Made by a program: the position numbers and the translations under genes
The notes under the pieces: generated by a model
The model's database searches: none
Seen by the model: only the letters and a program-made list of their open reading frames with translations
What the model was told of the DNA's origin: nothing
Shown here: piece after piece, positions 1 through 64,000 of the stretch
How positions within the stretch are numbered: position 1 is the stretch's first letter
How the letters are laid out: every line of letters starts with the position of its first letter
Origin: Candidatus Omnitrophota bacterium
GTDB taxonomy: Bacteria; Omnitrophota; Gorgyraeia; Zapsychrales; Fredricksoniimonadaceae
Direction: 5' to 3'
Length of the DNA: 64,000 nt
Assembly: GCA_015232565.1 (NCBI GenBank)
Contig: JADFZK010000008.1
Coordinates: 2,580 to 66,579 of the forward strand

Positions 1-102
1 CTCAAAAATCCTGATAAAAGCAATTGTTGAAAAACTGGTCGGTCCGCAAAGGCGTAGAAAAGTTTTGCCCAGCGGGGCTGGTTCGGTTACTATACTGGGC
101 TT

Positions 103-1458
103 ATGATCAAAGTATCTTTTTTCACATTAGGATGTCGGCTCAATCAATCCGAAACTGCGGTTTTGGAAGGGGTTTTTCGCGACCAAGGGTTTATGGTGGT
201 GCCATTCGGCCGGCCGGCTGATATTGCGGTTATTAATTCGTGCACGGTCACTTCATCCGGTGATAGCGACGCGCGCCGAGCGGTCCGTAAGGCCGTGAGC
301 CTGAATGCTTTGGTGAGGGTGGCGGTTATAGGCTGTCAGGCGCAGATCCAGAAGGAAAAGATCCTGGCTTGGCCGAACGTGAACTGGGTAGTGGGGACGG
401 CTGGCAAAATGCGCCTGGCGGAGATCATTGGCCGGGATCAATCTGGCGGAAAGAGCGAACAAGTGGTTGTGCCGGTTATTCGCAGGAAGGCTTTTACCAT
501 GCCGCTTAGTAAGGTGTTGGCGGTGCATGATGCCGCGCGGACCCGGGCAAATATCAAGATCCAGGACGGGTGTGATAATTTTTGCGCCTATTGCGAGATC
601 CCTTTTGCGCGTGGCCGTTCCCGTTCCCGCGAATTCGCGGATGTGATTAAAGAGGCTGGCGCACTGGCCGGGGCGGGGTATAAAGAAGTGGTTATCACCG
701 GAGTTAATGTTGGCGATTATTCAGATGCAGGCAAGTCTCTTATTGATGTGGTAAAAGGCATCGAGAAGTTCCCGGGCATTGAACGGATACGGATTTCGTC
801 CATCGAACATACCAAGTTGCCATTGGACCTTATTGGCTTAATGCGGCCGCCGCATAAGTTGTGCAGGTTTTTGCATATTCCTGTTCAATCCGGATGTGAT
901 CGTACTTTGCGTAGAATGGGCCGGGCTTATTCTTGTTCGCAGGTGGCGCAATTGGTGCGGCAATTGACCTCGGAAATACCAGGGTTAATGCTGGGTACGG
1001 ATGTTATTGTGGGGTTCCCCGGCGAAACTGCGCAGGATTTCGAGGCTACCCGTGGTTTTCTGGAAAGTTTGCCGTTTCATTATTTTCATGTATTCAGTTA
1101 TTCAAGTCGGGCTCGGGCCCGCAGTCGGGTATTTAAGAACGCGGTGCCAGACTCGGTTATTAAGGCGCGTAGTGCAATATTGCGATCTTTAAGTAATGCC
1201 AAGCACAAGTTGTTTGTAGATAGTCTTTTAGGGACCGAACAGACGGTGCTCTTTGAGCAAAAGAAAAACGAGCATTGGATTGGACATACTGATAATTATG
1301 TTAAAATCAAGGTGTCTTCCGATAAGGATTTGAAGAATGTCCTGATGCCGGTAATCTTGCAAAGTATCGCTGGTGGAGCTGTTCTGGCAACTTCTAAATC
1401 GCGGCTAGTCAATGATGGATACTGTAGGCAGGATCAAAGATCATATTCTGGCACTTAA
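103..1458 (+). CDS. mtaB: Radical SAM methylthiotransferase, MtaB/MiaB family (tRNA t6A or i6A methylthiolation)
   Basis: 451 aa. N-terminal MTTase cysteine pattern (FFTLGCRLNQSE...INSCTVT). Radical SAM CxxxCxxC motif (CDNFCAYCEIP). C-terminal TRAM-like region. N-terminus resembles YqeV/MtaB more than MiaB or RimO. Confidence 0.75.
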   Translation: MIKVSFFTLGCRLNQSETAVLEGVFRDQGFMVVPFGRPADIAVINSCTVTSSGDSDARRAVRKAVSLNALVRVAVIGCQAQIQKEKILAWPNVNWVVGTAGKMRLAEIIGRDQSGGKSEQVVVPVIRRKAFTMPLSKVLAVHDAARTRANIKIQDGCDNFCAYCEIPFARGRSRSREFADVIKEAGALAGAGYKEVVITGVNVGDYSDAGKSLIDVVKGIEKFPGIERIRISSIEHTKLPLDLIGLMRPPHKLCRFLHIPVQSGCDRTLRRMGRAYSCSQVAQLVRQLTSEIPGLMLGTDVIVGFPGETAQDFEATRGFLESLPFHYFHVFSYSSRARARSRVFKNAVPDSVIKARSAILRSLSNAKHKLFVDSLLGTEQTVLFEQKKNEHWIGHTDNYVKIKVSSDKDLKNVLMPVILQSIAGGAVLATSKSRLVNDGYCRQDQRSYSGT

Positions 1459-2353
1459 TTCGGTGCGCTACGACGATGAGCCCGCCCTGGAATCTTTTTT
1501 GTCTGATGTTAAAAGCACCATTTTTTCCTGCTTCAGTGACCGCAGTCACTACATGACTTTTCTGGGATCCACGTGTTATCATCCGGTCGCCACTATTGTT
1601 CCCAAGGCGGAAGCCATCCTGGGTTGGGCCAGGACTAAAAAACAGTTAAGGGAATTGTTGCTGGTTATGCTGGCGGATGCGCAAGGCAGGCCAGCTTACA
1701 GATCCAGGGATGATTTAGCCAGGCATGGTTCGCTGAACGAGCTGGAAGAAGCGGAACGTATTGTGTCTCGGCACATTGGCGGCGGGCAGGCGGTGGCGGC
1801 TTTACCGAGGGTGCGTATTGATTTGCGGGACATTAATATTTTAAATGCTGAAGTTGAAAGTTATTTACTACGTGAAGATGGCGGATCAGACCAGCTTAAG
1901 AACGGGCCGATATTATTTTTTGCGGGACGGGATGAAGGCCTGAATAAAACGCTTTGTGATCGCCTGGAGCATGTTGAGGCCGAGATAGTGCAGATACCCT
2001 GGCTTTTTCATTCAGGCCGTGCGATCCAGGAACAATATGCCCTTCATGCGGATGTCCGGATGGCAGTGGTGGCGTTGGGAGAGGATTGTTGGCTGAGCTT
2101 ACAGGGGCGGAATAATCCGGCTGATGTTTCTTCGCCTTCCCCGGGGGTTTGTTTTGGCTTGGGCTATCTGGCGGGTTGTTTGGGCCGCGGCAGGCTGGCG
2201 GTATTCTACCGGGAAACGCCGGCTTTTCGGCGTCCTACGGACTTCTTTGAATTGTTTTATGTGCCGGTTGATAACAGTCGGGCTTGGGAATCTGAATTAG
2301 CCGCCAGGTTGAAACAGAACAATATTACTGTAAGGTCTGCGGGAGGTCTTTGA
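1412..2353 (+). CDS. Hypothetical protein (possible nucleotide-binding/TIR-like fold, unverified)
   Basis: 313-aa ORF overlapping the mtaB 3' end by 46 nt. The true start may be the internal Met near 1553. No recognisable catalytic motif. Product call is speculative. Confidence 0.4.
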   Translation: MMDTVGRIKDHILALNSVRYDDEPALESFLSDVKSTIFSCFSDRSHYMTFLGSTCYHPVATIVPKAEAILGWARTKKQLRELLLVMLADAQGRPAYRSRDDLARHGSLNELEEAERIVSRHIGGGQAVAALPRVRIDLRDINILNAEVESYLLREDGGSDQLKNGPILFFAGRDEGLNKTLCDRLEHVEAEIVQIPWLFHSGRAIQEQYALHADVRMAVVALGEDCWLSLQGRNNPADVSSPSPGVCFGLGYLAGCLGRGRLAVFYRETPAFRRPTDFFELFYVPVDNSRAWESELAARLKQNNITVRSAGGL

Positions 2354-2392
2354 TCCCGGGATCCCCATAATTCTTGCCAGAAGACTGTTGCC

Positions 2393-3817
2393 TTGTATAA
2401 TCCCCTGCATAGTTATTGGACATCGGCGGAAAGGTATTTCATGAGTAAAACTCTGGCGTTTTTATTAATCTTCTGCGGCTTACTGTTGGCATCGGCTTGT
2501 GGTCCGACGCTGGCCGGAGTAATCACTCCTTTGCCGGCGTTTACGGATACCGACCGGGTCCTTGTTCTGGCTCCGCATCCGGATGATGAAGGTATAGTTA
2601 ACGGGGGCATTATTCAGCAGGCCCTTAAGGCCGGGGCCCGGGTTAAGGTGGTCTTATTGACCAATGGGGAGAACAATGAGCTTTCGTTTATTGTGTATAA
2701 GAAACGTCCGGTCTTACGCCCCAAAGAATTGTTGGCCATGGGAGCAATGCGTTTTGGGGAAACCTTGAATGCGGTGAAAGTGCTGGGGTTGAGCCCGGAA
2801 GATATTACGGTCTTGGGGTATCCCGATTTTGGGACCATGGATATTTTCACCGAATATTGGGGCCCGGTCAAAAAGCCCTTTCGCAGTATGTTGTCCCGTC
2901 AACGTTATGTTCCTTTTAAAGAAGCGCGTTCGGTGGGCGCGCCTTATGTGGGGGAAAGTATTTTGCGGGATCTGGAAGGGATTGTGCTGGATTTCAAACC
3001 TACCAGGATCTTTGTTTCCCATCCGGCCGATACCAATCGCGATCATCGGGCTTTGTATCTTTTTACCAAGGTGGCTTTATGGGACCTGGAGGGGCAGGTT
3101 GATATGCCTTTGGTATTCCCTTATATTGTTCATGTAGTGGGCTGGCCAAAACCACGTGGTTATCATCCAGAGTTGGTCCTGGATGTGCCTCCCGGATTGG
3201 TAAAGAGTGATATCCAATGGTTTACTACACCTTTGGAAGGAACGGAGATCAAGCGCAAGCATGATGCCATTATGCAATATGTTTCGCAGGTAAAATGTGC
3301 ACCTCAATATTTGATTACATTTGACCGCAGTAATGAGATATTCGGTGATTATCCTTCGGTGCCGATCATCAAGCAAATGACTTCAGTTCCGGCCTGGCAA
3401 CGGGTGGGGGCTGGCGATGAAGGCCGCTCTACGAAGGTCAAGGGTAAGCCGGATCAGATAGCTTCGATATCTTACGCGCGGCAGGGCAATAATTTGCTGG
3501 TCAGGATGATCCTGAAGAATTCTTTCGATAAAGAACTGGGGGTGTCGCTTTTCTTGATGGGTTATCGCAAGGATGTCCCGTTCGGACAAATGCCGAAATT
3601 AAAACTTATTGTGGGTATTGACGGTTTTCATATCAAGAATGGCAAAAAGAACATTGCCTCGAAAGAGGTGCAATATATTTCCAAAGACCGGGAGCTGATG
3701 TTTACGATTCCTTTGTCTTTGTGTGGATCCCCGGAACGTATTCTAAGCACGGCTAAAACCTCCTTGTATGATCTGACCCTGGATGAGACCGCATGGCGCA
3801 TTCTTTTGTTGAAGTAA
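2393..3817 (+). CDS. Secreted PIG-L/LmbE-family N-acetylglucosaminyl deacetylase with long C-terminal extension
   Basis: N-terminal signal peptide/TM (LAFLLIFCGLLLASAC). Hallmark LmbE motif VLVLAPHPDDEGIVNGG. About 220 aa of extra C-terminal sequence with no recognised domain. Confidence 0.7.
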   Translation: MYNPLHSYWTSAERYFMSKTLAFLLIFCGLLLASACGPTLAGVITPLPAFTDTDRVLVLAPHPDDEGIVNGGIIQQALKAGARVKVVLLTNGENNELSFIVYKKRPVLRPKELLAMGAMRFGETLNAVKVLGLSPEDITVLGYPDFGTMDIFTEYWGPVKKPFRSMLSRQRYVPFKEARSVGAPYVGESILRDLEGIVLDFKPTRIFVSHPADTNRDHRALYLFTKVALWDLEGQVDMPLVFPYIVHVVGWPKPRGYHPELVLDVPPGLVKSDIQWFTTPLEGTEIKRKHDAIMQYVSQVKCAPQYLITFDRSNEIFGDYPSVPIIKQMTSVPAWQRVGAGDEGRSTKVKGKPDQIASISYARQGNNLLVRMILKNSFDKELGVSLFLMGYRKDVPFGQMPKLKLIVGIDGFHIKNGKKNIASKEVQYISKDRELMFTIPLSLCGSPERILSTAKTSLYDLTLDETAWRILLLK

Positions 3818-4461
3818 ACGAATTGCGGGTGCGGCCGTTCCTGTTGACTGATCGCTTGAGTGTAAGGCAAATTGCACTGAGTACGGCCATGTCGGGATCG
3901 GCATCGTCGGCTTTCTTTGATGGCGACGATTTTCTGGCCGATGCGCTTACGCTGTATTTCACTGACCATGAGCCCCAATCCTGTTTTGTGCTTGAACAGC
4001 AAGGCACCGTGGCCGGTTATATTCTGGGCGCATGTTCTACGCTTGTGATGGATGTTGTTTTCAGTCGCCAGATCCTGCTACCGTTGATCGGCAAGGCCTT
4101 GATTCAGGGATTGCTTTTACGAAGGAAGAATCTGGCTTTTTTGTATCAGGTTATGATGGCGGCGCTAAGCGGACGGCTATGGGCGCCGGATTTCTCCCGA
4201 GATTACCCGGCGACACTGCATATAAACATTGCGTTGGCGGTGCGTGGCCACGGTGCAGGCGCGCTTTTAATGCGGGCTTATCTTGAATATTTAAGCCAGC
4301 ATGGGGTTGTTGGAGTGCGGATGGCTACGATGTCCGAAGCGGCGGGGCGTTTCTTTGAACGACAGGGTTTTAAACTGCTTTATCGTTCAAGCCGGCCTTA
4401 TTTTCATCATATTCTTGGAGTAGATGTGCCATTGTTGATATATGGGAAACGGTTGCGGTAA
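3793..4461 (+). CDS. GNAT-family N-acetyltransferase
   Basis: C-terminal acetyl-CoA binding-like motif (HINIALAVRGHGAGALLMRAYLEYLSQHGVVGVRMATMSEAAGRFFERQGF). Confidence 0.6.
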   Translation: MAHSFVEVNELRVRPFLLTDRLSVRQIALSTAMSGSASSAFFDGDDFLADALTLYFTDHEPQSCFVLEQQGTVAGYILGACSTLVMDVVFSRQILLPLIGKALIQGLLLRRKNLAFLYQVMMAALSGRLWAPDFSRDYPATLHINIALAVRGHGAGALLMRAYLEYLSQHGVVGVRMATMSEAAGRFFERQGFKLLYRSSRPYFHHILGVDVPLLIYGKRLR

Positions 4462-4463
4462 AA

Positions 4464-4835
4464 ATGGCTACGCGCATTAAGAAAAAACGTTCGGCCAAAA
4501 AGAGTTCGCGGATCAAGGCGGTAAGAAAGCACAGTTTTACGCGGCAGGGCGATTTTAGGGTGTATGTTCTGGAATGTTGCGATGGCACATTCTATACCGG
4601 GCACACCAAAGATTTGCCTGCACGGATAAAGCTGCACCGCTCCGGTAAAGGTTCCCGTTATGTGCGTTCTCGTTTGCCGTTCAAGCTGGTTTACACTAAA
4701 AAGTATCGTTATTTCAAGGCGGCATTCGCCGAGGAATTTCGGGTGAAGGGGCTTACCAGGCTTCAGAAGAAAAGCCTGATCAGAAAGTACCGTTTGGATC
4801 GGCGAATTAAAAGGAGCTCGAATGGCAAAGAATAA
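4464..4835 (+). CDS. GIY-YIG nuclease superfamily protein (UPF0213/YhbQ-like)
   Basis: FRVYVLECCDGTFYTGHTKDLPARIKLHRSGKG matches the GIY-YIG core. Basic N-terminal tail. Confidence 0.7.
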   Translation: MATRIKKKRSAKKSSRIKAVRKHSFTRQGDFRVYVLECCDGTFYTGHTKDLPARIKLHRSGKGSRYVRSRLPFKLVYTKKYRYFKAAFAEEFRVKGLTRLQKKSLIRKYRLDRRIKRSSNGKE

Positions 4836-5637
4836 TGCTTTTGATTATTGCAAGATCGGCCCACATGCCAAGGTGAAACTGCATGATTGGGACCCGGCTA
4901 TTGATCGGGGATTTGACGGGAGCAAAGAAGACGCCGAAAAGGAACTGTCGGCTCTGACCAAAGAGCTTAATGCCTATCAGGAGTTGTTATACGCGGAGCA
5001 TAAGCACAAGATATTGGTGGTGCTTCAGGGCATTGATGCGTCTGGTAAAGACGGGGTGGTGCGTCATGTTTTTGGTGGTTTGAATCCCCAGGGTGTACGG
5101 GTGGTGAGTTTTAAGACTCCTTCTACCAAAGAGTTGGACCATGATTATCTTTGGCGCATACATCAGGAAGTTCCGGCCAAAGGCGAGATCGTGGTTTTTA
5201 ATCGCAGTCACTATGAAGATGTTTTGATCGTGCGGGTACATGGCCTGGTGGCCCGGGAGGTTTGGGAAAAGCGGTACGAGCATATGCGCGATTTTGAACG
5301 GATGCTGACTGATGAAGGCACCACGGTTTTGAAATTCTTTTTATGGATCGACCAGGAGGAACAGCAAAAACGTTTAAAGGAAAGACTGGCTCGTCCGGAA
5401 AAACGCTGGAAGCTGGCGGCTTCCGACCTGGCAGAACGGAAATTCTGGCCGGAATATATCAAGGCGTATGAGGATATGTTGAGCCGTACCAGTTCCGAGG
5501 ATGCTCCGTGGCATGTGATCCCGGCGAATAAAAAATGGTACCGTAATCTGGTGGTAGCCAGGATTATGCTGAATAAATTCAAGGAATTAAAGATGAGTTA
5601 TCCGGATCCTAAAGGCCTGGCTGATCTGGAAGTTTAA
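4822..5637 (+). CDS. ppk2: Polyphosphate kinase 2 (PPK2) family phosphotransferase
   Basis: Walker A variant ILVVLQGIDASGKDG and PPK2 lid region (YLWRIHQEVPAKGEIVVFNRSHYEDVL). Single-domain size (271 aa). Confidence 0.8.
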   Translation: MAKNNAFDYCKIGPHAKVKLHDWDPAIDRGFDGSKEDAEKELSALTKELNAYQELLYAEHKHKILVVLQGIDASGKDGVVRHVFGGLNPQGVRVVSFKTPSTKELDHDYLWRIHQEVPAKGEIVVFNRSHYEDVLIVRVHGLVAREVWEKRYEHMRDFERMLTDEGTTVLKFFLWIDQEEQQKRLKERLARPEKRWKLAASDLAERKFWPEYIKAYEDMLSRTSSEDAPWHVIPANKKWYRNLVVARIMLNKFKELKMSYPDPKGLADLEV

Positions 5638-5643
5638 TTTTTT

Positions 5644-6093
5644 ATGTGGAGAAAAATAAAAAGTGCCCTGCGTCAGTTCATCCTTACCAATAACGAGCCG
5701 GAAAGCATTGCGCTTGGGCTGGCGATCGGAGTTTTTGTTTGTGTCCTGCCTTTGTATGGTTTGCACACCTTACTAGTTGTCGTTTTTGCTTTGTTGATCC
5801 CGCGGGCGAATAAGATCGCCATATTGCTGGGAACTAATTTGTCATTGCCTCCGACAGTCCCGTTTATTACCTGGGCCGGCTATGAAATCGGTCGGTCACT
5901 TTTTTGGAATAGACGCTATCCACCTTTTGATATGGACTTTTTCAAACATTTCGACTGGAAGCGTTTGGCCGAGTTTTATTACCCTTTATTCGTGGGTAGT
6001 GTGATCCTGGGGCTTTTGGGTGGTATGGTGGTATATCTGGTGGCGGTAAATACTATTCGTTGGAAACGCAAGCTCAGAAAGGCTGATAGTTGA
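5644..6093 (+). CDS. DUF2062-family membrane protein
   Basis: 149 aa with three predicted TM helices. N-terminus (ESIALGLAIGVFVCVLPLYGLHTLL) is typical of DUF2062. Confidence 0.5.
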   Translation: MWRKIKSALRQFILTNNEPESIALGLAIGVFVCVLPLYGLHTLLVVVFALLIPRANKIAILLGTNLSLPPTVPFITWAGYEIGRSLFWNRRYPPFDMDFFKHFDWKRLAEFYYPLFVGSVILGLLGGMVVYLVAVNTIRWKRKLRKADS

Positions 6094-6094
6094 T

Positions 6095-6913
6095 ATGGTT
6101 AAAAAGAAAGCCGGTAAGAAAAAAGCGGCCCGTAAGGCGCCTGCTGCCTGGCATTTGCAGGTAGCATATTCTTTGGGGAAAGCGGCCCAGAAAGTTTCCC
6201 GCAAACTGGATTCGGTTAAAGGCACTGCGAAAAAACGTGTGACGAGCCGCAAAGGCCGTAAGGCCGCGACGCAGTTAAGCCTTTTCGATCCCGTGGCCGG
6301 CACGGCTAATGAACCGCTTTCGCCAGTGTTAAAAGAGATAAAGGCTATTGCTGATATCAGCGGATTGACAGCGGCAATTGAGGAAATGAATAAGATCAGC
6401 CTGAAACATTCCAAACACCCGGTTATGGCCCGCCTGGTGGCCAAGGTCAAGAGTTTGTCTGCAGTAGAACAGGAAGGCCTGTCCCGAAAATTCGTCGAGC
6501 GCCTTAATGCCAGCTTAAGTTTTAATAATGCCCTGTATTCATTGCCTTCCCAGGTTAAATTGTCTGAGGAAGACTGTCAGAAAATGTCGGCGGCTTTTAT
6601 TGAGTGTGTGGCGGAGACCTTGGAGGATATTGGCCTCTCCGAGGAGGATCGGGATATCTTTAAGAAGATGACCGGAGATATTGCCGAGCCGATCAATGAG
6701 TTGATGCAGTTTTACATGCACCCCAAGACTTTTGGGCAGAAGGTTAAGCGGCTCTGGAGGATGCAGAGGATAATTTTTCGGATGATCAAAATAATCAGGA
6801 TGACGAATGCATTAAACGGTCAGATGCCGATTGATCTTATGGGTATGCCAGGACAGAAAGCGCCGCCTTCGTCAAATTACTGGGTAAATAGTGCCGGAGA
6901 GACAAATTTGTGA
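6095..6913 (+). CDS. Hypothetical protein with lysine-rich, histone-H1-like N-terminal tail
   Basis: 272 aa. N-terminal 60 aa are about 35% K/R/A (MVKKKAGKKKAARKAPAA...). No recognised catalytic motif. Confidence 0.45.
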   Translation: MVKKKAGKKKAARKAPAAWHLQVAYSLGKAAQKVSRKLDSVKGTAKKRVTSRKGRKAATQLSLFDPVAGTANEPLSPVLKEIKAIADISGLTAAIEEMNKISLKHSKHPVMARLVAKVKSLSAVEQEGLSRKFVERLNASLSFNNALYSLPSQVKLSEEDCQKMSAAFIECVAETLEDIGLSEEDRDIFKKMTGDIAEPINELMQFYMHPKTFGQKVKRLWRMQRIIFRMIKIIRMTNALNGQMPIDLMGMPGQKAPPSSNYWVNSAGETNL

Positions 6914-7977
6914 TTAAGGAGCGGTCATCAGGTTTGTTGTGGATTAATTACATTCGTGCCATAGCGGCTTTCGGGGTGGTTTTGGTGCATGTAGCTGCGG
7001 ATGTTATTACCGAATGGGGGGCTATTCCGAACAGCCAATGGTGGAGTGCAAATATTTATGATTCTTTGGCGCGTGGTTGTGTGCCTATGTTCATTATGGT
7101 GAGTGGAGCCTTGCTTTTGCCTCATCAGGACAGTATGCGGGACTTTTTTCGCAAACGGGTCAACCGGGTTTTGGTGCCTTTTTTGACCTGGACGATCTTG
7201 TATTTGATCTGGAAAAAGGTTTTTTATAAACCTGATCTGGGATTGGCTCAGTCCTTTGGAATGGCGATCGACGGTGGGGTGTGGTTTCATTTGTGGTTCT
7301 TTTATGTTTTGGCGGGGATGTATCTGGTTACGCCGATATTCCGGATCTTCATAGCTCATGCCTCACGCGCTCAGGTGGGATACTTTATTTCTATCTGGTT
7401 TATCTTGGGGTCGTTTCTGCCTTTTCTGGACAAGCTGGTGCGTTTGCTGGGATGGCCGGGTTTTCAGCTGGATCTGTCGGTTGTGATTGCGCAGGGTTTT
7501 ATTGGCTATTTTATTCTGGGGGCTTTTTTAATTAAATACGCTCGCCCGGAATGGTTACGCTCGGCCGGTATTGTTTGGACCGGTTGTTTTATGATCTGTT
7601 TATTCGGGACGGGATGGTTAACGGCACGTTCGGGTTCTTTTAAGGAAACTTTTTATGATAATCTGGCGCCAAATATCGTGTTGTATTGTGCGTCATTTTT
7701 CGTGATGGCCAAATTTATATTAACGGCGGTGGAGGAGCGGTTGCCGTCAGATTGTAAGGCTTTTATCGTCTTATTGTCCAAGGCTAGTCTGGGGATCTAT
7801 CTTATTCATCCTATGATCATTGATGTTTTGGATAAAGGTCGGTTGGGCCTGGTTTTAAAATCAAATGAAGGACCAGCCTGGATCATGATCCCGGTTCTGG
7901 CTGGCGTGGTATATTTTGTTTCATTCTTCATTATTCGGGCAATTCAAGCGGTGCCATTTTTAAGGCGCATAGTCTGA
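6910..7977 (+). CDS. Acyltransferase family 3 (OafA/OatA-like) integral membrane O-acyltransferase
   Basis: 355 aa with about 10 TM helices. N-terminal WINYIRAIAAFGVVLVHV motif of acyltransferase_3. Confidence 0.7.
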   Translation: MIKERSSGLLWINYIRAIAAFGVVLVHVAADVITEWGAIPNSQWWSANIYDSLARGCVPMFIMVSGALLLPHQDSMRDFFRKRVNRVLVPFLTWTILYLIWKKVFYKPDLGLAQSFGMAIDGGVWFHLWFFYVLAGMYLVTPIFRIFIAHASRAQVGYFISIWFILGSFLPFLDKLVRLLGWPGFQLDLSVVIAQGFIGYFILGAFLIKYARPEWLRSAGIVWTGCFMICLFGTGWLTARSGSFKETFYDNLAPNIVLYCASFFVMAKFILTAVEERLPSDCKAFIVLLSKASLGIYLIHPMIIDVLDKGRLGLVLKSNEGPAWIMIPVLAGVVYFVSFFIIRAIQAVPFLRRIV

Positions 7978-8055
7978 TTGTAAGTTCTAAGTGGAAATAA
8001 CACTTGCCTTGCAAATTTCATTCTGATATATTTATCGCCACTTTGAGTTTTTCGT

Positions 8056-8131
8056 GGGCCTCTAGCTCATCTGGTAGAGCAAGTGACTCTTAATCACTGG
8101 GTGGCAAGTTCGAGTCTTGCGAGGCCCACCA
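8056..8131 (+). tRNA. tRNA-Lys (anticodon CTT)
   Basis: Cloverleaf folded by hand. Acceptor GGGCCTC/GAGGCCC, D-arm GCTC..GAGC, anticodon stem AGTGA/TCACT with loop CTCTTAA, T-arm CAAGTTCGAGTCTTG, encoded CCA. Confidence 0.85.
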
Positions 8132-8334
8132 AATTGTATCGAGAAAGCCTCTGGCATATACCTGGGGGCTTTTTTGTTTATTGAGACTATGTGCGGTTGG
8201 CTGTCACTGTAGGGGTACCGACAAGAAGTTAAGAAATAGTTTATTGGATGTGTTGTTTTTTGCTTGGCGGAAGTATCTCAATGAGTATCGGAAGATAGCA
8301 TTTGTTTGAGCATGTTATGATGGGGGTTTAAGAA

Positions 8335-8715
8335 ATGGCGAAATGTCCTGCTTGTTCCGCAGAGGTTTCATTGTTATATCAACTAATTGCACCGTTCTTC
8401 GGTACTTCTCTGTTTTGGAAGAATGCATTTAGTCTACGCCACGATACGATTGTGATTTGTAATCATTGCGGTCGAGAGTTAAGAGTGGCTAATCCTTTCG
8501 ACGTTATTGCTAATGTAACATTATTGTTAGGTTTCGTTGGCACTGCTTTTTTGTTGCTTTACCTTGATACGCATATATATCAATATTTGGATTTTTATAA
8601 TAAGAATAATAACTGGTCTATTTTGTTTATTGGTTTGCCATTCTTTTTGATAATGGGGATAGTCTGTAGCTTGGTTTGGGGATTTTGCATTCAGCTTAAG
8701 CTTTCTGACGAATAG
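8335..8715 (+). CDS. Small membrane protein with N-terminal zinc-ribbon (CPAC...CNHC), hypothetical
   Basis: 126 aa. Cys4 arrangement (CPACSAEV..x38..CNHCGREL) followed by two TM helices. Lies in a locally low-GC stretch (about 8180-8900) just 3' of tRNA-Lys. Confidence 0.4.
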   Translation: MAKCPACSAEVSLLYQLIAPFFGTSLFWKNAFSLRHDTIVICNHCGRELRVANPFDVIANVTLLLGFVGTAFLLLYLDTHIYQYLDFYNKNNNWSILFIGLPFFLIMGIVCSLVWGFCIQLKLSDE

Positions 8716-8918
8716 TGAGCATTCTTTTAATTGTTGCAGGCCGAAAGAATTGGGTGTAGGTTTTTTTCTTAAGAAAAAAAGCAACTTGAAAGAGGGCGCA
8801 TTGCTTTTTTAGTTGAAACGACAGCTGAAACACATTGATTTGGAATTCATTCTTGCCTGTTAATTCTTTCTGTTATAATCACCCTCCGAATTAATTACTT
8901 CACATAAAAAGGAGCTAT

Positions 8919-9839
8919 ATGTCTTCACCGACCATATTGTGGTCTATCTTTGGCGTGGCTGTGATCGCTATGCTTTTCATTGATTTCAAACTTTTTAGCG
9001 GTAAAGGCAAGTCGGTTGGTATTAAAGAGGCGCTTATTTGGAGCGGGGTCTGGGTCGGGGTGGCTTTACTGTTTAATGCCGGGATAATGTTTTTTGATAA
9101 AGAGCGAGCGGTTAATTTTCTGACCGGGTATTTGATCGAGCGCGCTTTGAGTATGGACAATATTTTCGTGTTCATTCTGATATTTAATTTCTTCCGGGTG
9201 CCGGCTATGAACCAGCAGGGGGTTCTTTTCTGGGGGATATTGCTGGCTTTGGTTCTGAGAGTGGTCTTTATTGGCGCGGGCGTTGTTTTGATCAATGCGT
9301 TCCATTGGACAATATATCTGCTGGGGGCGATGTTGCTTTTTGTCGGGATCAAAATGCTGTTTACCAAAGATGAAGAAAAGGATCTGTCCGAGAGCAAGAT
9401 CCTGAAGTTTATCAAGAAATTGTATCCGGTCACGAGTGAATATCATGGCAAGAAGTTCTTTATAAATAAGGATGGTGTGCGGTGGGCTACGCCGCTTTTT
9501 GTGGTTTTCGTGATGGTGGCGGCGATGGATGTGGTTTTTGCGGTCGATTCTATTCCGGCTATACTCGCGGTCACGACCGATCCTTTTGTGGTGTACACCT
9601 CGAATATCTTCGCTATCCTGGGGTTGCGGGCTTTGTATTCGGCAATAGCGGCGCTCACCGGGATGTTCCATTATTTGAACGTAGGGTTATGCGCAATATT
9701 GGTAATGATAGGCCTTAAGATGCTGGCGACGGATCTGGTACACATTCCGGTGGTGTGGACTTTGGTCCTGGTGGCATTAATATTGCTTTTATCGGTCGTG
9801 GTTTCAATTTTGTTTCCGAAGAAAGAAGTTCTTGCTTGA
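8919..9839 (+). CDS. TerC/Alx-family integral membrane protein
   Basis: 306 aa. Multi-TM. Conserved TerC motifs (YLIERALSMDNIFVFILIF and second repeat AVDSIPAILAVT). Confidence 0.75.
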   Translation: MSSPTILWSIFGVAVIAMLFIDFKLFSGKGKSVGIKEALIWSGVWVGVALLFNAGIMFFDKERAVNFLTGYLIERALSMDNIFVFILIFNFFRVPAMNQQGVLFWGILLALVLRVVFIGAGVVLINAFHWTIYLLGAMLLFVGIKMLFTKDEEKDLSESKILKFIKKLYPVTSEYHGKKFFINKDGVRWATPLFVVFVMVAAMDVVFAVDSIPAILAVTTDPFVVYTSNIFAILGLRALYSAIAALTGMFHYLNVGLCAILVMIGLKMLATDLVHIPVVWTLVLVALILLLSVVVSILFPKKEVLA

Positions 9840-9906
9840 ATATTTGGCCGGGATTTGATATAAAATTGGCCTTCGTTCAATCGGCTTAAAATCGAGGAGT
9901 TTTATA

Positions 9907-10728
9907 GTGTCGACACTCAGCGCAGATATTCCCGCGTTACGCTCCAAAGCATTGCAATTTCGTAAAGAGATCCTGGAAACACTGGAAACAGCGGGTTCCG
10001 GCCATCCGGGCGGGTCTTTATCGGCGGTAGAGATCTTTGTTGCGCTTTATGGCGCGGTAATGAACCATCGTCCCAAAGAGCCTCTATGGGAAGGCCGCGA
10101 CCGTTTGGTGGTGTCCAAGGGGCATATTTCACCGGCGGTTTACGTCACGCTGGCCAATTTCGGCTATTTTCCAAAAGAAGAGCTTAAAACCTTTCGCAAG
10201 TTCGGCAGTCGTCTGCAGGGGCATGTGACCAAGAAATTGCCGGGAGTCGAATTTAACACCGGTTCCCTGGGGCATGGCCTTTCCTACGTTAACGGGGTGG
10301 CGATGGCCGCCCGGCTGAAGGGCGCTGATTTTAAGGCTTATTGCCTGATGGGTGACGGCGAGATCCAGGAGGGGTCGGTCTGGGAGGCGGCAATGACTGC
10401 GGCTCATTTTAAGCTGGATAATGTTTGTGCGATCGTTGATTATAACAAGGTGCAGGAAAATGGCCTGGTTAGTGACATAAAGGGCTTGGAACCGCTGGGC
10501 GCCAAGTGGCAGTCTTTTGGCTGGAAGGTGATTACCGTGGATGGCAACGATCTTGCACAGTTGTTGCAGGCTTTCGCGGATTTTAAGGCCGTGAAAGGCC
10601 AACCTACGGTAATTATTGCGAATACCCTTAAAGGTAAGGGTGTTCCGTTCATGGAATTAAAGTCCGCCTGGCATGGCAAGGCTCCTAATAAGGAGCAGTT
10701 GGCCGAGGCGTTAAAGGTGCTCTATTAA
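9907..10728 (+). CDS. tktA: Transketolase, N-terminal (TPP-binding) subunit
   Basis: SGHPGGSLSAVEIFVALY and GDGEIQEGSVWEA motifs. 273 aa, so the split form. Confidence 0.85.
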   Translation: MSTLSADIPALRSKALQFRKEILETLETAGSGHPGGSLSAVEIFVALYGAVMNHRPKEPLWEGRDRLVVSKGHISPAVYVTLANFGYFPKEELKTFRKFGSRLQGHVTKKLPGVEFNTGSLGHGLSYVNGVAMAARLKGADFKAYCLMGDGEIQEGSVWEAAMTAAHFKLDNVCAIVDYNKVQENGLVSDIKGLEPLGAKWQSFGWKVITVDGNDLAQLLQAFADFKAVKGQPTVIIANTLKGKGVPFMELKSAWHGKAPNKEQLAEALKVLY

Positions 10729-10729
10729 T

Positions 10730-11692
10730 ATGGAAATCAAACCTACGCCTACCAGAGACGGGTTCGGTGAAGAGCTGGCCCTTATTGGCAAAGAGAACAA
10801 AAATGTGGTAGTGGTTTCGGCGGACCTGGAAGACGCTACCCGCGCGGAGTATTTTAAAAAGACCGCGGCTGAACGCTTTTTCAGTGTGGGGATTGCCGAG
10901 CAGGACATGATCGGGATGGCGGCCGGGCTGGCCAGTGAAGGCTTTGTCGCGGTGACTAATTCCTTTGCGGTTTTCCTGACCAACCGGGCCTACGACCAGA
11001 TCCGTATGGATGTTTGTTATAACGATCTTAATGTCAAATTATGCGCGACTCATGCCGGCGTAACTGTCGGCGAAGATGGCGCCAGCGCCCAGTGCCTGGA
11101 AGATTTTGCCATTATGCGCGTTTTACCGAACATCAAGGTTATCTGTCCGATGGATACTATTGAGGCTAAAAAGGCCACTCGCTCTATGATCGCCGAGAAA
11201 GGGCCTTTTTATATTCGGCTGTCGCGCGCGCCGCTACCGGTTTTGACGGATGATACTACATTGTTCAAGGTTGGACAGGCGAATGTCGTACGTCAGGGCC
11301 AGGAGGTGGCCATTATCGCATGCGGTGTGATGGTTTCCGAGGCGGTTAATGCGGCCCAGGAGCTGGCAAAAGAAGGCATCAGCGCCCGGGTGGTCAATAT
11401 GCATACGATCAAGCCTTTGGATGTTGATATGGTGATAAAATGTGCCAAAGAAACCGGAGCTATTGTGACCGCTGAAGAGCATCAGGTTATCGGCGGCCTG
11501 GGTAGTGCGGTGGCGGAAGCGGTGGTCCAGAACTGTCCGGTGCCGATGGAGCTGGTGGGAGTGAAAGATTCTTTTGGCCAGACCGGCACACCCGAGCAAT
11601 TATTGCAGTATTACGGCCTTAAGGCAGTTAATATTGTTGAGGCGGTACGGAAGGTGTTGAAAAAGAAAAATTCGCAGTGTGGGCATTGCTGA
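10730..11692 (+). CDS. tktB: Transketolase, C-terminal (pyrimidine-binding) subunit
   Basis: Immediately follows the N-terminal subunit with a 1-nt gap. FFSVGIAEQDMIGMAAGLA motif. Confidence 0.85.
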   Translation: MEIKPTPTRDGFGEELALIGKENKNVVVVSADLEDATRAEYFKKTAAERFFSVGIAEQDMIGMAAGLASEGFVAVTNSFAVFLTNRAYDQIRMDVCYNDLNVKLCATHAGVTVGEDGASAQCLEDFAIMRVLPNIKVICPMDTIEAKKATRSMIAEKGPFYIRLSRAPLPVLTDDTTLFKVGQANVVRQGQEVAIIACGVMVSEAVNAAQELAKEGISARVVNMHTIKPLDVDMVIKCAKETGAIVTAEEHQVIGGLGSAVAEAVVQNCPVPMELVGVKDSFGQTGTPEQLLQYYGLKAVNIVEAVRKVLKKKNSQCGHC

Positions 11693-11700
11693 CTTGTGGA

Positions 11701-12414
11701 TCAGCGGTGATCTTGTTCGATAAAAGTTTTGATATGTAAAGCCGCCTGTTTAGCTCCCGCTGACAGGCGTTTTTTATTATCCGGTGACAGCTGTTCGAAA
11801 AAACGGGTTTTTCCCAGGATATCCGAGATATAAAGCAGGGCCAGCGCTTTTTTCCCGGTTTTGCGGGCGGCCAGGAACAGGGCCGCGCATTCCATTTCAA
11901 TTATATCGGCGTCAAGTTGGTTAAACAGGGCGAGGTGTTTTTCTTCTTCATGGAGAGAGGCAAAACTTACACAGTGGCCGGTGTGAGGCGCCGGTGAAAG
12001 TGTGGCCTGAAAGCGCGCATAAAGGTCGTTGTCGGGGAAGGCGGCTTGCGACTCCGGCAGGCAGTTATTTATGATTGCGCTGATGCTTTCGAAGCCCAGG
12101 GCTGATCGGGGTAGTATCAGGTCCCCGATAGCCAGTGCCAGGGTCTGGTTGATAAGGCCGCAACTTCCCAAAAAGAAAATGTTCGTGCAGGGCGTGGCCT
12201 GCAGATAAAGTACGGCGTCGCCGACAAAGCCTGCGCCAATGCCGGTCTTGATCACGGTGGTTTCCTCGTTACTGGCCGCCGAGAACACTGCGCCCCGGGA
12301 AAGATCCTTGATATCGAAGACTTTTAAAGCTTCGGGCGGGAGGAAGGGCATGAGAACACAATTCTTACGAACTGTGTCTTGAGAGATCCCGAACAACGAT
12401 TTAAACGGTTCCAT
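11701..12414 (-). CDS. PNP/UDP-1 family nucleosidase (MTA/SAH nucleosidase- or futalosine hydrolase-like)
   Basis: KTGIGAGFVGD and catalytic-region IEMECAALFLAA motifs typical of MtnN/MqnB-type nucleosidases. Only substantial minus-strand gene in the first 16 kb. Confidence 0.55.
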   Translation of the reverse strand: MEPFKSLFGISQDTVRKNCVLMPFLPPEALKVFDIKDLSRGAVFSAASNEETTVIKTGIGAGFVGDAVLYLQATPCTNIFFLGSCGLINQTLALAIGDLILPRSALGFESISAIINNCLPESQAAFPDNDLYARFQATLSPAPHTGHCVSFASLHEEEKHLALFNQLDADIIEMECAALFLAARKTGKKALALLYISDILGKTRFFEQLSPDNKKRLSAGAKQAALHIKTFIEQDHR

Positions 12415-12596
12415 ATTTCTCCTTTGCTATATTTATTTTATCATATTAGACTGAAATGTAATTGTGATGGAATTAATTTAGTATTTGTTTAGTAGATCGA
12501 TCGCTTCTCCGCCGGGCCGACACCAGGTCGGCCCCTACGAAAATTATTAATTCTTTCGATTCGCTAAACAAGTGCTTATTTTATTTGAGGTGAGTT

Positions 12597-13493
12597 ATGA
12601 AATATGCGATTTTTCCGGGTACAGAGGAGAAGGTGTCGGTTATCGGTTTGGGTACCTGGGTGTTGGGCGGCGAGAATTGGGGTGGGGCCCGGGAAGAAGA
12701 AAGCCTGGCCGCGGTGGACCAGGCAATACTTTCGGGGATCAATTTTATTGACCTGGCGCCTTTTTATGGCGATGGGTTGGCCGAAACTGTTGTTGGCAAG
12801 GCTATCAAGGGACAGCGGGATAAAGTTTTCCTGGCAACCAAATGCGGGATAATCCGCAGTAATGGCCGGGTGGGGATCTGCCTCTCGCCGGAGTCTATAG
12901 CCAAAGAGCTGGACCTTTCGCGCAAACGGCTGGGGGTGGATGTGATCGATCTATATCAATGCCATTGGCCGGATGATAATGTCCCCGTGGAGAAGACCAT
13001 GGAGGCTTTATTGCATTGGCAGAAGCTTGGTGCTATCCGGCATATCGGTGTTTCCAATTTTGGCCTGGAACTTTTAAAGCGGGCGTGCGCGGCGGCTCCG
13101 GTGCGTACCTTGCAGGTGCAATATTCATTGGTGGAGCGCAAGATCGAGGCGGAATTGCTGCCGTTTTGTATTCAGAATAATATTGGGGTAATTACATATG
13201 GCGCTATGGGCGGCGGGTTTCTGTCGGGGAAGTATCAGAAGAAGCCGCAATTTGATAAAGCGGATGCGAGGCATATGTTTTACAAGTTTTATGATGACCA
13301 GAAATTTAACGACACCATGCGCATAGTAGCAGAAATGAAAAAAAACAAGTTTCCCTTAAGCCAGGTGGCGTTAAACTGGGTGCGCCGGCAAAAAGGCGTC
13401 ATGACTGTTCTGGCGGGATGCCGCAATGCGGCGCAGGCCAAAGAGAATGCCGCGGCGGCGGATTGGGAACTGGAATGGACGTTGCAGGATTAA
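12597..13493 (+). CDS. Aldo/keto reductase family oxidoreductase
   Basis: VIGLGTWVLGG..W, IDLAPFYGDG and LYQCHWPD signature motifs. Confidence 0.8.
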   Translation: MKYAIFPGTEEKVSVIGLGTWVLGGENWGGAREEESLAAVDQAILSGINFIDLAPFYGDGLAETVVGKAIKGQRDKVFLATKCGIIRSNGRVGICLSPESIAKELDLSRKRLGVDVIDLYQCHWPDDNVPVEKTMEALLHWQKLGAIRHIGVSNFGLELLKRACAAAPVRTLQVQYSLVERKIEAELLPFCIQNNIGVITYGAMGGGFLSGKYQKKPQFDKADARHMFYKFYDDQKFNDTMRIVAEMKKNKFPLSQVALNWVRRQKGVMTVLAGCRNAAQAKENAAAADWELEWTLQD

Positions 13494-14806
13494 ATAAAGT
13501 GGTTTTGGCCAGGTTTCCCTCTTTTGGCCCGAACAAGGTCCAGGAGTTGGTGCGCCTGGCTTATGAGATCGCAGTGAGGGACGGCCTGGATTTCGTCACG
13601 GTGGTGAGGAATATTCCGGCCGGCTGTACAGCTTTTTCCGCCGTCAAGGATCACTTGCTTGGCTTGCGTTTTCCGGAAGGCTTGGCGCACGGGATCAGTA
13701 TTAAAGAATCTTTTGCGGCGCTAAAGATAGATATTAATGCGGAATGTGATGTTAAAAGGGCGCGAGTAATTTATCCGAAGAAGATCTTTTTTGAACGCGC
13801 CGTTGAATCTTCGCCGTTGGCAGTCCGCTTGCGGAAGCTGTTTCCGGACAGTGTATACGAGACTATTTCCAGTTACAAGGAACGCTCCGCCGATTTCCTG
13901 GGTGGCCCGGCTGAATTCAACCGGCGCCTGGATAACTTTTTTGTGGTAAAAGAACATTATGACTGTGTGAAGTCCTGCCCATGCACACCGGGAGTGGTTT
14001 CGTGCGGATACCATAACGTCAACTTTGGGTTTGGCTGTCCTTTTGAATGTTCCTATTGCTTCTTGCAAAACTATACCAATTCGCCCGGAATAGTTTTTCC
14101 GGCCAATATAGATGATTTCTTTCAGGCTTTTGCCGGTTATGCGGGGCAGAATATCCGTTTGGGATCGGGTGAAACCGCCGATTCACTGGCGTTCGATCAC
14201 TTGACCGGATTTTCTTCTGGCATTGTGGATTTCTTTAGGTCTTATCCAGGAACTGTTTTTGAATTTAAGACTAAAAGCGATAATGTGGCGGGCTTGTTGG
14301 CGGTAGCGGCGTCGGCCAATATAGTGACTGGCTGGTCGGTAAATCCTCAGGCGGTGATCGAACGCGAAGAGCATTATTCTGCCGGTCTGGCTCGCCGGCT
14401 GGCTGCGGCCCGGAGTTGCGCCGCGGCGGGATATCGCACTGCTTTTCATTTTGATCCGGTATTTTATTATCCCGGATGGCAGGCCGATTATGCTTTGGTT
14501 GTGGAGGACATTTTTCGGGCGGTGCCCAGGGACAGTATGGCCTGGATCAGCCTGGGGACTTTGCGCATGACAGTAAGACAAAAGAAAATGATTGAAAACC
14601 GCTTCCCGCTGAATACAATTCTCTCTGCCGAACTGCTGACTGCACCCGATGGCAAGGTGCGGTATCATGATTTTGTCCGGGTGGAGGTTTACCGTTTCCT
14701 TTTGTCTTTATTGCGGGGGCGGGCGCCGAAGGTCCCGGTGTATTTGTGTATGGAGCCGGCGGAGATCTGGCGGGAAGCGGGTCTTGATTCAAGGTGTGTG
14801 TTTTGA
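13475..14806 (+). CDS. Radical SAM protein, spore-photoproduct-lyase (SplB)-like family
   Basis: CPFECSYCFL (CxxxCxxC) in an SPL-like context. The ORF track starts at 13418 but overlaps the upstream AKR by 76 nt. Met at 13475 chosen as the likely start. Confidence 0.55.
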   Translation: MDVAGLNKVVLARFPSFGPNKVQELVRLAYEIAVRDGLDFVTVVRNIPAGCTAFSAVKDHLLGLRFPEGLAHGISIKESFAALKIDINAECDVKRARVIYPKKIFFERAVESSPLAVRLRKLFPDSVYETISSYKERSADFLGGPAEFNRRLDNFFVVKEHYDCVKSCPCTPGVVSCGYHNVNFGFGCPFECSYCFLQNYTNSPGIVFPANIDDFFQAFAGYAGQNIRLGSGETADSLAFDHLTGFSSGIVDFFRSYPGTVFEFKTKSDNVAGLLAVAASANIVTGWSVNPQAVIEREEHYSAGLARRLAAARSCAAAGYRTAFHFDPVFYYPGWQADYALVVEDIFRAVPRDSMAWISLGTLRMTVRQKKMIENRFPLNTILSAELLTAPDGKVRYHDFVRVEVYRFLLSLLRGRAPKVPVYLCMEPAEIWREAGLDSRCVF

Positions 14807-14827
14807 CCTTATTAAGCGGGGGAGTGG

Positions 14828-15379
14828 ATGGACTATAAAAAGATACTGCTTTTCGGTTCGGTCGCCGTGGCTATTTTGGGTATGGCCTGGTTTGCCTGGA
14901 CTATTATTTACGATTCCATGACTTACGCCGTCTATTCCAATGACAAAGAAGGTATTGCCATGAAGTATCCCAAGGGTTGGAAGCTTATTCCTAATCCTGA
15001 TACCGGGGCGATGGTGGCCATGGTTAAGCCTAAAGAAAATCCTTTGATCCTGTTCCAGGCCAATTGGAATATTTCGTCTACCAGACTGTCGGTGCCGCTT
15101 ACCCTCGACCAGTATGTAACTGCCGCTAATGCGCAGGTGCAGTTTATGTTCAAGGATGCCAAGGCTACCGCATCTCCGATAAAGCTTTCCGGGCATGAAG
15201 GGCGGCAGATCGTTTACATTAACAATGAAGAAGGCGGGATGGTCCTGATCTGTTATGTTTTTATTTACCAGGGCTCCGCGTACAATATAACCTACATGGA
15301 TTTCAAGGAATCTTACCTTGATCCCAAAAAACGTAAAGCGATCACGGATGTGATCCGTTCGCTGAAAGTGAAATTCTAA
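14828..15379 (+). CDS. Hypothetical membrane-anchored protein (PsbP/DcrB-like fold guess)
   Basis: 183 aa. One N-terminal TM helix. No motif recognised. Confidence 0.45.
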   Translation: MDYKKILLFGSVAVAILGMAWFAWTIIYDSMTYAVYSNDKEGIAMKYPKGWKLIPNPDTGAMVAMVKPKENPLILFQANWNISSTRLSVPLTLDQYVTAANAQVQFMFKDAKATASPIKLSGHEGRQIVYINNEEGGMVLICYVFIYQGSAYNITYMDFKESYLDPKKRKAITDVIRSLKVKF

Positions 15380-16422
15380 TGCCAGAATCAATGCCCAAAG
15401 AAACGCCGCTTTGCCAGTTTTTTGGTCAGTGCGGCGGCTGCCAGTATCAGGATATCCCTTACGCCGAGGAATTGGAACGCAAAGGCGCGGCGTTTAAAGA
15501 GGCCCTTGCGGCCCGGATCGATATTGCTTCCTGGGATATAAAGCCGGTGGTGGCTTCACCCAAAGTGTACCATTACCGCAATCGCCTCGATCTTAAACTG
15601 GTCAGGACGCGCAAAGGCACTATTCACGTGGGTTATTCACCGGCGTCCAAAGGGCAGATCCTGGAGATCGAACGCTGTCCTATCGGGATGGAAAAGATCG
15701 CGGATTATATTATTCAGTTGCGGGCGGATGCTTCGGCCAATTTGCCCGAGAAATACCGTATGGCCAATCTTACCTTGCGCTGCGGAGACGGAGACAAGGT
15801 GTTTTGGGGCGGGATCGGGCGTAAATCCAATCATTTAAGCCCGGAGAATTATTTTTATTTCAGTTTCCAGGGGAAAAAGATCCATTACTCTTTGGATACT
15901 TTTTTTCAGGCTAATCTATCCATACTTCCGCTTTTGGCGGAGCAAATGCGTGCTTTGCCCATCTGGTCGAAAGAAGTGGTGGTTTTTGACCTTTACGGCG
16001 GGGTGGGCCTGTTGGGTTTGATGGTCCATGACCTGGTGAAAGGCGTGATCAATATCGAGGAAAACACTCACGCGGTCAGTGTGGCGGACTATAACGTGAA
16101 GTCCAATAGCATCGAAAATGTGGCGACCCTTGAGGGCCGGGTGGAGAATGTGTTGCCTGGCTTGCTGGATCAGCTGGATTGTGCCGACAATATAGTTATT
16201 GTTGATCCGCCGCGAGCCGGGTTAACCGAGAAGGCGGTGGCCAATATAATCGGCTTGACCAAGGTGCGGCATCTTTTGTATTTGTCTTGTAACCCTGAAA
16301 CTCTGGCGGCTAATCTGTCCGGCTTAATGGCCGGTGGGTGGGCGGTGGCTTTTGTTCAGCCTTTTGACTTTTTTCCGCGGACCCGGCATTTGGAGGCTTT
16401 GGTCTTGTTATCCAGAAAGTGA
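15379..16422 (+). CDS. rlmD: 23S rRNA (uracil-C5)-methyltransferase RlmD/RumA family
   Basis: N-terminal Fe-S Cys cluster (CQFFGQCGGCQYQ). SAM-binding fold (VVFDLYGGVGLLG). Catalytic region DPPRAG. Confidence 0.75.
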   Translation: MPESMPKETPLCQFFGQCGGCQYQDIPYAEELERKGAAFKEALAARIDIASWDIKPVVASPKVYHYRNRLDLKLVRTRKGTIHVGYSPASKGQILEIERCPIGMEKIADYIIQLRADASANLPEKYRMANLTLRCGDGDKVFWGGIGRKSNHLSPENYFYFSFQGKKIHYSLDTFFQANLSILPLLAEQMRALPIWSKEVVVFDLYGGVGLLGLMVHDLVKGVINIEENTHAVSVADYNVKSNSIENVATLEGRVENVLPGLLDQLDCADNIVIVDPPRAGLTEKAVANIIGLTKVRHLLYLSCNPETLAANLSGLMAGGWAVAFVQPFDFFPRTRHLEALVLLSRK

Positions 16423-16426
16423 GCGG

Positions 16427-17062
16427 CTAACCGGTCAGATCGAGGAATTCGGCTTCGGTTTGACAGGCCAGAAAAGGGTTGGTTCTTTTTAAGTTGCCCA
16501 GGCGTTCCCGGGTGGAATCTCCGTAATTATGCCCCGGCCAGATAATGGTTTCGTCGGGCAGTTGTTTTATCTTTTGCAGGCTTTTATAAAGCGCTCTTGC
16601 GCTTCCTCCGGGCAGGTCGGTTCGGCCGATCGCCTCTACAAACAAAGTGTCCCCGGTAAACAGATTGCCTTCCACGTAAAAACACATACAGCCCGGAGTA
16701 TGTCCGGGAGTTGACAGGCTGGTGATGGGGATGGTTCCTGTGGTAAGCTGGGCCTGGTCAGATATGCGTTGCAGTGTTTTGCAGGCCGGGATATAAAGCA
16801 GGAATTCGTCTTTGGATAAAAAGACCGGCAGATGCATTTTGTCGGAGTAATATTTTAAACCTCCGGTATGGTCGTAATGTCCGTGGGTAAGAAGGACCGA
16901 GGTCACTTTAAGCCCGGCTTTGGCCGCGGCTTGCTCTATTTGCGCAGTGTCATCATTGGGGTCGACCACTGCGGCCTGGCCGCAGGACAAGTCGCCGATA
17001 AGGTAACTGAAGTTGGCCATACCGCCCAGTTCCATTTGTTCCAGGTAGATTTTGTTTTTCAT
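16427..17062 (-). CDS. MBL-fold metallo-hydrolase (glyoxalase II-like)
   Basis: LLTHGHYDHTGG metal-binding motif. 211 aa. Confidence 0.75.
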   Translation of the reverse strand: MKNKIYLEQMELGGMANFSYLIGDLSCGQAAVVDPNDDTAQIEQAAAKAGLKVTSVLLTHGHYDHTGGLKYYSDKMHLPVFLSKDEFLLYIPACKTLQRISDQAQLTTGTIPITSLSTPGHTPGCMCFYVEGNLFTGDTLFVEAIGRTDLPGGSARALYKSLQKIKQLPDETIIWPGHNYGDSTRERLGNLKRTNPFLACQTEAEFLDLTG

Positions 17063-17123
17063 ATGTAAGGGATATACTATAATGACGACGAAGATTAAGC
17101 AAGCTGGCTGAAAATAATTTTCT

Positions 17124-17717
17124 TTGGCGGTACTAAATCAAGTTTATGGAAGGAGTACTATGGCATTGCTTGAATCGATCAAGGTTCCTTTGGGATCTCT
17201 TTTGCCTGCGTTTGAATTAAAGGATCCTGACGGACGGTGTTTTAAGAGTGAGGGACTGGCGGGCGAGAGGGGCCTGTTGGTGGTCTTTACTTGTAACCAT
17301 TGCCCCTATGCCCAGGCGGTCTGGCCGCGCGTGATCCGGCTGGGGGAGTATGCCAAAGGGATGCGCGTGGGCGTAGTGGATATCAATCCGAACATTAATC
17401 CGGATTATCCCGATGATTCTCCGGAGAAAATGCGCGCCAGGATCCAGGAACTGGCCATACCTTTTCCGTACCTGGTTGACGAGGGGCAGTTGGTGGCCAG
17501 AACTTTTAAAGCCCAGTGTACTCCGGATATTTTCCTTTATAACAACAAGCGGGAATTGGTATATCATGGTCGCATTGATGATAACTGGAAAGATGAGTCG
17601 GCTGTTACTCGAGAAGATCTGAAAGAAGCCATGAATAATATGGTGAGCGGCCTGCCGCAGGAAAAGCGGCAATATCCTTCAATGGGTTGTTCAATAAAGT
17701 GGAATTCAATTGCTTAA
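17124..17717 (+). CDS. Thioredoxin-fold protein (putative thiol-disulfide oxidoreductase)
   Basis: FTCNHCPY redox-type CxxC within thioredoxin-like spacing. 197 aa. Confidence 0.55.
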   Translation: MAVLNQVYGRSTMALLESIKVPLGSLLPAFELKDPDGRCFKSEGLAGERGLLVVFTCNHCPYAQAVWPRVIRLGEYAKGMRVGVVDINPNINPDYPDDSPEKMRARIQELAIPFPYLVDEGQLVARTFKAQCTPDIFLYNNKRELVYHGRIDDNWKDESAVTREDLKEAMNNMVSGLPQEKRQYPSMGCSIKWNSIA

Positions 17718-19014
17718 AAGCCGTCAGGAACAGTTAAACGAAAAAAGTGTGGTGCAGATCCCGTCCGGAGCCGGGTTCTGGCGCAAGTTTCTGGCTTTTT
17801 TCGGGCCGGGGCTTTTGATCGCGGTTGGTTATATGGATCCCGGCAATTGGGCTACCGATCTGGCCGCCGGGGCTCAATTCGGTTATACCTTGCTGGTGGT
17901 GGTCTTATGCTCTAATCTTCTGGCAATTCTTTTTCAGTACCTGGCGTTAAAGTTGGGTATTGTTACGGGTAGTGATCTGGCCCAGGCTTGCCGCAATAAC
18001 TATTCCCGTCCGGTAACGCTGATCCTGTGGTTTCTTTGTGAAATAGCCATTATTGCCTGTGACCTGGCGGAGGTAATTGGCTCGGCGGTAGCGCTGAATT
18101 TATTGTTTGGTCTTCCGCTTGTAGCCGGCATTGTTATTACCGGGCTGGATGTTTTTGTGATCCTGGCTCTGCAAAACAAAGGCTTTCGCAGTCTTGAGGT
18201 TGTTATCGGCGGATTGATAACGATAATTGCCGGTGTTTTTATCTATGAATTAGTAGTGGCGCGTCCGGAGTGGGGCGCGGTGGCGGCGGGGCTTATGCCG
18301 AGGGTCGATATTGTAGTGAATCCTGCCATGTTGTATGTGTCGATCGGTATCCTGGGGGCGACAGTTATGCCGCACAATCTGTATTTGCATTCCAGTATTG
18401 TTCAGACTCGGGCGTTTCGGCGGGATGATAACGGGCGGTCAATGGCAATCAAGTTTGCAACTTTTGATACCTTGGCCTCTCTTGGGGTGGCTTTCTTTAT
18501 AAACGCGGCTATTTTGGTGCTAAGTGCGGCGGCTTTTCATGGTACCGTCAATCAGAATGTGGCTGATATTTCGGATGCCTATCGTTTGCTGGCGCCAACT
18601 TTGGGGGCGGCTCTGGCCAGTGTTTTATTTGCGGTGGCTTTGTTGGCTTCGGGGCAAAGTTCTACGATGACCGGGACTTTGGCCGGGCAGATAGTCATGG
18701 AAGGATTTCTGGATATTCGTTTGCGGCCCTGGGTAAGGCGGATCATTACCCGGTCTTTGGCCATTATACCGGCGGTGTGTGTGGCGCTGTGGCTGGGGCC
18801 ACGGGGTATTGGGCAGATGCTGGTTCTTAGTCAGGTTATATTGTCATTTCAATTGGCGTTTGCGGTTATCCCTTTGGTCATGTTTACCAGTGACCCTGGT
18901 TTGATGGGGCGTTTTGTGAATGGAACGATTATTAAGATCCTGGGATGGGCGGGTTGCGGGCTGATAGTTATTTTGAACCTTTATTTGATCTTGCAGGCGG
19001 TGAGAAATGTATAA
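17710..19014 (+). CDS. mntH: Nramp-family divalent metal (Mn2+/Fe2+) transporter MntH
   Basis: GPGLLIAVGYMDPGNWATDLAAGAQFGY and MPHNLYLHSS motifs. 11-12 TM. Confidence 0.85.
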   Translation: MLKSRQEQLNEKSVVQIPSGAGFWRKFLAFFGPGLLIAVGYMDPGNWATDLAAGAQFGYTLLVVVLCSNLLAILFQYLALKLGIVTGSDLAQACRNNYSRPVTLILWFLCEIAIIACDLAEVIGSAVALNLLFGLPLVAGIVITGLDVFVILALQNKGFRSLEVVIGGLITIIAGVFIYELVVARPEWGAVAAGLMPRVDIVVNPAMLYVSIGILGATVMPHNLYLHSSIVQTRAFRRDDNGRSMAIKFATFDTLASLGVAFFINAAILVLSAAAFHGTVNQNVADISDAYRLLAPTLGAALASVLFAVALLASGQSSTMTGTLAGQIVMEGFLDIRLRPWVRRIITRSLAIIPAVCVALWLGPRGIGQMLVLSQVILSFQLAFAVIPLVMFTSDPGLMGRFVNGTIIKILGWAGCGLIVILNLYLILQAVRNV

Positions 19015-19429
19015 AAAGATCCTGGTGCCCTTGGATATTTCCAAGACTGATGAGACTATTCTTGCTCATATCAGGCCTTTGGCCCGGTTTACCGGTGCGT
19101 CGTTGGTGTTGGTACATGTTTCGGACGGTTTTGCCGCGCGCCTGCAGGGGCAGTTGAACCTGGCGGATTCGCCGGAAGTGTGTCAGGACCGGGCGGCCTT
19201 GGATGCGGCCGCTGGTAAATTGCAGGAAGAGGGGTTTAATGCGCATTGTCATTTGCTGACCGGCGATCCGGTGGAAGGCATTCTGGGCCTGGTAGCGGAG
19301 GAGAAATGCGACCTGATCGCTATGGCCACGCATGGCCACAATAACATTGCCGACTGGTTCTTTGGCAGTGTGTCCGACGGTTTAAGGCACCGGACCAGTA
19401 TACCCATACTTATGATAAGAGCCAGATAG
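19007..19429 (+). CDS. Universal stress protein (UspA family)
   Basis: 140 aa. MYKKILVPLD start and C-terminal ATP-binding-type G..HG.....GSV motif (MATHGHNNIADWFFGSVS). Confidence 0.7.
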   Translation: MYKKILVPLDISKTDETILAHIRPLARFTGASLVLVHVSDGFAARLQGQLNLADSPEVCQDRAALDAAAGKLQEEGFNAHCHLLTGDPVEGILGLVAEEKCDLIAMATHGHNNIADWFFGSVSDGLRHRTSIPILMIRAR

Positions 19430-19500
19430 CGGGGTGTTTTTTTAGGTTTTCTTTTTAATTTGTTTTTTAAAATCTTTTTGCTATGATACGTTCCTTATTC

Positions 19501-19577
19501 GGGTCGGTAGCTCAGTTTGGGAGAGCGCCTCGTTCGCAATGAGGAGGTCGTGGGTTCGATCCCCATCCGATCCACCA
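19501..19577 (+). tRNA. tRNA-Ala (anticodon CGC)
   Basis: Hand-folded. Acceptor GGGTCGG/CCGATCC contains the Ala identity pair G3:U70. Anticodon loop TTCGCAA. T-arm GGTTCGATCC. Encoded CCA. Confidence 0.8.
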
Positions 19578-19592
19578 TCTATCTTCCACTAG

Positions 19593-19839
19593 AAAAACAC
19601 CTCCTACCAGAAATGGCGGAGGTGTTTTTCCTTTTTAGGGAAGATAGATGGTGCCCCGGAAAGGCTCCGCCCTTTCCGGGGCTCGTTGGTTTATGACTTA
19701 AAATAACTTACCAGAAATGGCGGAGGTGTTTTTCCTTTTTAGGGAAGATAGATGGTGCCCCGGAAAGGCTCCGCCCTTTCCGGGGCTCGTTGGTTCATGA
19801 CTTAAAATCACTAACCAGAAATGGCGGAGGTGTTTTTCA
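19593..19839 (+). repeat. Tandem 104-bp repeat (about 2.25 copies) built from two strong terminator-like hairpins
   Basis: Unit ACCAGAAATGGCGGAGGTGTTTTTCCTTTTTAGGGAAGATAGATGGTGCCCCGGAAAGGCTCCGCCCTTTCCGGGGCTCGTTGGTT[T/C]ATGACTTAAAAT[A/C]ACT[T/A] starts at 19606, 19710 and 19814 (partial). Hairpin 1 AAAACACCTCC/GGAGGTGTTTT is followed by a T-run. Hairpin 2 CCCCGGAAAGG/CCTTTCCGGGG. The sequence just 3' of the tRNA (ATCTATCTTCC) is the reverse complement of GGAAGATAGAT inside each unit. Confidence 0.85.
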
Positions 19840-19987
19840 TTTATTGCGGTTTTTCCATCCTGTTCTACGACGTTACTACTATCCATCAGAAATTCACATA
19901 AATAACGGTTTTTCAGACATATATTGATAAGCACGGTTTGCCTTGATACATTAACATTGCAAAATCAATTGAAAGGAAACAATTACC

Positions 19988-21313
19988 ATGACAGAGGCCC
20001 CCCAGATATTTTACGGTATTCCTGCTTTGGGTTCCTTTCTGGCCGTTTTGTGTTTGATCTTTGGCTGGCGGGCCGGGAAACGACAGTGGTTGCTGAACAG
20101 TTTGCCGACCAGTAAAACCACCGGGGTCTTTATTGGTGTCGTTGAGCTTAAGGGTTCCGCCGAAGTGGAAAACCCGCAGGTTAGTTATCTGGCCGGAATT
20201 CAATGTGTTTATTATCACTGGAATGTCAGCGAGCACTGGTCAAGAACTGTGCAGGAAAGTTATACCGATAGCAAAGGTCAGACACGAACAAGGACTAGAA
20301 CTGAACATGGACAAACCGTTGTGGCGCAAGGCGGGGAGGAGCCGCCGTTTTACTTGAAGGATGATTGCGGTATTATTCGTGTCCAGCCAGCGGGCGCGGC
20401 GATTGAAGGCAAGTTAGTGTTTGATCAGACCTGCGGTCAGGGTGACCCTTTATATTACGGCCGCGGTCCGCAAATTACGGTACCACATTCGGATCATCGG
20501 CGTACTTTTACAGAATTCGCGATCCCTCTTCATGAATCATTGTATGTTATGGGGCAGGCGCGTGAGCGGGCAGATATTGTGGCGCCCGAGATAGCCGCTG
20601 ACAAGCGTACGCCGATCTTTTTGATCTCCACTCGTTCCGAAGGGCAGATCTCAAGCGGTTTTAAGCAAACATTCTGGTGGCTGTTTGTGCTCGGTGGTAT
20701 TTGCGGTACGGGGAGCCTGTTTGTCCGTGACCTGTATATGCAGATTGGCCTGGGAGCGGATTTGGTGCTATTAGTCGGGTCAGGATTTATGTATGTCTTT
20801 ATCTGGCTTGTGGGCTGCGCCTGGATTCTTTACAATAACCTGGTTGAGCTCCGTATGCGCGTTCGCCAGGCATGGGCAAATGTGGATGTGCAGTTAAAAC
20901 GTCGGAATGAGTTAATCCCCAATCTGGTTAATGCGGTTAGCGGGCTTAAGGACTACGAACTAAATGTGCAATCATCGCTGGCCTTGTTGCGCGGTCAGTT
21001 ATTGGCAACGGCTCCGGGCCAGCCGGGTTTTGATTTTGTGGGGTGTGTTCCTAAAATCAAGGCGATGGTTGAGGTATATCCGCAACTTAAGACCAATGAG
21101 TCATTTTTAAATTTGCAAAAGCAGTTGTCTGATACGGAAGAGCGCATTGCTTTAGCGCGGGCCTATTTTAATGATGTTTCATCTTTCTATAATGCCAGGC
21201 TCGAGAGCTTGCCAGATATTTATATTGCGTTGATGGCCGGAATGGAAGCCCAGGCTCTTATGACAGCTGATTCGTTTGAACGGGCCCCCATTAAAGTGCA
21301 GTTGGCTCAGTAG
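19988..21313 (+). CDS. LemA-family protein with about 250-aa N-terminal TM-flanked extension
   Basis: C-terminal 190 aa carry the LemA core (LVELRMRVRQAWANVDVQLKRRNELIPNLV...ARAYFNDVSSFYNARLESLPDIYIA). N-terminal part is TM1 (aa 8-30), a soluble Ser/Thr/Gly-rich domain, then two TM helices. Confidence 0.65.
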   Translation: MTEAPQIFYGIPALGSFLAVLCLIFGWRAGKRQWLLNSLPTSKTTGVFIGVVELKGSAEVENPQVSYLAGIQCVYYHWNVSEHWSRTVQESYTDSKGQTRTRTRTEHGQTVVAQGGEEPPFYLKDDCGIIRVQPAGAAIEGKLVFDQTCGQGDPLYYGRGPQITVPHSDHRRTFTEFAIPLHESLYVMGQARERADIVAPEIAADKRTPIFLISTRSEGQISSGFKQTFWWLFVLGGICGTGSLFVRDLYMQIGLGADLVLLVGSGFMYVFIWLVGCAWILYNNLVELRMRVRQAWANVDVQLKRRNELIPNLVNAVSGLKDYELNVQSSLALLRGQLLATAPGQPGFDFVGCVPKIKAMVEVYPQLKTNESFLNLQKQLSDTEERIALARAYFNDVSSFYNARLESLPDIYIALMAGMEAQALMTADSFERAPIKVQLAQ

Positions 21314-21390
21314 CAGGATCCTACCTTTTTGGGCTCTTTTGCCCGTTATCATTAATTAGTTCCCCAAAATAAGTACTTCAGTTCTTCAAA

Positions 21391-24300
21391 TTGTTACGGC
21401 CAATCGAAAGCGTTATTTCTGCTATAAACTTGTATAGAATGAGAAATTGTGGCAGAAAGGCTTATCATAGTGTATCTTTTATACATATAACAGGTGCTAT
21501 AAGCTTTTTAATAAGAGAATCATTTATGCAATGGTTTGGTTTTACTCACTGCAAGTTGCCCAAGATATTACAGCGCAGAATAATTGCGTCTGGTGTTTTA
21601 TTGACTTTCCTGCTCTCAAACGGGATCGCGCCGGTTCACTATGCCCAGGCCCAGGAAATGTTCCAGCCGGTTGCCGGCCTTGTGCAACTGGGCACGCGGG
21701 TTAGTTTAAGCGCGGCATTTGCTCCGCCGCTTTTAAAAGGCGTTAAGGTTTATCCCGATAATCCTTTTCGGCTCGATTTCATTCTGGATAAAGGCGATGC
21801 AGGGGCCGATCAGGCGCCGCTTGTTGAACAGGGTAAGTCCGGAGCTAACTTGAGAGCGGAGTCAACCCGCCTGATCAAATACTTCCTCGCATCGATCACA
21901 GTCCCCGAGAAAGACCTGTGGGTAAATCTTTCGCCGTATGAGAAAGATCGGATCGTGCCGGATGCTTTTGGCAGAACAGAGATGGGTCGCGATCTTTTGA
22001 GCCAGGACTATTTGCTCAAGCAGATCACTGCATCCGTGATTTATCCGGAAGGCGAGGTGGGCAAGGCCTTCTGGGCCAAAGTTTATGAAGAAGCACGGAA
22101 GCGTTTTGGCACGACCGATATTCCCGTGGATACCTTTAACAAGGTTTGGATCGTGCCAGAGAAGGCCGTGGTTTACGAAAGCCAGGACTCGGCTTATGTG
22201 GTGGAAACCCGCCTGAAAGTAATGCTGGAAGCCGATTATTTAGCGACGTCGACCAACGCAATGCCAACCCGGGGACATGATGCCCCGCCAGCGGATCTAA
22301 ACGAGCGGGGCTTCGTGTCCCCAAGCCGTCTGCCAACCTCTCAACCAATGAATGTGAAAGCGACCCAGGTCTCAACCCCAACGCCAATTGAACTAAGCAA
22401 CCCAAACGAGCAAAACGACATTGCCAAGAACGTCCTGCGCGAAATCGTGATCCCGATCTTGGAAAAAGAAGTTAACGAAGGCAAGAATTTCGCACAGTTA
22501 AGGCAGGTCTACAATTCGCTCATTCTGGCGGTCTGGTACAAGGATAAAATTAAAGAAAGCCTCTTCGGTAAAGCTTACGTCGACCGGAATAAAACCGGCG
22601 GAGTTGACATCGAAGATAAAGCGGCCAAGGATAAGATTTGGGCGCTGTATGTGGAAGCGTTCAGGAAGGGTGCGTATAATTACATCAAGGATGAATTGGA
22701 TCCAGTGACGCAAGAGACTGTGCCGAGAAAATATTTTTCTGGTGGAATGGTTCTTGGCGAGATTAGAAAAGCATATGTGCATGAATCTGTTGTGCGTAAA
22801 AGCCCATCTGATTTGGCAAGTTTATCAGCGAATCGTAATAATAACATAAAGGTCTTGGTTAACCTTGATGCGACAATGAAGAATTTTGATCACGCAGAAA
22901 GATCTTTGGGCTCTATGGATCAAAGCAGTGGAACACATGAATTTCACCAGGAGACTCATAATGCAACAGGAATGATCACAGAGCTTATGGTCGCGAGGCG
23001 GGACGAGACTGAGAAGATCAAGGGACTTATGGCCCGACTAATTAATATGTTGTGGAAGGTTGATCAAACGGAGCGGCAAAATATCGGTCAAACGCTTTCG
23101 GTCCTGTCAAAAGATCCGTTCTATGAAACGATCCTGCGCACAATTGGCGGTGGAAAGATGGTCGGGCTGCTTCGGCTGATCCCGCTCGAAGAAGAATTTA
23201 ATTTTAAGGTGCCCGAATTCTGGGTTGTTCCTTCAAGTTTGTACAAACAAGAAACTATTAATGGTCGAGGAACTGACCACATTAATTATTCCGTAAATTA
23301 TGAAGCCCTTCATCAATTTTTCACAGACTTGCACCTTGTGCCAGGGGCGTATATTGTCAGGAGTTCCTCCGAACTTGAAGATGATCCGAAGTGGATCATG
23401 CGGGGTGGGTACAGATCCGGATTCATTGTCAAACATGATTCTGTTCAAGACCAGAAGCCTGGCGTCGAGTGGAGGGTTGACGATATAGACGGGCGGTTTT
23501 TTTATGAAATGTTTGATGCTGTTATCCGTAGTGCAGGTGAGCGAAAGATATTGGATCTCTCTGGAAAGCCGATCGAGCAACTTGACAGAATGTTCGTTTT
23601 ATTGCAGAAGGCGCCTTCCCGTCGTTTCAAGTTTACTCTTGCTAGTGTTGGGGGCAGGTCCTATCAGCAACAGCTTTACGCACCAGAGGTTTCAGGCGTT
23701 ACCAAGCACCATCCCTACAAGTTAGACCAAGTGGTCTCTGACTATACTCCTGGCCTTAATACCACTGTCCGCGGAGAAAGTCGGACATATATTATTACAG
23801 ACACAAAGACCGGGCGAGAAAGATTTTCCGAAGATGGAATTATTTCGAGGTATGCCAGAGTGCTTGAGGCACTGGAATGTCCTATCCAGAGTGATGGAGC
23901 AAAACACATAAGCATCGACCTGGATGACTTCTCGGTTCCGGCAGATATCACAAGAAGTTTTAATGTGACAAATGAGATGATAAGGAATGAGCATGCAAAA
24001 CTTGGGGGTGTTTTGGCACGATTGGAAATAGAGTTCGGCCCTATGGAACTTGAATGGTCGTTTGAAGATGGAAGGTTATTCATCTATCAGGCTACTCCCA
24101 GCAAACGGCACTGGGAATTATTACGTCTTCCGGTTGAGATAAAGCAAGTGCCAGCGGAAATCCTTGTTGCCTCATCCAAAGATGCTTTTGGTAACAAAGA
24201 ATTCACGGGCCCTCTTGTTTGGGTTAAGGAAGCTCTGTCCTCATCCTTGGCTGGAGTAATTGCAGTGCGGTTTCCGCAAGGATTCATTCTGGTCTGTGAC

Positions 24301-27300
24301 CGTCAGATACTATCGGATAGTACGCATGGCAACAATCCTGATGGAATGACATTCCGAAGGTTGGATACGATCAGGGGTTGGATCGATACCTCTGGTCAGC
24401 CGGTAACGGTTGGCGCCCATTATTCTGATGACCTGACGCGCAAGAAGATCGCCGTTGTTCCTGACAAAACTTTGGACCAAGCGCGTCTTGAGAAATTGTG
24501 TCCTTTGGTTCTGATTAATCGAGACCTCGATGAGGGAATTCGCTTTAGTGAAGGCGATTTTCGTATCGCCGTCAATGCAGTAACTGGTGAAGGCCAGGTG
24601 CATCGCGTTTTGTCATCTGACGGGTCTATGAATGTGCATTCTGATCAGAGCTTGATCGTTCGCGCTGGACTTGACGCCGCTATGAGTAAAGATAGTGGGC
24701 GGCTGAAAGAAATAGCCCATAACAGATTGGTAAATTATGAGCCTCTGCAAGAAGGCCGTAACATGGCGGATAAAGACAACGCGAATTCTGACATGGCGAT
24801 AACGGCTGAAGACTTTGAGACGCGGTTGCGGCAGATATTGGCTATAAAGAAGGATGGAACAAGGTCCGGCGTTGTTGATATTGGGCCAAGGCGTTTTAAG
24901 TATACGATGTCGACAAAGTATCAATCTCCGATCTATTTCCGGGCCGGGGATATTTTTGTCGTTAACGACGAAGATCTCAGGGGAAGGGCTGGTTGGCTTA
25001 ACAGCAAGAGAGTCGCGGCATTGGCAAGTTTGCTTAAGAAGTATCCGAAAGTCATTCGTCTTCATGAAACAATGGCGTCGCCAACCGGGGGTTGGAATAG
25101 TTATGTTCAGGGAGGAACATCGCCCAACTATATAGAGAATACGATCGGGGTCTTGATTTTGATGCAGTCTATTCAGGAGGATATTTCCGGTAAAACCGTT
25201 ATCGATCTTGGATCTCGCAATGCGCTGATTGCGAATGCCGGTTTTCTTCTTGGCGCACAGAAAGTTGTGCTGGTTGAAAATGATGTTCAAAATGTTCGCT
25301 TGCTGCCAGGCGAGGGGAAACAATATGGACTCGATGGATTTGATTCCATTGATTTAATGCGGTTGAATCTTTTGATCAACGGTAACAGTGCGCGGGAATT
25401 GGAGATCTTCGAGAGGGGCCTGGCTGAAGTCCCTCAGGCGGACCGCCGGGGGGCAGTTTTGATATTCAATTTTCCTGATTACGGATATGGTTATCAAAAG
25501 GCTTCCGCTACGAAGACGTACAATCAATATTTGGAACAACTGCGCAAAGGTCAGGGCCGTTCTTTCGGGGCATTGGGGGTAGCGGTTATGGGTAGCTCTA
25601 TGAAAAAGACTGCGCGACCCCGCAGTCTTTTACGCGACAGTTTGAAGGTGTTTGGGAAGTCCGGGATTCTAATCGCCGGCGGCGGGAAAGGGGTCGGGCG
25701 GTATCACGACCAGTTGATCAGTGAAGCTAAGCGGTTAGGTTTGGATCTGGAACTAGAGATTGGCACGGATTGGAGAAAGGAGCCAGACCGATTTCTGAGC
25801 GCGGGCACGGTTATATTTCGTCCCAGCAAGTCATTAGGAAAGAGAACGCTTACGAAGAGTGCCGATATGGTAATGCTTCAGGTTAAGTTGGACGCGGCGC
25901 AAGAGAGTCGGCGGGGGCAGATCGTGACCAGCTATGGAGAAACGTTTGATGACTTTTTCAGGCGGGCCGGTCCCTTCTTGCTGGCAAAGCTGCTGTTTAG
26001 CGATATAAAACAGAAGTACCGTCTGGATGAACTTTACGATCCGCGGTTATGGCAACCGAAAGAAGGAGAACTGACTTACCGGCAAGAATATGCGGCCATG
26101 ACGCTGGATGAACTGGGGCTGGCATTAAAGGCCCTGGGGCGAAAAGGACTTAAGGCATTCTTGGAAGGGAACATAAATCCTTTTCTCCGCTCTCAAGGTT
26201 CAGGCACAGAACTTATAAAGATGTTTATTGATCATTTGGCTAGTGGTCATAGGGACGTGCCAGGGTATTATCTAGTGCATCTTGCGAACACGCTTCCGTA
26301 TGGTTTGCCATTTAGCTATTGGGATCCTCAACAATCTCCGTGGAAAAAGGGTGACAAGAAAGATCTTGAGAATGGCTTGCGCGGGTTTGCTATTTATCAT
26401 GAGATTGCTGAACGCTGGTCCAAGCCCGACCGCGCGATGGCGGCCTCAACGGATATGGCGGCGAAGAATAAGTACTTTGATAATGCATCGCCAGACGTTT
26501 TATCAGGTATTGATTTTGAAGCCGGGAATGAGCCAAAGCATATTGGGGAATTATTTCGAAATAATGGCTCAGAGGATGTGACGGACAAAGAAGAAATCGC
26601 TTTGTTGAATATTTCTAGTGCATTAGACACATATTCTGGCCGGGTAAAGTCGATTATGCCGATGCCTGATGATATGTGGATGGCGTCTTCAAGTGACCAA
26701 AATAAACAACGTGTAACAATGGCCGCGGGGCAGGCGTATTTCGATCTGGTTGAACGAGTGGCCGCTTCCCTGACCGATTTAAATGGCGGCAGACCGATCA
26801 ATATTGATTATCCGGTTGCCGGCACTGATAGCGTTTGGGGGTATTTCACAAATACTCATCGAGTTAATGACCGGGGAGAATCTTTCGAGTGGGGTCATGA
26901 TTTCTGGCAGAGATTTGCGGGTGACAGAAGACTGCAGGGTAAGGAAAGTGTGGCGGATGTTACCAAACCGGGTGTGAATCTTTTTGATGATGGCAGGGCA
27001 GGGGGCAGAGTCTTTGTATTTAAAGGCATGCGTCATTTGCTAGTTAAAACCGAAAGTTACATAAAACAGGTTCTTGCACAGTTGGCTGTTGGCGATAAGA
27101 TTCTAATTCTGTCTAGTATGGATGATGCCCTGGTAGCTGGATTAGCCAGGCAGTACGGATATAGGGAGCTCATTCGTCGTGATGGGCTGTATGCTGTAAC
27201 AACCAACAAATTTGGAATATTGGCTGTTGGTGGAGAGGTCTTCTTGATGCCGGACACTTTTGTTTTGATGGAGAAAGGCTCTGAAGCTGACCTGTCCATG

Positions 27301-30300
27301 CGTACGCATTTTGACCAGAACGCTAGCACGCGCACAAAACCTGATGCATCGATGAATAAAGACAGTGGGCGGCAAGCAAAACAAGTTCCTGACAGTTCGG
27401 CGAGTTTTGCGCTTTTGGGCGATAGCCTTAACCAGGCGGGTGAAACCTCATCTACGATCAGAACAGATTCGGGTCGGGATTATGCTCAATTAAAAACAAA
27501 CCCTGGATCGATCCCGGAGTTGTTTTTCGAGCAGTCGTTCAAGAATGACGAGGTGCGGAAGTTGTGGCGCTATGTTGACACAGAGATCAAGAAGCATGAT
27601 CCATTTATTGAACAAAAAAGTGAGGGGACACTGGTTAAGTCCTATAGCTATATGAATAGAGTTTTGCATTCTATAGATTCCAAGGTTAGCAATGGGGCTG
27701 TACGTTTGGTTAACGATCTACGGCTACTTAAGGCAGATGGGCCAGATTTGGAGCAGAAAGAGCCGTTACGTATTGGAGTGTTAGCTCTGACGGCTAATCC
27801 GCTTAACTGGGCTCACATTATGGCCGTCTTAAAATATATCGATGACGAGAACGCCAATGGCGTTGTCCTTCTTGTGCAGGGAGGTATGCAGTATAAGGAT
27901 CTTCCCGAGAGTGATCGGGTACCGGAAAAGGTGCGGCATGGGCTCGCCAAACGGGTGGTTGGCCATTTGGAGCCGCTTATTTGGTATACAGATGTTGGCA
28001 AGGGTAACGAGAATATCGGCGAGTTTAATGTGCACGAGTTATTGGCTTTGAATCCGAACCGGAAAATTGAACTGGATTATTTGGCTGGTACCGAAACCCG
28101 GGAAAGAACCTATGGTGTAATATGGCATTTTGTCGAGGGAGTAAAGAAGTTTGGCCTCCGTCCTGGTCATACGGTTGCCTTGCGCCTGGTGGCTATTGGT
28201 GAGTTTGGCCGTCAGGTTATGACCAATGAACGGTTGCAGGCGATGCTGGCTGAAGTTAGCGAGGAACAAAATTATTCGGGAGTTCCGTTAAAAGCGAAAG
28301 TGGTGGAGTATCCTGAAGAGCTGGTTATCCATTCTACCGATTATCGCCGGGGAGACCGCAGTCTGGTGCCGTCCGAGATCGACCATTATGCTCAGAGAAT
28401 GGGGTATTATGGTTATCCGCCGCGGGTATTGCGTAAAGGTCGATGGGTCTCGCTTTCTATGGATGAAGCCATTAAGGAACGCATGATGCCTTTGGTGCGT
28501 CAGTTGGCGAAACATATTCAGTCGAAATCCGGGCAAGGTATGGTCGTTACAATTGACGGTAACTCGGCGTCCGGGAAGTCTCTGGTAGGCGAATTGTTAC
28601 GTCAGGAACTCCGTTATAGGGGGCGTTTTGCTGAACTCTGGGGCCTTGACACGAGGCTTAAAGATCATGCTTACAGGCATGCGATCCAAAAAAGAGTAGT
28701 CGGGGAAAGTCTTTCTGCAAATGAGGAGGCATTGCTTTCGGCGAAAGAAAATGAGGGGTTGCGTTCAGGGCAGATCTATACGGAAGAATCCGCGTTCTTT
28801 GATAATGAAGATATCAGGAGTAAATTATCTGCTGTTCACGATTTCTTTCAAAGTGGTCGAGATAGATTTATCTTAAGGGTTGAGGATCCATATGATCAGC
28901 AGACAAAAACAGTATTGAGATCTCCGCTGGAGATCCCTTTGCAAGAAGGATCCGTTTTGATAGTTGAAGGCAAATATGCCCATTTACCAGAATTGCAACA
29001 GTATTCGGACTTAAAGGTCCGTGTGTTGGATGATGAGGATAGTGTGCGCGTTCGCTTTGAGTTGCGAACACGCAAGCAGAGTCCCAATGATGCGGATCGG
29101 CAGTTGGTATTCTTTCGTTGGGGTTTGACGCCTAGTTTTAACGTTTATTCTCAAGCGACACAAAATAGCATCGACGCAGTGTTTGATGTTAGGCCGGATG
29201 ACGCTGATAGTTGGCGACTGGACATTAAGGATTTTGCTGGTAATGCGGGGAAAGGTGGCCCTATTGGCAACGGAGGTGTCGAATTAGCCCGTAACGAGAA
29301 GGGCCTGCAGGCTCGTCATTTGGCTGAAGACTTGGTACATCGTGATTCATTATTAGATGGAGGCACTGATTTATCTAAGAAACCAGGATCGTCTGATAAG
29401 AATTTACATCCTGTGAAGCGTCAAGAAGTGGTTAAACAAATTCAGAAAGCATTCCCTTTCCATTCTAAAAGATTAGCAGGCGATCGTGAGATAGGATTGA
29501 TGGCTATAGGCCGGGAAGATTTTATGTTTCTTGGGCAAGTAACAAACTTTAACAATCATGCTAGTTTGCTTGATGGAACAACATATGCTGTCAAGGCAGA
29601 CGAAGTAAGCCTTCCCTGGATCAAGATAGATTTGATACGTGACAGAATCGGCAATCTGCGAAAAGTGGTATTGGTTGCTCCCAATCTTAGTAATCCACGG
29701 GTACAGATGTCTGAGAATTATCTTCGGGATATCTGGGGAGGAAAACGTGAGGAACTTCCAATAGATAATCTCGAGCCCAGTTATGTTAAAAGATTATCTA
29801 TTCAGATCGGGATGGCCGCCCGTCTTTTACTTGAGGCATGGGGAGAGCGAGAAGCCTGGGAGGTTCCGGTGGAGATTGATTTCCCCGGGTTTATGAATGC
29901 ACAGACGCTTGGTGAAGTGGCAACTGCCGACTTAACAGCCGAAAATGAAGATAATGAAATACATAAACTTTATCCCATGTCCCGTTCCAAAGCCCTTAAA
30001 TACCTAAGGGAAATATTCCGTGGTGGCGATTCTCACGTGATAGGAATGTGTGCTGTTGATGGTGATAATCGTTTTTTGATGGCTTTCGACTTTCCGGTTA
30101 CCAACACACATCATATGTTCTTGTTGTCGGATACGCCTTACGAGGAAGATCATTACGCTTTTATGAATCTGGATCTTACTTTTAAGAATCGTTCAATTTA
30201 CAGCTTGCGTATTATGCCTCCTTTCTACAGAAATCCGCGGGAAGAAATTTCTCCAGATCTTAGAAAGTTTAAGGGTATCACTAACTCATCGCACTTGCCG

Positions 30301-30756
30301 ACGGGAAGAGAGAATAAGAAATTTGAAGCAAAAATAAAGGATGAAGTTGTGATTCTGGCAAGATTATTTCGTGAAGTTATTGAAGGTAAACAGCCAGGAT
30401 TATCCAAAAGGGTTCGAGTTATGACTTCTAGCCGGTATTTCTCTCATCTGATTGGCAAATATCATTCAATTGAGATACCTCTTAATGATATAGCATCTGA
30501 ACGACTGTCCACGGAAGATAAGGCGTCGTTAACTGAAAGCAATAATGGAGGTATTGACCTGACCCGTGAAAATATGGTGCAGCAGGTTCAAGGCGGCCAA
30601 GGCGTTCAGTTTAAAATTGATCCGGCCATGATCCAGCAGTTGCAAAACTCTTCCGGTCTGCATCCGGTCATTATTGATTTTAGCCCGATGACAATATCAG
30701 TGCCGGGGTTTTTAGGTTTGAAAGAGAACCCTGACATAGTAAATCCAGTTCGTTAA
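21391..30756 (+). CDS. Giant (about 3,100 aa) secreted/membrane-anchored multidomain protein with ATP-grasp, MTase-like, NMNAT-like and uridine-kinase-like domains
   Basis: Uninterrupted 9,366-nt ORF. The likely start is Met at 21526 (MQWFGF...), downstream of an AT-rich promoter-like stretch, giving signal peptide ...IIASGVLLTFLLSNGIAPVHYAQAQE. Domains by motif: PEP-utilising-type ATP-grasp (YIVRSSSELEDD ... LEIEFGPMELEWSFEDGRLFIYQATP; nt about 22930-24105). SAM-MTase motif I (KTVIDLGSRNALIANAG; about 25100-25520). Nucleotidyltransferase fold (IGVLALTANPLNWAHIMAV; about 27770-28330). PRK/uridine-kinase P-loop (VVTIDGNSASGKSL ... VLIVEGKYAHL ... KVRVLDDEDSVRVRFELRTRKQ; about 28530-29120). Confidence 0.8.
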   Translation: MLRPIESVISAINLYRMRNCGRKAYHSVSFIHITGAISFLIRESFMQWFGFTHCKLPKILQRRIIASGVLLTFLLSNGIAPVHYAQAQEMFQPVAGLVQLGTRVSLSAAFAPPLLKGVKVYPDNPFRLDFILDKGDAGADQAPLVEQGKSGANLRAESTRLIKYFLASITVPEKDLWVNLSPYEKDRIVPDAFGRTEMGRDLLSQDYLLKQITASVIYPEGEVGKAFWAKVYEEARKRFGTTDIPVDTFNKVWIVPEKAVVYESQDSAYVVETRLKVMLEADYLATSTNAMPTRGHDAPPADLNERGFVSPSRLPTSQPMNVKATQVSTPTPIELSNPNEQNDIAKNVLREIVIPILEKEVNEGKNFAQLRQVYNSLILAVWYKDKIKESLFGKAYVDRNKTGGVDIEDKAAKDKIWALYVEAFRKGAYNYIKDELDPVTQETVPRKYFSGGMVLGEIRKAYVHESVVRKSPSDLASLSANRNNNIKVLVNLDATMKNFDHAERSLGSMDQSSGTHEFHQETHNATGMITELMVARRDETEKIKGLMARLINMLWKVDQTERQNIGQTLSVLSKDPFYETILRTIGGGKMVGLLRLIPLEEEFNFKVPEFWVVPSSLYKQETINGRGTDHINYSVNYEALHQFFTDLHLVPGAYIVRSSSELEDDPKWIMRGGYRSGFIVKHDSVQDQKPGVEWRVDDIDGRFFYEMFDAVIRSAGERKILDLSGKPIEQLDRMFVLLQKAPSRRFKFTLASVGGRSYQQQLYAPEVSGVTKHHPYKLDQVVSDYTPGLNTTVRGESRTYIITDTKTGRERFSEDGIISRYARVLEALECPIQSDGAKHISIDLDDFSVPADITRSFNVTNEMIRNEHAKLGGVLARLEIEFGPMELEWSFEDGRLFIYQATPSKRHWELLRLPVEIKQVPAEILVASSKDAFGNKEFTGPLVWVKEALSSSLAGVIAVRFPQGFILVCDRQILSDSTHGNNPDGMTFRRLDTIRGWIDTSGQPVTVGAHYSDDLTRKKIAVVPDKTLDQARLEKLCPLVLINRDLDEGIRFSEGDFRIAVNAVTGEGQVHRVLSSDGSMNVHSDQSLIVRAGLDAAMSKDSGRLKEIAHNRLVNYEPLQEGRNMADKDNANSDMAITAEDFETRLRQILAIKKDGTRSGVVDIGPRRFKYTMSTKYQSPIYFRAGDIFVVNDEDLRGRAGWLNSKRVAALASLLKKYPKVIRLHETMASPTGGWNSYVQGGTSPNYIENTIGVLILMQSIQEDISGKTVIDLGSRNALIANAGFLLGAQKVVLVENDVQNVRLLPGEGKQYGLDGFDSIDLMRLNLLINGNSARELEIFERGLAEVPQADRRGAVLIFNFPDYGYGYQKASATKTYNQYLEQLRKGQGRSFGALGVAVMGSSMKKTARPRSLLRDSLKVFGKSGILIAGGGKGVGRYHDQLISEAKRLGLDLELEIGTDWRKEPDRFLSAGTVIFRPSKSLGKRTLTKSADMVMLQVKLDAAQESRRGQIVTSYGETFDDFFRRAGPFLLAKLLFSDIKQKYRLDELYDPRLWQPKEGELTYRQEYAAMTLDELGLALKALGRKGLKAFLEGNINPFLRSQGSGTELIKMFIDHLASGHRDVPGYYLVHLANTLPYGLPFSYWDPQQSPWKKGDKKDLENGLRGFAIYHEIAERWSKPDRAMAASTDMAAKNKYFDNASPDVLSGIDFEAGNEPKHIGELFRNNGSEDVTDKEEIALLNISSALDTYSGRVKSIMPMPDDMWMASSSDQNKQRVTMAAGQAYFDLVERVAASLTDLNGGRPINIDYPVAGTDSVWGYFTNTHRVNDRGESFEWGHDFWQRFAGDRRLQGKESVADVTKPGVNLFDDGRAGGRVFVFKGMRHLLVKTESYIKQVLAQLAVGDKILILSSMDDALVAGLARQYGYRELIRRDGLYAVTTNKFGILAVGGEVFLMPDTFVLMEKGSEADLSMRTHFDQNASTRTKPDASMNKDSGRQAKQVPDSSASFALLGDSLNQAGETSSTIRTDSGRDYAQLKTNPGSIPELFFEQSFKNDEVRKLWRYVDTEIKKHDPFIEQKSEGTLVKSYSYMNRVLHSIDSKVSNGAVRLVNDLRLLKADGPDLEQKEPLRIGVLALTANPLNWAHIMAVLKYIDDENANGVVLLVQGGMQYKDLPESDRVPEKVRHGLAKRVVGHLEPLIWYTDVGKGNENIGEFNVHELLALNPNRKIELDYLAGTETRERTYGVIWHFVEGVKKFGLRPGHTVALRLVAIGEFGRQVMTNERLQAMLAEVSEEQNYSGVPLKAKVVEYPEELVIHSTDYRRGDRSLVPSEIDHYAQRMGYYGYPPRVLRKGRWVSLSMDEAIKERMMPLVRQLAKHIQSKSGQGMVVTIDGNSASGKSLVGELLRQELRYRGRFAELWGLDTRLKDHAYRHAIQKRVVGESLSANEEALLSAKENEGLRSGQIYTEESAFFDNEDIRSKLSAVHDFFQSGRDRFILRVEDPYDQQTKTVLRSPLEIPLQEGSVLIVEGKYAHLPELQQYSDLKVRVLDDEDSVRVRFELRTRKQSPNDADRQLVFFRWGLTPSFNVYSQATQNSIDAVFDVRPDDADSWRLDIKDFAGNAGKGGPIGNGGVELARNEKGLQARHLAEDLVHRDSLLDGGTDLSKKPGSSDKNLHPVKRQEVVKQIQKAFPFHSKRLAGDREIGLMAIGREDFMFLGQVTNFNNHASLLDGTTYAVKADEVSLPWIKIDLIRDRIGNLRKVVLVAPNLSNPRVQMSENYLRDIWGGKREELPIDNLEPSYVKRLSIQIGMAARLLLEAWGEREAWEVPVEIDFPGFMNAQTLGEVATADLTAENEDNEIHKLYPMSRSKALKYLREIFRGGDSHVIGMCAVDGDNRFLMAFDFPVTNTHHMFLLSDTPYEEDHYAFMNLDLTFKNRSIYSLRIMPPFYRNPREEISPDLRKFKGITNSSHLPTGRENKKFEAKIKDEVVILARLFREVIEGKQPGLSKRVRVMTSSRYFSHLIGKYHSIEIPLNDIASERLSTEDKASLTESNNGGIDLTRENMVQQVQGGQGVQFKIDPAMIQQLQNSSGLHPVIIDFSPMTISVPGFLGLKENPDIVNPVR

Positions 30757-30896
30757 TATTCAGATTGCACAAATATATTCGTTATACCGGGTCACGATTT
30801 ATGGCGGCAGGCTTTAGATGATATTTGACTACCAGGTCGTTGGTGGTAAACTGGAATAAAATCGAATATTTGTAGGTCATAAATTCGGGGGATGAA

Positions 30897-31190
30897 GTGA
30901 GGTATAATTTTGAGTGGGATACTGTTAAGGCGCGGACCAATCAAATAAAACACGGCATTGGTTTTGAGGAGTCTTGCGCAGTGTTCAAGGATCCTCGCGC
31001 GTTGACATTGTTTGATTCCGTACATGACGAGATCGAAGACCGATGGGTTACGATGGGCATGGTCGGGGCGCTTTGTGTTTGTGTGGTACATCATACATTC
31101 AGAGAAACACAGGGAAACGTTGTTATGATACGAATATTCTCTGCCCGTAAGGCGACAAGAAAAGAACAACACCAATATTGGGGGAAATAA
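30897..31190 (+). CDS. brnT: BrnT-family toxin (DUF497 ribonuclease toxin)
   Basis: MRYNFEWDTVKARTNQIKHGIGFEESCAVFKDP matches the BrnT N-terminal signature (FEWD..K...N..KHG..FEEA..VF.DP). 97 aa. Confidence 0.75.
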   Translation: MRYNFEWDTVKARTNQIKHGIGFEESCAVFKDPRALTLFDSVHDEIEDRWVTMGMVGALCVCVVHHTFRETQGNVVMIRIFSARKATRKEQHQYWGK

Positions 31191-31195
31191 ATATC

Positions 31196-31396
31196 ATGAA
31201 AAAAGAATACGATTTCTCAACAGCGCAAAGAGGAAAATTCTTTAACAAGAATGCAGACATGAATTTGCCGGTATATCTGGATCGGGCGTCTTCCTCATTT
31301 GTTGTTAGATTGGCTCGCCAGCGTAAGAAGGATATTTCCTCAGTAGTTAATGATTTGATCAGAGGCGATATTCAATTAGCCCGGGTAATGCAGTAA
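31196..31396 (+). CDS. brnA: BrnA-family antitoxin
   Basis: 66-aa ORF starting 6 nt after the brnT stop (ORF-track start 31178 trimmed to Met 31196). Short basic protein with an RHH-like C-terminal stretch. Positional partner of BrnT. Confidence 0.6.
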   Translation: MKKEYDFSTAQRGKFFNKNADMNLPVYLDRASSSFVVRLARQRKKDISSVVNDLIRGDIQLARVMQ

Positions 31397-31500
31397 AACA
31401 AGAGTTGGTGTGTATCACGCACTATCTCACACCATCCCGGATGGACGCCAGGAATGGATCAGGTAGCGTTCGCTAGGCTAAGATGTATTATTCTGAACAG

Positions 31501-31535
31501 AGAAACCGCGGAAAATAGTCTGCGGTTTTTCTTTT
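31501..31535 (+). terminator. Rho-independent terminator after brnA
   Basis: GAAACCGCGG-aaaatagtct-GCGGTTTTTCTTTT, a GC-rich stem followed by a T-run. Confidence 0.6.
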
Positions 31536-31632
31536 GGATGCGCTGGCGGGCGTTTTGTGGTACATTTCATCGGTAGAAACATCCAGGTGATCATCTATTT
31601 GTGGTGTTTGGGGTTATTGCTAACGGTCAAAT

Positions 31633-32337
31633 TTGGGGTTGAAGGATTTTATGGTCTTGGATAAAACGGAAGTCTTAGCTTCTTTGGTGGGCACTTGTGA
31701 TTTTTTGTCAGTAGCCTCGATAATTGAAAGCGGCGCTTTTATGTACTGCGGCCTGGCCAAGGACTTGTTTGTTCCTGTTGGCGAACAGCTCAAGCTTATG
31801 AAGCCGGGGGAACGGCACATTGTTTATGTTTATCGCGACGAGAAGACCGGGCGCATTGCGGGTTCGTCCCGTTTGAACAAGTATTTATACGATGATGCGC
31901 CCGAGGGCATGAAAGAAGGTGACGCGGCCGACCTGCTTATTTACACCCGTACCGATATGGGGTACAAAGCGGCCATTAATGGCGATTGCTGGGGACTGCT
32001 TTACACTAATGAGTTGTTCCAGGAATTAACCATTGGACAGAAATTGACTGGATACATTAAGCGGATCCGTCCGGATGGACGCATCGACCTTTCATTACAA
32101 AAGCCTGGTTATGAGAGCGTGCCCGATCTGGCGGAACAGATCCTGAGTCATTTGCGGAGTTCGGGCGGCCGTTGTCATTTGAACGATAAAACCCCTCCGC
32201 AGGAGATCCATCGTCTTTTTGGCGTCAGCAAGAAGAAATTCAAGATGGCGGTGGGCAATCTTTACAAACAACGGCTGGTGGCTATTACAGAAGGCGGCAT
32301 TGATCTACTGCCCGATTTGGAAAGCAGGAAGAAATGA
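31633..32337 (+). CDS. CvfB/YitL-family S1-like RNA-binding protein (short form)
   Basis: C-terminal winged-helix-like region (FGVSKKKFKMAVGNLYKQRLV) and S1-like segment (GYIKRIRPDGRIDLSLQ) resemble CvfB. 234 aa. Confidence 0.5.
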   Translation: MGLKDFMVLDKTEVLASLVGTCDFLSVASIIESGAFMYCGLAKDLFVPVGEQLKLMKPGERHIVYVYRDEKTGRIAGSSRLNKYLYDDAPEGMKEGDAADLLIYTRTDMGYKAAINGDCWGLLYTNELFQELTIGQKLTGYIKRIRPDGRIDLSLQKPGYESVPDLAEQILSHLRSSGGRCHLNDKTPPQEIHRLFGVSKKKFKMAVGNLYKQRLVAITEGGIDLLPDLESRKK

Positions 32338-32564
32338 TCACCAATAACGACATAATGAAAAAGTTGCGGGTGGCTTTGCATTTGCGGGACACTGATATTG
32401 TAGATATCTTGAAGCTGGCCGAGTTTGAGATCTCGCCAACCGAGCTTTCAGCCATATTCCGCCGGGAGGAACATCCGAATTATATGCCATGCGGCGACCA
32501 GTTATTGCGGCGTTTCCTGGATGGCCTGATAATTCGAAATCGCGGGGCACGGGCTCCGGCTTGA
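32334..32564 (+). CDS. DUF1456 (YehS-like) family protein
   Basis: MITNNDIMKKLRVALHLRDTDIVDILKLAEFEISPTELSAIFRREEH..PCGDQLLRRFLDGLII matches the DUF1456 repeat consensus. Single repeat, 76 aa. Confidence 0.6.
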   Translation: MITNNDIMKKLRVALHLRDTDIVDILKLAEFEISPTELSAIFRREEHPNYMPCGDQLLRRFLDGLIIRNRGARAPA

Positions 32565-32729
32565 TATACAGCTTGCGGTGTACGGGAGGTCAATTTCCTG
32601 CAGTTTTCCCTTTTATAATGCCCCGTGATTTAGTAGACTTAACCAATGATCAGGTTGGGGAGATCCTGATCTTCGGGTCTTTCCGTTGTTTAAATTGTGC
32701 GTAATCTTGCATTACCGGAGGGTTTTACA

Positions 32730-32888
32730 ATGTCGATCTTCTGGGATCCTCGCGGGCGTAAACCACAAGCCTGGGTTTATCCTTTTTTTATTGTCCTTAC
32801 TATTGTGCTCTTTATGGCGATCTATAATTATGGCAATTCACGCGCCGGCAATAGTGATGCCCCGGATGCTGTTGAGGGCGCCAAGTGA
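32730..32888 (+). CDS. Possible small (52 aa) single-TM protein immediately upstream of purU
   Basis: ATG at 32730 preceded by GGAGGG at -10. Hydrophobic core VYPFFIVLTIVLFMAIY. Stop overlaps the purU GTG start. Unsupported by homology. Confidence 0.3.
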   Translation: MSIFWDPRGRKPQAWVYPFFIVLTIVLFMAIYNYGNSRAGNSDAPDAVEGAK

Positions 32889-33739
32889 TCCGCGCTATCC
32901 TGCTCGTTTCCTGTCCTGATCAGAAAGGCATTACCGCGGCGGTTACTGATTTTGTGTTCCGTCATGGCGGTAATATTCTGCATGCCGCCCAGCACACCGA
33001 TGCCCAGGCCGGCGTGTTTTTTATGCGCATTGAATGGGATATGGATGGCTTTAGCGTGCCGCGGAACGAGGTATGGGCGGCTTTGCGGCCTTTGGCGGAA
33101 CGTTTCCGGATGGACTGGCAGCTGCATTTTTCCGATGAGAAGACCCGCCTGGCGATCTTTGTTTCCCGGCATATGCATTGCCTTTTCGATCTGATGTCCC
33201 GTTACCAGGCCGGACAGCTTCCCAACTGCGAGATAAAGTTGATAGTAAGCAACCATCTGGATGCCGAAAGCCTGGCCCGGCAATGGGGTATCGGGTTCCT
33301 GCATACTCCTGTTACTGTCGAGTGTAAAGCTCAGGCGGAAACCGCCCAATTGGCGGCTTTAAAAGCGCAGGGAGTCGACCTGCTGGTGCTGGCGCGTTAT
33401 CATCAGATCCTTTCCGAAAGTTTTATTGAACATTTCCAGGATCGCATAATTAACATACATCATTCTTTCCTGCCGGCTTTTGCGGGAAGCAGTCCTTATG
33501 CCCAGGCATATGAAAAAGGGGTCAAGATCATCGGGGCTACCAGTCATTATGTGATCGCGGCTTTGGATCAGGGGCCCATTATTGAGCAGGATACGGTACG
33601 GATAGATCATCGTCATTCTATTTCCGACCTGGTGGAGGAAGGGCAGGATCTCGAGCGGCGGGTTTTGTATCGGGCCGTTCGCTGGCATTTGGAACACAAG
33701 ATTTTGTGCTATGGGAATAAAACCGTTATCTTTGAGTGA
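32885..33739 (+). CDS. purU: Formyltetrahydrofolate deformylase
   Basis: N-terminal ACT domain (AILLVSCPDQKGITAAVTDFV). Formyl-transferase core (IINIHHSFLPAF ... ATSHYV..LDQGPII). Confidence 0.85.
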   Translation: MIRAILLVSCPDQKGITAAVTDFVFRHGGNILHAAQHTDAQAGVFFMRIEWDMDGFSVPRNEVWAALRPLAERFRMDWQLHFSDEKTRLAIFVSRHMHCLFDLMSRYQAGQLPNCEIKLIVSNHLDAESLARQWGIGFLHTPVTVECKAQAETAQLAALKAQGVDLLVLARYHQILSESFIEHFQDRIINIHHSFLPAFAGSSPYAQAYEKGVKIIGATSHYVIAALDQGPIIEQDTVRIDHRHSISDLVEEGQDLERRVLYRAVRWHLEHKILCYGNKTVIFE

Positions 33740-33743
33740 GTTT

Positions 33744-35210
33744 ATGAAAAAAATGCAGATGCGCTCGTTTAACAATTCTTCTGTGGTGGTCAAGTTTCAG
33801 GTCTTTTTTATTGTCCTGGCCCTTTTGCCGCTGGCAATCCTGATGTACTTGTATTACGAGTTGAAGGTGGAAGGACGGGTCAGCCTTTCGGTGGAGGATC
33901 TTAACACGGTATTGATTTTTGTGGTGGTGGGGATATTCGCCGGTTATATGGCGATGCGTTCCTTGTTGTCCAATCTGGTGGATGTTACCAAAACCAGTAC
34001 CGGTAAATTACGCGAGATCATGGGTATGGAAAGGATCCAGGATCTTTTGAAAGGTGACGAGAACGAGATCGCAATTCTGACCCGGACTTTTCGGGAAGTC
34101 ACCTCCCGTCTGGAGGACAATGTCACCAGCTTGCAGGCCGCTAAAAAAACCCTTCAATCGGTGCTGACCAGGGTGGGGCACGGTATTGCCAATATCCGCA
34201 GTATCGATTCTTTCCTGGATCTGATCGTTGAAACTATCACCGAGGCCTTGTCTGGTAAACAGGGTTTTCTGCTCTTGGTCGACAATGAAAAGAAAGTTTT
34301 GACCGTAAAAACGGTTTTCGGCGCATCGCTTGGATCTTTTGATAACAAGTGTTTTTCCCTGGAAACCAGCCCTTTCTCACCGGCTATCCGGGCGCGCACG
34401 GCTTTTATTATCCCCAAGGTCCAGTATCTTTCTTCTGATGAAAACCGGGCTACGGAAGGCCTGGAGTTTCCGGTGATCTGTGCGCCGCTGCTTTGTCACA
34501 ACGAGGTTATTGGTGTATTGGCGGTCTCGGGGCGCAAGGTTGAGGCTCCGTTTCAGGAAGAGGAAATGGTCCTTTTGCTTAATCTGGCAATGCAGACTGC
34601 GGTGGCCATTGAGAATTCCAAGCTTAGTGCGGATGTCGGCCGGACGTATTTTGAAACATTGTCCGCCCTGGCCATGGCGGTGGAGGCCAAGGATGATTAT
34701 TCGCGCGGCCATCTGGACCGGGTGGGCCAGTATTCGGTTTCGATCGCCCAGTATATCGGCCTGCCAATAGCCGAAGTGGGGAATTTACGTGACGCGGCCC
34801 GGATCCATGATGTTGGCAAGATCGGCATTCTGGACGGCGTGCTGACCAAACCGACAACTTTAAACGACGAAGAATGGGTGATAATGAAGCGGCATCCCGA
34901 GATAGGTGAAGGGATAATCCGGCCTATTTCATCGCTACAGCCTTTGTGTGATATGGTGCGCCATCATCATGAGAAGCTGGATGGTTCGGGTTATCCGGAT
35001 GGCTTGAAAGGCGACCAGATACCTTTATTGGTGCGTATTTTGGCGGTGGCAGATATTTTTGATGCTTTGACTTCCGATCGTCCGTATCGTAAGGCTATGC
35101 CGCAGATTGAGGCTATCGCGACCTTACGCTCCCTGGCAGGCAAGATCGACCAGGAAGTGGTTGATGTGTTGGAAAAGATCATTTTCCCTGCGGCTCCGCG
35201 TTTATCCTGA
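33744..35210 (+). CDS. Membrane-anchored GAF + HD-GYP domain phosphodiesterase (c-di-GMP signalling)
   Basis: TM helix, HAMP-like linker, GAF region, HD motif (RIHDVGKIGI) and HHEKLDGSGYP (GYP motif). Confidence 0.8.
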   Translation: MKKMQMRSFNNSSVVVKFQVFFIVLALLPLAILMYLYYELKVEGRVSLSVEDLNTVLIFVVVGIFAGYMAMRSLLSNLVDVTKTSTGKLREIMGMERIQDLLKGDENEIAILTRTFREVTSRLEDNVTSLQAAKKTLQSVLTRVGHGIANIRSIDSFLDLIVETITEALSGKQGFLLLVDNEKKVLTVKTVFGASLGSFDNKCFSLETSPFSPAIRARTAFIIPKVQYLSSDENRATEGLEFPVICAPLLCHNEVIGVLAVSGRKVEAPFQEEEMVLLLNLAMQTAVAIENSKLSADVGRTYFETLSALAMAVEAKDDYSRGHLDRVGQYSVSIAQYIGLPIAEVGNLRDAARIHDVGKIGILDGVLTKPTTLNDEEWVIMKRHPEIGEGIIRPISSLQPLCDMVRHHHEKLDGSGYPDGLKGDQIPLLVRILAVADIFDALTSDRPYRKAMPQIEAIATLRSLAGKIDQEVVDVLEKIIFPAAPRLS

Positions 35211-35282
35211 TCCAGGCTTATCGGTTATGCAAATATTCAGAAAATCATTGCAAAGATTTTGTTTTTGTGGAAAGTATGTAGC

Positions 35283-37283
35283 ATGTCAAAAGCGCTTGTT
35301 ATCGTAGAATCACCTGCCAAAGTCAAGACCATCAACAAAATCCTCGGTAGCCGTTATAAGGTTACTTCCTCGATGGGCCATCTCATAGACCTGCCCAAAT
35401 CCATGCTGGGGGTAGATGTTGATAATAATTTTGAACCCAAGCTGATAGTGGTGCGCGCCAAGCAGAAGGTTCTGGGCAAGCTCAAGAAAGAAGCCGAGGG
35501 CAAGACCGAGATCTATTTCGCCACCGATCCTGACCGGGAAGGCGAAGCCATCGGCTGGAATCTGGTGCCCTATCTGGCCACCGGCGGCAAGAAAGTTTTT
35601 CGCGTGGTATTCCATGAGATCACCAAGGAAGCCGTCCTGAAAGCTTTTGAGAACAAGCACGATTTTAACCAGAACAAAATTAATGCGCAAAATGGCCGCC
35701 GGATACTCGATCGGATCGTGGGTTATTCTATCAGCCCCATCCTTTGGAAGAAGGTGGGCAGTCGGTTGAGCGCCGGGCGTGTGCAGTCGGTCGCTTTGCG
35801 CCTGATAGTTGATCGTGAACGCGAGATCCAGAAATTCCAGCCGGTCGAATATTGGCAGATCGGGGTTTTGTTAAAAAAAGATGGCGTGGCCCAGCTTTTG
35901 GAAGCCCAGCTGGAAAAAGTGAACGGTGCCAAGCCGGAACTCAAAACTGCATTGGAATCAAAGTCTATCGCGGATGAACTTAAAGCCAAGTTGTTCCGGG
36001 TGAGCGCGGTAAATATCCGGGAAGTCAAACGTAACGCTTTGCCGCCGTTCATTACCAGTACCCTTCAGCAGGAAGCTTTTTCCAAGCTGGGGTTCAATGC
36101 CCAGCGCACCATGATGGTGGCGCAGGAGCTTTACGAAGGCGTGGAGATCGGTGACGAGGACGCGGTGGGTCTGATAACCTATATGCGTACCGATTCAGTG
36201 AATATCGCAAATGAAGCGCTGGACAAAGCGCGCAAGTACATTGCCAAACATTACGGCGAAGATCACCTGCCGGCGGTACCGAACAAGTTTAAATCCCGCA
36301 AGTCTGCCCAGGAGGCCCACGAAGCTATCCGTCCGTCCGAGGTGGCGCGTACTCCGGCTTCCATACGGCAATTCTTATCCGAGGATCAGGCCAAGCTGTA
36401 TGATCTTATCTGGAAAAGGTTCCTGAGCTGTCAAATGGCTCCGGCTTTGTTTGAGACCCGGAAGGTGGAGATCACTGCTGGCCAGTATCAATTCGGCGCG
36501 GCCGGTTCTACCCTGATATTCGCCGGGTGCCTGGCGCTTTATAAAACGGCGGAAGATGAGGAAAAGAAGCAGGACCTGTCTTTCTACGATGAAGGCGATA
36601 TTTTGCAAATGACCGAGGTCAAGCCTACCCAGCATTTTACCAAGCCGCCGCCGCGCTTCTCGGAAGCTTCGCTGGTAAAGGCTATGGAAGAGGATGGTAT
36701 TGGCCGTCCCAGCACGTATGCGTCTATTATTCAGACCATTGTTTTGCGTAATTATGTAACCCGTGACCGCGGCTATATTACTCCGACCGAGTTGGGTTTT
36801 ATTATTTGCGATCTTTTAGTGGCCAGTTTCCCCAAGGTGCTGGACATTGGGTTCACCGCTAAAATGGAAGAAAGCCTCGACCTGGTGGAAGAAGGCGAGT
36901 TGGATTATGTGAAACTTTTAAAGGATTTTTACGGTCCTTTCAAGGAAGAGCTGGACCGGGCCAGCGCCTCGATCGAGAAAACCAATGTGTCGTTCGGCAA
37001 ACCCTGCCCCAAGTGCCATGACAATACGATGATCGTTAAATGGGGTCGTAACGGCCGTTTTCTAAGTTGTGCTAATTTCCCGGGTTGTAAACATGCCGAG
37101 CCGTATCCCATGGGTATCAAGTGCCCTGTTGACGGGTGCCAGGGAGAGCTGGTCGAACGGCGTAATCACCGTGGCGGTGTGTTCTACGGTTGTAACAAAT
37201 ACCCGGAATGCAAGCATATCTCCAATAAACTTCCGGCCAAGCTTTCGGAACAGCCAGTCGCAGTCCCTCAAGAGCTCGCCTGA
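35283..37283 (+). CDS. topA: DNA topoisomerase I (compact type IA, with C-terminal C4 zinc ribbons)
   Basis: Toprim start MSKALVIVESPAKVKTINKILG. Active-site region. C-terminal CPKCHD..C..FPGC and CPVDGC...C zinc ribbons. Confidence 0.85.
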   Translation: MSKALVIVESPAKVKTINKILGSRYKVTSSMGHLIDLPKSMLGVDVDNNFEPKLIVVRAKQKVLGKLKKEAEGKTEIYFATDPDREGEAIGWNLVPYLATGGKKVFRVVFHEITKEAVLKAFENKHDFNQNKINAQNGRRILDRIVGYSISPILWKKVGSRLSAGRVQSVALRLIVDREREIQKFQPVEYWQIGVLLKKDGVAQLLEAQLEKVNGAKPELKTALESKSIADELKAKLFRVSAVNIREVKRNALPPFITSTLQQEAFSKLGFNAQRTMMVAQELYEGVEIGDEDAVGLITYMRTDSVNIANEALDKARKYIAKHYGEDHLPAVPNKFKSRKSAQEAHEAIRPSEVARTPASIRQFLSEDQAKLYDLIWKRFLSCQMAPALFETRKVEITAGQYQFGAAGSTLIFAGCLALYKTAEDEEKKQDLSFYDEGDILQMTEVKPTQHFTKPPPRFSEASLVKAMEEDGIGRPSTYASIIQTIVLRNYVTRDRGYITPTELGFIICDLLVASFPKVLDIGFTAKMEESLDLVEEGELDYVKLLKDFYGPFKEELDRASASIEKTNVSFGKPCPKCHDNTMIVKWGRNGRFLSCANFPGCKHAEPYPMGIKCPVDGCQGELVERRNHRGGVFYGCNKYPECKHISNKLPAKLSEQPVAVPQELA

Positions 37284-37428
37284 GGGGCAATAATTTCCCC
37301 ACTTTTCGCTTCATTAACGCCTGCGTTAGTTATATCATACAAAGACTATATTAATTGTTAAACGCTTCAGTGGTCTTGGTTAAGAATCAATTCCAAGACA
37401 CTATGGTACTCAGGGCAAGACAGGGGAT

Positions 37429-38289
37429 ATGAACAAGAACATTGAAGCCTTCCTTAAGCACATGGAGGTTGAAAAGAATTATTCTGTTCATACGATCCTT
37501 AATTACCGGCTTGACCTTGAGGAGTTCTTTACTTTTCTCGGGCATGATCGGGTGGCCGAAGTTGAGTATCCGACCCTGAGGCGTTTTTTGGCGGAATTGC
37601 GCTCTCATGAGCTCAGGCCGCGCAGTGTATCGCGTAAACTTTCGGCCTTGCGGTCTTTCTTCCGGTATTTGCAAAGGGAGGGCTTTATTGCCAAGAATCC
37701 GGCGGCCCTGATAGTAACACCTAAGCTGGACAAGGTCCTGCCGCATTTTATGACGGAGGACGACACCTTGAAGCTGGTGGATTCTTCTTTCGCCGATGAG
37801 AGTTCGGATCTGCGGGATAAGGCGCTTTTTGAGACCATGTATTCAACTGGCATCCGGGTCAGCGAGCTGGTGGGTTTAAGCCAGGACGATATTGATCTGG
37901 TTGGCAATATGATAAAGGTTTTTGGCAAGGGCAAGAAAGAACGTATTGTGCCGATCGGCCAGCCGGCGGTCACTGCGATAGCGGCGTATTTAAAAGCGCG
38001 TCCTTTTAAGAATCAAGCGGTGTTCCTCAACCGTTCGGGCACCAGGCTGTCGGCGCGTAGTGTGCGCAATATCATCAATAAACACATTCACAAGGCGGCT
38101 ATCCAGCAGAAGGTACATCCGCATATGTTCCGGCATTCGTTTGCCACTCATATGCTTAATCGCGGGGCGGACCTGCGGAGTGTCCAGGAGCTGTTGGGTC
38201 ATGTGAATTTATCGACTACCCAGATCTACACTCATTTGACTACCGAGAAGCTCAAGAGTGTTTACGACAAGGCGCATCCGAGGGCATAG
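37429..38289 (+). CDS. xerC: Tyrosine site-specific recombinase XerC/XerD (CodV-like)
   Basis: Catalytic RHRY context (HPHMFRHSFATHMLNRGADLRSVQELLGHVNLSTTQIYTHL). Sits directly after topA as in Firmicute topA-gid-codV synteny. Stop codon TAG forms the first bases of the left inverted repeat. Confidence 0.8.
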   Translation: MNKNIEAFLKHMEVEKNYSVHTILNYRLDLEEFFTFLGHDRVAEVEYPTLRRFLAELRSHELRPRSVSRKLSALRSFFRYLQREGFIAKNPAALIVTPKLDKVLPHFMTEDDTLKLVDSSFADESSDLRDKALFETMYSTGIRVSELVGLSQDDIDLVGNMIKVFGKGKKERIVPIGQPAVTAIAAYLKARPFKNQAVFLNRSGTRLSARSVRNIINKHIHKAAIQQKVHPHMFRHSFATHMLNRGADLRSVQELLGHVNLSTTQIYTHLTTEKLKSVYDKAHPRA

Positions 38290-38440
38290 TGTGGTGATTC
38301 ATATATTTTTTTACATTTAAATCACCACACTGGAGCAATGGAGCAATCGAGAATAGAGAAATAATAAAACATTTAGGCTCCATTGCGGTCAATTTTCGAT
38401 TTTCTAATGCTCTTCAAATGTAAAGAAGCGTTAGACTCAA
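38287..38440. repeat. Left copy of ~155-bp inverted repeat pair (IR-L) with outer 12-bp stem-loop
   Basis: Reverse complement of 49216..49371 at about 90% identity (hand alignment; about 10 mismatches or indels). Contains perfect stem AGTGTGGTGATT/AATCACCACACT (loop about 20 nt) and direct repeat GGAGCAATGGAGCAAT. Confidence 0.85.
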
Positions 38441-38455
38441 CACATTAGGGGACAT

Positions 38456-39718
38456 ATGTTTGTTATTTTCGATGTGATTTTTACGGTTTATTTTATCCTG
38501 TATTTGCCGGTGCTTTTTTTGCGCGGCAAGTGGCCCGCGGGCTTTTTGGAACGGTTTGGTTTTATACCGCCCGAGACCGTCAGGGCGCTGGCGGTCCGTG
38601 AGAATATTTGGGTGCATGCGGTCAGTGTGGGCGAAGTGGCCGCGCTGGAGGGGGTTATCAGGGGGTTACAGGAACGATTCCCTGCCCGGCAGGTGGTGCT
38701 GACTGTTACCACCCGCACCGGATATTCCTTTGCGCGTAGCAAGTACGATCCTCAGGTTATGGTGTTGTGGTCTCCTTTGGATCTGAGTATAACGGTTGAC
38801 AGTTTTGTGCGGGCTATCCGCCCGGTGGTATATGTTGCGGCGGAAACCGAGCTTTGGCCGAATCTTTTTGCGCGCCTGGCGGCTGATAAAATTCCGATCC
38901 TGGTGTTGAATGGCCGCATATCCGACCAGGCTTTTCCGCGTTATTGCTGGGTTAGAGGCTTGTTAAGAAGGACTATTGAGCGGGTCAATATTTTTGGTAT
39001 GCAGAGTGATCTGGATGCCGAGCGTATCATTTCCCTGGGCGCGGCAAAAGAAAATGTCCAGGTTATGGGTAATGTCAAGTTTGACAACTTGCCCGCACAG
39101 GCCGGGTTGGATCCGGGGCTTAAGGGCGCGGGGCCCGGCCAGTTGGTACTGCTCGGCGGCAGTACGCATCCGGGGGAAGATGAATTGTTGCTGGCTGTTT
39201 TTCTGGCCGAAAGAAAGTTGTTCCCGGACCTGCGGCTTATTTTGGTACCCCGCCATCCGGAACGCGCCCTTGTGATCCAGGAGCTGGTCCGTCAGGCGGG
39301 CCTTATTCCGGTTCTGTTTTCTGAACACAGTGGCCTGCCGGGCGCGGATGAGGTTTTGGTGGTTGACCGTATCGGCCAGCTGTTGCGGTTATATTCTTTA
39401 GCGACCGTGGTTTTTGTGGGCAAGAGTCTTACCGCCCAGGGCGGGCACAATATAATTGAACCGGCCATGTTTGCCAAGCCGGTGATCACTGGCGTAAATA
39501 TGCAGAATTTTCGGGATATTACCAAAGCCTTTCTGGCCGGGGAGGCTGTTTGGCAGGTTGTTGATGCTCCGGGCTTGCAGGATGCGGTGCACCGGTTGTT
39601 AGCTGATCCAGACCTGAGGTTGAATATGGGATTGCGCGCACAGCAGGTGATTCGGCGCAATAATGGAGCCACCCGACGTGCGGTGGATCTGGTGGCCGGG
39701 ATGATAAAAGGCAGATGA
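38456..39718 (+). CDS. waaA: 3-deoxy-D-manno-octulosonic acid (Kdo) transferase
   Basis: N-terminal membrane anchor and WVHAVSVGEV motif of KdtA/WaaA. 420 aa. Confidence 0.85.
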   Translation: MFVIFDVIFTVYFILYLPVLFLRGKWPAGFLERFGFIPPETVRALAVRENIWVHAVSVGEVAALEGVIRGLQERFPARQVVLTVTTRTGYSFARSKYDPQVMVLWSPLDLSITVDSFVRAIRPVVYVAAETELWPNLFARLAADKIPILVLNGRISDQAFPRYCWVRGLLRRTIERVNIFGMQSDLDAERIISLGAAKENVQVMGNVKFDNLPAQAGLDPGLKGAGPGQLVLLGGSTHPGEDELLLAVFLAERKLFPDLRLILVPRHPERALVIQELVRQAGLIPVLFSEHSGLPGADEVLVVDRIGQLLRLYSLATVVFVGKSLTAQGGHNIIEPAMFAKPVITGVNMQNFRDITKAFLAGEAVWQVVDAPGLQDAVHRLLADPDLRLNMGLRAQQVIRRNNGATRRAVDLVAGMIKGR

Positions 39719-40773
39719 AAAACGTGGTGGAATACCTTACCGGGATCGCTTTGGGCCGTGAACGCGGACCAGGCGCTTTGTGCCTGGGGCCATTACTGTG
39801 GTGCCTGTCGCTGGTATATGGCGTGGTGGTCTGGGTATATCGCGGACTTTACCAAACGGGGGTTTTAAGGTCATTCCGGGCCGGGGTGCCGGTTATCAGC
39901 GTCGGGAACATTACTGCCGGAGGTACCGGGAAAACGCCTTTTGTGGTCATGCTTTACAAAGTACTCCGGCAAGAAGGCTATCATCCGATGGTGCTGACCC
40001 GTGGATATATGGGCGGGCAATCTGGTTTTAGTGACGAGGCCAGGATGGTCCAGGAATTGATCGGCCCCAAGGTGTTCGTGGGAGCGGACCGGGTCAAGAG
40101 TTTTCAGGCCGCGCTGAAAGCCGGGCCTTTTGATTGTGTGATTCTGGATGATGGTTTTCAGCAATGGGGTTTTAAGCGCGACCTGGATATTGTTTTGCTG
40201 GACAGCCAAAAACCGTTCGGGAACGGAAATTTGATCCCGGGCGGGATCTTGCGTGAGACCGGGTCGGAGTTACGGCGTGCAGATATTATTGTGTTGACCC
40301 GCGCGGATCGGGTGAGCGAAACTGATCTGGCCTTACTGAAAGCCAGATTGAAGAAAGTATTTCCGCGGTCCGCGCAGGCTGTCGGGGTGCATGCATTTTC
40401 TGCGGCGCGGGATGTTTCGGGCGAGTTGAATAACGCGTTGAAAGATCTCTCCGGGCCGGCGGGGGCTTTTTGCGCCATAGGTGATCCGGCGAGTTTTCAA
40501 AGCACTCTGGCTGTTTTGGGAATCGAACTAAAGTTCTTTTCCTCTTTTCCCGACCATTATTCTTTTAATGAAGCGGATGTCCAAAGGATCATTGCGCAAT
40601 GCCGGGAGAAAGATGTAACCCGGGTTTTTATTACCCATAAGGACCTGGTAAAATTGCACGATCACCGGGGTTTGTTTAACGGGATCCGGCTGATCGTTAT
40701 CGACATGGAGTTGGTACTGACGTATGGCAAAACTGAACTCATTTCAAGCGTCCGTCGCCTGCGCAATTCTTAA
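39715..40773 (+). CDS. lpxK: Tetraacyldisaccharide 4'-kinase
   Basis: P-loop ISVGNITAGGTGKTP characteristic of LpxK. Start overlaps the waaA stop. Confidence 0.85.
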   Translation: MKNVVEYLTGIALGRERGPGALCLGPLLWCLSLVYGVVVWVYRGLYQTGVLRSFRAGVPVISVGNITAGGTGKTPFVVMLYKVLRQEGYHPMVLTRGYMGGQSGFSDEARMVQELIGPKVFVGADRVKSFQAALKAGPFDCVILDDGFQQWGFKRDLDIVLLDSQKPFGNGNLIPGGILRETGSELRRADIIVLTRADRVSETDLALLKARLKKVFPRSAQAVGVHAFSAARDVSGELNNALKDLSGPAGAFCAIGDPASFQSTLAVLGIELKFFSSFPDHYSFNEADVQRIIAQCREKDVTRVFITHKDLVKLHDHRGLFNGIRLIVIDMELVLTYGKTELISSVRRLRNS

Positions 40774-42700
40774 GGCGGTTTCATTTTTTATGCAGGCTCT
40801 CCCTCTGGGTTGTGCTCTGTGGATCGGCCGGAGGCTGGGCGAAATAGCTTTCTGGTTAAATCCCGGGAATCGCCGTAAAGTTTATCAGCATATGCGGATC
40901 GCTTTTGGGGCGGATCGTCCGGCCGGCAAGATTACCGCACTGGTTTGGGAGCTTTACCGCAATTATGGCCAGAATATAATCGAGATCGCCCGGTTGTCCA
41001 GGTACGCCGCTTGCGGGCTGGATGAGCAAGTGGATATACAGGGGCGGGAACATGTTGACCGGCTTTTATTGCAAGGCCGCGGGCTCATCTTCTTATCGAT
41101 ACATTCCGGCAACTGGGAATTGTCAAATATGGCCGGCAGTATGCGCGGGCATCCGTACAATATGGTCGCCAATTATCTGGACCATGTTAATAAGGTCGCG
41201 GACTTGCTGGATTCCTGGAGAAAGAGCGGAGGGTGCAAGATCATAAATCCCGGGATCGGTGGCCGGGAGATAATAAAAGCTCTGAAGCGCAATGAAATCG
41301 TTACTTTGGTGGCCGACCAGGGTGGGAGTGACGGATTGCTTTTACCATTTTTTGGCCGCGAAGCGTCCATGTCCACTGGAGCTGTCAGGATCGCACTGAA
41401 ATACGGCGTGCCCATATGCCTGGTGGATATTGCCCGGGTTGGCGGGGCCAAACATCGTTTGCGCGTTTTGCCTTTTGAATTGACGGCTACGAAAGTGGTG
41501 GAACGGGATGTGCATGATAATATGCTCAGGATCGTGGCGCATTTTGAAGCCTGGACCCGGGAGCATCCGGCGGAATATTTATGGTTTTATAAGACCTGGA
41601 AATATGCCCGCGACCGGAGGATATTAATACTGGATGACGGCCGGACGGGACATTTGCGTCAATCCGAAGCCCTGGCGCGGCAAGTTTCGAGCGCTTTTAA
41701 AGAGCGGGGACTTAAGGCCATACTGAATACGGTTACAATAGAGTGGCGTAGCGGGCTGGCTCCGTTGATCCTGGGGGCCTGCTCACTGTTGCGTTTTCTG
41801 GGCGGCGGACTGGGTCTTCTGGCGCTTAAACCGTTCTTGACGGCGGAGAGTTATGCGCTGTTGTGTTCGCTGAAACCGGATGTGGTTATATCTTGCGGCA
41901 ACAAGAATGCCTGGGTTAATGTTTGGGCCGCGGCTGATAACGGAGCGCGCAATATTTGTATTTTGCGCCCGGGGGCTCTTGGCCCAGGCCAAAATGAATT
42001 TGATCTGCTGGTTATGCCCGGGCATGATGTTAAAGGCCGCGTGCCCGCTAACGTGGTGGTTACCAAAGTGGCTCCGAATTTGGTCGATCAGTCTTATTTA
42101 GATGATAATGTGCGGGGTTTGACCAGTCGGTTCTCACATTTGAAATTGCATGGCCGGTCGAGGATCGGGCTCCTGATCGGAGGCGACACCAAAGGTTTGG
42201 TTCTGGGAGAACAGCAGGTGCGCGTGGTTATTCATCAGTTAAAGGAAGCCGCCCAGAAATATAGTGCGGACATCCTGGTAACAACCTCGCGCCGTACCAG
42301 CCCGGCGGTTGAAGCGTTGGTGGCGCGTGAATTCAATGATTTTTCCAGTACGGCACTGATTATCCTGGCCTCCCGGAATAACGTGCCGGAAGCGGTGGGC
42401 GGTATTCTGGGGTTATGCGACCTGGTGGTGGTGTCCGGCGAAAGCGTATCGATGCTCTCGGAAGCGGCATCGTCGGGGAAGAAAGTGATCGTGTTCCCGG
42501 TTGATGGCCCCGACCGCAAGCCGTTGATTAATAAATATTCTGCTTTTGCCGAGATGTTGAGCGCCGGAGGGCATGTGGTTTATGCCCGCACCACCCAGGT
42601 GGCGGATGCCGTGGACCGCTTGTTAAGAGATAAAGTCCGGACAATTTCCCTTGAAGACAACGCGACGCTTTTAGAAGCGGCCAGAAAGATAGTACGATGA
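40724..42700 (+). CDS. Fusion of lipid A late acyltransferase (LpxL/HtrB family) and ELM1/DUF1022-type domain
   Basis: N-terminal half has the lipid-A acyltransferase motif LSIHSGNWELSNM. C-terminal half starts RILILDDGRTGHLRQSEALARQV, typical of the ELM1 (PF06258-like) nucleotide-sugar-binding fold. 658 aa. An alternative start at 40790 avoids overlap with lpxK. Confidence 0.65.
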   Translation: MAKLNSFQASVACAILKAVSFFMQALPLGCALWIGRRLGEIAFWLNPGNRRKVYQHMRIAFGADRPAGKITALVWELYRNYGQNIIEIARLSRYAACGLDEQVDIQGREHVDRLLLQGRGLIFLSIHSGNWELSNMAGSMRGHPYNMVANYLDHVNKVADLLDSWRKSGGCKIINPGIGGREIIKALKRNEIVTLVADQGGSDGLLLPFFGREASMSTGAVRIALKYGVPICLVDIARVGGAKHRLRVLPFELTATKVVERDVHDNMLRIVAHFEAWTREHPAEYLWFYKTWKYARDRRILILDDGRTGHLRQSEALARQVSSAFKERGLKAILNTVTIEWRSGLAPLILGACSLLRFLGGGLGLLALKPFLTAESYALLCSLKPDVVISCGNKNAWVNVWAAADNGARNICILRPGALGPGQNEFDLLVMPGHDVKGRVPANVVVTKVAPNLVDQSYLDDNVRGLTSRFSHLKLHGRSRIGLLIGGDTKGLVLGEQQVRVVIHQLKEAAQKYSADILVTTSRRTSPAVEALVAREFNDFSSTALIILASRNNVPEAVGGILGLCDLVVVSGESVSMLSEAASSGKKVIVFPVDGPDRKPLINKYSAFAEMLSAGGHVVYARTTQVADAVDRLLRDKVRTISLEDNATLLEAARKIVR

Positions 42701-44790
42701 AAATATTGCAGATCCTTCCGGAAATGAATGTTGGCGGTGTGGAGCGGGGCACCCTTGACCTGGCAAAATATATCGCCGCTCACGGGCATGGCTCGGTGGT
42801 GGTTTCCAACGGAGGCACTCTGGTCCCTTTGCTGGAGGCGCAGGGTACCAGGCACTACACTTTGCCGGTGCATCGCAAGAACTTGTGGACCATATGGGAA
42901 AGTGTAAGCGCGCTGGAGAAGATCATTCGTGAGGAGAAGGTGGATATTGTACACGCGCGTTCACGCGTGCCGGCGGTCATAGCTTATTTTGCCTGCCGGA
43001 GGACCGGGGTGGATTTTTTGACCACCTGCCATGGCTATTATTCCCGTAATCTATTCAGCCATGTTATGGGTTGGGGCAAGCTGGTGATCGTTATCAGCGA
43101 GATCGTCGGCCGGCATATGATAGAGCATTTCGGGGTGCAACCGGAGAATGTCCGGCTGATCCATCGTAGTGTTGACCTGGACAAATTCAAGTTCCGTGAG
43201 CGCCAGACCGGTCGGTCGGAGTTTATTGTCACCATTGTCGGCCGTATTAATCCTATCAAGGGCCATACCTATTTTCTGAAAGCGATGGCCAAGGTTATGC
43301 GCCAACAGCCATTTGTGCGGGCGCGGATAATAGGCGATGCTCCGGCCAATAAACAGGCTTATAAAGAAAGCCTGCTTTTGCTGGTTCGTCGGCTGGGTAT
43401 CCAGGATAAAGTTGAGTTCCTGGGGAACCGCAGTGATATTCCGCAATTGCTGGCCGACAGCGACGCCCTGGTGCTTTCCACGGTAACCCAGGAAGCTTTT
43501 GGCCGGGTGATAATAGAAGCCCAGGCCGTAGGGGTTCCGGTGATAGCGGCCAAGGTGGGCGGGGTGGTAGATATTGTGGAGCATGAAAAGACCGGATTGC
43601 TGGTTTTGCCCAAGGATCCCGATGCTATTGCCTCGGCGGTGTTGCGGCTGGTCAGCGATCGTAAGCTGGGAGATGTGATGTGCGCCGAAGCCCGTCGCCG
43701 GGTGGAACAGCGCTTTACCGTTGAGCAGATGGCGCTGAAGACTATTGCGGTTTACGATGAACTTAAGCATTGCCAGAATATCCTGGTGATCAAGCTGAGC
43801 GCGGTGGGCGATGTAATATTGGCAACGGCTTCTTTCAAAGCATTGAGGGAGACTTTTCCCCGGGCGCGTATATGTTGTTTGACTTCCAGGGAGAGTGCGG
43901 TAATTTTACATAATTGCCCGTACCTGGATGATGTGGTGGTTTATGATCACCAGGGCAAGGGCCGGGGGTTGAAAGGTTTCTGGAAGCTGATCGTGCGTTT
44001 GCGCAAGTACCGTTTTGACAAGATCATCGACTTGCAGAACAATCTGCGCACCCATTTACTCGCTTTTCTGTGCATGCCCCAGGCCAGTTATGGCTATCGG
44101 AATAAGAAACTGGGTAAATTGCTTTCTCATGGTATTGCGGACTCCGATCCCCTGATGCCGCCGGTCCAACACCAATTTAACGTGTTGAAAGAACTGGGCG
44201 TGCAGTATCACGACAGTGTCCGTCTTGAGCTTTGGCCTCGCGCCGATGATGTGGCGTATGCCCGGGAGCTGTTGCAGGGCGAGTGGATCGATGAGAAATG
44301 CCACAAGATCGTGGGCATTAATATTGCGGCCTCCGAGCGTTGGGTAACCAAGAATTGGCCAGTTAAGGCTATTGCCGAGTTGTGTGATTTGCTGGCGGCC
44401 GACAATATCCGGGTGATCATTACCGGAATGGAAAAAGACCAGCGTTTTGCCCGGGAGGTCCTGGCTCAGGCCCGGTCCAAGCCGGGGATCGTGGCGGGCA
44501 AGACCACGATTTTACAGCTCGCGGCATTAATCGGGTTTTGTCATGTTTACGTTTCCAGTGATTCAGCTCCTTTGCATATAGCGGCGGCCATGAAGGTGCC
44601 GGTGGTGGCTCTTTTTGGGCCCACGGATCCGGTCCGGCATATTCCTCCGGCGGACAGATTGACTGTAGTGCGCAAGGCAATAGAATGCACGGCTTGTTAC
44701 AGTACTAAATGCCGTAAAGGGACTCTGGCTTGTATGAAAGGCATTACCGCCGCCGAGATCTATGGGGAGATAAAGAAATTCCTGCTATGA
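42697..44790 (+). CDS. Bifunctional glycosyltransferase: GT4 (GT-B) N-terminal domain fused to GT9 heptosyltransferase-like C-terminal domain
   Basis: N-terminus MKILQILPEMNVGGVERGTLDLAKY... and later EAQAVGVPVIA (GT4 E-x7-E region). C-terminal half begins NILVIKLSAVGDVILATASFKALRE, the GT9 heptosyltransferase signature. 697 aa. Confidence 0.75.
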   Translation: MKILQILPEMNVGGVERGTLDLAKYIAAHGHGSVVVSNGGTLVPLLEAQGTRHYTLPVHRKNLWTIWESVSALEKIIREEKVDIVHARSRVPAVIAYFACRRTGVDFLTTCHGYYSRNLFSHVMGWGKLVIVISEIVGRHMIEHFGVQPENVRLIHRSVDLDKFKFRERQTGRSEFIVTIVGRINPIKGHTYFLKAMAKVMRQQPFVRARIIGDAPANKQAYKESLLLLVRRLGIQDKVEFLGNRSDIPQLLADSDALVLSTVTQEAFGRVIIEAQAVGVPVIAAKVGGVVDIVEHEKTGLLVLPKDPDAIASAVLRLVSDRKLGDVMCAEARRRVEQRFTVEQMALKTIAVYDELKHCQNILVIKLSAVGDVILATASFKALRETFPRARICCLTSRESAVILHNCPYLDDVVVYDHQGKGRGLKGFWKLIVRLRKYRFDKIIDLQNNLRTHLLAFLCMPQASYGYRNKKLGKLLSHGIADSDPLMPPVQHQFNVLKELGVQYHDSVRLELWPRADDVAYARELLQGEWIDEKCHKIVGINIAASERWVTKNWPVKAIAELCDLLAADNIRVIITGMEKDQRFAREVLAQARSKPGIVAGKTTILQLAALIGFCHVYVSSDSAPLHIAAAMKVPVVALFGPTDPVRHIPPADRLTVVRKAIECTACYSTKCRKGTLACMKGITAAEIYGEIKKFLL

Positions 44791-45881
44791 AAATACTTCT
44801 CCTGGCCAACCATTTTAATACCGGAGGCATAACCAGTTACCTTTTGACCCTGACCCGGGCTTTTATTGGCCAGGGGCATGAGGTGATAGTGGCTTCATCT
44901 TCCGGCAATATGGTGGCAGAGCTTAAGGCGTCCGGGGCTCGGCACATTGACCTGGCGTTCAACGTGAAATGCGAGGTACATCCCCGGCTTTTATTTCTGG
45001 TCCCTCGCCTGGCCGCTGTGGTGCGGGAAGAAAGAATAGATGTTATTCACGCCCAGACCCGGGTAACCCAGGTATGTGCGGAGCTGGTCTCTCGTTTGTG
45101 CCGGGTAGCTTGTATTTCAACCTGCCATGGTTTTTTTCGTTTTCACTTAGGCCGTAATCTTTGGCCGGCCTGGGGGACTAAGGTGATAGCGATCAGCGCG
45201 CCGGTTAAACAACATTTGCGGCGTGATCTGTACGTTCCGGAAGAAATGATCGCTTTGATCCCTAATGGCGTGGATCTGGCGCGTTTTGTGCCACTTGAGC
45301 CGGAAGAGCGTTCCGTCCTGCGCGGCCGCTGGGGGTTAAAAGATGAGCCTGCCATAGGTATAGTGGCGCGTTTGTCGGATGTGAAAGGGCATCAGTTCCT
45401 TGTTAGGGCCATGCCGGAGATATTGGCCCGGTTCCCCAACGCCAAATGTTTGGTCTTTGGCTCTGGTCCTATGGAAGACGAGCTTAAAAATCTGGTCCAC
45501 GAAAATGGCCTGGACGATAATGTTTTATTTTATCCCGTGATCAATAGGACCTGCGAAGTTCTGCCTTTACTTGATGTGTTTGTTATGCCGTCTTTGCAGG
45601 AAGGTTTGGGGCTTTCGGTGCTGGAAGCTGCGGCGATGGGCTTGCCTGCGGTCGTCAGTCGGGTTGGCGGTTTGCCGGGGGTGGTTCTGGAGGGAGAGAC
45701 CGGCTGGCTGGTGGAACCTCAGGATGTTGCCGGGTTGGCTCGGGCGATCATTTCATTGCTGGCGGATCCGGCAGGTGCTCGTAAAATGGGCGCGCAGGCC
45801 AGGGAATTCGTAGCCCGGAATTTTGCGGCGTCAGTAATGGCGGAGCATACAATGGCGGTTTATAAATCAGCGGCTGGATAA
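44787..45881 (+). CDS. Glycosyltransferase family 4 (GT-B)
   Basis: MKILLLANHFNTGGITSY start (ORF-track start 44730 trimmed to the Met that overlaps the upstream stop). EAAAMGLPAVVSRVGG motif. Confidence 0.75.
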   Translation: MKILLLANHFNTGGITSYLLTLTRAFIGQGHEVIVASSSGNMVAELKASGARHIDLAFNVKCEVHPRLLFLVPRLAAVVREERIDVIHAQTRVTQVCAELVSRLCRVACISTCHGFFRFHLGRNLWPAWGTKVIAISAPVKQHLRRDLYVPEEMIALIPNGVDLARFVPLEPEERSVLRGRWGLKDEPAIGIVARLSDVKGHQFLVRAMPEILARFPNAKCLVFGSGPMEDELKNLVHENGLDDNVLFYPVINRTCEVLPLLDVFVMPSLQEGLGLSVLEAAAMGLPAVVSRVGGLPGVVLEGETGWLVEPQDVAGLARAIISLLADPAGARKMGAQAREFVARNFAASVMAEHTMAVYKSAAG

Positions 45882-45902
45882 ATTTCAAATGGCGGAGAAA
45901 GA

Positions 45903-46280
45903 ATGAAGATATTGATCGTTGACGATGAGACAGATATATCCGAGCTTTATGTGCGGTATTTAAAACGTTCCGGTTTTACCGATACCATGGTGGCGCATAA
46001 TTCCCAGACCGCTATCGAACTTATTGAGAAGGATCGGCCCAACCTGGTGGTGCTGGATATTAGCCTGGGAGCGGATTCCAAGGGCACCGGGATGGATGTC
46101 CTGGCCCGGGTCAGCAAGACAGCGCCCGAGTGCAAGATCTGTATGATGTCTGCGTATCGCGAAGAATATGAAAAGATTTGCCTGGATCTGGGGGCGTATG
46201 TGTTCATTTCCAAACCTTTTCAGCCGGATGTCCTTCTTGAGATCATCAACCGGGCCAGCCAGGCGGGCATGTCAGCATGA
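45903..46280 (+). CDS. Stand-alone CheY-like response-regulator receiver domain
   Basis: MKILIVDDETD (acidic pocket), conserved Asp in LVVLDISLG, and the conserved Lys region. 125 aa with no output domain. Embedded between glycosyltransferase genes. Confidence 0.7.
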   Translation: MKILIVDDETDISELYVRYLKRSGFTDTMVAHNSQTAIELIEKDRPNLVVLDISLGADSKGTGMDVLARVSKTAPECKICMMSAYREEYEKICLDLGAYVFISKPFQPDVLLEIINRASQAGMSA

Positions 46281-47278
46281 ATAACGTTCTGGTCGTTTCG
46301 GTGAACTGGCTGGGAGATGTGGTATTTTCCACCCCTGTTTACCAGAATCTTAAAGCTAATTTTCCTGGTGTGCGGATCACTGCGCTGGCCGTGCCGCGTG
46401 TTCAACCGGTACTGGCTTTATGTCCGCAGGTGGATGAAGTGATAGTTTATGATGAAGACGGCGCCGATCGTTTTTTGCCTGGAAAACTCCGCTTGATCGC
46501 GCGTTTGCGCCAGCACCGGTTTGACGCTGTTTTTTTCCTGCGGCCTTCTTTTTCCCGCGTGAGTTTGGCTTTTCTGGCCGGGATCCCGGTCAGAGTTGGT
46601 TTTAATACCAGGAATTTTCTGGGGCTGATCAATCGTCCGGTAAGTCCGGACGGCGTTGACCAGATGCACCGCCTGGACGGCTACCTGGCTTTGTTGGCGA
46701 GATTCGGGTTAACAATACAAGAACGCACCTGCTTGCTGGCTCCGGATAATGACAGCCGTTTAAAAACGCAAAAGCTTTTATTGTCCAAGGGGATCCGGGA
46801 GAATGAGGATTTTTATGTGTTGAATACCGGAGGTAATTGGGACCTGAAACAATGGCCCGAGGAGTGTTTTGCGGAACTGGCATCCCGGATCAGCCGGGAG
46901 AAAGGCCTGAAAGTAGTGCTTACCGGGGCGGCTGGTGATCGCGACCGGGTAATGCGGATCGCCGCTTTGTCGGGTGGAGCTCCGGTTGAGTTGGCCGGGG
47001 AAACCGATCTGCCCGGTCTGGCCGCAGTGTTCCTTGCCGCCCGGGGAATGATATCGGCGGATTCCGGGCCATTACATTTGGCGTCGGCGCTGGGAGTGCG
47101 TTCGGTGGGCATTTTTGGGCCGACCCGTCCCGAGATCACCGGGCCGCGCGGCCGGGGAGAAAGTGTGGTTTTGATCAGGGATGTAGCCTGCAATAAGGCG
47201 CCCTGTTATTATCTGGAATGTCCGGAGAACCGTTGCATGAAAGCGGTGGAGGTTGATGATGTTATCAAGGTTCTTTAA
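46277..47278 (+). CDS. Glycosyltransferase family 9 (ADP-heptose:LPS heptosyltransferase-like)
   Basis: NVLVVSVNWLGDVVFSTPVYQNLK N-terminal signature. C-terminal GPLHLASALGV..VGIFGPT motif. Confidence 0.75.
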   Translation: MNNVLVVSVNWLGDVVFSTPVYQNLKANFPGVRITALAVPRVQPVLALCPQVDEVIVYDEDGADRFLPGKLRLIARLRQHRFDAVFFLRPSFSRVSLAFLAGIPVRVGFNTRNFLGLINRPVSPDGVDQMHRLDGYLALLARFGLTIQERTCLLAPDNDSRLKTQKLLLSKGIRENEDFYVLNTGGNWDLKQWPEECFAELASRISREKGLKVVLTGAAGDRDRVMRIAALSGGAPVELAGETDLPGLAAVFLAARGMISADSGPLHLASALGVRSVGIFGPTRPEITGPRGRGESVVLIRDVACNKAPCYYLECPENRCMKAVEVDDVIKVL

Positions 47279-48188
47279 GCCCCCGAAAGTAAGGACGATA
47301 TTGTTCATATCAATGAGCAATATCGGTGATGTGATCCTGACTTTTCCGGTGTTTGACGCTTTGGCGGAAGCTTATCCCCAGGCGCTTTTCTCGGTAGTGG
47401 TCTCTCCTAAAGCCAAGTCTTTTTTTGAGGGCCACAAGAGGGTCAAAAGGGTGCATATCCTGGAGAAACAATCGGGGGTGCGGGCCAAGGTCCAGTGGCT
47501 GTCTGATTTGCGGCGGGAGAAGTTTGACCTGGTGGTGGATATGCGCAACTCCATGTTGCCGTTTCTGGTGCGTTCGCGTCGCCGTACCCGTCCGGTCCTG
47601 CTGGGTGAAAGCAACGGGCATATGCGTGACCGCCATTTGCGGCGCCTGCGGACAGCGTTGAAGAATATCCCGCTGGCGCGTGACCGCCATTCTTTATACG
47701 GAGCTAAAGGCGAGGAGCAAGCGGCCGGTCTTTTATTGCACGGCCTGAAAAATTTTGTGTTGTTAGCTCCCGGGGCGGCCGATGCCCGCAAGCAATGGAC
47801 CTCCGCAGGTTTTTCCCAGGTGATACGTTTTTTGGTAAATGATGCGCAGGTTCCGGTGGTGTTGGTTGGTGACCGTAAGGACCTCAAGTTTGCGGAGCAG
47901 GTGATGAGCTACGGTCCGGTCGGAGTCTTGAACCTTTGTGGTAAAACTTCGCTTAAAGAGCTGGCTTTTATATTAAACCAGGCTCGCCTGGCGGTGGTGA
48001 ACGATAGCGGCGTAATGCATTTAGCCAGTTATTTGGATATTCCGACCATCGCTTTGTTCGGCCCCACCGACCCGGATCTTTACGGGCCCTGGGGTAAAAA
48101 GGCTTTCTGTTTGCGCAGTCCTACGGGTCGAATGGCCGACATTGGACCGCGCATGGTTATCGATGTTATCGCCCGGGAGCTGACATGA
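47253..48188 (+). CDS. Glycosyltransferase family 9 (heptosyltransferase-like)
   Basis: ILFISMSNIGDVILTFPVFDAL and DSGVMHLASYLDIPTIALFGPTDP motifs. Confidence 0.75.
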   Translation: MMMLSRFFKPPKVRTILFISMSNIGDVILTFPVFDALAEAYPQALFSVVVSPKAKSFFEGHKRVKRVHILEKQSGVRAKVQWLSDLRREKFDLVVDMRNSMLPFLVRSRRRTRPVLLGESNGHMRDRHLRRLRTALKNIPLARDRHSLYGAKGEEQAAGLLLHGLKNFVLLAPGAADARKQWTSAGFSQVIRFLVNDAQVPVVLVGDRKDLKFAEQVMSYGPVGVLNLCGKTSLKELAFILNQARLAVVNDSGVMHLASYLDIPTIALFGPTDPDLYGPWGKKAFCLRSPTGRMADIGPRMVIDVIARELT

Positions 48189-49192
48189 CCCCGGAATTCA
48201 GGAATATTCTCGTGGTGCGCACTGACCGTATGGGGGATATGATTCTGACTATTCCCGCGATCCGCGCTTTGAAACAAAAATACCCCCGGGCCCGTCTTGT
48301 GGTTTGGGTCAGCCCCTCGACCCGCGGCCTGGTGGACGGGTTGGCTTTTATTGATGAGGTTATTGTGCAGGACCCCAGGCCTGGCTGGGCGGGATATTTA
48401 CGGATGATCCGTTTCTTGCGAAAGTGCCGCTTCGACCTGGCGGTAGTGTTTCATACCAAACAAAAAACTAATCTGGCTTGTTTCCTGGCCGGGATTCCGA
48501 TGCGTCTGGGATACCGGAACGGGAAGTGGGGTTTTTTTCTGTCCCATCCGGTTAAAGATGAACGTCATTTGGGGATCAAGCATGAGCTGGATTATTGCCT
48601 GGACCTTTTGAGAGCGGTGGGGGTGGAGAAGGCGGATCCACGTCTGGAGTTGGGCCGGGACCGGTCTGCGGAGGAATGGGCGGAGCGGTTTACGGCCGAA
48701 TTATCCGGTCCGGGGCCTTTGGTTGCGCTTCATCCGGATGCCAGCTGTCCTACCAGGCATTGGCCGGTGCCGAGTTTTGCTATTGTTGCAGCCAGACTGG
48801 CCAGTGAAATGAACGCCCGGGTGGTTATTGTTGGAGGGCCGACGACCAGTGTTTTTGCGCCTCGTATACCAGGCCGCGATCTTACCGGTCAGTTCTCATT
48901 GACGCAATTAGCCGCCTTCATTAAACGTTGTGACCTTTTGATCTCGAATGATTCCGGACCGGTACATTTGGCCGCGGCTGTTGGGACTCCGGTCATCTCA
49001 TTATTTTTGAGGAAACAACCGGGCATTAATCCCGAACGCTGGCGGCCATTAAGTGAAAAGGCCGTGCTTTTATTGAACAAACCGGGAGAAGAGATCGTGG
49101 TGGGCCCGGATAACCGGGTCATAAGCGGCCGATACGATTCCATTACTCCGGATGAGGTAATAAAAGCCGCAGCCCGTCTTCTTTGCCAGTAA
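48185..49192 (+). CDS. Glycosyltransferase family 9 (heptosyltransferase, RfaF/WaaC-like)
   Basis: NILVVRTDRMGDMILTIPAIRALK and NDSGPVHLAAAVGTPVISLF motifs. Confidence 0.75.
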   Translation: MTPEFRNILVVRTDRMGDMILTIPAIRALKQKYPRARLVVWVSPSTRGLVDGLAFIDEVIVQDPRPGWAGYLRMIRFLRKCRFDLAVVFHTKQKTNLACFLAGIPMRLGYRNGKWGFFLSHPVKDERHLGIKHELDYCLDLLRAVGVEKADPRLELGRDRSAEEWAERFTAELSGPGPLVALHPDASCPTRHWPVPSFAIVAARLASEMNARVVIVGGPTTSVFAPRIPGRDLTGQFSLTQLAAFIKRCDLLISNDSGPVHLAAAVGTPVISLFLRKQPGINPERWRPLSEKAVLLLNKPGEEIVVGPDNRVISGRYDSITPDEVIKAAARLLCQ

Positions 49193-49215
49193 GCAGTTAT
49201 TTCTTACTAGTGGAG

Positions 49216-49371
49216 TGAGTCTAACGCTTCTTTATGTTTTAAGAGAGCATTGGAAAATCGAAAATTGACCGCAATGGAGCCAAATGTTTTATTATTTCTC
49301 TATTTTCGATTGCTCCATTGCTCCAGTGTGGTGATTCAAATGTAAAGAGATATGTGAATCACCACACTAGC
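49216..49371. repeat. Right copy of inverted repeat pair (IR-R) with outer 13-bp stem-loop
   Basis: Reverse complement of 38287..38440 (about 90% identical). Stem AGTGTGGTGATTC/GAATCACCACACT at its distal end. Occupies the gap between the last GT9 gene and hldE. Confidence 0.85.
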
Positions 49372-49446
49372 CTGGCAGTAGTTTTTGACAGGCTTTTCGA
49401 ACTGTGTTACCATTAAAACTCTTTTTTCGACCAACATACTAAAACT

Positions 49447-50472
49447 ATGCCTAAATATACTAATTTAATAGCCAATTTTCGCAATTGCCATATCCTGGTG
49501 GTCGGCGACCTTATACTTGACCAATATATAAAGGGTACTGTGGACAGGATCTCTCCGGAGGCGCCGGTGCCTATTTTGCTTCAGCAGGAGGAATTCTATA
49601 CTCCGGGCGGGGCGGCCAATGTGGCCAATAATCTGAGCAGTCTGGGAGCTAAAGTTACGGTGGTTGGCCGTATAGGGCCGGACCTGGAAGGGGAATTACT
49701 TAAGCGGGTGCTCAAAGAACGTAAGATCCGTACGGCGGGTATAATGTCGGATAGCCGGGTACACACTATTCTTAAAACTCGAGTAGTTGCGCATCAACAG
49801 CAAGTAGTGCGTATTGACCGTGAGAAAGTGGTCGACGATTCTGATGGCTGGTTCTATGACGAAAAGATAGCGCCATTTATCCATAAACATTTTGCGGACC
49901 TGGACGGGGTGATAATCTCCGATTATGGCAAAGGAATTGTTCAGCCCCCTCTGGTGGATGATCTTACAGCCCTGGCCCGCCAGGCCGGGATACCTATTGT
50001 TGTTGACCCCAAGGTTGAGCATTTAAAGTTTTACGGCCCGGTGACGTCAATTACTCCGAATCGCAAGGAGGCCGAGAACGCCTTACGCAGTCTGGAACCG
50101 GATACGCGCAAAGCTTTTGGGATTACCCAGGTTCGGCTGGATTCTCTCGACGCGGTTAAAAAAGCTGGAGTTGGCCTTTTGAATTATTTAGGCATTGCTT
50201 CGCTTTTGATCACGCTTGGGGAAGACGGCATGTGCTTGTTCGAGGAAGGGAAAGTGCCGCTGCATATTCCAACCCGGGCCCAGGAGGTTTTTGATGTTTC
50301 GGGGGCGGGTGACACCGTGATCGCGGTTTTTGCCCTGGCCCTGGCGGCCGGAGCCAGGAAAATGGATGCCGCCGATATTGCCAATCATGCCGCAGGAATA
50401 GTGGTGGCCAAGATCGGCGCCGCTTCGGTCACTATCGCCGAGTTGGCAGATTCTTTAAGGGAGCCGGCATGA
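49447..50472 (+). CDS. hldE: D-glycero-beta-D-manno-heptose-7-phosphate kinase (HldE/RfaE domain I only, PfkB family)
   Basis: ILVVGDLILDQY..G...R.SPEAPVP N-terminal signature of RfaE domain I. C-terminal GAGDT motif. 341 aa, so no adenylyltransferase domain II. Confidence 0.8.
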   Translation: MPKYTNLIANFRNCHILVVGDLILDQYIKGTVDRISPEAPVPILLQQEEFYTPGGAANVANNLSSLGAKVTVVGRIGPDLEGELLKRVLKERKIRTAGIMSDSRVHTILKTRVVAHQQQVVRIDREKVVDDSDGWFYDEKIAPFIHKHFADLDGVIISDYGKGIVQPPLVDDLTALARQAGIPIVVDPKVEHLKFYGPVTSITPNRKEAENALRSLEPDTRKAFGITQVRLDSLDAVKKAGVGLLNYLGIASLLITLGEDGMCLFEEGKVPLHIPTRAQEVFDVSGAGDTVIAVFALALAAGARKMDAADIANHAAGIVVAKIGAASVTIAELADSLREPA

Positions 50473-51209
50473 AAGCGGTCGGGGTTATTCCCGCGCGCTG
50501 GGCATCAACCCGTTTACCGGGCAAGATCTTGTCGGATATTGGCGGCAAGCCCATGCTCCAGCATGTTTGGGAAAGAGCCAAAAGGGCTTTGGAATTGGCG
50601 GAGGTCATAGTGGCTTGCGATGAACAAGCGGTGCTGACAGTGGCCCGGTCTTTTGGCGCGACCGCTGTTATGACGCGGGCCGACCATCCTTCCGGATCCG
50701 ACCGGGTGGCGGAAGCGGTGGCGAATTATGCGGCGGACATTGTGGTGAATATTCAGGGGGATGAGCCTTTTATTGAGCCGGGCCTGATCGATGCTTTGGT
50801 GTCTGCCCTGCGGAAGGATCCGGTCCCGGTAATGGCGACGGTTATAAAAGCGGTCACTGGCCAGGCGGACCTGGTTAATCCTAATATTGTTAAGGTCGTT
50901 ATCGACAAAGACCATAACGCTTTATATTTTTCGCGGGCAGCGATACCGTACCATCGGGATGGTGAGGTGAGTGATTATTCCCGTTATTTCCGGCATCTGG
51001 GTATTTATGCTTACCGTAGTGAATTCCTGAAGGCTTTGTGCCGATGGCCCAAATCTTTCCTGGAACAGGAAGAATGTTTGGAGCAGTTGAGGGTGTTGGA
51101 ACAGGGTTATAAGATCAAAACAGTCCGTACAGAAACCGATACGATCGGGGTTGATACCCCCGAAGATTTGATGAAGGCTCGAGAATATTATGAAAAAACA
51201 CGTCGTTAA
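50469..51209 (+). CDS. kdsB: 3-deoxy-manno-octulosonate cytidylyltransferase (CMP-Kdo synthetase)
   Basis: MKAVGVIPARWASTRLPGK and NIQGDEP motifs. Confidence 0.85.
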   Translation: MKAVGVIPARWASTRLPGKILSDIGGKPMLQHVWERAKRALELAEVIVACDEQAVLTVARSFGATAVMTRADHPSGSDRVAEAVANYAADIVVNIQGDEPFIEPGLIDALVSALRKDPVPVMATVIKAVTGQADLVNPNIVKVVIDKDHNALYFSRAAIPYHRDGEVSDYSRYFRHLGIYAYRSEFLKALCRWPKSFLEQEECLEQLRVLEQGYKIKTVRTETDTIGVDTPEDLMKAREYYEKTRR

Positions 51210-52020
51210 CGTTAATGGCATAAAGATTGGCGCTGGTAATCCGTTTGTCCTGATCGCCGGACCTTGTGTTATTGAGAGCCGCAAAACCACGCTTAAGATG
51301 GCGGGGGATATTGTTAATATTGCCCGGGATCTGGGTATCCCTTTTGTTTTCAAGGCCAGCTATGATAAGGCTAATCGCACGTCGGTTGATTCTTTTCGCG
51401 GCCCGGGAATAAACGAAGGTCTGGATATTTTGCTCGAGGTTAAGGAAAAGTTCAGGGTTCCGATCTTAAGTGATGTTCATGACATTTCCCAGATCAGCGC
51501 GGCCGCCAAAGTTTTGGATATTATCCAGATCCCGGCGTTTTTGTGCCGGCAGACCGATCTCCTGGTGGCGGCGGCCCGAACCGGGAAAGTGGTTAACGTA
51601 AAGAAGGGGCAGTTCCTGGCTCCCTGGGATATGCGGGCGCTGGTCCGTAAGCTGGAAAGTACGGGCAACAGGCGCATATTGTTGACCGAGCGCGGGGTTT
51701 CTTTCGGTTACAATAACCTGGTTACGGATTTTACGGCTTTTCAGATCATGAAGGATACTGGTTATCCGGTAGTTTATGACGTAACACATAGTGTGCAACA
51801 GCCCGGAGGTTTGGGCGACAAGACTGGCGGCCGCAGTGAGTTTATCCCTTTACTGGCGCGTTGCGGGGTGGCGGCCGGTCTGGATGCGGTTTTTATGGAG
51901 ACCCATACCGATCCGGCAAAATCACTTTCGGATGGGCCGAATATGCTCGCGATCGCGAAACTTCGTCCAGTGCTGGAAGTAATGGTTAAGATCGACCGTA
52001 TAGTTAAAGGATTGAAATAA
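51190..52020 (+). CDS. kdsA: 2-dehydro-3-deoxyphosphooctonate aldolase (Kdo8P synthase)
   Basis: DAHC-synthase-like TIM-barrel motifs. Context kdsB-kdsA-kdsD-kdsC. Confidence 0.85.
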   Translation: MKKHVVNVNGIKIGAGNPFVLIAGPCVIESRKTTLKMAGDIVNIARDLGIPFVFKASYDKANRTSVDSFRGPGINEGLDILLEVKEKFRVPILSDVHDISQISAAAKVLDIIQIPAFLCRQTDLLVAAARTGKVVNVKKGQFLAPWDMRALVRKLESTGNRRILLTERGVSFGYNNLVTDFTAFQIMKDTGYPVVYDVTHSVQQPGGLGDKTGGRSEFIPLLARCGVAAGLDAVFMETHTDPAKSLSDGPNMLAIAKLRPVLEVMVKIDRIVKGLK

Positions 52021-52982
52021 TGGTCTTAAAAAGAGCCAAAGAAGTCCTCGAGATCGAAGCGCAGGCCGTTAAAGCCCTGATCGGGAATCTTGACGATAAT
52101 TTTACCCGTGCGGTTGATATTATGGCGGTTTGCAAGGGGCGGGTGGTGGTGGCGGGTATGGGCAAGACGGGGATCGTGGCCCGGAAGATCTCGGCCACAT
52201 TGTCTTCCACCGGGACTCCCAGTATCTATATGCATAGCGCGGAAGCGGTGCACGGTGACCTGGGGCAGGTAACCCGCGCCGACGTGATTATTCTTATTTC
52301 CTCCAGCGGTGAGACCGAGGAGACGGTGCGTCTTTTGCCGCTTTTAAAGAAGATCGGCTGTAAAACTGTGGCCCTGACCGGGGGGATGTCTTCGGCTTTG
52401 TCCAAATATTGCGACCTGGTGATCAATGTCGGCGTGGCCAAAGAAGGCTGTCCTTTGGGCCTGGCTCCCATGGCATCGACTACGGCTACTTTGGCGATGG
52501 GGGATGCCCTGGCCGCTTGCTTGATAGACCGCAAGAATTTCAAGCGGGAAGATTTTGCTTTTTTTCATCCTGGTGGAAGTCTGGGCCGGCGTTTGTTATT
52601 GACGGTTGAGGATATTATGCGCCAGGGTAATAATTTCGCCCAGGTTCCCGAGGGCATGCTGGTGAAGGACGTCTTGCTGGCCATTACCCGGGCCCGTTGT
52701 GGCTCGGCTTGTGTGTTGAATAATAAAAATATATTCACCGGGATCTTTACCGACGGAGATTTGCGTCGGCATATTGAGGAAGATACCCGGGTGCTGAATC
52801 GTCCGGTGGTTGAAGTAATGACCAAAGGTCCGCTTACTATCCAGAATGACCGCCTGGCGGCGGAAGCGTTTGATATCCTGATGTCCAAGAAAGTGGATGA
52901 GCTGCCGGTGGTGGACAAGAAAGGGCGCTTGGTGGGTTTGCTGGATTTTCAGGACCTTTTGAAAGCAGGCCTGGCCCGATGA
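52020..52982 (+). CDS. kdsD: Arabinose-5-phosphate isomerase (SIS + tandem CBS)
   Basis: SIS motif VVVAGMGKTGIVARKI..S. C-terminal CBS pair. 320 aa. Confidence 0.85.
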   Translation: MVLKRAKEVLEIEAQAVKALIGNLDDNFTRAVDIMAVCKGRVVVAGMGKTGIVARKISATLSSTGTPSIYMHSAEAVHGDLGQVTRADVIILISSSGETEETVRLLPLLKKIGCKTVALTGGMSSALSKYCDLVINVGVAKEGCPLGLAPMASTTATLAMGDALAACLIDRKNFKREDFAFFHPGGSLGRRLLLTVEDIMRQGNNFAQVPEGMLVKDVLLAITRARCGSACVLNNKNIFTGIFTDGDLRRHIEEDTRVLNRPVVEVMTKGPLTIQNDRLAAEAFDILMSKKVDELPVVDKKGRLVGLLDFQDLLKAGLAR

Positions 52983-53476
52983 AAAACAAATTAAAGGACA
53001 TCAAGGTTTTAGCGATGGATGTGGACGGGGTGCTGACCGACGGCCGTATTATTTACGATGGACTGGGTCGGGAGCTTAAGTTCTTCGATGTTCAGGACGG
53101 TTGCGGCATTAACCGGGCCCGTAAGGCCGGGCTGAAGACCGCTGTAATTTCGGCCCGCAGTTGCCGGGCGGTTAAGGCGCGTACTACGGACCTTAAGATC
53201 GACGCAGTTTACCTGGATGCTTACCCCAAGCTCGGAGCTTACGAAAAGATGTTAAAGAAGTTCGGGGTTACTGATTCAGCGGTGTGTTTTATCGGCGATG
53301 ACCTGCCGGATATTGCGATATTAAAACGTGTTGGCCTGGCGGTAGCCGTAGCCAATGCTTGTGCGGATGTAAAGGCCCAGGCCGACCTGGTGACCAGGAA
53401 GCCGGGCGGCCGCGGCGCGGTGCGCGAAGTGGCCGAGATGATATTAAAAGCCCAGGGGAAATGGCAACCGGAATGA
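52979..53476 (+). CDS. kdsC: Kdo 8-phosphate phosphatase (HAD superfamily, subfamily IIIA)
   Basis: LAMDVDGVLTDG (HAD motif I) and GDDLPD (motif IV). 165 aa. Confidence 0.85.
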   Translation: MKNKLKDIKVLAMDVDGVLTDGRIIYDGLGRELKFFDVQDGCGINRARKAGLKTAVISARSCRAVKARTTDLKIDAVYLDAYPKLGAYEKMLKKFGVTDSAVCFIGDDLPDIAILKRVGLAVAVANACADVKAQADLVTRKPGGRGAVREVAEMILKAQGKWQPE

Positions 53477-54303
53477 TAATTCGTTTAATCCTGACTCTTA
53501 TTCTTTTTATCCAGGGTTTTCCGGTCTTTGCGGAGGCGCCGGAAATATCTCAGAAAATAGAGGGTTTCAATTTGGAGGGCTATGCCGAGAACGGGGATAA
53601 GTCCTGGGATCTTAAGGGGGATAAGGCCGACATTGTGGGTAATAAAGTCGCTGTTTCAAATGTGAACGCCAATTCGTACGGCCAGGAAGATATGAACCTA
53701 ACCGCTAAACGCGGCACGATAAATAAAGCTACCGGGGATGTGAATCTGCAACAGGATGTGGTGATCACCGCCGAGCGCGGTGCGGTCATGAAAACCGATA
53801 CTTTGGAATGGTCCCGGCAAAAAGACCTGGTACAGACCGATGACCCGGTTACGATCGAGGACAAATCAATGCGGGTCCAGGGCATTGGCCTGGAGGCTCA
53901 TCCCAGCATGAAGGACGCCACTCTAAAAAGCGATGTTATGGCCGATATCCAGGCCGAGAGCGGTACTAATAAGAACAATCGTATCCAGATCACTTCCGAC
54001 GGCCCTATGGAGCTGGACCAGGCCACTATGACCGCGGTGTTCACGGTAAATGTGGTGGCGATCGAACCGGCCAGCGGCCGTCGGTTAAAAGCCGACCGGA
54101 TGGAGGTGCTTTTTGACGATCAGACCAAGAAGATCAAGGAAATAACCTGTACGGGCAATGTAGAAGTACAGCAGGAGAACAATATTACCCGTTCGGAAAG
54201 CATGGTTTACAAAGCGGATGAGCAGAGGATGGTTTTGACCGGCCGCCCGAAGCTCATAATTGATCCCGGTGATAATAACGCCAAGGGCGCGTTCAAATTT
54301 TAA
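53461..54303 (+). CDS. LptC/LptA (OstA-like) family periplasmic LPS-transport protein, possibly fused LptC-LptA
   Basis: N-terminal TM/signal (MIIRLILTLILFIQGFPVFA) then two OstA-like beta-jellyroll-looking halves. ORF-track start 53359 trimmed to Met 53461, overlapping the kdsC stop. Directly upstream of lptB. Confidence 0.55.
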   Translation: MATGMIIRLILTLILFIQGFPVFAEAPEISQKIEGFNLEGYAENGDKSWDLKGDKADIVGNKVAVSNVNANSYGQEDMNLTAKRGTINKATGDVNLQQDVVITAERGAVMKTDTLEWSRQKDLVQTDDPVTIEDKSMRVQGIGLEAHPSMKDATLKSDVMADIQAESGTNKNNRIQITSDGPMELDQATMTAVFTVNVVAIEPASGRRLKADRMEVLFDDQTKKIKEITCTGNVEVQQENNITRSESMVYKADEQRMVLTGRPKLIIDPGDNNAKGAFKF

Positions 54304-54311
54304 AGAGACCT

Positions 54312-55034
54312 ATGGACCTGTTGGAAGTAAAAGACCTGGTTAAGATTTATAACGGCCGTTCGGTGGTTAACGGCTTGAGCCTGACTGTCGGGCGGTCCGA
54401 GATCGTAGGGTTGCTGGGGCCTAATGGCGCGGGCAAGACTACTTCCTTTTATATGGCAGTCGGGATCGTTAAGCCGGATCGCGGCAGTATTTTTTTTGAT
54501 CAGGAGGATATTACTGTTCAGCCGATCCATGAACGTTGCCGCCTGGGCATGGGCTATTTGGCCCAGGAGCCTTCGATCTTTCGCAAGTTGACGGTGGAAG
54601 AGAATATTATGGCGGTACTGGAAACCCTGGATATCGGATTGCGCGAGAGGCGGCGCCGGTTGGAGTCCTTGTTGGAGGAATTGAATATATCGCATTTGGC
54701 CCGGAGCAAGGCTTATACCTTGTCTGGCGGTGAACGCCGCCGGCTGGAGATTACCCGTGCCCTGGTTACCAATCCCTCATTTTTGCTTTTGGATGAACCT
54801 TTCTCCGGCATAGACCCGATCGTGGTGGCCGAAGCGCAAGAAATAATCAAAGACTTGAAAAAAAAGGGTTTGGGTATATTATTAACTGACCATAATGTGC
54901 GCGAAACGCTTTCTATCGTCGACAGGGCCTATCTGGTGGCGGAAGGACGCATAATGATAGCCGGTTCTGCACAGGACCTTATAAATGATCCCAAGGCCCG
55001 GAAAGTATATCTGGGTGAGAAGTTCACAATGTAA
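54312..55034 (+). CDS. lptB: LPS export ABC transporter ATP-binding protein
   Basis: Walker A GPNGAGKTT, signature LSGGERRRLEI, Walker B LLLDEPFSGIDP. 240 aa. Confidence 0.85.
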   Translation: MDLLEVKDLVKIYNGRSVVNGLSLTVGRSEIVGLLGPNGAGKTTSFYMAVGIVKPDRGSIFFDQEDITVQPIHERCRLGMGYLAQEPSIFRKLTVEENIMAVLETLDIGLRERRRRLESLLEELNISHLARSKAYTLSGGERRRLEITRALVTNPSFLLLDEPFSGIDPIVVAEAQEIIKDLKKKGLGILLTDHNVRETLSIVDRAYLVAEGRIMIAGSAQDLINDPKARKVYLGEKFTM

Positions 55035-55079
55035 TGCCGCGGATCGGTATTCGCCGGTAATTATTTCAAAAAAAAGGAG

Positions 55080-55982
55080 ATGTGGTTCATGAAAGTATCT
55101 GTTAAGAAAGTTGATGCGCTCAGGCGGGAAATGAGCTTTGAAGTTCCTAAGGAGCGGGTGGCGGCCCGGACCAGTGAAGTCCTTTCCGATATTGTGAAGC
55201 ATGCCAAATTGCCCGGATTTCGCCCGGGTAAGGCCCCCAGGAGCATGGTGGAGGCCGCGCATGGCAAGACTGCCAATGAAGAAATGCTCAAGAGCTTGAT
55301 ACCTGAAGTGTATCAGGAGGGTTTGAAATCAGAGAAACTCGATCCTATTGATTTTCCGTCCATTGATGAGGTTAATGTTAAAGATGGCGCCCTGACTTTT
55401 CGCGCTACCATTGATATTCGCCCTGAGTTTGAGGTTAAGGATTACAAAGGTATAAAGCTGTCCCGAAAAAGTTCCGAGGTCTCCGAGGAAGAATTGACCA
55501 AATCCCTGGATTTCTTTAAAAAAGGCCGCGGGTTGGACGAAAGTGTTGTTCTGGATGATGCGTTTGCCAAAAGCGTCGGCTTCCCCACTTTGGAGGAATT
55601 CAAGAAAGCTTTGAAGAGTAATCTGGAATATGATAAAGCCCGCCATAACAGTGCTGAGGTGGAGAATCAATTGATCGATGAACTCCTAAAGAAGTTTCCG
55701 GTGGATGCGCCGCGTTCGCTGGTGGATCGTCAGCTTTATGGCCGGGTAGAGGAATTCCGGCGCCGGTTAAAGCAGTACGGGGCCAAAGAAGACGCTATCG
55801 ATAAAAAAGTCGAAGAATCAATGAAGGAGATCCAGGAAGCCGCGGGCAAGGATGTCAAATCGTTCCTTATTCTGCAAAAGATCGCCTTGAAAGAGAATCT
55901 CACGGCCGAGAAAGAAGAGAACCTTACGGTGAAAGTGGTGCAGTTTCTGATGAAGGAAGCTAAATGGGAGGACGTGAAATGA
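55080..55982 (+). CDS. tig: Trigger factor lacking the central FKBP-type PPIase domain
   Basis: N-terminal ribosome-binding signature (VPKERV.....EVL....[18 protein letters not shown]). C-terminal arm domain follows directly. Only 300 aa versus about 430 for canonical TF. Confidence 0.7.
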
Positions 55983-56590
55983 TGGTTAGAGCGAATCTGG
56001 TCCCGATGGTGGTCGAGAACACAGGGCACGCCGAGCGCGCGTACGATATCTTTTCCCGTCTCTTAAAAGACCGGATCATCTTTTTGGGATCCGCTATCGA
56101 TGATGTGGTCGCCAATCTGGTGGTGGCGCAATTATTGTTCCTGCAGTCGGAAGATTCCGAGAAAGATATCAGCATTTACATTAATTCACCCGGTGGATCG
56201 GTGACCGCGGGGTTGGCTATTTATGATACTATCCAGTTCGTCAAGCCCAAGGTGAGCACTTTTTGCATGGGCCAGGCGGCAAGTATGGGCGCAGTCCTGC
56301 TTACTGCCGGGGCTACGGGCAAGCGTTTTGCCCTGCCGAATGCCCGGATCATGATCCATCAACCCTGGGGCGGCGCGGAAGGCACGGCCAGCGACATTTC
56401 TATTCAGGCTCAGGAGATCCTGCGCATGAAGCAGAATTTGTCGGCCATAATTGCCAAGCATTGCAATCAACCGCTGGAAAAGGTTTTGAAAGATTCCGAT
56501 CGCGATTTCTTTATGTCTTCCGCCGAAGCCAAGGAGTATGGCCTGGTGGACGAAGTTATAGCGTCATTACCGGTTAAGCCACAATCTTAA
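55979..56590 (+). CDS. clpP: ATP-dependent Clp protease proteolytic subunit
   Basis: Catalytic Ser in GQAASMGA, His in MIHQP. tig-clpP synteny. Confidence 0.9.
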
Positions 56591-56621
56591 ACTTGAATAT
56601 CTTTGCAAGTCAGGAAGGAAT

Positions 56622-64000: not shown

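What the first reader, a model, noticed from the sequence alone, without database searches (positions are those of the whole stretch)
21391..30756. About 3,100-aa secreted polyprotein combining four nucleotide-handling enzyme folds
A single uninterrupted 9.4-kb ORF follows an AT-rich promoter-like stretch and starts (probably at 21526) with a signal peptide. Recognisable by eye are four modules: a PEP-utilising-type ATP-grasp nucleotide-binding domain (VRSSSELEDD ... EIEFGPMELEWSFEDGRLFIYQATP), a class-I SAM methyltransferase-like motif I (VIDLGSRNALIANAG), an NMNAT-like nucleotidyltransferase fold (ALTANPLNWAHIMAV), and a PRK/uridine-kinase-type P-loop kinase (TIDGNSASGKSL ... KVRVLDDEDSVRVRFELRTRK). 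The last two resemble the NadR arrangement of adenylyltransferase plus riboside kinase. About 500 N-terminal and 500 C-terminal residues have no assignable fold. I know of no described protein family with this combination. A secreted or envelope-anchored enzyme array acting on nucleotides, NAD or nucleosides could be an effector directed at another cell, or an extracytoplasmic salvage or modification machine. Its neighbourhood (LemA fusion upstream, BrnTA downstream, tRNA-Ala plus repeats upstream) looks accessory rather than core.
Basis: partly seen in the sequence, partly recalled or inferred. Interest (0 to 1): 0.85.

Follow-up and report, generated by a model that had tools for sequence, protein, structure and literature searches.

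The report
Secreted enzyme-carrier protein of Omnitrophota
This 3,076-residue protein is real and does carry several nucleotide-handling enzymes, but it is one member of a very large, apparently undescribed Omnitrophota family in which a constant signal peptide, head module and tail module bracket an interchangeable load of enzymes that normally work inside cells.

Summary
The ORF is real. NCBI annotates the same 3,076-aa product (start 21526) in a Candidatus Omnitrophica MAG.

The combination is not the main point. The protein belongs to a family with thousands of members and many paralogues per genome, seen almost only in Omnitrophota-type MAGs. Members share a Sec signal peptide, a ~360-aa N-module with no known fold, and a ~65-aa C-module at the extreme C-terminus. 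Between them lies 5 to more than 4,000 aa of unrelated cargo.

The N- and C-modules always co-occur and co-vary, and a cargo-less member exists. Cysteine is about ten-fold depleted, yet radical-SAM members keep their CxxxCxxC.

My best reading (inferred): an exported carrier with enzymes inserted in a loop, acting outside the producer's cytoplasm, probably in a host or prey cell. It resembles Archaeovorin-type giants in content and MARTX toxins in layout.

The parts
21526..30756 (+). Complete gene, 3,076 aa plus stop (all aa numbers below count from the ATG at 21526)
   Evidence: ORF list and translation. Identical to NCBI HQL20_02940, 3,076 aa.
21526..21651 (+). Sec-type signal peptide, aa 1-42 (KLPKILQRR / IIASGVLLTFLL / ...YAQA|QE)
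   Evidence: Read directly from the sequence. It is the only segment with TM-like hydrophobicity in the protein. An equivalent region is present in 118 of 120 homologues. No dedicated signal-peptide predictor was available.
21655..22854 (+). Conserved N-module (aa ~44-443; the last conserved motif is YFSGG at 403-407)
22262..22378 (+). In-frame palindromic insertion inside the N-module (hairpin GGGGACA..GCCCCGC / GCGGGGC..TGTCCCC), translated as ...PTRGHDAPPADLNERGFVSPSRLPTSQPMNVKATQVSTP
   Evidence: RNA MFE is -38.7 kcal/mol (z -5.2). Copies at 80-90% DNA identity occur in three other loci, always inside N-module coding sequence and at different insertion points.
23107..24135 (+). PEP-synthase/PPDK_N-type ATP-grasp nucleotide-binding domain (aa ~528-870; GGK544, SSS613-615, E618, D619, ELEWS 841-845)
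   Evidence: Two collinear sub-threshold PPDK_N hits. In the 1.84-billion-protein library the region matches 510-610-aa proteins at E 1e-14 to 1e-5, and those proteins score 65-104 bits on PF01326. Profile A4 hits PEP synthase 2ols at E 2e-13 and 5fbs/5hv1, deposited as 'phosphoenolpyruvate synthase', at about 1e-8. I recognise 5fbs/5hv1 from my own knowledge as rifampin phosphotransferase.
24136..24606 (+). Domain following the ATP-grasp, with an invariant His (GAHYSD, H965). Candidate phospho-His swivel domain.
   Evidence: Aligned along its full length with the stand-alone homologues. A444 and H445 of alignment A4 are invariant. There is no Pfam PF00391 hit, so the swivel assignment is an inference.
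24772..25773 (+). Class-I (Rossmann) methyltransferase-fold domain (aa 1083-1416; VIDLGSRN 1225-1232, E1251, NFPDYG 1315-1320)
   Evidence: Homologues down to E 3e-40 in the representative library. Profile A3 hits PH1948, Ta1320, METTL5, PRMTs and PrmA at E 5e-5 to 1e-3 over motifs I-II. Weak hits to methyltransferase domains of family members P0028, P0042 and P0032.
25774..26445 (+). Unassigned cargo domain A (aa ~1417-1640)
   Evidence: Only a weak match to P0068 3431-3516. No Pfam or PDB hit.
26551..27315 (+). Unassigned cargo domain B (aa ~1676-1930), shared with family member P0044 (669-951)
   Evidence: BLAST 4e-11 and phmmer 1.5e-10. Profile A7 finds nothing in the PDB.
27556..28485 (+). 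NadD/NMNAT-like nucleotidyltransferase (aa 2011-2320, core 2077-2314; N-W-A-H 2094-2097 in place of (H/T)xGH; HSTDYR 2269-2274 in place of ISSTxxR)
   Evidence: Homologous to P0040 1463-1687 (E 5e-16). That region of P0040 passes the Pfam CTP_transf_like cut-off (31.1 against 21 bits). Profile A1 hits nicotinate-nucleotide adenylyltransferase 8aih at E 1e-3, in two collinear pieces that include the ISST region.
28498..29190 (+). Uridine-kinase/PRK-like P-loop kinase (aa 2325-2555; Walker A GNSASGKS 2345-2352)
   Evidence: Sub-threshold AAA_16, cytidylate-kinase and APS-kinase hits on the P-loop. Profile A1 aligns with uridine-cytidine kinase 2 over its full length (E 0.08) and with 1rz3 (E 2e-3). 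The block 2011-2555 is contiguous in P0011 as well.
29383..30495 (+). Two tandem copies of an unassigned family-specific domain (aa ~2620-2830 and ~2840-2990)
   Evidence: Both copies match the same region of P0047, and the first also matches P0036. No PDB match. AF2 confidence is low.
30535..30729 (+). Conserved C-module (aa 3004-3068: GGIDLT..., VQFKIDPAMIQQLQN, GLHPVIIDFSPM, FLG), followed by an 8-residue tail and the stop
   Evidence: Present at the extreme C-terminus of all 120 proteins and of 60 of the 66 3'-complete genomic ORFs. Consensus. In AF2 it is mostly coil plus one helix, pLDDT 65-81.

Best explanation
SHOWN. The gene encodes one member of a large paralogous family found in Omnitrophota. 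Every member is built the same way:
- a Sec-type signal peptide;
- a constant ~360-aa N-module ending in ...RKYFSGG;
- a variable insert;
- a constant ~65-aa C-module beginning GGIDL..., which ends the protein.

In this member the insert is about 2,600 aa and holds at least eight domains:
- a PEP-synthase-type ATP-grasp;
- a conserved-His domain;
- a class-I methyltransferase fold;
- two unassigned domains;
- a NadD-like adenylyltransferase;
- a uridine-kinase-like kinase;
- a duplicated unassigned domain.

INFERRED.
1. The N- and C-modules together form one discontinuous 'carrier' unit. The cargo sits in a loop between two Gly-Gly hinges.
2. The carrier is exported through Sec and provides the common step, which could be envelope attachment, outer-membrane passage or entry into a target cell.
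3. The cargo enzymes are catalytically competent and need ATP, SAM and nucleotides. They therefore act in a cytoplasm-like compartment other than the producer's own, most probably that of the host or prey cell these ultra-small bacteria attach to.
4. In this member the load would phosphorylate, methylate and adenylylate or phosphorylate nucleotide- or NAD-related small molecules, or other substrates, in the target.
5. The conserved ends also offer homology arms through which cargo cassettes could be exchanged between paralogues.
For: Constant ends, variable middle. Only aa 17-440 and 2990-3076 of the query are shared with the 119 homologues. Averaged across the family, fewer than 1 of 119 relatives shares any given cargo position. 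Pairs whose N-modules are 85-89% identical typically share 0-50 aa of roughly 2,000 aa of cargo.

Coupling of the two modules. In 1.26 Mb of Omnitrophota loci there are 103 ORFs with an N-module and 84 with a C-module, and 74 have both. Of the ten C-only ORFs, four are cut by the locus edge, and the other six each lie downstream of an N-module ORF in the same locus, which I read as fragments of interrupted genes. N- and C-module identities co-vary (Mantel r 0.68; 0 of 999 permutations reach it).

Cargo-less member. P0195 (438 aa) is signal peptide + N-module + short linker + C-module. It occurs on 5 contigs from several samples.

C-module fold. On its own the C-module does not model as a globular domain.

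Export. A signal-peptide-like N-terminus is present in 118 of 120 homologues. The query has no internal TM segment. Cysteine is 0.16% in the query and 0.12% at the family median, against 1.39% in the other ORFs of the window. Stand-alone homologues of the same enzymes have 0.4-2% Cys.

Enzymes kept active.
- In the four radical-SAM members examined, the CxxxCxxC motif (CxxCCxxC in one) accounts for most of the very few cysteines.
- In the query the family-invariant GGK, SSSxxED and His965 of the ATP-grasp module are intact.
- So are the DxGSRN, Glu and NFPxxG positions of the methyltransferase fold, the Walker A motif, and the STxxR motif.

Fold assignments.

Cytoplasm-type cargo across the family includes radical SAM/B12, SNF2 helicases, receiver domains, HATPase, GGDEF, NUDIX, MutS and DnaJ.

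Diderm producer. LPS core genes lie in the same window.

Background from the literature. Omnitrophota are proposed host-dependent, predatory or parasitic nanobacteria (PMC10066038). Their giant proteins carry the same domain repertoire on predicted extracytoplasmic regions (10.1101/2023.11.21.568195; 10.64898/2026.06.07.730766).
Against: - No experiment or localisation data exists for any member.
- Signal-peptide cleavage and topology were judged by eye and hydrophobicity only.
- No secretion-system or partner gene is linked to the family, so the route beyond the inner membrane is unknown.
- The physical N-C interaction is not demonstrated. The co-variation could be shared phylogeny alone.
- The N-module model is only moderately confident (pLDDT 63.6), so 'no known fold' is provisional.
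- Export of Fe-S or B12 enzymes through Sec, followed by cofactor loading in a foreign cell, has no precedent that I know of.
- Several fold assignments rest on E-values of 1e-3 to 0.1. Substrates are unknown.
Confidence: 0.55

Rival explanations
1. Retained surface or periplasmic enzyme coat. The carrier modules anchor the proteins to the producer's own envelope or to each other. The enzymes would then work in an enlarged periplasm or at the contact zone, for example on scavenged nucleotides and cofactors, and are never delivered into another cell.
For: - A signal peptide is present and the producer is diderm.
- Highly conserved modules shared by many paralogues would suit a common anchor or lattice.
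- A 'coat' role was proposed for the V. archaeovorus giant protein (PMC10066038).
- Some short members carry glycoside-hydrolase-type cargo such as beta-mannanase, and a cellulase gene lies next to family members in L082.
Against: - Most cargo needs ATP, SAM, GTP, DNA or Fe-S/B12 chemistry that is not known to be available outside a cytoplasm.
- There is no lipobox, no TM anchor and no known cell-wall-binding domain.
Confidence: 0.25
2. Cytoplasmic-face membrane-tethered multi-enzyme. The N-terminal hydrophobic segment is an uncleaved anchor, the bulk of the protein stays in the producer's cytoplasm, and the enzymes work in ordinary metabolism.
For: - The cargo consists of typical cytoplasmic enzymes with catalytic residues kept.
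- About half of the Omnitrophota proteins of 10 kAA or more are predicted TM-only with cytoplasmic bulk (10.64898/2026.06.07.730766).
Against: - Basic residues precede the hydrophobic core and a family-wide small-x-small site (YAQA|Q) follows it, which predicts an exported, cleaved protein.
- The ten-fold cysteine depletion is specific to the carrier-borne copies and absent from stand-alone homologues. A cytoplasmic location does not explain that.
Confidence: 0.08
3. Polymorphic toxin for competition between bacteria. The constant ends are trafficking domains and the variable cargo consists of toxins that are neutralised by immunity proteins.
For: - The constant/variable architecture, many paralogues per genome and cassette-like cargo turnover fit this model.
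- Some members carry Zeta-toxin, ART, AvrB, PLD or deaminase domains.
Against: - No immunity-like gene is consistently adjacent, and the context is housekeeping.
- The variable part is central rather than C-terminal, and usually consists of several anabolic or house-keeping-type enzymes rather than one toxin.
- No PADLOC or conflict-system hit was found for this cargo.
Confidence: 0.05
4. Assembly chimera or decaying pseudogene. The long ORF joins unrelated genes or is no longer functional.
For: - The exact protein is known from a single contig of a single short-read MAG.
- Some family loci are visibly frameshifted.
Against: - 9.2 kb without a stop.
- It begins and ends with a matching N- and C-module pair, as in 74 other genes.
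- The NadD-like+kinase block is contiguous in an independent protein.
- Catalytic motifs are intact.
- Composition is even along the gene.
Confidence: 0.02

Closest known systems
Archaeovorin-type / 'multi-enzyme metabolic cluster' giant proteins of Omnitrophota (West-Roberts et al. 2023, bioRxiv 10.1101/2023.11.21.568195; Nielsen & Lui 2026, bioRxiv 10.64898/2026.06.07.730766)
   Same: - Same phylum.
- Signal peptide present.
- Strings of cytoplasm-type enzyme domains placed on predicted extracytoplasmic regions: methyltransferases, NUDIX, HAD, radical SAM, PPDK_N, HATPase, HEAT.
- Function unknown, proposed to act on host or prey.
   Different: - Those proteins are 10,000-147,000 aa with tens to hundreds of TM helices. 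This family spans 438 to about 4,900 aa, and the query has no internal TM segment.
- The constant N- and C-modules, the cargo-less member, the cysteine purge and the [DN]xAM linkers are not mentioned in the papers I could read.
- Whether the giants carry the same modules was not tested.
MARTX toxins (own knowledge)
   Same: - Multi-thousand-residue secreted proteins.
- Conserved N- and C-terminal regions flank a strain-variable array of enzymatic effector domains.
- Effector sets are reshuffled by recombination.
- The effectors act in a target-cell cytosol.
   Different: MARTX ends are glycine-rich RTX-type repeats exported by a type I system, and an internal cysteine protease domain releases the effectors. 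Here there is a Sec signal peptide, no repeats and no recognisable protease. The resemblance is in layout only.
Polyvalent proteins of phages and conjugative elements (Iyer et al. 2017, own knowledge)
   Same: Very large proteins that string together methyltransferase, SNF2 helicase, ART, peptidase and nucleotide-metabolising domains in ever-changing combinations. Several family members carry SNF2+methyltransferase or ART-PolyVal domains.
   Different: - Polyvalent proteins have no signal peptide and no constant end modules, and they travel with DNA.
- This family is chromosomal and almost absent from viral contigs (3 loci in 2.9 million contigs).
NadR (HTH + NMN adenylyltransferase + ribosylnicotinamide kinase; own knowledge)
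   Same: An adenylyltransferase of the (H/T)xGH / ISSTxxR superfamily immediately followed by a P-loop kinase (aa 2011-2555).
   Different: - No HTH domain.
- The kinase aligns with uridine-cytidine kinase/PRK, not with the NadR kinase.
- The first His of the HxGH motif is Asn and the Gly is Ala.
- The block is embedded in an exported 3,076-aa protein.
PEP synthase / rifampin phosphotransferase-type enzymes (ATP-grasp + swivelling phospho-His domain). PDB 2ols, and 5fbs and 5hv1; the latter two are deposited as 'phosphoenolpyruvate synthase' and I identify them as rifampin phosphotransferase from my own knowledge.
   Same: An ATP-grasp domain with GGK and SSSxxED motifs, followed by a domain with an invariant His.
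   Different: - The His-domain is not recognised by Pfam PF00391.
- No third (substrate) domain is identified.
- The nearest relatives are uncharacterised 510-610-aa proteins.
C-terminal sorting or secretion tags (T9SS CTD, PEP-CTERM, LPXTG, GlyGly-CTERM; own knowledge)
   Same: A short conserved module at the very C-terminus of signal-peptide-bearing proteins that have unrelated functional domains.
   Different: - No TM helix plus basic tail, and no beta-sandwich prediction.
- The module never occurs without the specific N-module. That argues for one split carrier rather than a general tag.

Membership tests
Omnitrophota N/C-module carrier family (unnamed; defined here) | N-terminal Sec-type signal peptide | tested here: met
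   Basic n-region, hydrophobic core and AQA|Q site. Same layout in 118 of 120 homologues. Judged by heuristic only, not by a dedicated predictor.
Omnitrophota N/C-module carrier family (unnamed; defined here) | Conserved N-module directly after the signal peptide | tested here: met
   aa 52-443 match the family HMM. Identity to 119 homologues is 47-72%.
Omnitrophota N/C-module carrier family (unnamed; defined here) | Conserved C-module as the last ~70 residues | tested here: met
   aa 3004-3068 match at E 9.5e-30, 8 residues before the stop. Consensus.
Omnitrophota N/C-module carrier family (unnamed; defined here) | Strong cysteine depletion | tested here: met
   5 Cys in 3,076 aa (0.16%). The family median is 0.12% and the other ORFs in the window have 1.39%.
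PPDK_N / PEP-utilising ATP-grasp (Pfam PF01326) | Score above the Pfam gathering threshold | tested here: not met
   Best score 20.2 bits against a cut-off of 27. Two collinear pieces.
PPDK_N / PEP-utilising ATP-grasp (Pfam PF01326) | Significant homology to bona fide members and conserved nucleotide-binding motifs | tested here: met
   E 1e-14 to 1e-5 to proteins that score 65-104 bits on PF01326. Profile against PEP synthase 2ols gives E 2e-13. GGK544, SSS613-615 and E618/D619 are invariant.
PPDK_N / PEP-utilising ATP-grasp (Pfam PF01326) | Phospho-His swivel domain (PF00391) | tested here: inconclusive
   No PF00391 hit. A following domain with invariant His965 is conserved in all the homologues.
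Class I SAM-dependent methyltransferase | Motif I (E/DxGxGxG) and an acidic residue at the end of beta-2 | tested here: inconclusive
   Motif I is the variant D-L-G-S-R-N, invariant in the subfamily. Glu1251 is conserved after beta-2. SAM binding was not testable.
Class I SAM-dependent methyltransferase | Profile similarity to solved methyltransferases | tested here: met
   Profile A3 hits 1wy7 (5e-5), 1ne2, METTL5, PRMT1/8 and PrmA (up to 1.5e-3) over motifs I-II. Pfam PrmA scores only 10.8 bits, below its cut-off.
Nucleotidyltransferase, NadD/NMNAT type (Pfam PF01467 CTP_transf_like) | (H/T)xGH motif | tested here: inconclusive
   The query has N-W-A-H (2094-2097). Relatives have N-W-G-H and T-W-G-H. 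The last His is kept; the first position and the Gly vary.
Nucleotidyltransferase, NadD/NMNAT type (Pfam PF01467 CTP_transf_like) | ISSTxxR motif and overall homology | tested here: met
   I-H-S-T-D-Y-R at 2268-2274. Homology to P0040, whose region passes PF01467 (31.1 against 21 bits). Profile A1 against NadD 8aih gives E 1e-3. The query alone gives no Pfam hit.
PRK / uridine kinase P-loop kinases | Walker A motif and full-length similarity | tested here: inconclusive
   Walker A GNSASGKS is present. Profile A1 aligns with UCK2 over residues 8-207 but at E 0.08, and with 1rz3 at E 2e-3 over the P-loop region only.
NadR | HTH + NMNAT + ribosylnicotinamide kinase (AAA_28-type) | tested here: not met
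   No HTH domain and no AAA_28 or RNK hit. The kinase resembles UCK/PRK. Only the domain order is shared.
MARTX toxins | RTX-type Gly-rich repeats at both ends, a cysteine protease domain, a T1SS signal | tested here: not met
   No such Pfam hits. A Sec signal peptide is present instead.
Archaeovorin-type giant proteins | Omnitrophota origin with a multi-enzyme repertoire on exported regions | tested here: met
   and papers 10.1101/2023.11.21.568195 and 10.64898/2026.06.07.730766.
Archaeovorin-type giant proteins | Giant size (above 10-30 kAA) with many TM helices | tested here: not met
   3,076 aa and no internal TM-like segment.
Polymorphic toxin systems | Variable C-terminal toxin with an adjacent cognate immunity gene | tested here: not met
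   The variable part is central. The downstream genes are a BrnT/BrnA pair and housekeeping genes. No conserved neighbour in other loci.

The most novel reading that the evidence does not exclude
Omnitrophota possess a phylum-wide, insertion-tolerant protein-delivery scaffold. It would be a single carrier domain split into an N-terminal and a C-terminal part, able to accept anything from 5 to more than 4,000 residues of folded, cofactor-dependent cytoplasmic enzymes (even radical-SAM/B12 enzymes) in one loop. The carrier would take them through Sec and onward into a host or prey cell, with dozens of interchangeable cargo cassettes per genome swapped by recombination at the constant ends. That would be a new kind of effector-delivery platform, and a molecular handle on how these uncultivated nanobacteria exploit other cells.
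Probability: 0.3. Interest if true: 0.85.

Novelty: new variant of a known kind. Interest (0 to 1): 0.62.

Why it matters
Omnitrophota are widespread, ultra-small and almost entirely uncultivated. They are suspected of living off other cells, but the molecules involved are unknown. The literature has focused on their record-size proteins, whose length and lack of conservation make them hard to study.

This family offers a tractable version of the same puzzle, for four reasons:
- the module pair is sharply defined and can be searched for;
- a 438-aa cargo-less form is small enough for structural and localisation work;
- there are thousands of natural 'carrier + cargo' variants;
- there is an internal clue that the proteins are both exported and enzymatically active, because cysteine is purged everywhere except at catalytic sites.

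If the carrier does move cytoplasm-type enzymes out of the cell and into another, it would explain why these reduced genomes invest so much coding capacity in such proteins. It would also be a new delivery principle. If it does not, the family still poses an unanswered question: what ATP-, SAM- and Fe-S-dependent enzymes are doing behind a signal peptide.

Tried and rejected
- Direct Pfam and NCBIfam scans, on the whole protein and on ten overlapping 420-aa pieces, gave only sub-threshold hits. PADLOC found nothing.
- A word-index homologue search with the cargo alone (aa 441-2975) returned only the protein itself. The cargo is too divergent for that tool. The exhaustive HMMER search of aa 500-1699 was needed.
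- I first thought the family had a minimum length of about 1,700 aa. This is an artefact. The homologue tool lists only proteins of roughly 0.55-1.95 times the query length (compare). Genomic ORFs range from 357 to 3,491 aa.
The C-terminal model alone is of low confidence except for the C-module, so I ran no fold search on it.
- Domains B and C1/C2: small profiles found nothing in the PDB.
- An internal second C-module at aa 2582-2598 (GGVELARNEKGLQ) scores E 0.14 and is not significant.
- No second family member lies in the window. No conserved gene neighbourhood was found.
- Phage origin is rejected: 3 loci in 2.9 million viral contigs.
- I considered whether [DN]xAM could be a relic of fused start codons with their ribosome-binding sites. 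The codons do not fit a Shine-Dalgarno sequence, so I dropped the idea.
- Rfam finds nothing real at the palindromic insert.

Full report
THE OBSERVATION

The + strand carries one uninterrupted ORF from 21391 to 30756 (translation). The ATG at 21526 gives a 3,076-aa product. It is identical to the NCBI protein HQL20_02940 ('hypothetical protein') of a Candidatus Omnitrophica MAG. Homologues align from residue ~11-17 onward, so 21526 is the likely start.

The N-terminus reads KLPKILQRR / IIASGVLLTFLL / SNGIAPVHYAQA|QE, which looks like a classical Sec signal peptide. It is the only segment of the protein with membrane-like hydrophobicity.

The wider context, however, is ordinary chromosome: Nramp, Usp, CvfB, PurU, an HD-GYP/GAF protein, topoisomerase I and LPS core genes. 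Almost all genes are on one strand and the GC skew is steady.

THE FOUR FOLDS

Direct Pfam and NCBIfam hits are all sub-threshold. I therefore used homologues and profiles.

(i) ATP-grasp, aa 528-1027.
- An exhaustive HMMER search of 1.84 billion representatives matches this region, at E 1e-14 to 1e-5, to stand-alone 510-610-aa proteins.
- Those proteins score 65-104 bits on PPDK_N.
- A profile of this group hits PEP synthase 2ols at E 2e-13. It also hits 5fbs/5hv1 at about 1e-8; these are deposited as 'phosphoenolpyruvate synthase', and I recognise them as rifampin phosphotransferase from my own knowledge.
- GGK544, SSS613-615 and E618/D619 are invariant.
- The roughly 160 aa that follow contain an invariant His (GAHYSD, H965). 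This is a candidate phospho-His domain, but Pfam does not recognise it.

(ii) Methyltransferase fold, aa 1083-1416.
- Homologues reach E 3e-40.
- Their profile hits class-I methyltransferases (PH1948, Ta1320, METTL5, PRMTs, PrmA) at E 5e-5 to 1e-3.
- Motif I is the variant DLGSRN. There is a conserved Glu after beta-2 and an NFPDYG motif that resembles NPPF/Y.

(iii) Nucleotidyltransferase, aa 2077-2314.
- The region is homologous (E 5e-16) to a stretch of P0040 that passes Pfam CTP_transf_like.
- A three-sequence profile hits NadD 8aih at E 1e-3, including the ISST region.
- The motifs are N-W-A-H and H-S-T-D-Y-R.

(iv) Kinase, aa 2325-2555.
- An intact Walker A (GNSASGKS) is present.
- In profile the region aligns with uridine-cytidine kinase 2 over its whole length (E 0.08) and with 1rz3 (E 2e-3). 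This is the weakest of the four assignments.

Homologue P0011 carries blocks (iii) and (iv) contiguously at 29% identity over 545 aa. That is independent evidence that they belong in one polypeptide.

The rest of the cargo stays unassigned: aa 1417-1640, aa 1676-1930 (shared with P0044), and two tandem copies of one domain at aa 2620-2830 and 2840-2990 (shared with P0047 and P0036).

WHAT THE PROTEIN BELONGS TO

The first homologue search returned 1,619 significant proteins. Every one of the 119 listed shares only about 13% of the query. Mapping the alignments shows two constant pieces, aa ~17-440 and aa ~2990-3076, and essentially nothing in between.

The same holds across the family. The first ~350-400 aa and the last ~70 aa are shared by nearly all members, while any cargo position is shared on average with fewer than 1 of 119 relatives.

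The C-module consensus is GGIDLT-x5-L-x4-G-x2-I-x-F-x2-DPAML-x-QLQNA-x-GF-x-PVII-x-I-x-P-...-FLG. It ends the protein.

Of the 79 loci kept, most records are titled Candidatus Omnitrophica/Omnitrophota, about 17 'uncultured Planctomycetales' and one Candidatus Elulimicrobium sp. Several loci often come from one genome. Four paralogues come from this very MAG (HQL20_02940, _03360, _04675, _05630).

Genomic ORFs range from 357 to 3,491 aa, with a median near 1,100. The apparent 1,700-aa floor is a length filter of the search tool (compare). The family is almost absent from viral contigs and has no conserved gene neighbourhood, although tandem paralogues occur.

Pfam domains recorded for members include radical SAM + B12-binding, NUDIX, many methyltransferases, SNF2 helicases, PPDK_N, HAD, histidine phosphatase, PRTase, ABC1 kinase + M48 peptidase, ATP-grasp, HATPase, receiver, GGDEF, GNAT, HEAT, WD40, DnaJ, MutS, ART, Zeta toxin and a few glycoside hydrolases.

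EVIDENCE THAT THE TWO ENDS ARE ONE FUNCTIONAL UNIT

- In 1.26 Mb of fetched Omnitrophota DNA, 103 ORFs carry an N-module and 84 a C-module, and 74 carry both. Of the ten C-only ORFs, four are cut by the locus edge. The other six each lie downstream of an N-module ORF in the same locus, which I read as fragments of interrupted genes.
- Pairwise identities of N-modules (43-89%) and C-modules (17-93%) are correlated (Mantel r 0.68; 0 of 999 permutations reach it). Pairs with 85-89% identical N-modules usually share no cargo at all.
- A 438-aa member, P0195, consists of signal peptide, N-module, about 16 linker residues and C-module. It was assembled on five contigs from several samples.
- The cargo therefore sits between ...RKYFSGG and GGIDL..., two glycine hinges.
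- The C-module modelled on its own is coil plus one helix (DPAMIQQLQ) at pLDDT 65-81, not a globular domain.
- The N-module model is mixed alpha/beta (pLDDT 63.6) and ends in a lower-confidence beta-hairpin. It has no neighbour among solved structures.

I infer a discontinuous carrier domain with cargo inserted in a loop. This is not shown.

EVIDENCE ON LOCATION AND ACTIVITY

A signal-peptide-like N-terminus, typically ending ...YAQ(A/S/E), is present in 118 of 120 members.

Cysteine is 0.16% in the query and 0.12% at the family median, against 1.39% in the other ORFs of the window. Stand-alone homologues of the same enzyme families have 0.4-2%. The depletion therefore goes with the carrier, not with the enzyme type.

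In the four radical-SAM members examined, the cluster-binding CxxxCxxC motif (CxxCCxxC in P0011) accounts for most of the very few cysteines. P0003, for example, has Cys at 7, 671, 675, 678 and 1978. P0062 has the motif at 1071/1075/1078 and 3326/3330/3333 plus three other Cys.

I read this in two parts. First, there is selection against cysteine, as expected for proteins that cross membranes unfolded or live in an oxidising compartment. Second, there is selection to keep catalysis. The invariant catalytic motifs in the query's own domains point the same way.

The producer has LPS genes and is therefore diderm. A step beyond Sec would be needed to leave the cell, and no candidate machinery is linked to the family.

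MOST LIKELY MECHANISM AND ITS RIVALS

Enzymes that need ATP, SAM, GTP, DNA or Fe-S/B12 chemistry, placed behind a conserved signal peptide and kept catalytically intact, are easiest to understand if they work in another cell's cytoplasm. That fits the proposed host-dependent or predatory lifestyle of Omnitrophota (PMC10066038). It also fits the published reading of their giant proteins, which carry the same domain repertoire on predicted extracytoplasmic stretches (10.1101/2023.11.21.568195; 10.64898/2026.06.07.730766).

I put this 'exported carrier delivering active enzymes outside the producer cytoplasm, probably into a target cell' at 0.55. The family architecture itself is close to certain. 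The rivals are:
- a retained surface or periplasmic enzyme coat (0.25);
- a cytoplasmic-face tethered enzyme (0.08), which is contradicted by the signal-peptide geometry and the cysteine purge;
- a polymorphic toxin with immunity genes (0.05), for which no immunity genes or toxin-type layout were found;
- an assembly artefact (0.02).

For this member, the cargo suggests ATP-driven phosphotransfer through His965, a methylation step, and an adenylyltransferase/kinase pair acting on nucleotide- or NAD-type substrates. Substrates cannot be named from sequence.

COMPARISON WITH WHAT IS KNOWN

In content the protein is a small relative of the Archaeovorin-type or 'multi-enzyme' giants. It is 10-50 times shorter and lacks TM helices. 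The constant N/C modules are not mentioned in the papers I could read.

In layout it recalls MARTX toxins (constant ends, swappable central effectors) and the polyvalent proteins of mobile elements. It fails their defining features, which are RTX repeats, T1SS and a protease domain for the former, and carriage by a phage or conjugative element for the latter.

The adenylyltransferase+kinase block has the NadR order but is not a NadR. The C-module is not a sortase- or exosortase-type or T9SS-type tag.

I rate it a new variant of a known kind.

SIDE OBSERVATIONS

A ~115-nt palindromic element sits in frame inside the N-module (22262-22378). It recurs at other positions in N-modules of other genomes, reminiscent of Rickettsia palindromic elements.

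The tetrapeptide D-x-A-M is 15-fold over-represented in the family (567 observed against 37 expected). [DN]xAM marks inter-domain linkers. In P0044 it occurs about every 255-320 aa, at each domain boundary. In the query the corresponding sites are at 486 (the D-A-T-M variant, found by eye), 1032/1050, 1635 and 1922/1940. It also starts the C-module helix. This could be a processing site or a structural linker.

An 11-kb LPS-core gene block (38.3-49.4 kb) is bracketed by ~160-nt inverted repeats next to a tyrosine recombinase gene.

Noticed in passing
window 22262-22378 (inside the N-module coding region); also L017 ~10100-10260, L018 ~535-695, L063 ~6610-6770: A ~115-nt element sits in frame. 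It has a perfect 7+7/7+7 hairpin (GGGGACAtgatGCCCCGC ... GCGGGGCttcgTGTCCCC; RNA MFE -38.7 kcal/mol, z -5.2), flanked by TGCCAACC direct repeats. It recurs at 80-90% DNA identity in three other genomes, always inside an N-module and at different insertion points. It looks like a mobile palindromic element that inserts into coding sequence, as Rickettsia palindromic elements do. No Rfam family matches.
   Followed up: partly
query aa 486, 1032, 1050, 1635, 1922, 1940, 3032 (window ~22981, 24619, 24673, 26428, 27289, 27343, 30619); P0044 aa 344, 376, 656, 974, 1253, 1508, 1763, 1795: The tetrapeptide D-x-A-M is 15-fold over-represented in the family (567 observed, 37 expected). [DN]xAM falls between domains, never inside the Pfam domains I checked, and also begins the C-module helix (DPAML). 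Two query linkers are near-duplicates (D-x-S-M...DQ...D-A-x-M-x-KDSGR). It could be a polyprotein processing site or a repeated docking or linker element. Some members (P0011, P0032) lack it entirely.
   Followed up: partly
window 37429-49369: Inverted repeats of about 160 nt (38287-38448 and 49207-49369, 82-95% complementary) bracket an 11-kb block of LPS core genes: WaaA, LpxK, an LpxL-like fusion, GT4 and four GT9 heptosyltransferases. A XerC/D-type tyrosine recombinase gene lies immediately upstream (37429-38289). This may be an invertible or mobile LPS-core cassette.
   Followed up: partly
window 19501-19812: tRNA-Ala(CGC) at 19501-19577 is followed by two tandem copies of a 104-nt unit (19605-19812, 98% identical). 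This could be an integration scar or a repeat of unknown role.
   Followed up: no
L082 1968-7425 (ENA BUCK21-1 scaffold_519); window 30897-31396: The cargo-less family member P0195 (438 aa) is followed directly by a second family member (1,110 aa, 1 Cys) and preceded by a BrnT/BrnA toxin-antitoxin pair. A BrnT/BrnA pair also lies immediately downstream of the gene studied here. With only two loci, this may be coincidence.
   Followed up: partly
query aa 2620-2830 and 2840-2990 (window 29383-30495): There is an internal tandem duplication of an unassigned ~150-200-aa domain with conserved His, Pro and Arg positions. The domain recurs in family members P0047 and P0036. It has no PDB or Pfam match.
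   Followed up: partly
proteins P0123, P0124, P0126, P0133, P0138: Other large signal-peptide-bearing, cysteine-poor proteins (803-5,528 aa) carry the same methyltransferase-fold cargo domain behind different or very divergent N-termini. P0123 has a distant N-module-like start, 'LRGIKIDPQDPFKLNFLIDEGD'. Further carrier families may exist.
   Followed up: no
tool behaviour: The listed hits of the search for homologous proteins fell within about 0.55-1.95 times the query length (1,698-4,875 aa for a 3,076-aa query; 341-831 aa for a 427-aa query). Length distributions taken from that tool are therefore biased.
   Followed up: yes
window 1-64000: GC skew is positive in every 2-kb bin and nearly all long ORFs are on the + strand. 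This fits a single leading-strand replichore segment. The studied gene has a slightly lower GC content (0.46-0.49) and a less negative AT skew than its surroundings.
   Followed up: no

Follow-up and report, generated by a model that had tools for sequence, protein, structure and literature searches.

Inverted repeats bracketing a lipid A/core gene block in an Omnitrophota genome are probably insertions of a MITE-like element

A 64-kb window (the 64,000 nucleotides analyzed here) from a Candidatus Omnitrophota bacterium contains nine consecutive lipid A and core-oligosaccharide genes lying between two long inverted repeats, the left of which begins at the stop codon of a tyrosine recombinase gene. 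Are these repeats the arms of an invertible, phase-variable lipopolysaccharide (LPS) cassette, as a first-pass annotation proposed, or do they belong to a family of ERIC/MITE-like intergenic repeats, the alternative that it offered? The anatomy of the repeats fits the second reading, although only two copies are seen in the 64 kb. From this anatomy and from the corresponding loci of relatives, we conclude that the repeats are probably two independent insertions of one ~156-bp non-autonomous MITE in an old and conserved LPS array, and not the arms of a switch.

Extent and anatomy of the repeat pair

The two sequences were originally described as ~155-bp reverse complements with ~90% identity, and we recovered them as 38287-38448 (+) and 49207-49370 (-) with ~92% identity. 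A repeat search of the window divides the pair into inverted arms of 88 nt (38287-38374/49282-49369, 94% identity) and 41 nt (38373-38413/49244-49284, 95% identity), which are separated by a 1-bp indel. The copies match over 155 nt at 92.3% by blastn, and a global alignment of both copies with their flanking repeats has 148 identical columns out of 165, the longest perfect tracts being 31, 29 and 23 bp. The outer layout described previously is correct, but the homology continues slightly beyond the stated inner ends, as far as 38448 and 49207, and closes in both copies with a short flanking direct repeat. Given the ~8% divergence between them, neither copy is a very recent copy of the other. 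The features of the locus are listed below.

37429-38289 (+): xerC, a housekeeping-type tyrosine recombinase gene (Pfam Phage_integrase and SAM_1; TIGR02224)
38287-38289 (no strand): left flanking direct repeat, upstream side, TAG (or TA), identical to the xerC stop codon (alignment of filled and empty sites)
38288-38331 (+): left terminal hairpin with a 12-bp perfect stem, formed by the 5' terminal repeat AGTGTGGTGATT and its internal inverted copy
38290-38445 (+): left MITE-like body, 156 bp, 33% GC, hairpin end facing xerC (empty sites, terminal inverted repeats, fold)
38332-38347 (+): direct repeat, two copies of GGAGCAAT, pairing with GGCTCCATTGC (38376-38386) in the predicted fold
38446-38448 (no strand): left flanking direct repeat, downstream side, TAG, 7 nt upstream of the waaA ATG
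38456-49192 (+): nine-gene lipid A/core block (Pfam; collinear orthologs in relatives)
49207-49210 (no strand): right flanking direct repeat, inner side, CTAG, 14 bp past the GT9c stop codon
49211-49366 (-): right MITE-like body, 156 bp, 37% GC, in the opposite orientation, hairpin end facing the kinase gene
49367-49370 (no strand): right flanking direct repeat, outer side, CTAG (sequence; alignment with relatives)
49385-49413 (+): predicted sigma-70-like promoter, TTGACA-17-TACCAT with TG, for the hldE kinase-kdsBADC-lptCAB genes (conserved columns)
49447-50472 (+): D-glycero-beta-D-manno-heptose-7-phosphate kinase gene, the first past the right element (Pfam PfkB)

Bacterial MITEs are short (<200 bp, or at most ~200-300 bp), non-coding and A+T-rich, with terminal inverted repeats and stable stem-loops; they carry 5'-TA-3' at their termini and a target-site duplication, and are recognized by comparing filled with empty sites (Delihas 2008, PMC2229807). 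Each copy here is a 156-bp body between short direct repeats. All six frames of both copies carry stops, and the element is therefore non-coding; its GC content is 33-37% compared with 50% across the window. Imperfect terminal inverted repeats of ~38 bp are found in each copy, with 26/39 matches in the left (permutation p ~5e-5) and 23/38 in the right (permutation p ~3e-4), when the 5' end is compared with the reverse-complemented 3' end. Additionally, the 3' end matches the 5' model in reverse in an nhmmer self-comparison (E = 0.024), and the element is self-complementary over its whole length (z 3.8-5.1).

Both copies are predicted to fold as RNA far better than shuffled sequences (z = -5.5 for the left copy and -5.3 for the right). 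The stem-loop previously reported at each outer end is present, perfect in the right copy (AGTGTGGTGATTCA-N16-TGAATCACCACACT) and with a 12-bp perfect stem in the left; it is the sole palindrome in the copies, with arms of 12-14 bp and a 16-bp spacer. A second stem is predicted at ~38404-38435 in the left copy, ~10 nt from its 3' end. Also as reported, the direct repeat GGAGCAATGGAGCAAT occupies 38332-38347 with its complement at 49309-49324, and the first three bases of the left copy are the TAG stop codon of the recombinase gene (37429-38289). The flanking repeats contain TA on both sides of each copy. They form a perfect 4-mer around the right copy (CTAG...CTAG), whereas those of the left copy are perfect only as TAG/TA and imperfect as a 4-mer (ATAG vs TTAG). 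The difference between TAG/TAG and CTAG/CTAG suggests that the copies inserted separately and did not arise by segmental duplication.

What counts against a MITE is copy number, as two copies are known from the 64-kb window where a MITE family normally has many dispersed copies. Three diagnostic sub-motifs of the repeat each occur exactly twice in the 64 kb (0.00-0.4 expected from shuffles), and these two are the only copies of the ~160-bp repeat within the window. We identified no further copy in JGI metagenomes, IMG/VR, plasmid and phage collections or ~200 kb of related Omnitrophota loci, and six-frame peptides of the element had no match in the protein database. GTDB representative genomes likewise gave no copy, with a 20-mer query that overlapped the octamer repeat and matched unrelated microsatellites only. 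There is no autonomous IS with matching ends in the window, where the terminal 14-mer (<=2 mismatches) occurs only in the two copies.

The hairpins also suggest a palindrome-associated element mobilized by a transposase of the IS200/IS605 type (HUH, single-strand). Such an element inserts beside a specific tetranucleotide without true duplication, so that the left (C/A)TAG would be the target and the right (C/T)TAG the element end. Prominent subterminal hairpins at both ends (38288-38331 and ~38404-38435) and the same tetranucleotide-like motif beside both copies are consistent with this origin, which we nevertheless consider unlikely. The ends are significantly related as inverted repeats over ~38 bp and the whole unit is self-complementary, properties typical of DDE-transposon-derived MITEs and not required of IS200/IS605 ends. 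Additionally, the 5' hairpin begins at the very terminus rather than subterminally, and no TnpA, TnpB or RAYT gene is evident beside either copy.

Alternatively, the element could be immobile and act as a functional RNA or regulatory module (a leader, terminator or sRNA, for example), copied to both borders of the operon; its fold is very stable (z about -5.4), and the copies lie exactly at transcription-unit borders. However, Rfam offers no match at the gathering threshold and only noise at E<=1, the element holds no predicted promoter, and no canonical terminator T-tract follows the large hairpin. The copies face opposite ways where nearly all genes are on the plus strand, so the same RNA role is impossible for both. 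A functional RNA would also leave the flanking direct repeats and terminal inverted repeats unexplained, and none of the orthologous sites in relatives carries the element. We regard this explanation as very unlikely.

Orthologous loci and the adjacent recombinase

We compared the locus with seven distinct contexts from relatives whose XerC proteins are 67-84% identical to the one described here. The order and orientation of dprA-topA-xerC-waaA-lpxK-...-GT9-hldE kinase-kdsBADC are identical in every relative fetched. In six of the seven contexts (XerC 78-84%) the xerC stop codon is followed by 2-6 nt and the waaA ATG, with no element (junctions read in L006-L009, L022, L023, L026 and L027), whereas here it is followed by 156 bp, TAG, 7 nt and ATG, a gap of 166 bp. 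The seventh context (L024/L025, XerC 67%) has a different insert of ~4 kb at this junction. The spacer between GT9c and the kinase gene is 57-70 bp in three aligned loci (L010, L011 and L012), which lack the element, compared with 254 bp here; the additional 160 bp lie upstream of the promoter common to the relatives. This predicted TTGACA-17-TACCAT promoter is conserved and falls outside the right element. Two more contigs, compared by gene positions only, have the same 70-bp gap. Both positions are empty in close and distant relatives alike wherever the junction is readable, and by this comparison the repeats appear as lineage-specific insertions.

The gene content of the block is as first annotated: waaA, lpxK, an LpxL-ELM1 fusion, a GT4-GT9 fusion, GT4, a receiver domain (REC) gene and three GT9 genes. 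The encoded proteins are 60-83% identical to their collinear orthologs in relatives, and those of the flanks 73-98%. Being orthologous and collinear in relatives, the block was not imported with the repeats, and it appears to be ancestral at its present place and in its present orientation. The kinase encoded past the right element scores 344.9 bits against TIGR02198, just below the cut-off of 345, and is 100% identical to MBF0386812.1.

The recombinase scores 356 bits against the NCBIfam XerC equivalog model TIGR02224 (cut-off 335.15), 322 bits against the XerD model TIGR02225 (under the cut-off of 329.6), and 69-72 bits against models of FimB/E-type invertases (cut-offs 221-222). It is 100% identical to MBF0386802.1 from a Candidatus Omnitrophica MAG, and more than 100 orthologs occur in Omnitrophota, nearly all of 286 aa, with 64-84% identity. 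The order shikimate kinase-dprA-topA-xerC is kept in five fetched contexts, down to 67% XerC identity; xerC adjoins topA in every context fetched, and its place in dprA-topA-xerC is conserved with or without the repeats. No XerC paralog was detected in the 64-kb window by tblastn. Judged by sequence and gene order, the protein appears to be a conserved, vertically inherited XerC ortholog in a housekeeping neighborhood.

An invertible cassette would have XerC, or another site-specific recombinase, flip the nine genes and so turn core-LPS synthesis ON or OFF. In favor of this reading, the block does lie between inverted repeats with 92% identity, beside a tyrosine recombinase gene. Additionally, promoter prediction gives no sigma-70-like site between xerC and waaA, which are 2-6 bp apart in relatives; transcription of the block thus probably starts upstream, and in principle a flip would cut the block off from that start. 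However, the repeats were inserted recently and are found in none of the relatives read, while the adjacency of xerC to the LPS genes is old, so the recombinase did not co-evolve with them. No dedicated invertase is tied to the repeats: the neighboring gene encodes a protein above the XerC equivalog cut-off, with ~70 bits where the FimB/E-type models ask for ~221, and it lies by topA and ahead of the waaA block in every related context fetched, none of which has the repeats.

The structure of the repeats also argues against a cassette. Tyrosine recombinase core sites have a spacer of 6-8 bp, whereas the palindrome here has 16 bp between arms of 12-14 bp. At 8% divergence, the copies are unlikely to exchange sequence often. 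The arms of invertons are 10-40 nt long (PMC11892184); in place of such short inverted repeats holding a recombinase core site we find whole 156-bp transposon-like units, ~4x the length of a typical inverton arm, with terminal inverted repeats and duplications of their own. Inversion would set nine genes against a region of uniform plus orientation and positive GC skew. Among the genes of the block, waaA and lpxK are essential in most diderms. No contig in the opposite orientation was seen among the relatives fetched, which is weak evidence as these lack the repeats. With the repeats absent from relatives that have the same gene order and orientation, we consider a phase-variable cassette driven by the adjacent XerC-type recombinase extremely unlikely.

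Proposed origin and consequences

Insertion of a MITE suggests the following history. The host array would have been the ancestral, vertically inherited (dprA-)topA-xerC-waaA-...-GT9 / hldE kinase-kds-lpt arrangement of Candidatus Omnitrophota. A transposase supplied in trans presumably recognized the ~12-38 bp terminal inverted repeats, with a putative consensus end of TA followed by GTGTGGTGAKTC, and would have acted on targets containing TA, namely ATAG at the xerC stop codon and CTAG. The target would have been duplicated on insertion, thereby retaining the xerC stop codon. Insertions may have been tolerated in the 5 bp separating xerC from waaA and in the interval from the last GT9 gene to the promoter of the next operon, and as the copies landed in opposite orientations, they came to form an apparent bracket around nine genes. 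Rather than a switch, the bracket is probably a side effect of where a tightly packed genome can accommodate insertions.

Likely consequences of the insertions are stretches of strongly folded RNA, one separating xerC from waaA and one within the 3' UTR that follows GT9c. The copies are also a likely substrate for rare inversion by homologous recombination, which would probably be deleterious. It is most improbable that they have since given rise to a whole-operon switch by letting the 10.8-kb block flip, through RecA-dependent recombination or the transposase of the element; if they had, a subpopulation of Omnitrophota would have altered or silenced LPS core synthesis.

The MITE-like element has not been described before and comes from an uncultured phylum, Omnitrophota; beyond annotation its significance is small. 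The left insertion is a clean case in which a stop codon is both reused and restored within a near-overlapping gene pair. The locus also indicates that, where long inverted repeats lie by a tyrosine recombinase gene and surface-polysaccharide genes, empty sites should be sought in relatives before an invertible cassette is proposed. If the element has many copies genome-wide, it could find use as a strain marker and may account for breaks in the assemblies of such MAGs.

Comparison with known systems

Invertons such as fimS with FimB/E and the capsule promoters of Bacteroides share with this locus inverted repeats near surface-polysaccharide genes and a nearby tyrosine recombinase gene. The segment between inverton arms is usually a few hundred bp long and contains a promoter. 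The arms themselves are 10-40 nt (PMC11892184), whereas here 156-bp transposon-like units surround 10.8 kb of biosynthetic genes. The recombinase here is a XerC equivalog rather than a member of an invertase family, and relatives with the same adjacency of recombinase and LPS genes have no such arms.

ERIC/IRU elements are imperfect palindromes of ~127 bp with TA termini that occupy transcribed intergenic regions (PMC2229807), as the copies here do. However, ERIC elements belong to enterobacteria and have terminal inverted repeats of just 7 bp; the likeness is one of anatomy, and sequence similarity is not expected. The RUP elements of Streptococcus pneumoniae, which are IS630-related MITEs, are intergenic and have a duplicated target containing TA and short terminal inverted repeats (PMC2229807). 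RUP is 107 bp long and tied to IS630-Spn1 by similarity of its terminal inverted repeats, whereas no parent IS was found for the present element in the window. A CTAG target with duplication of TA is the classical preference of IS630. The 4-bp CTAG duplication of the IS5 group fits the right copy as well as the IS630 pattern does.

The Correia/NEMIS elements of Neisseria are bacterial MITEs of ~107 and ~155 bp (PMC2229807). The longer form matches the present element in size, and both have terminal inverted repeats, TA termini, a target duplication and A+T-rich, non-coding sequence (PMC2229807). Both give long stem-loop transcripts (predicted here), insert between closely spaced genes and are recognized from filled and empty sites (PMC2229807). 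Correia elements number in the hundreds in Neisseria, compared with two known copies here in another phylum, Omnitrophota, and have documented IHF site, promoter and RNase III functions; the two are alike in their anatomy.

Structure and occurrence of the inverted repeat pair

We identified two copies of an approximately 156-bp element in inverted orientation on either side of a nine-gene lipid A/core block. The first-pass annotation had claimed such a pair, and a repeat search, blastn and global alignment all recover it. The repeat search of the window returns inverted arms of 88 nt at 94% identity (38287-38374/49282-49369) and of 41 nt at 95% identity (38373-38413/49244-49284), with a 1-bp indel between them. 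The two copies are 92.3% identical over 155 nt by blastn, and in a global alignment that includes the flanking repeats 148 of 165 columns are identical, the longest perfect tracts being 31, 29 and 23 bp. The genes listed in that annotation are matched by Pfam calls.

Repeat copies and gene order in the window
38287-38448, + strand: left copy, read from the sequence as TAG 38287-38289 (the xerC stop codon), body 38290-38445, TAG 38446-38448
49207-49370, - strand (opposite orientation to the left copy): right copy, read from the sequence as CTAG 49207-49210, body 49211-49366, CTAG 49367-49370
Element ends: terminal sequence GTGTGGTGAKTC
Gene order (Pfam): topA, xerC, (repeat), waaA, lpxK, LpxL-ELM1 fusion, GT4-GT9 fusion, GT4, receiver domain, GT9 x3, (repeat), heptose-7-phosphate kinase, kdsB, kdsA, kdsD, kdsC, lptC/A

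The element has terminal inverted repeats (TIRs). Aligning the first ~38 nt with the reverse-complemented 3' end of the same length gives 26/39 matches in the left copy and 23/38 in the right (permutation p = 5e-5 and 3e-4); the two ends have in common TA(G/A)TGTG.TGA.TC at the tip and, further inward, TTTACATTT. Each copy as a whole is imperfectly palindromic (z = 3.8 and 5.1 versus shuffles), and the predicted folds have energies of -45 and -50 kcal/mol, with z close to -5.4. The GC content of the copies is 33–37%, compared with 50% for the window, and stop codons occur in all six frames. The outer hairpin and GGAGCAATGGAGCAAT repeat noted earlier are both in the sequence; the perfect stem-loop described at each outer end forms between the 5' terminal repeat and an inverted copy of that repeat lying close by within the element. 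No sigma-70-like promoter is predicted inside the element, and Rfam searches at gathering and permissive thresholds returned only noise. Shortly after the last of the three GT9 genes (GT9c), the inner end of the right copy has one weak terminator-like stem (49212-49230 on the + strand). If the nine genes form one mRNA that runs through both copies, about 150 nt of one copy would be complementary to the other. Pairing between them could join the waaA 5' leader to the 3' end after GT9c, and the duplex may be a substrate for RNase III.

Three sub-motifs of the repeat occur exactly twice each in the 64-kb window (0.00–0.4 expected from shuffles), and nhmmer with a profile built from both copies finds no third copy there. 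In GTDB genomes the pattern TGGAGCAATGGAGCAATCGA, which overlaps the octamer repeat, has five matches, all to unrelated (GGAGCAAT)n microsatellites. Among JGI metagenomes an internal 22-mer has 0 matches, and the terminal hairpin pattern has nine, at loci that do not contain the rest of the element. Two scans of IMG/VR gave 0 matches, plasmids and phages gave no blastn match, and approximately 200 kb of related Omnitrophota loci contain no copy by blastn or nhmmer. A query of concatenated six-frame element peptides identified no spurious ORFs on other copies in the protein database.

Elsewhere in the window, tRNA-Ala (19501-19577) is closely followed by a head-to-tail repeat (19605-19838) of a 104-bp unit, present as two copies at 98% identity and the beginning of a third. 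Within each unit lie two GC-rich, terminator-like hairpins, …CACCTCC…GGAGGTGTTTTT and CCCCGGAAAGG…CCTTTCCGGGG. This tRNA/repeat region is followed by a single 3121-aa open reading frame (21391-30756, + strand).

Empty sites in related loci

The window recombinase is 100% identical to MBF0386802.1 and the kinase to MBF0386812.1, both from a Candidatus Omnitrophica MAG; the ten-step gap between the accessions fits the nine intervening genes. We compared the window with neighborhoods of XerC orthologs (84, 83, 83, 83, 78 and 67% identity) and kinase orthologs (89 and 88%) drawn from independent ENA, Logan and NCBI assemblies. The genes occur in the same order and orientation: (shikimate kinase-dprA-)topA-xerC-waaA-lpxK-lpxL/ELM1-GT4/GT9-GT4-REC-GT9x3-kinase-kdsB-kdsA-kdsD-kdsC-lptC-lptB-....

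Both repeat positions are empty in the relatives (six xerC-waaA contexts on the left, three fetched loci on the right). The xerC-waaA spacer is 2–6 nt in the six contexts, with junctions such as GCATAG GCCCC ATG, GCGTAG CGGCC ATG and GCTTAG CCGGC ATG. The window junction reads GCATAG [156 bp] TAG GGGACAT ATG, and removing the 156 bp with one TAG yields a junction like those of the relatives. On the right, the distance from the last GT9 stop to the kinase ATG is 57–70 bp in the three fetched loci, and two contigs listed without DNA also have a 70-bp gap between these genes. The window has an extra 160 bp, CTAG [156 bp] CTAG, upstream of a promoter-like TTGACA-17-TA(C/A)CAT motif with extended TG (49385-49413) that is conserved in the three related loci with an aligned spacer (L010, L011, L012). 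This predicted promoter probably marks the start of a heptose kinase-kdsBADC-lptCAB unit, and its conservation before the kinase indicates that the LPS genes form at least two transcription units.

In the context with 67% XerC identity (L024; GCA_964572155.1, CAZNDZ010000001.1), xerC and waaA are separated by another insert (10861-14874), different from the element in the window and ~4 kb long, encoding a 1061-aa protein without a Pfam match and a MazE/PIN toxin-antitoxin pair. The junction thus tolerates insertions, and it seems to be a repeatedly used insertion point.

The nine block genes have collinear orthologs in the relatives and the block is therefore native. The orthologs share 60–83% amino acid identity, versus 73–98% for flanking genes (for example lptB, 96–98%, and topA, 90%). 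Judged from these comparisons the block is evolving faster than its flanks, and faster evolution is common for LPS glycosyltransferases. The GC content is slightly higher in the block (38456-49192, 52–56%) than just outside (46–50%). A foreign cassette between two mobile elements, whether a composite transposon or an integron-mobilization unit, was ruled out by the nine collinear orthologs in relatives that do not have the repeats.

Domain arrangements in the block include an LpxL acyltransferase fused to an ELM1-like (PF06258) domain (40724-42700), a GT4 fused to a GT9 (42697-44790), and a stand-alone receiver domain among core glycosyltransferases (45903-46280). Relatives with XerC identities as low as 78% keep all three, and at 67% the two fusions are still present.

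The adjacent recombinase and inversion of the block

The first-pass annotation favored an invertible, phase-variable LPS cassette switched by the recombinase next to the left copy. Our analysis does not support this reading. The adjacency of xerC to the LPS genes is ancient while the repeats are new, so the presence of the recombinase is not due to the repeats. Against the NCBIfam XerC equivalog model the protein scores 356 bits, above the cut-off of 335; its scores against FimB/E-type invertase models, with cut-offs of ~221, are ~70 bits. Over 100 Omnitrophota sequences are orthologous to it (64–84% identical, nearly all 286 aa), and dprA-topA-...-xerC is a conserved housekeeping arrangement in Bacillus too.

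The repeats themselves also argue against a switch. Their sole palindrome has a 16-bp spacer, too long for a tyrosine-recombinase core, and the 8% divergence between copies argues against frequent exchange. Unlike the arms of invertons, which are 10–40 nt (PMC11892184), the arms here are complete transposon-like units. We also considered a Xer-site (dif/pdif-like) module and rejected it, as no dif-like 11-6-11 architecture is apparent by eye and the palindrome halves are 16 bp apart.

Gene content and transcription count against the cassette as well. The block holds waaA and lpxK, and inversion would oppose nine genes to a mostly + strand region with uniformly positive GC skew. The xerC-waaA interval has no predicted promoter, and inversion would therefore cut the block off from upstream transcription. 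It would leave untouched the predicted promoter of the kds/lpt operon, which is situated outside the right copy. Inversion of the block looks like a costly event rather than a tuned switch. A rare RecA-mediated inversion between the copies is physically possible.

Probable assignment to miniature transposable elements

The repeats are probably a MITE (a small non-autonomous transposable element), with two copies known, both within the 64-kb window. The fallback reading of the first-pass annotation, a MITE/ERIC-like repeat, is supported as to the kind of element, on the basis of the anatomy and the filled and empty sites. The flanking repeats differ between the copies, which indicates two separate insertion events and not a duplicated junction. 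The targets, ATAG on the left and CTAG on the right, would suit duplication of TA within a CTAG-like site, as preferred by IS630-type elements, and are also consistent with IS5-type duplication of 4 bp (YTAR). No parent element that would tell the two apart was found in the window. An origin from IS200/IS605-type elements is a minor alternative, and the significant TIRs count against it.

Bacterial MITEs have been described as non-coding, A+T-rich elements of <200 bp that have TIRs, 5'-TA-3' termini, target-site duplication and stable stem-loop transcripts and are defined from a comparison of filled with empty sites (Delihas 2008, PMC2229807). All of these features are found in the two repeats, the stem-loop as a predicted fold. 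MITEs are a known kind of element, and what is new is the member represented by the repeats of this Omnitrophota window.
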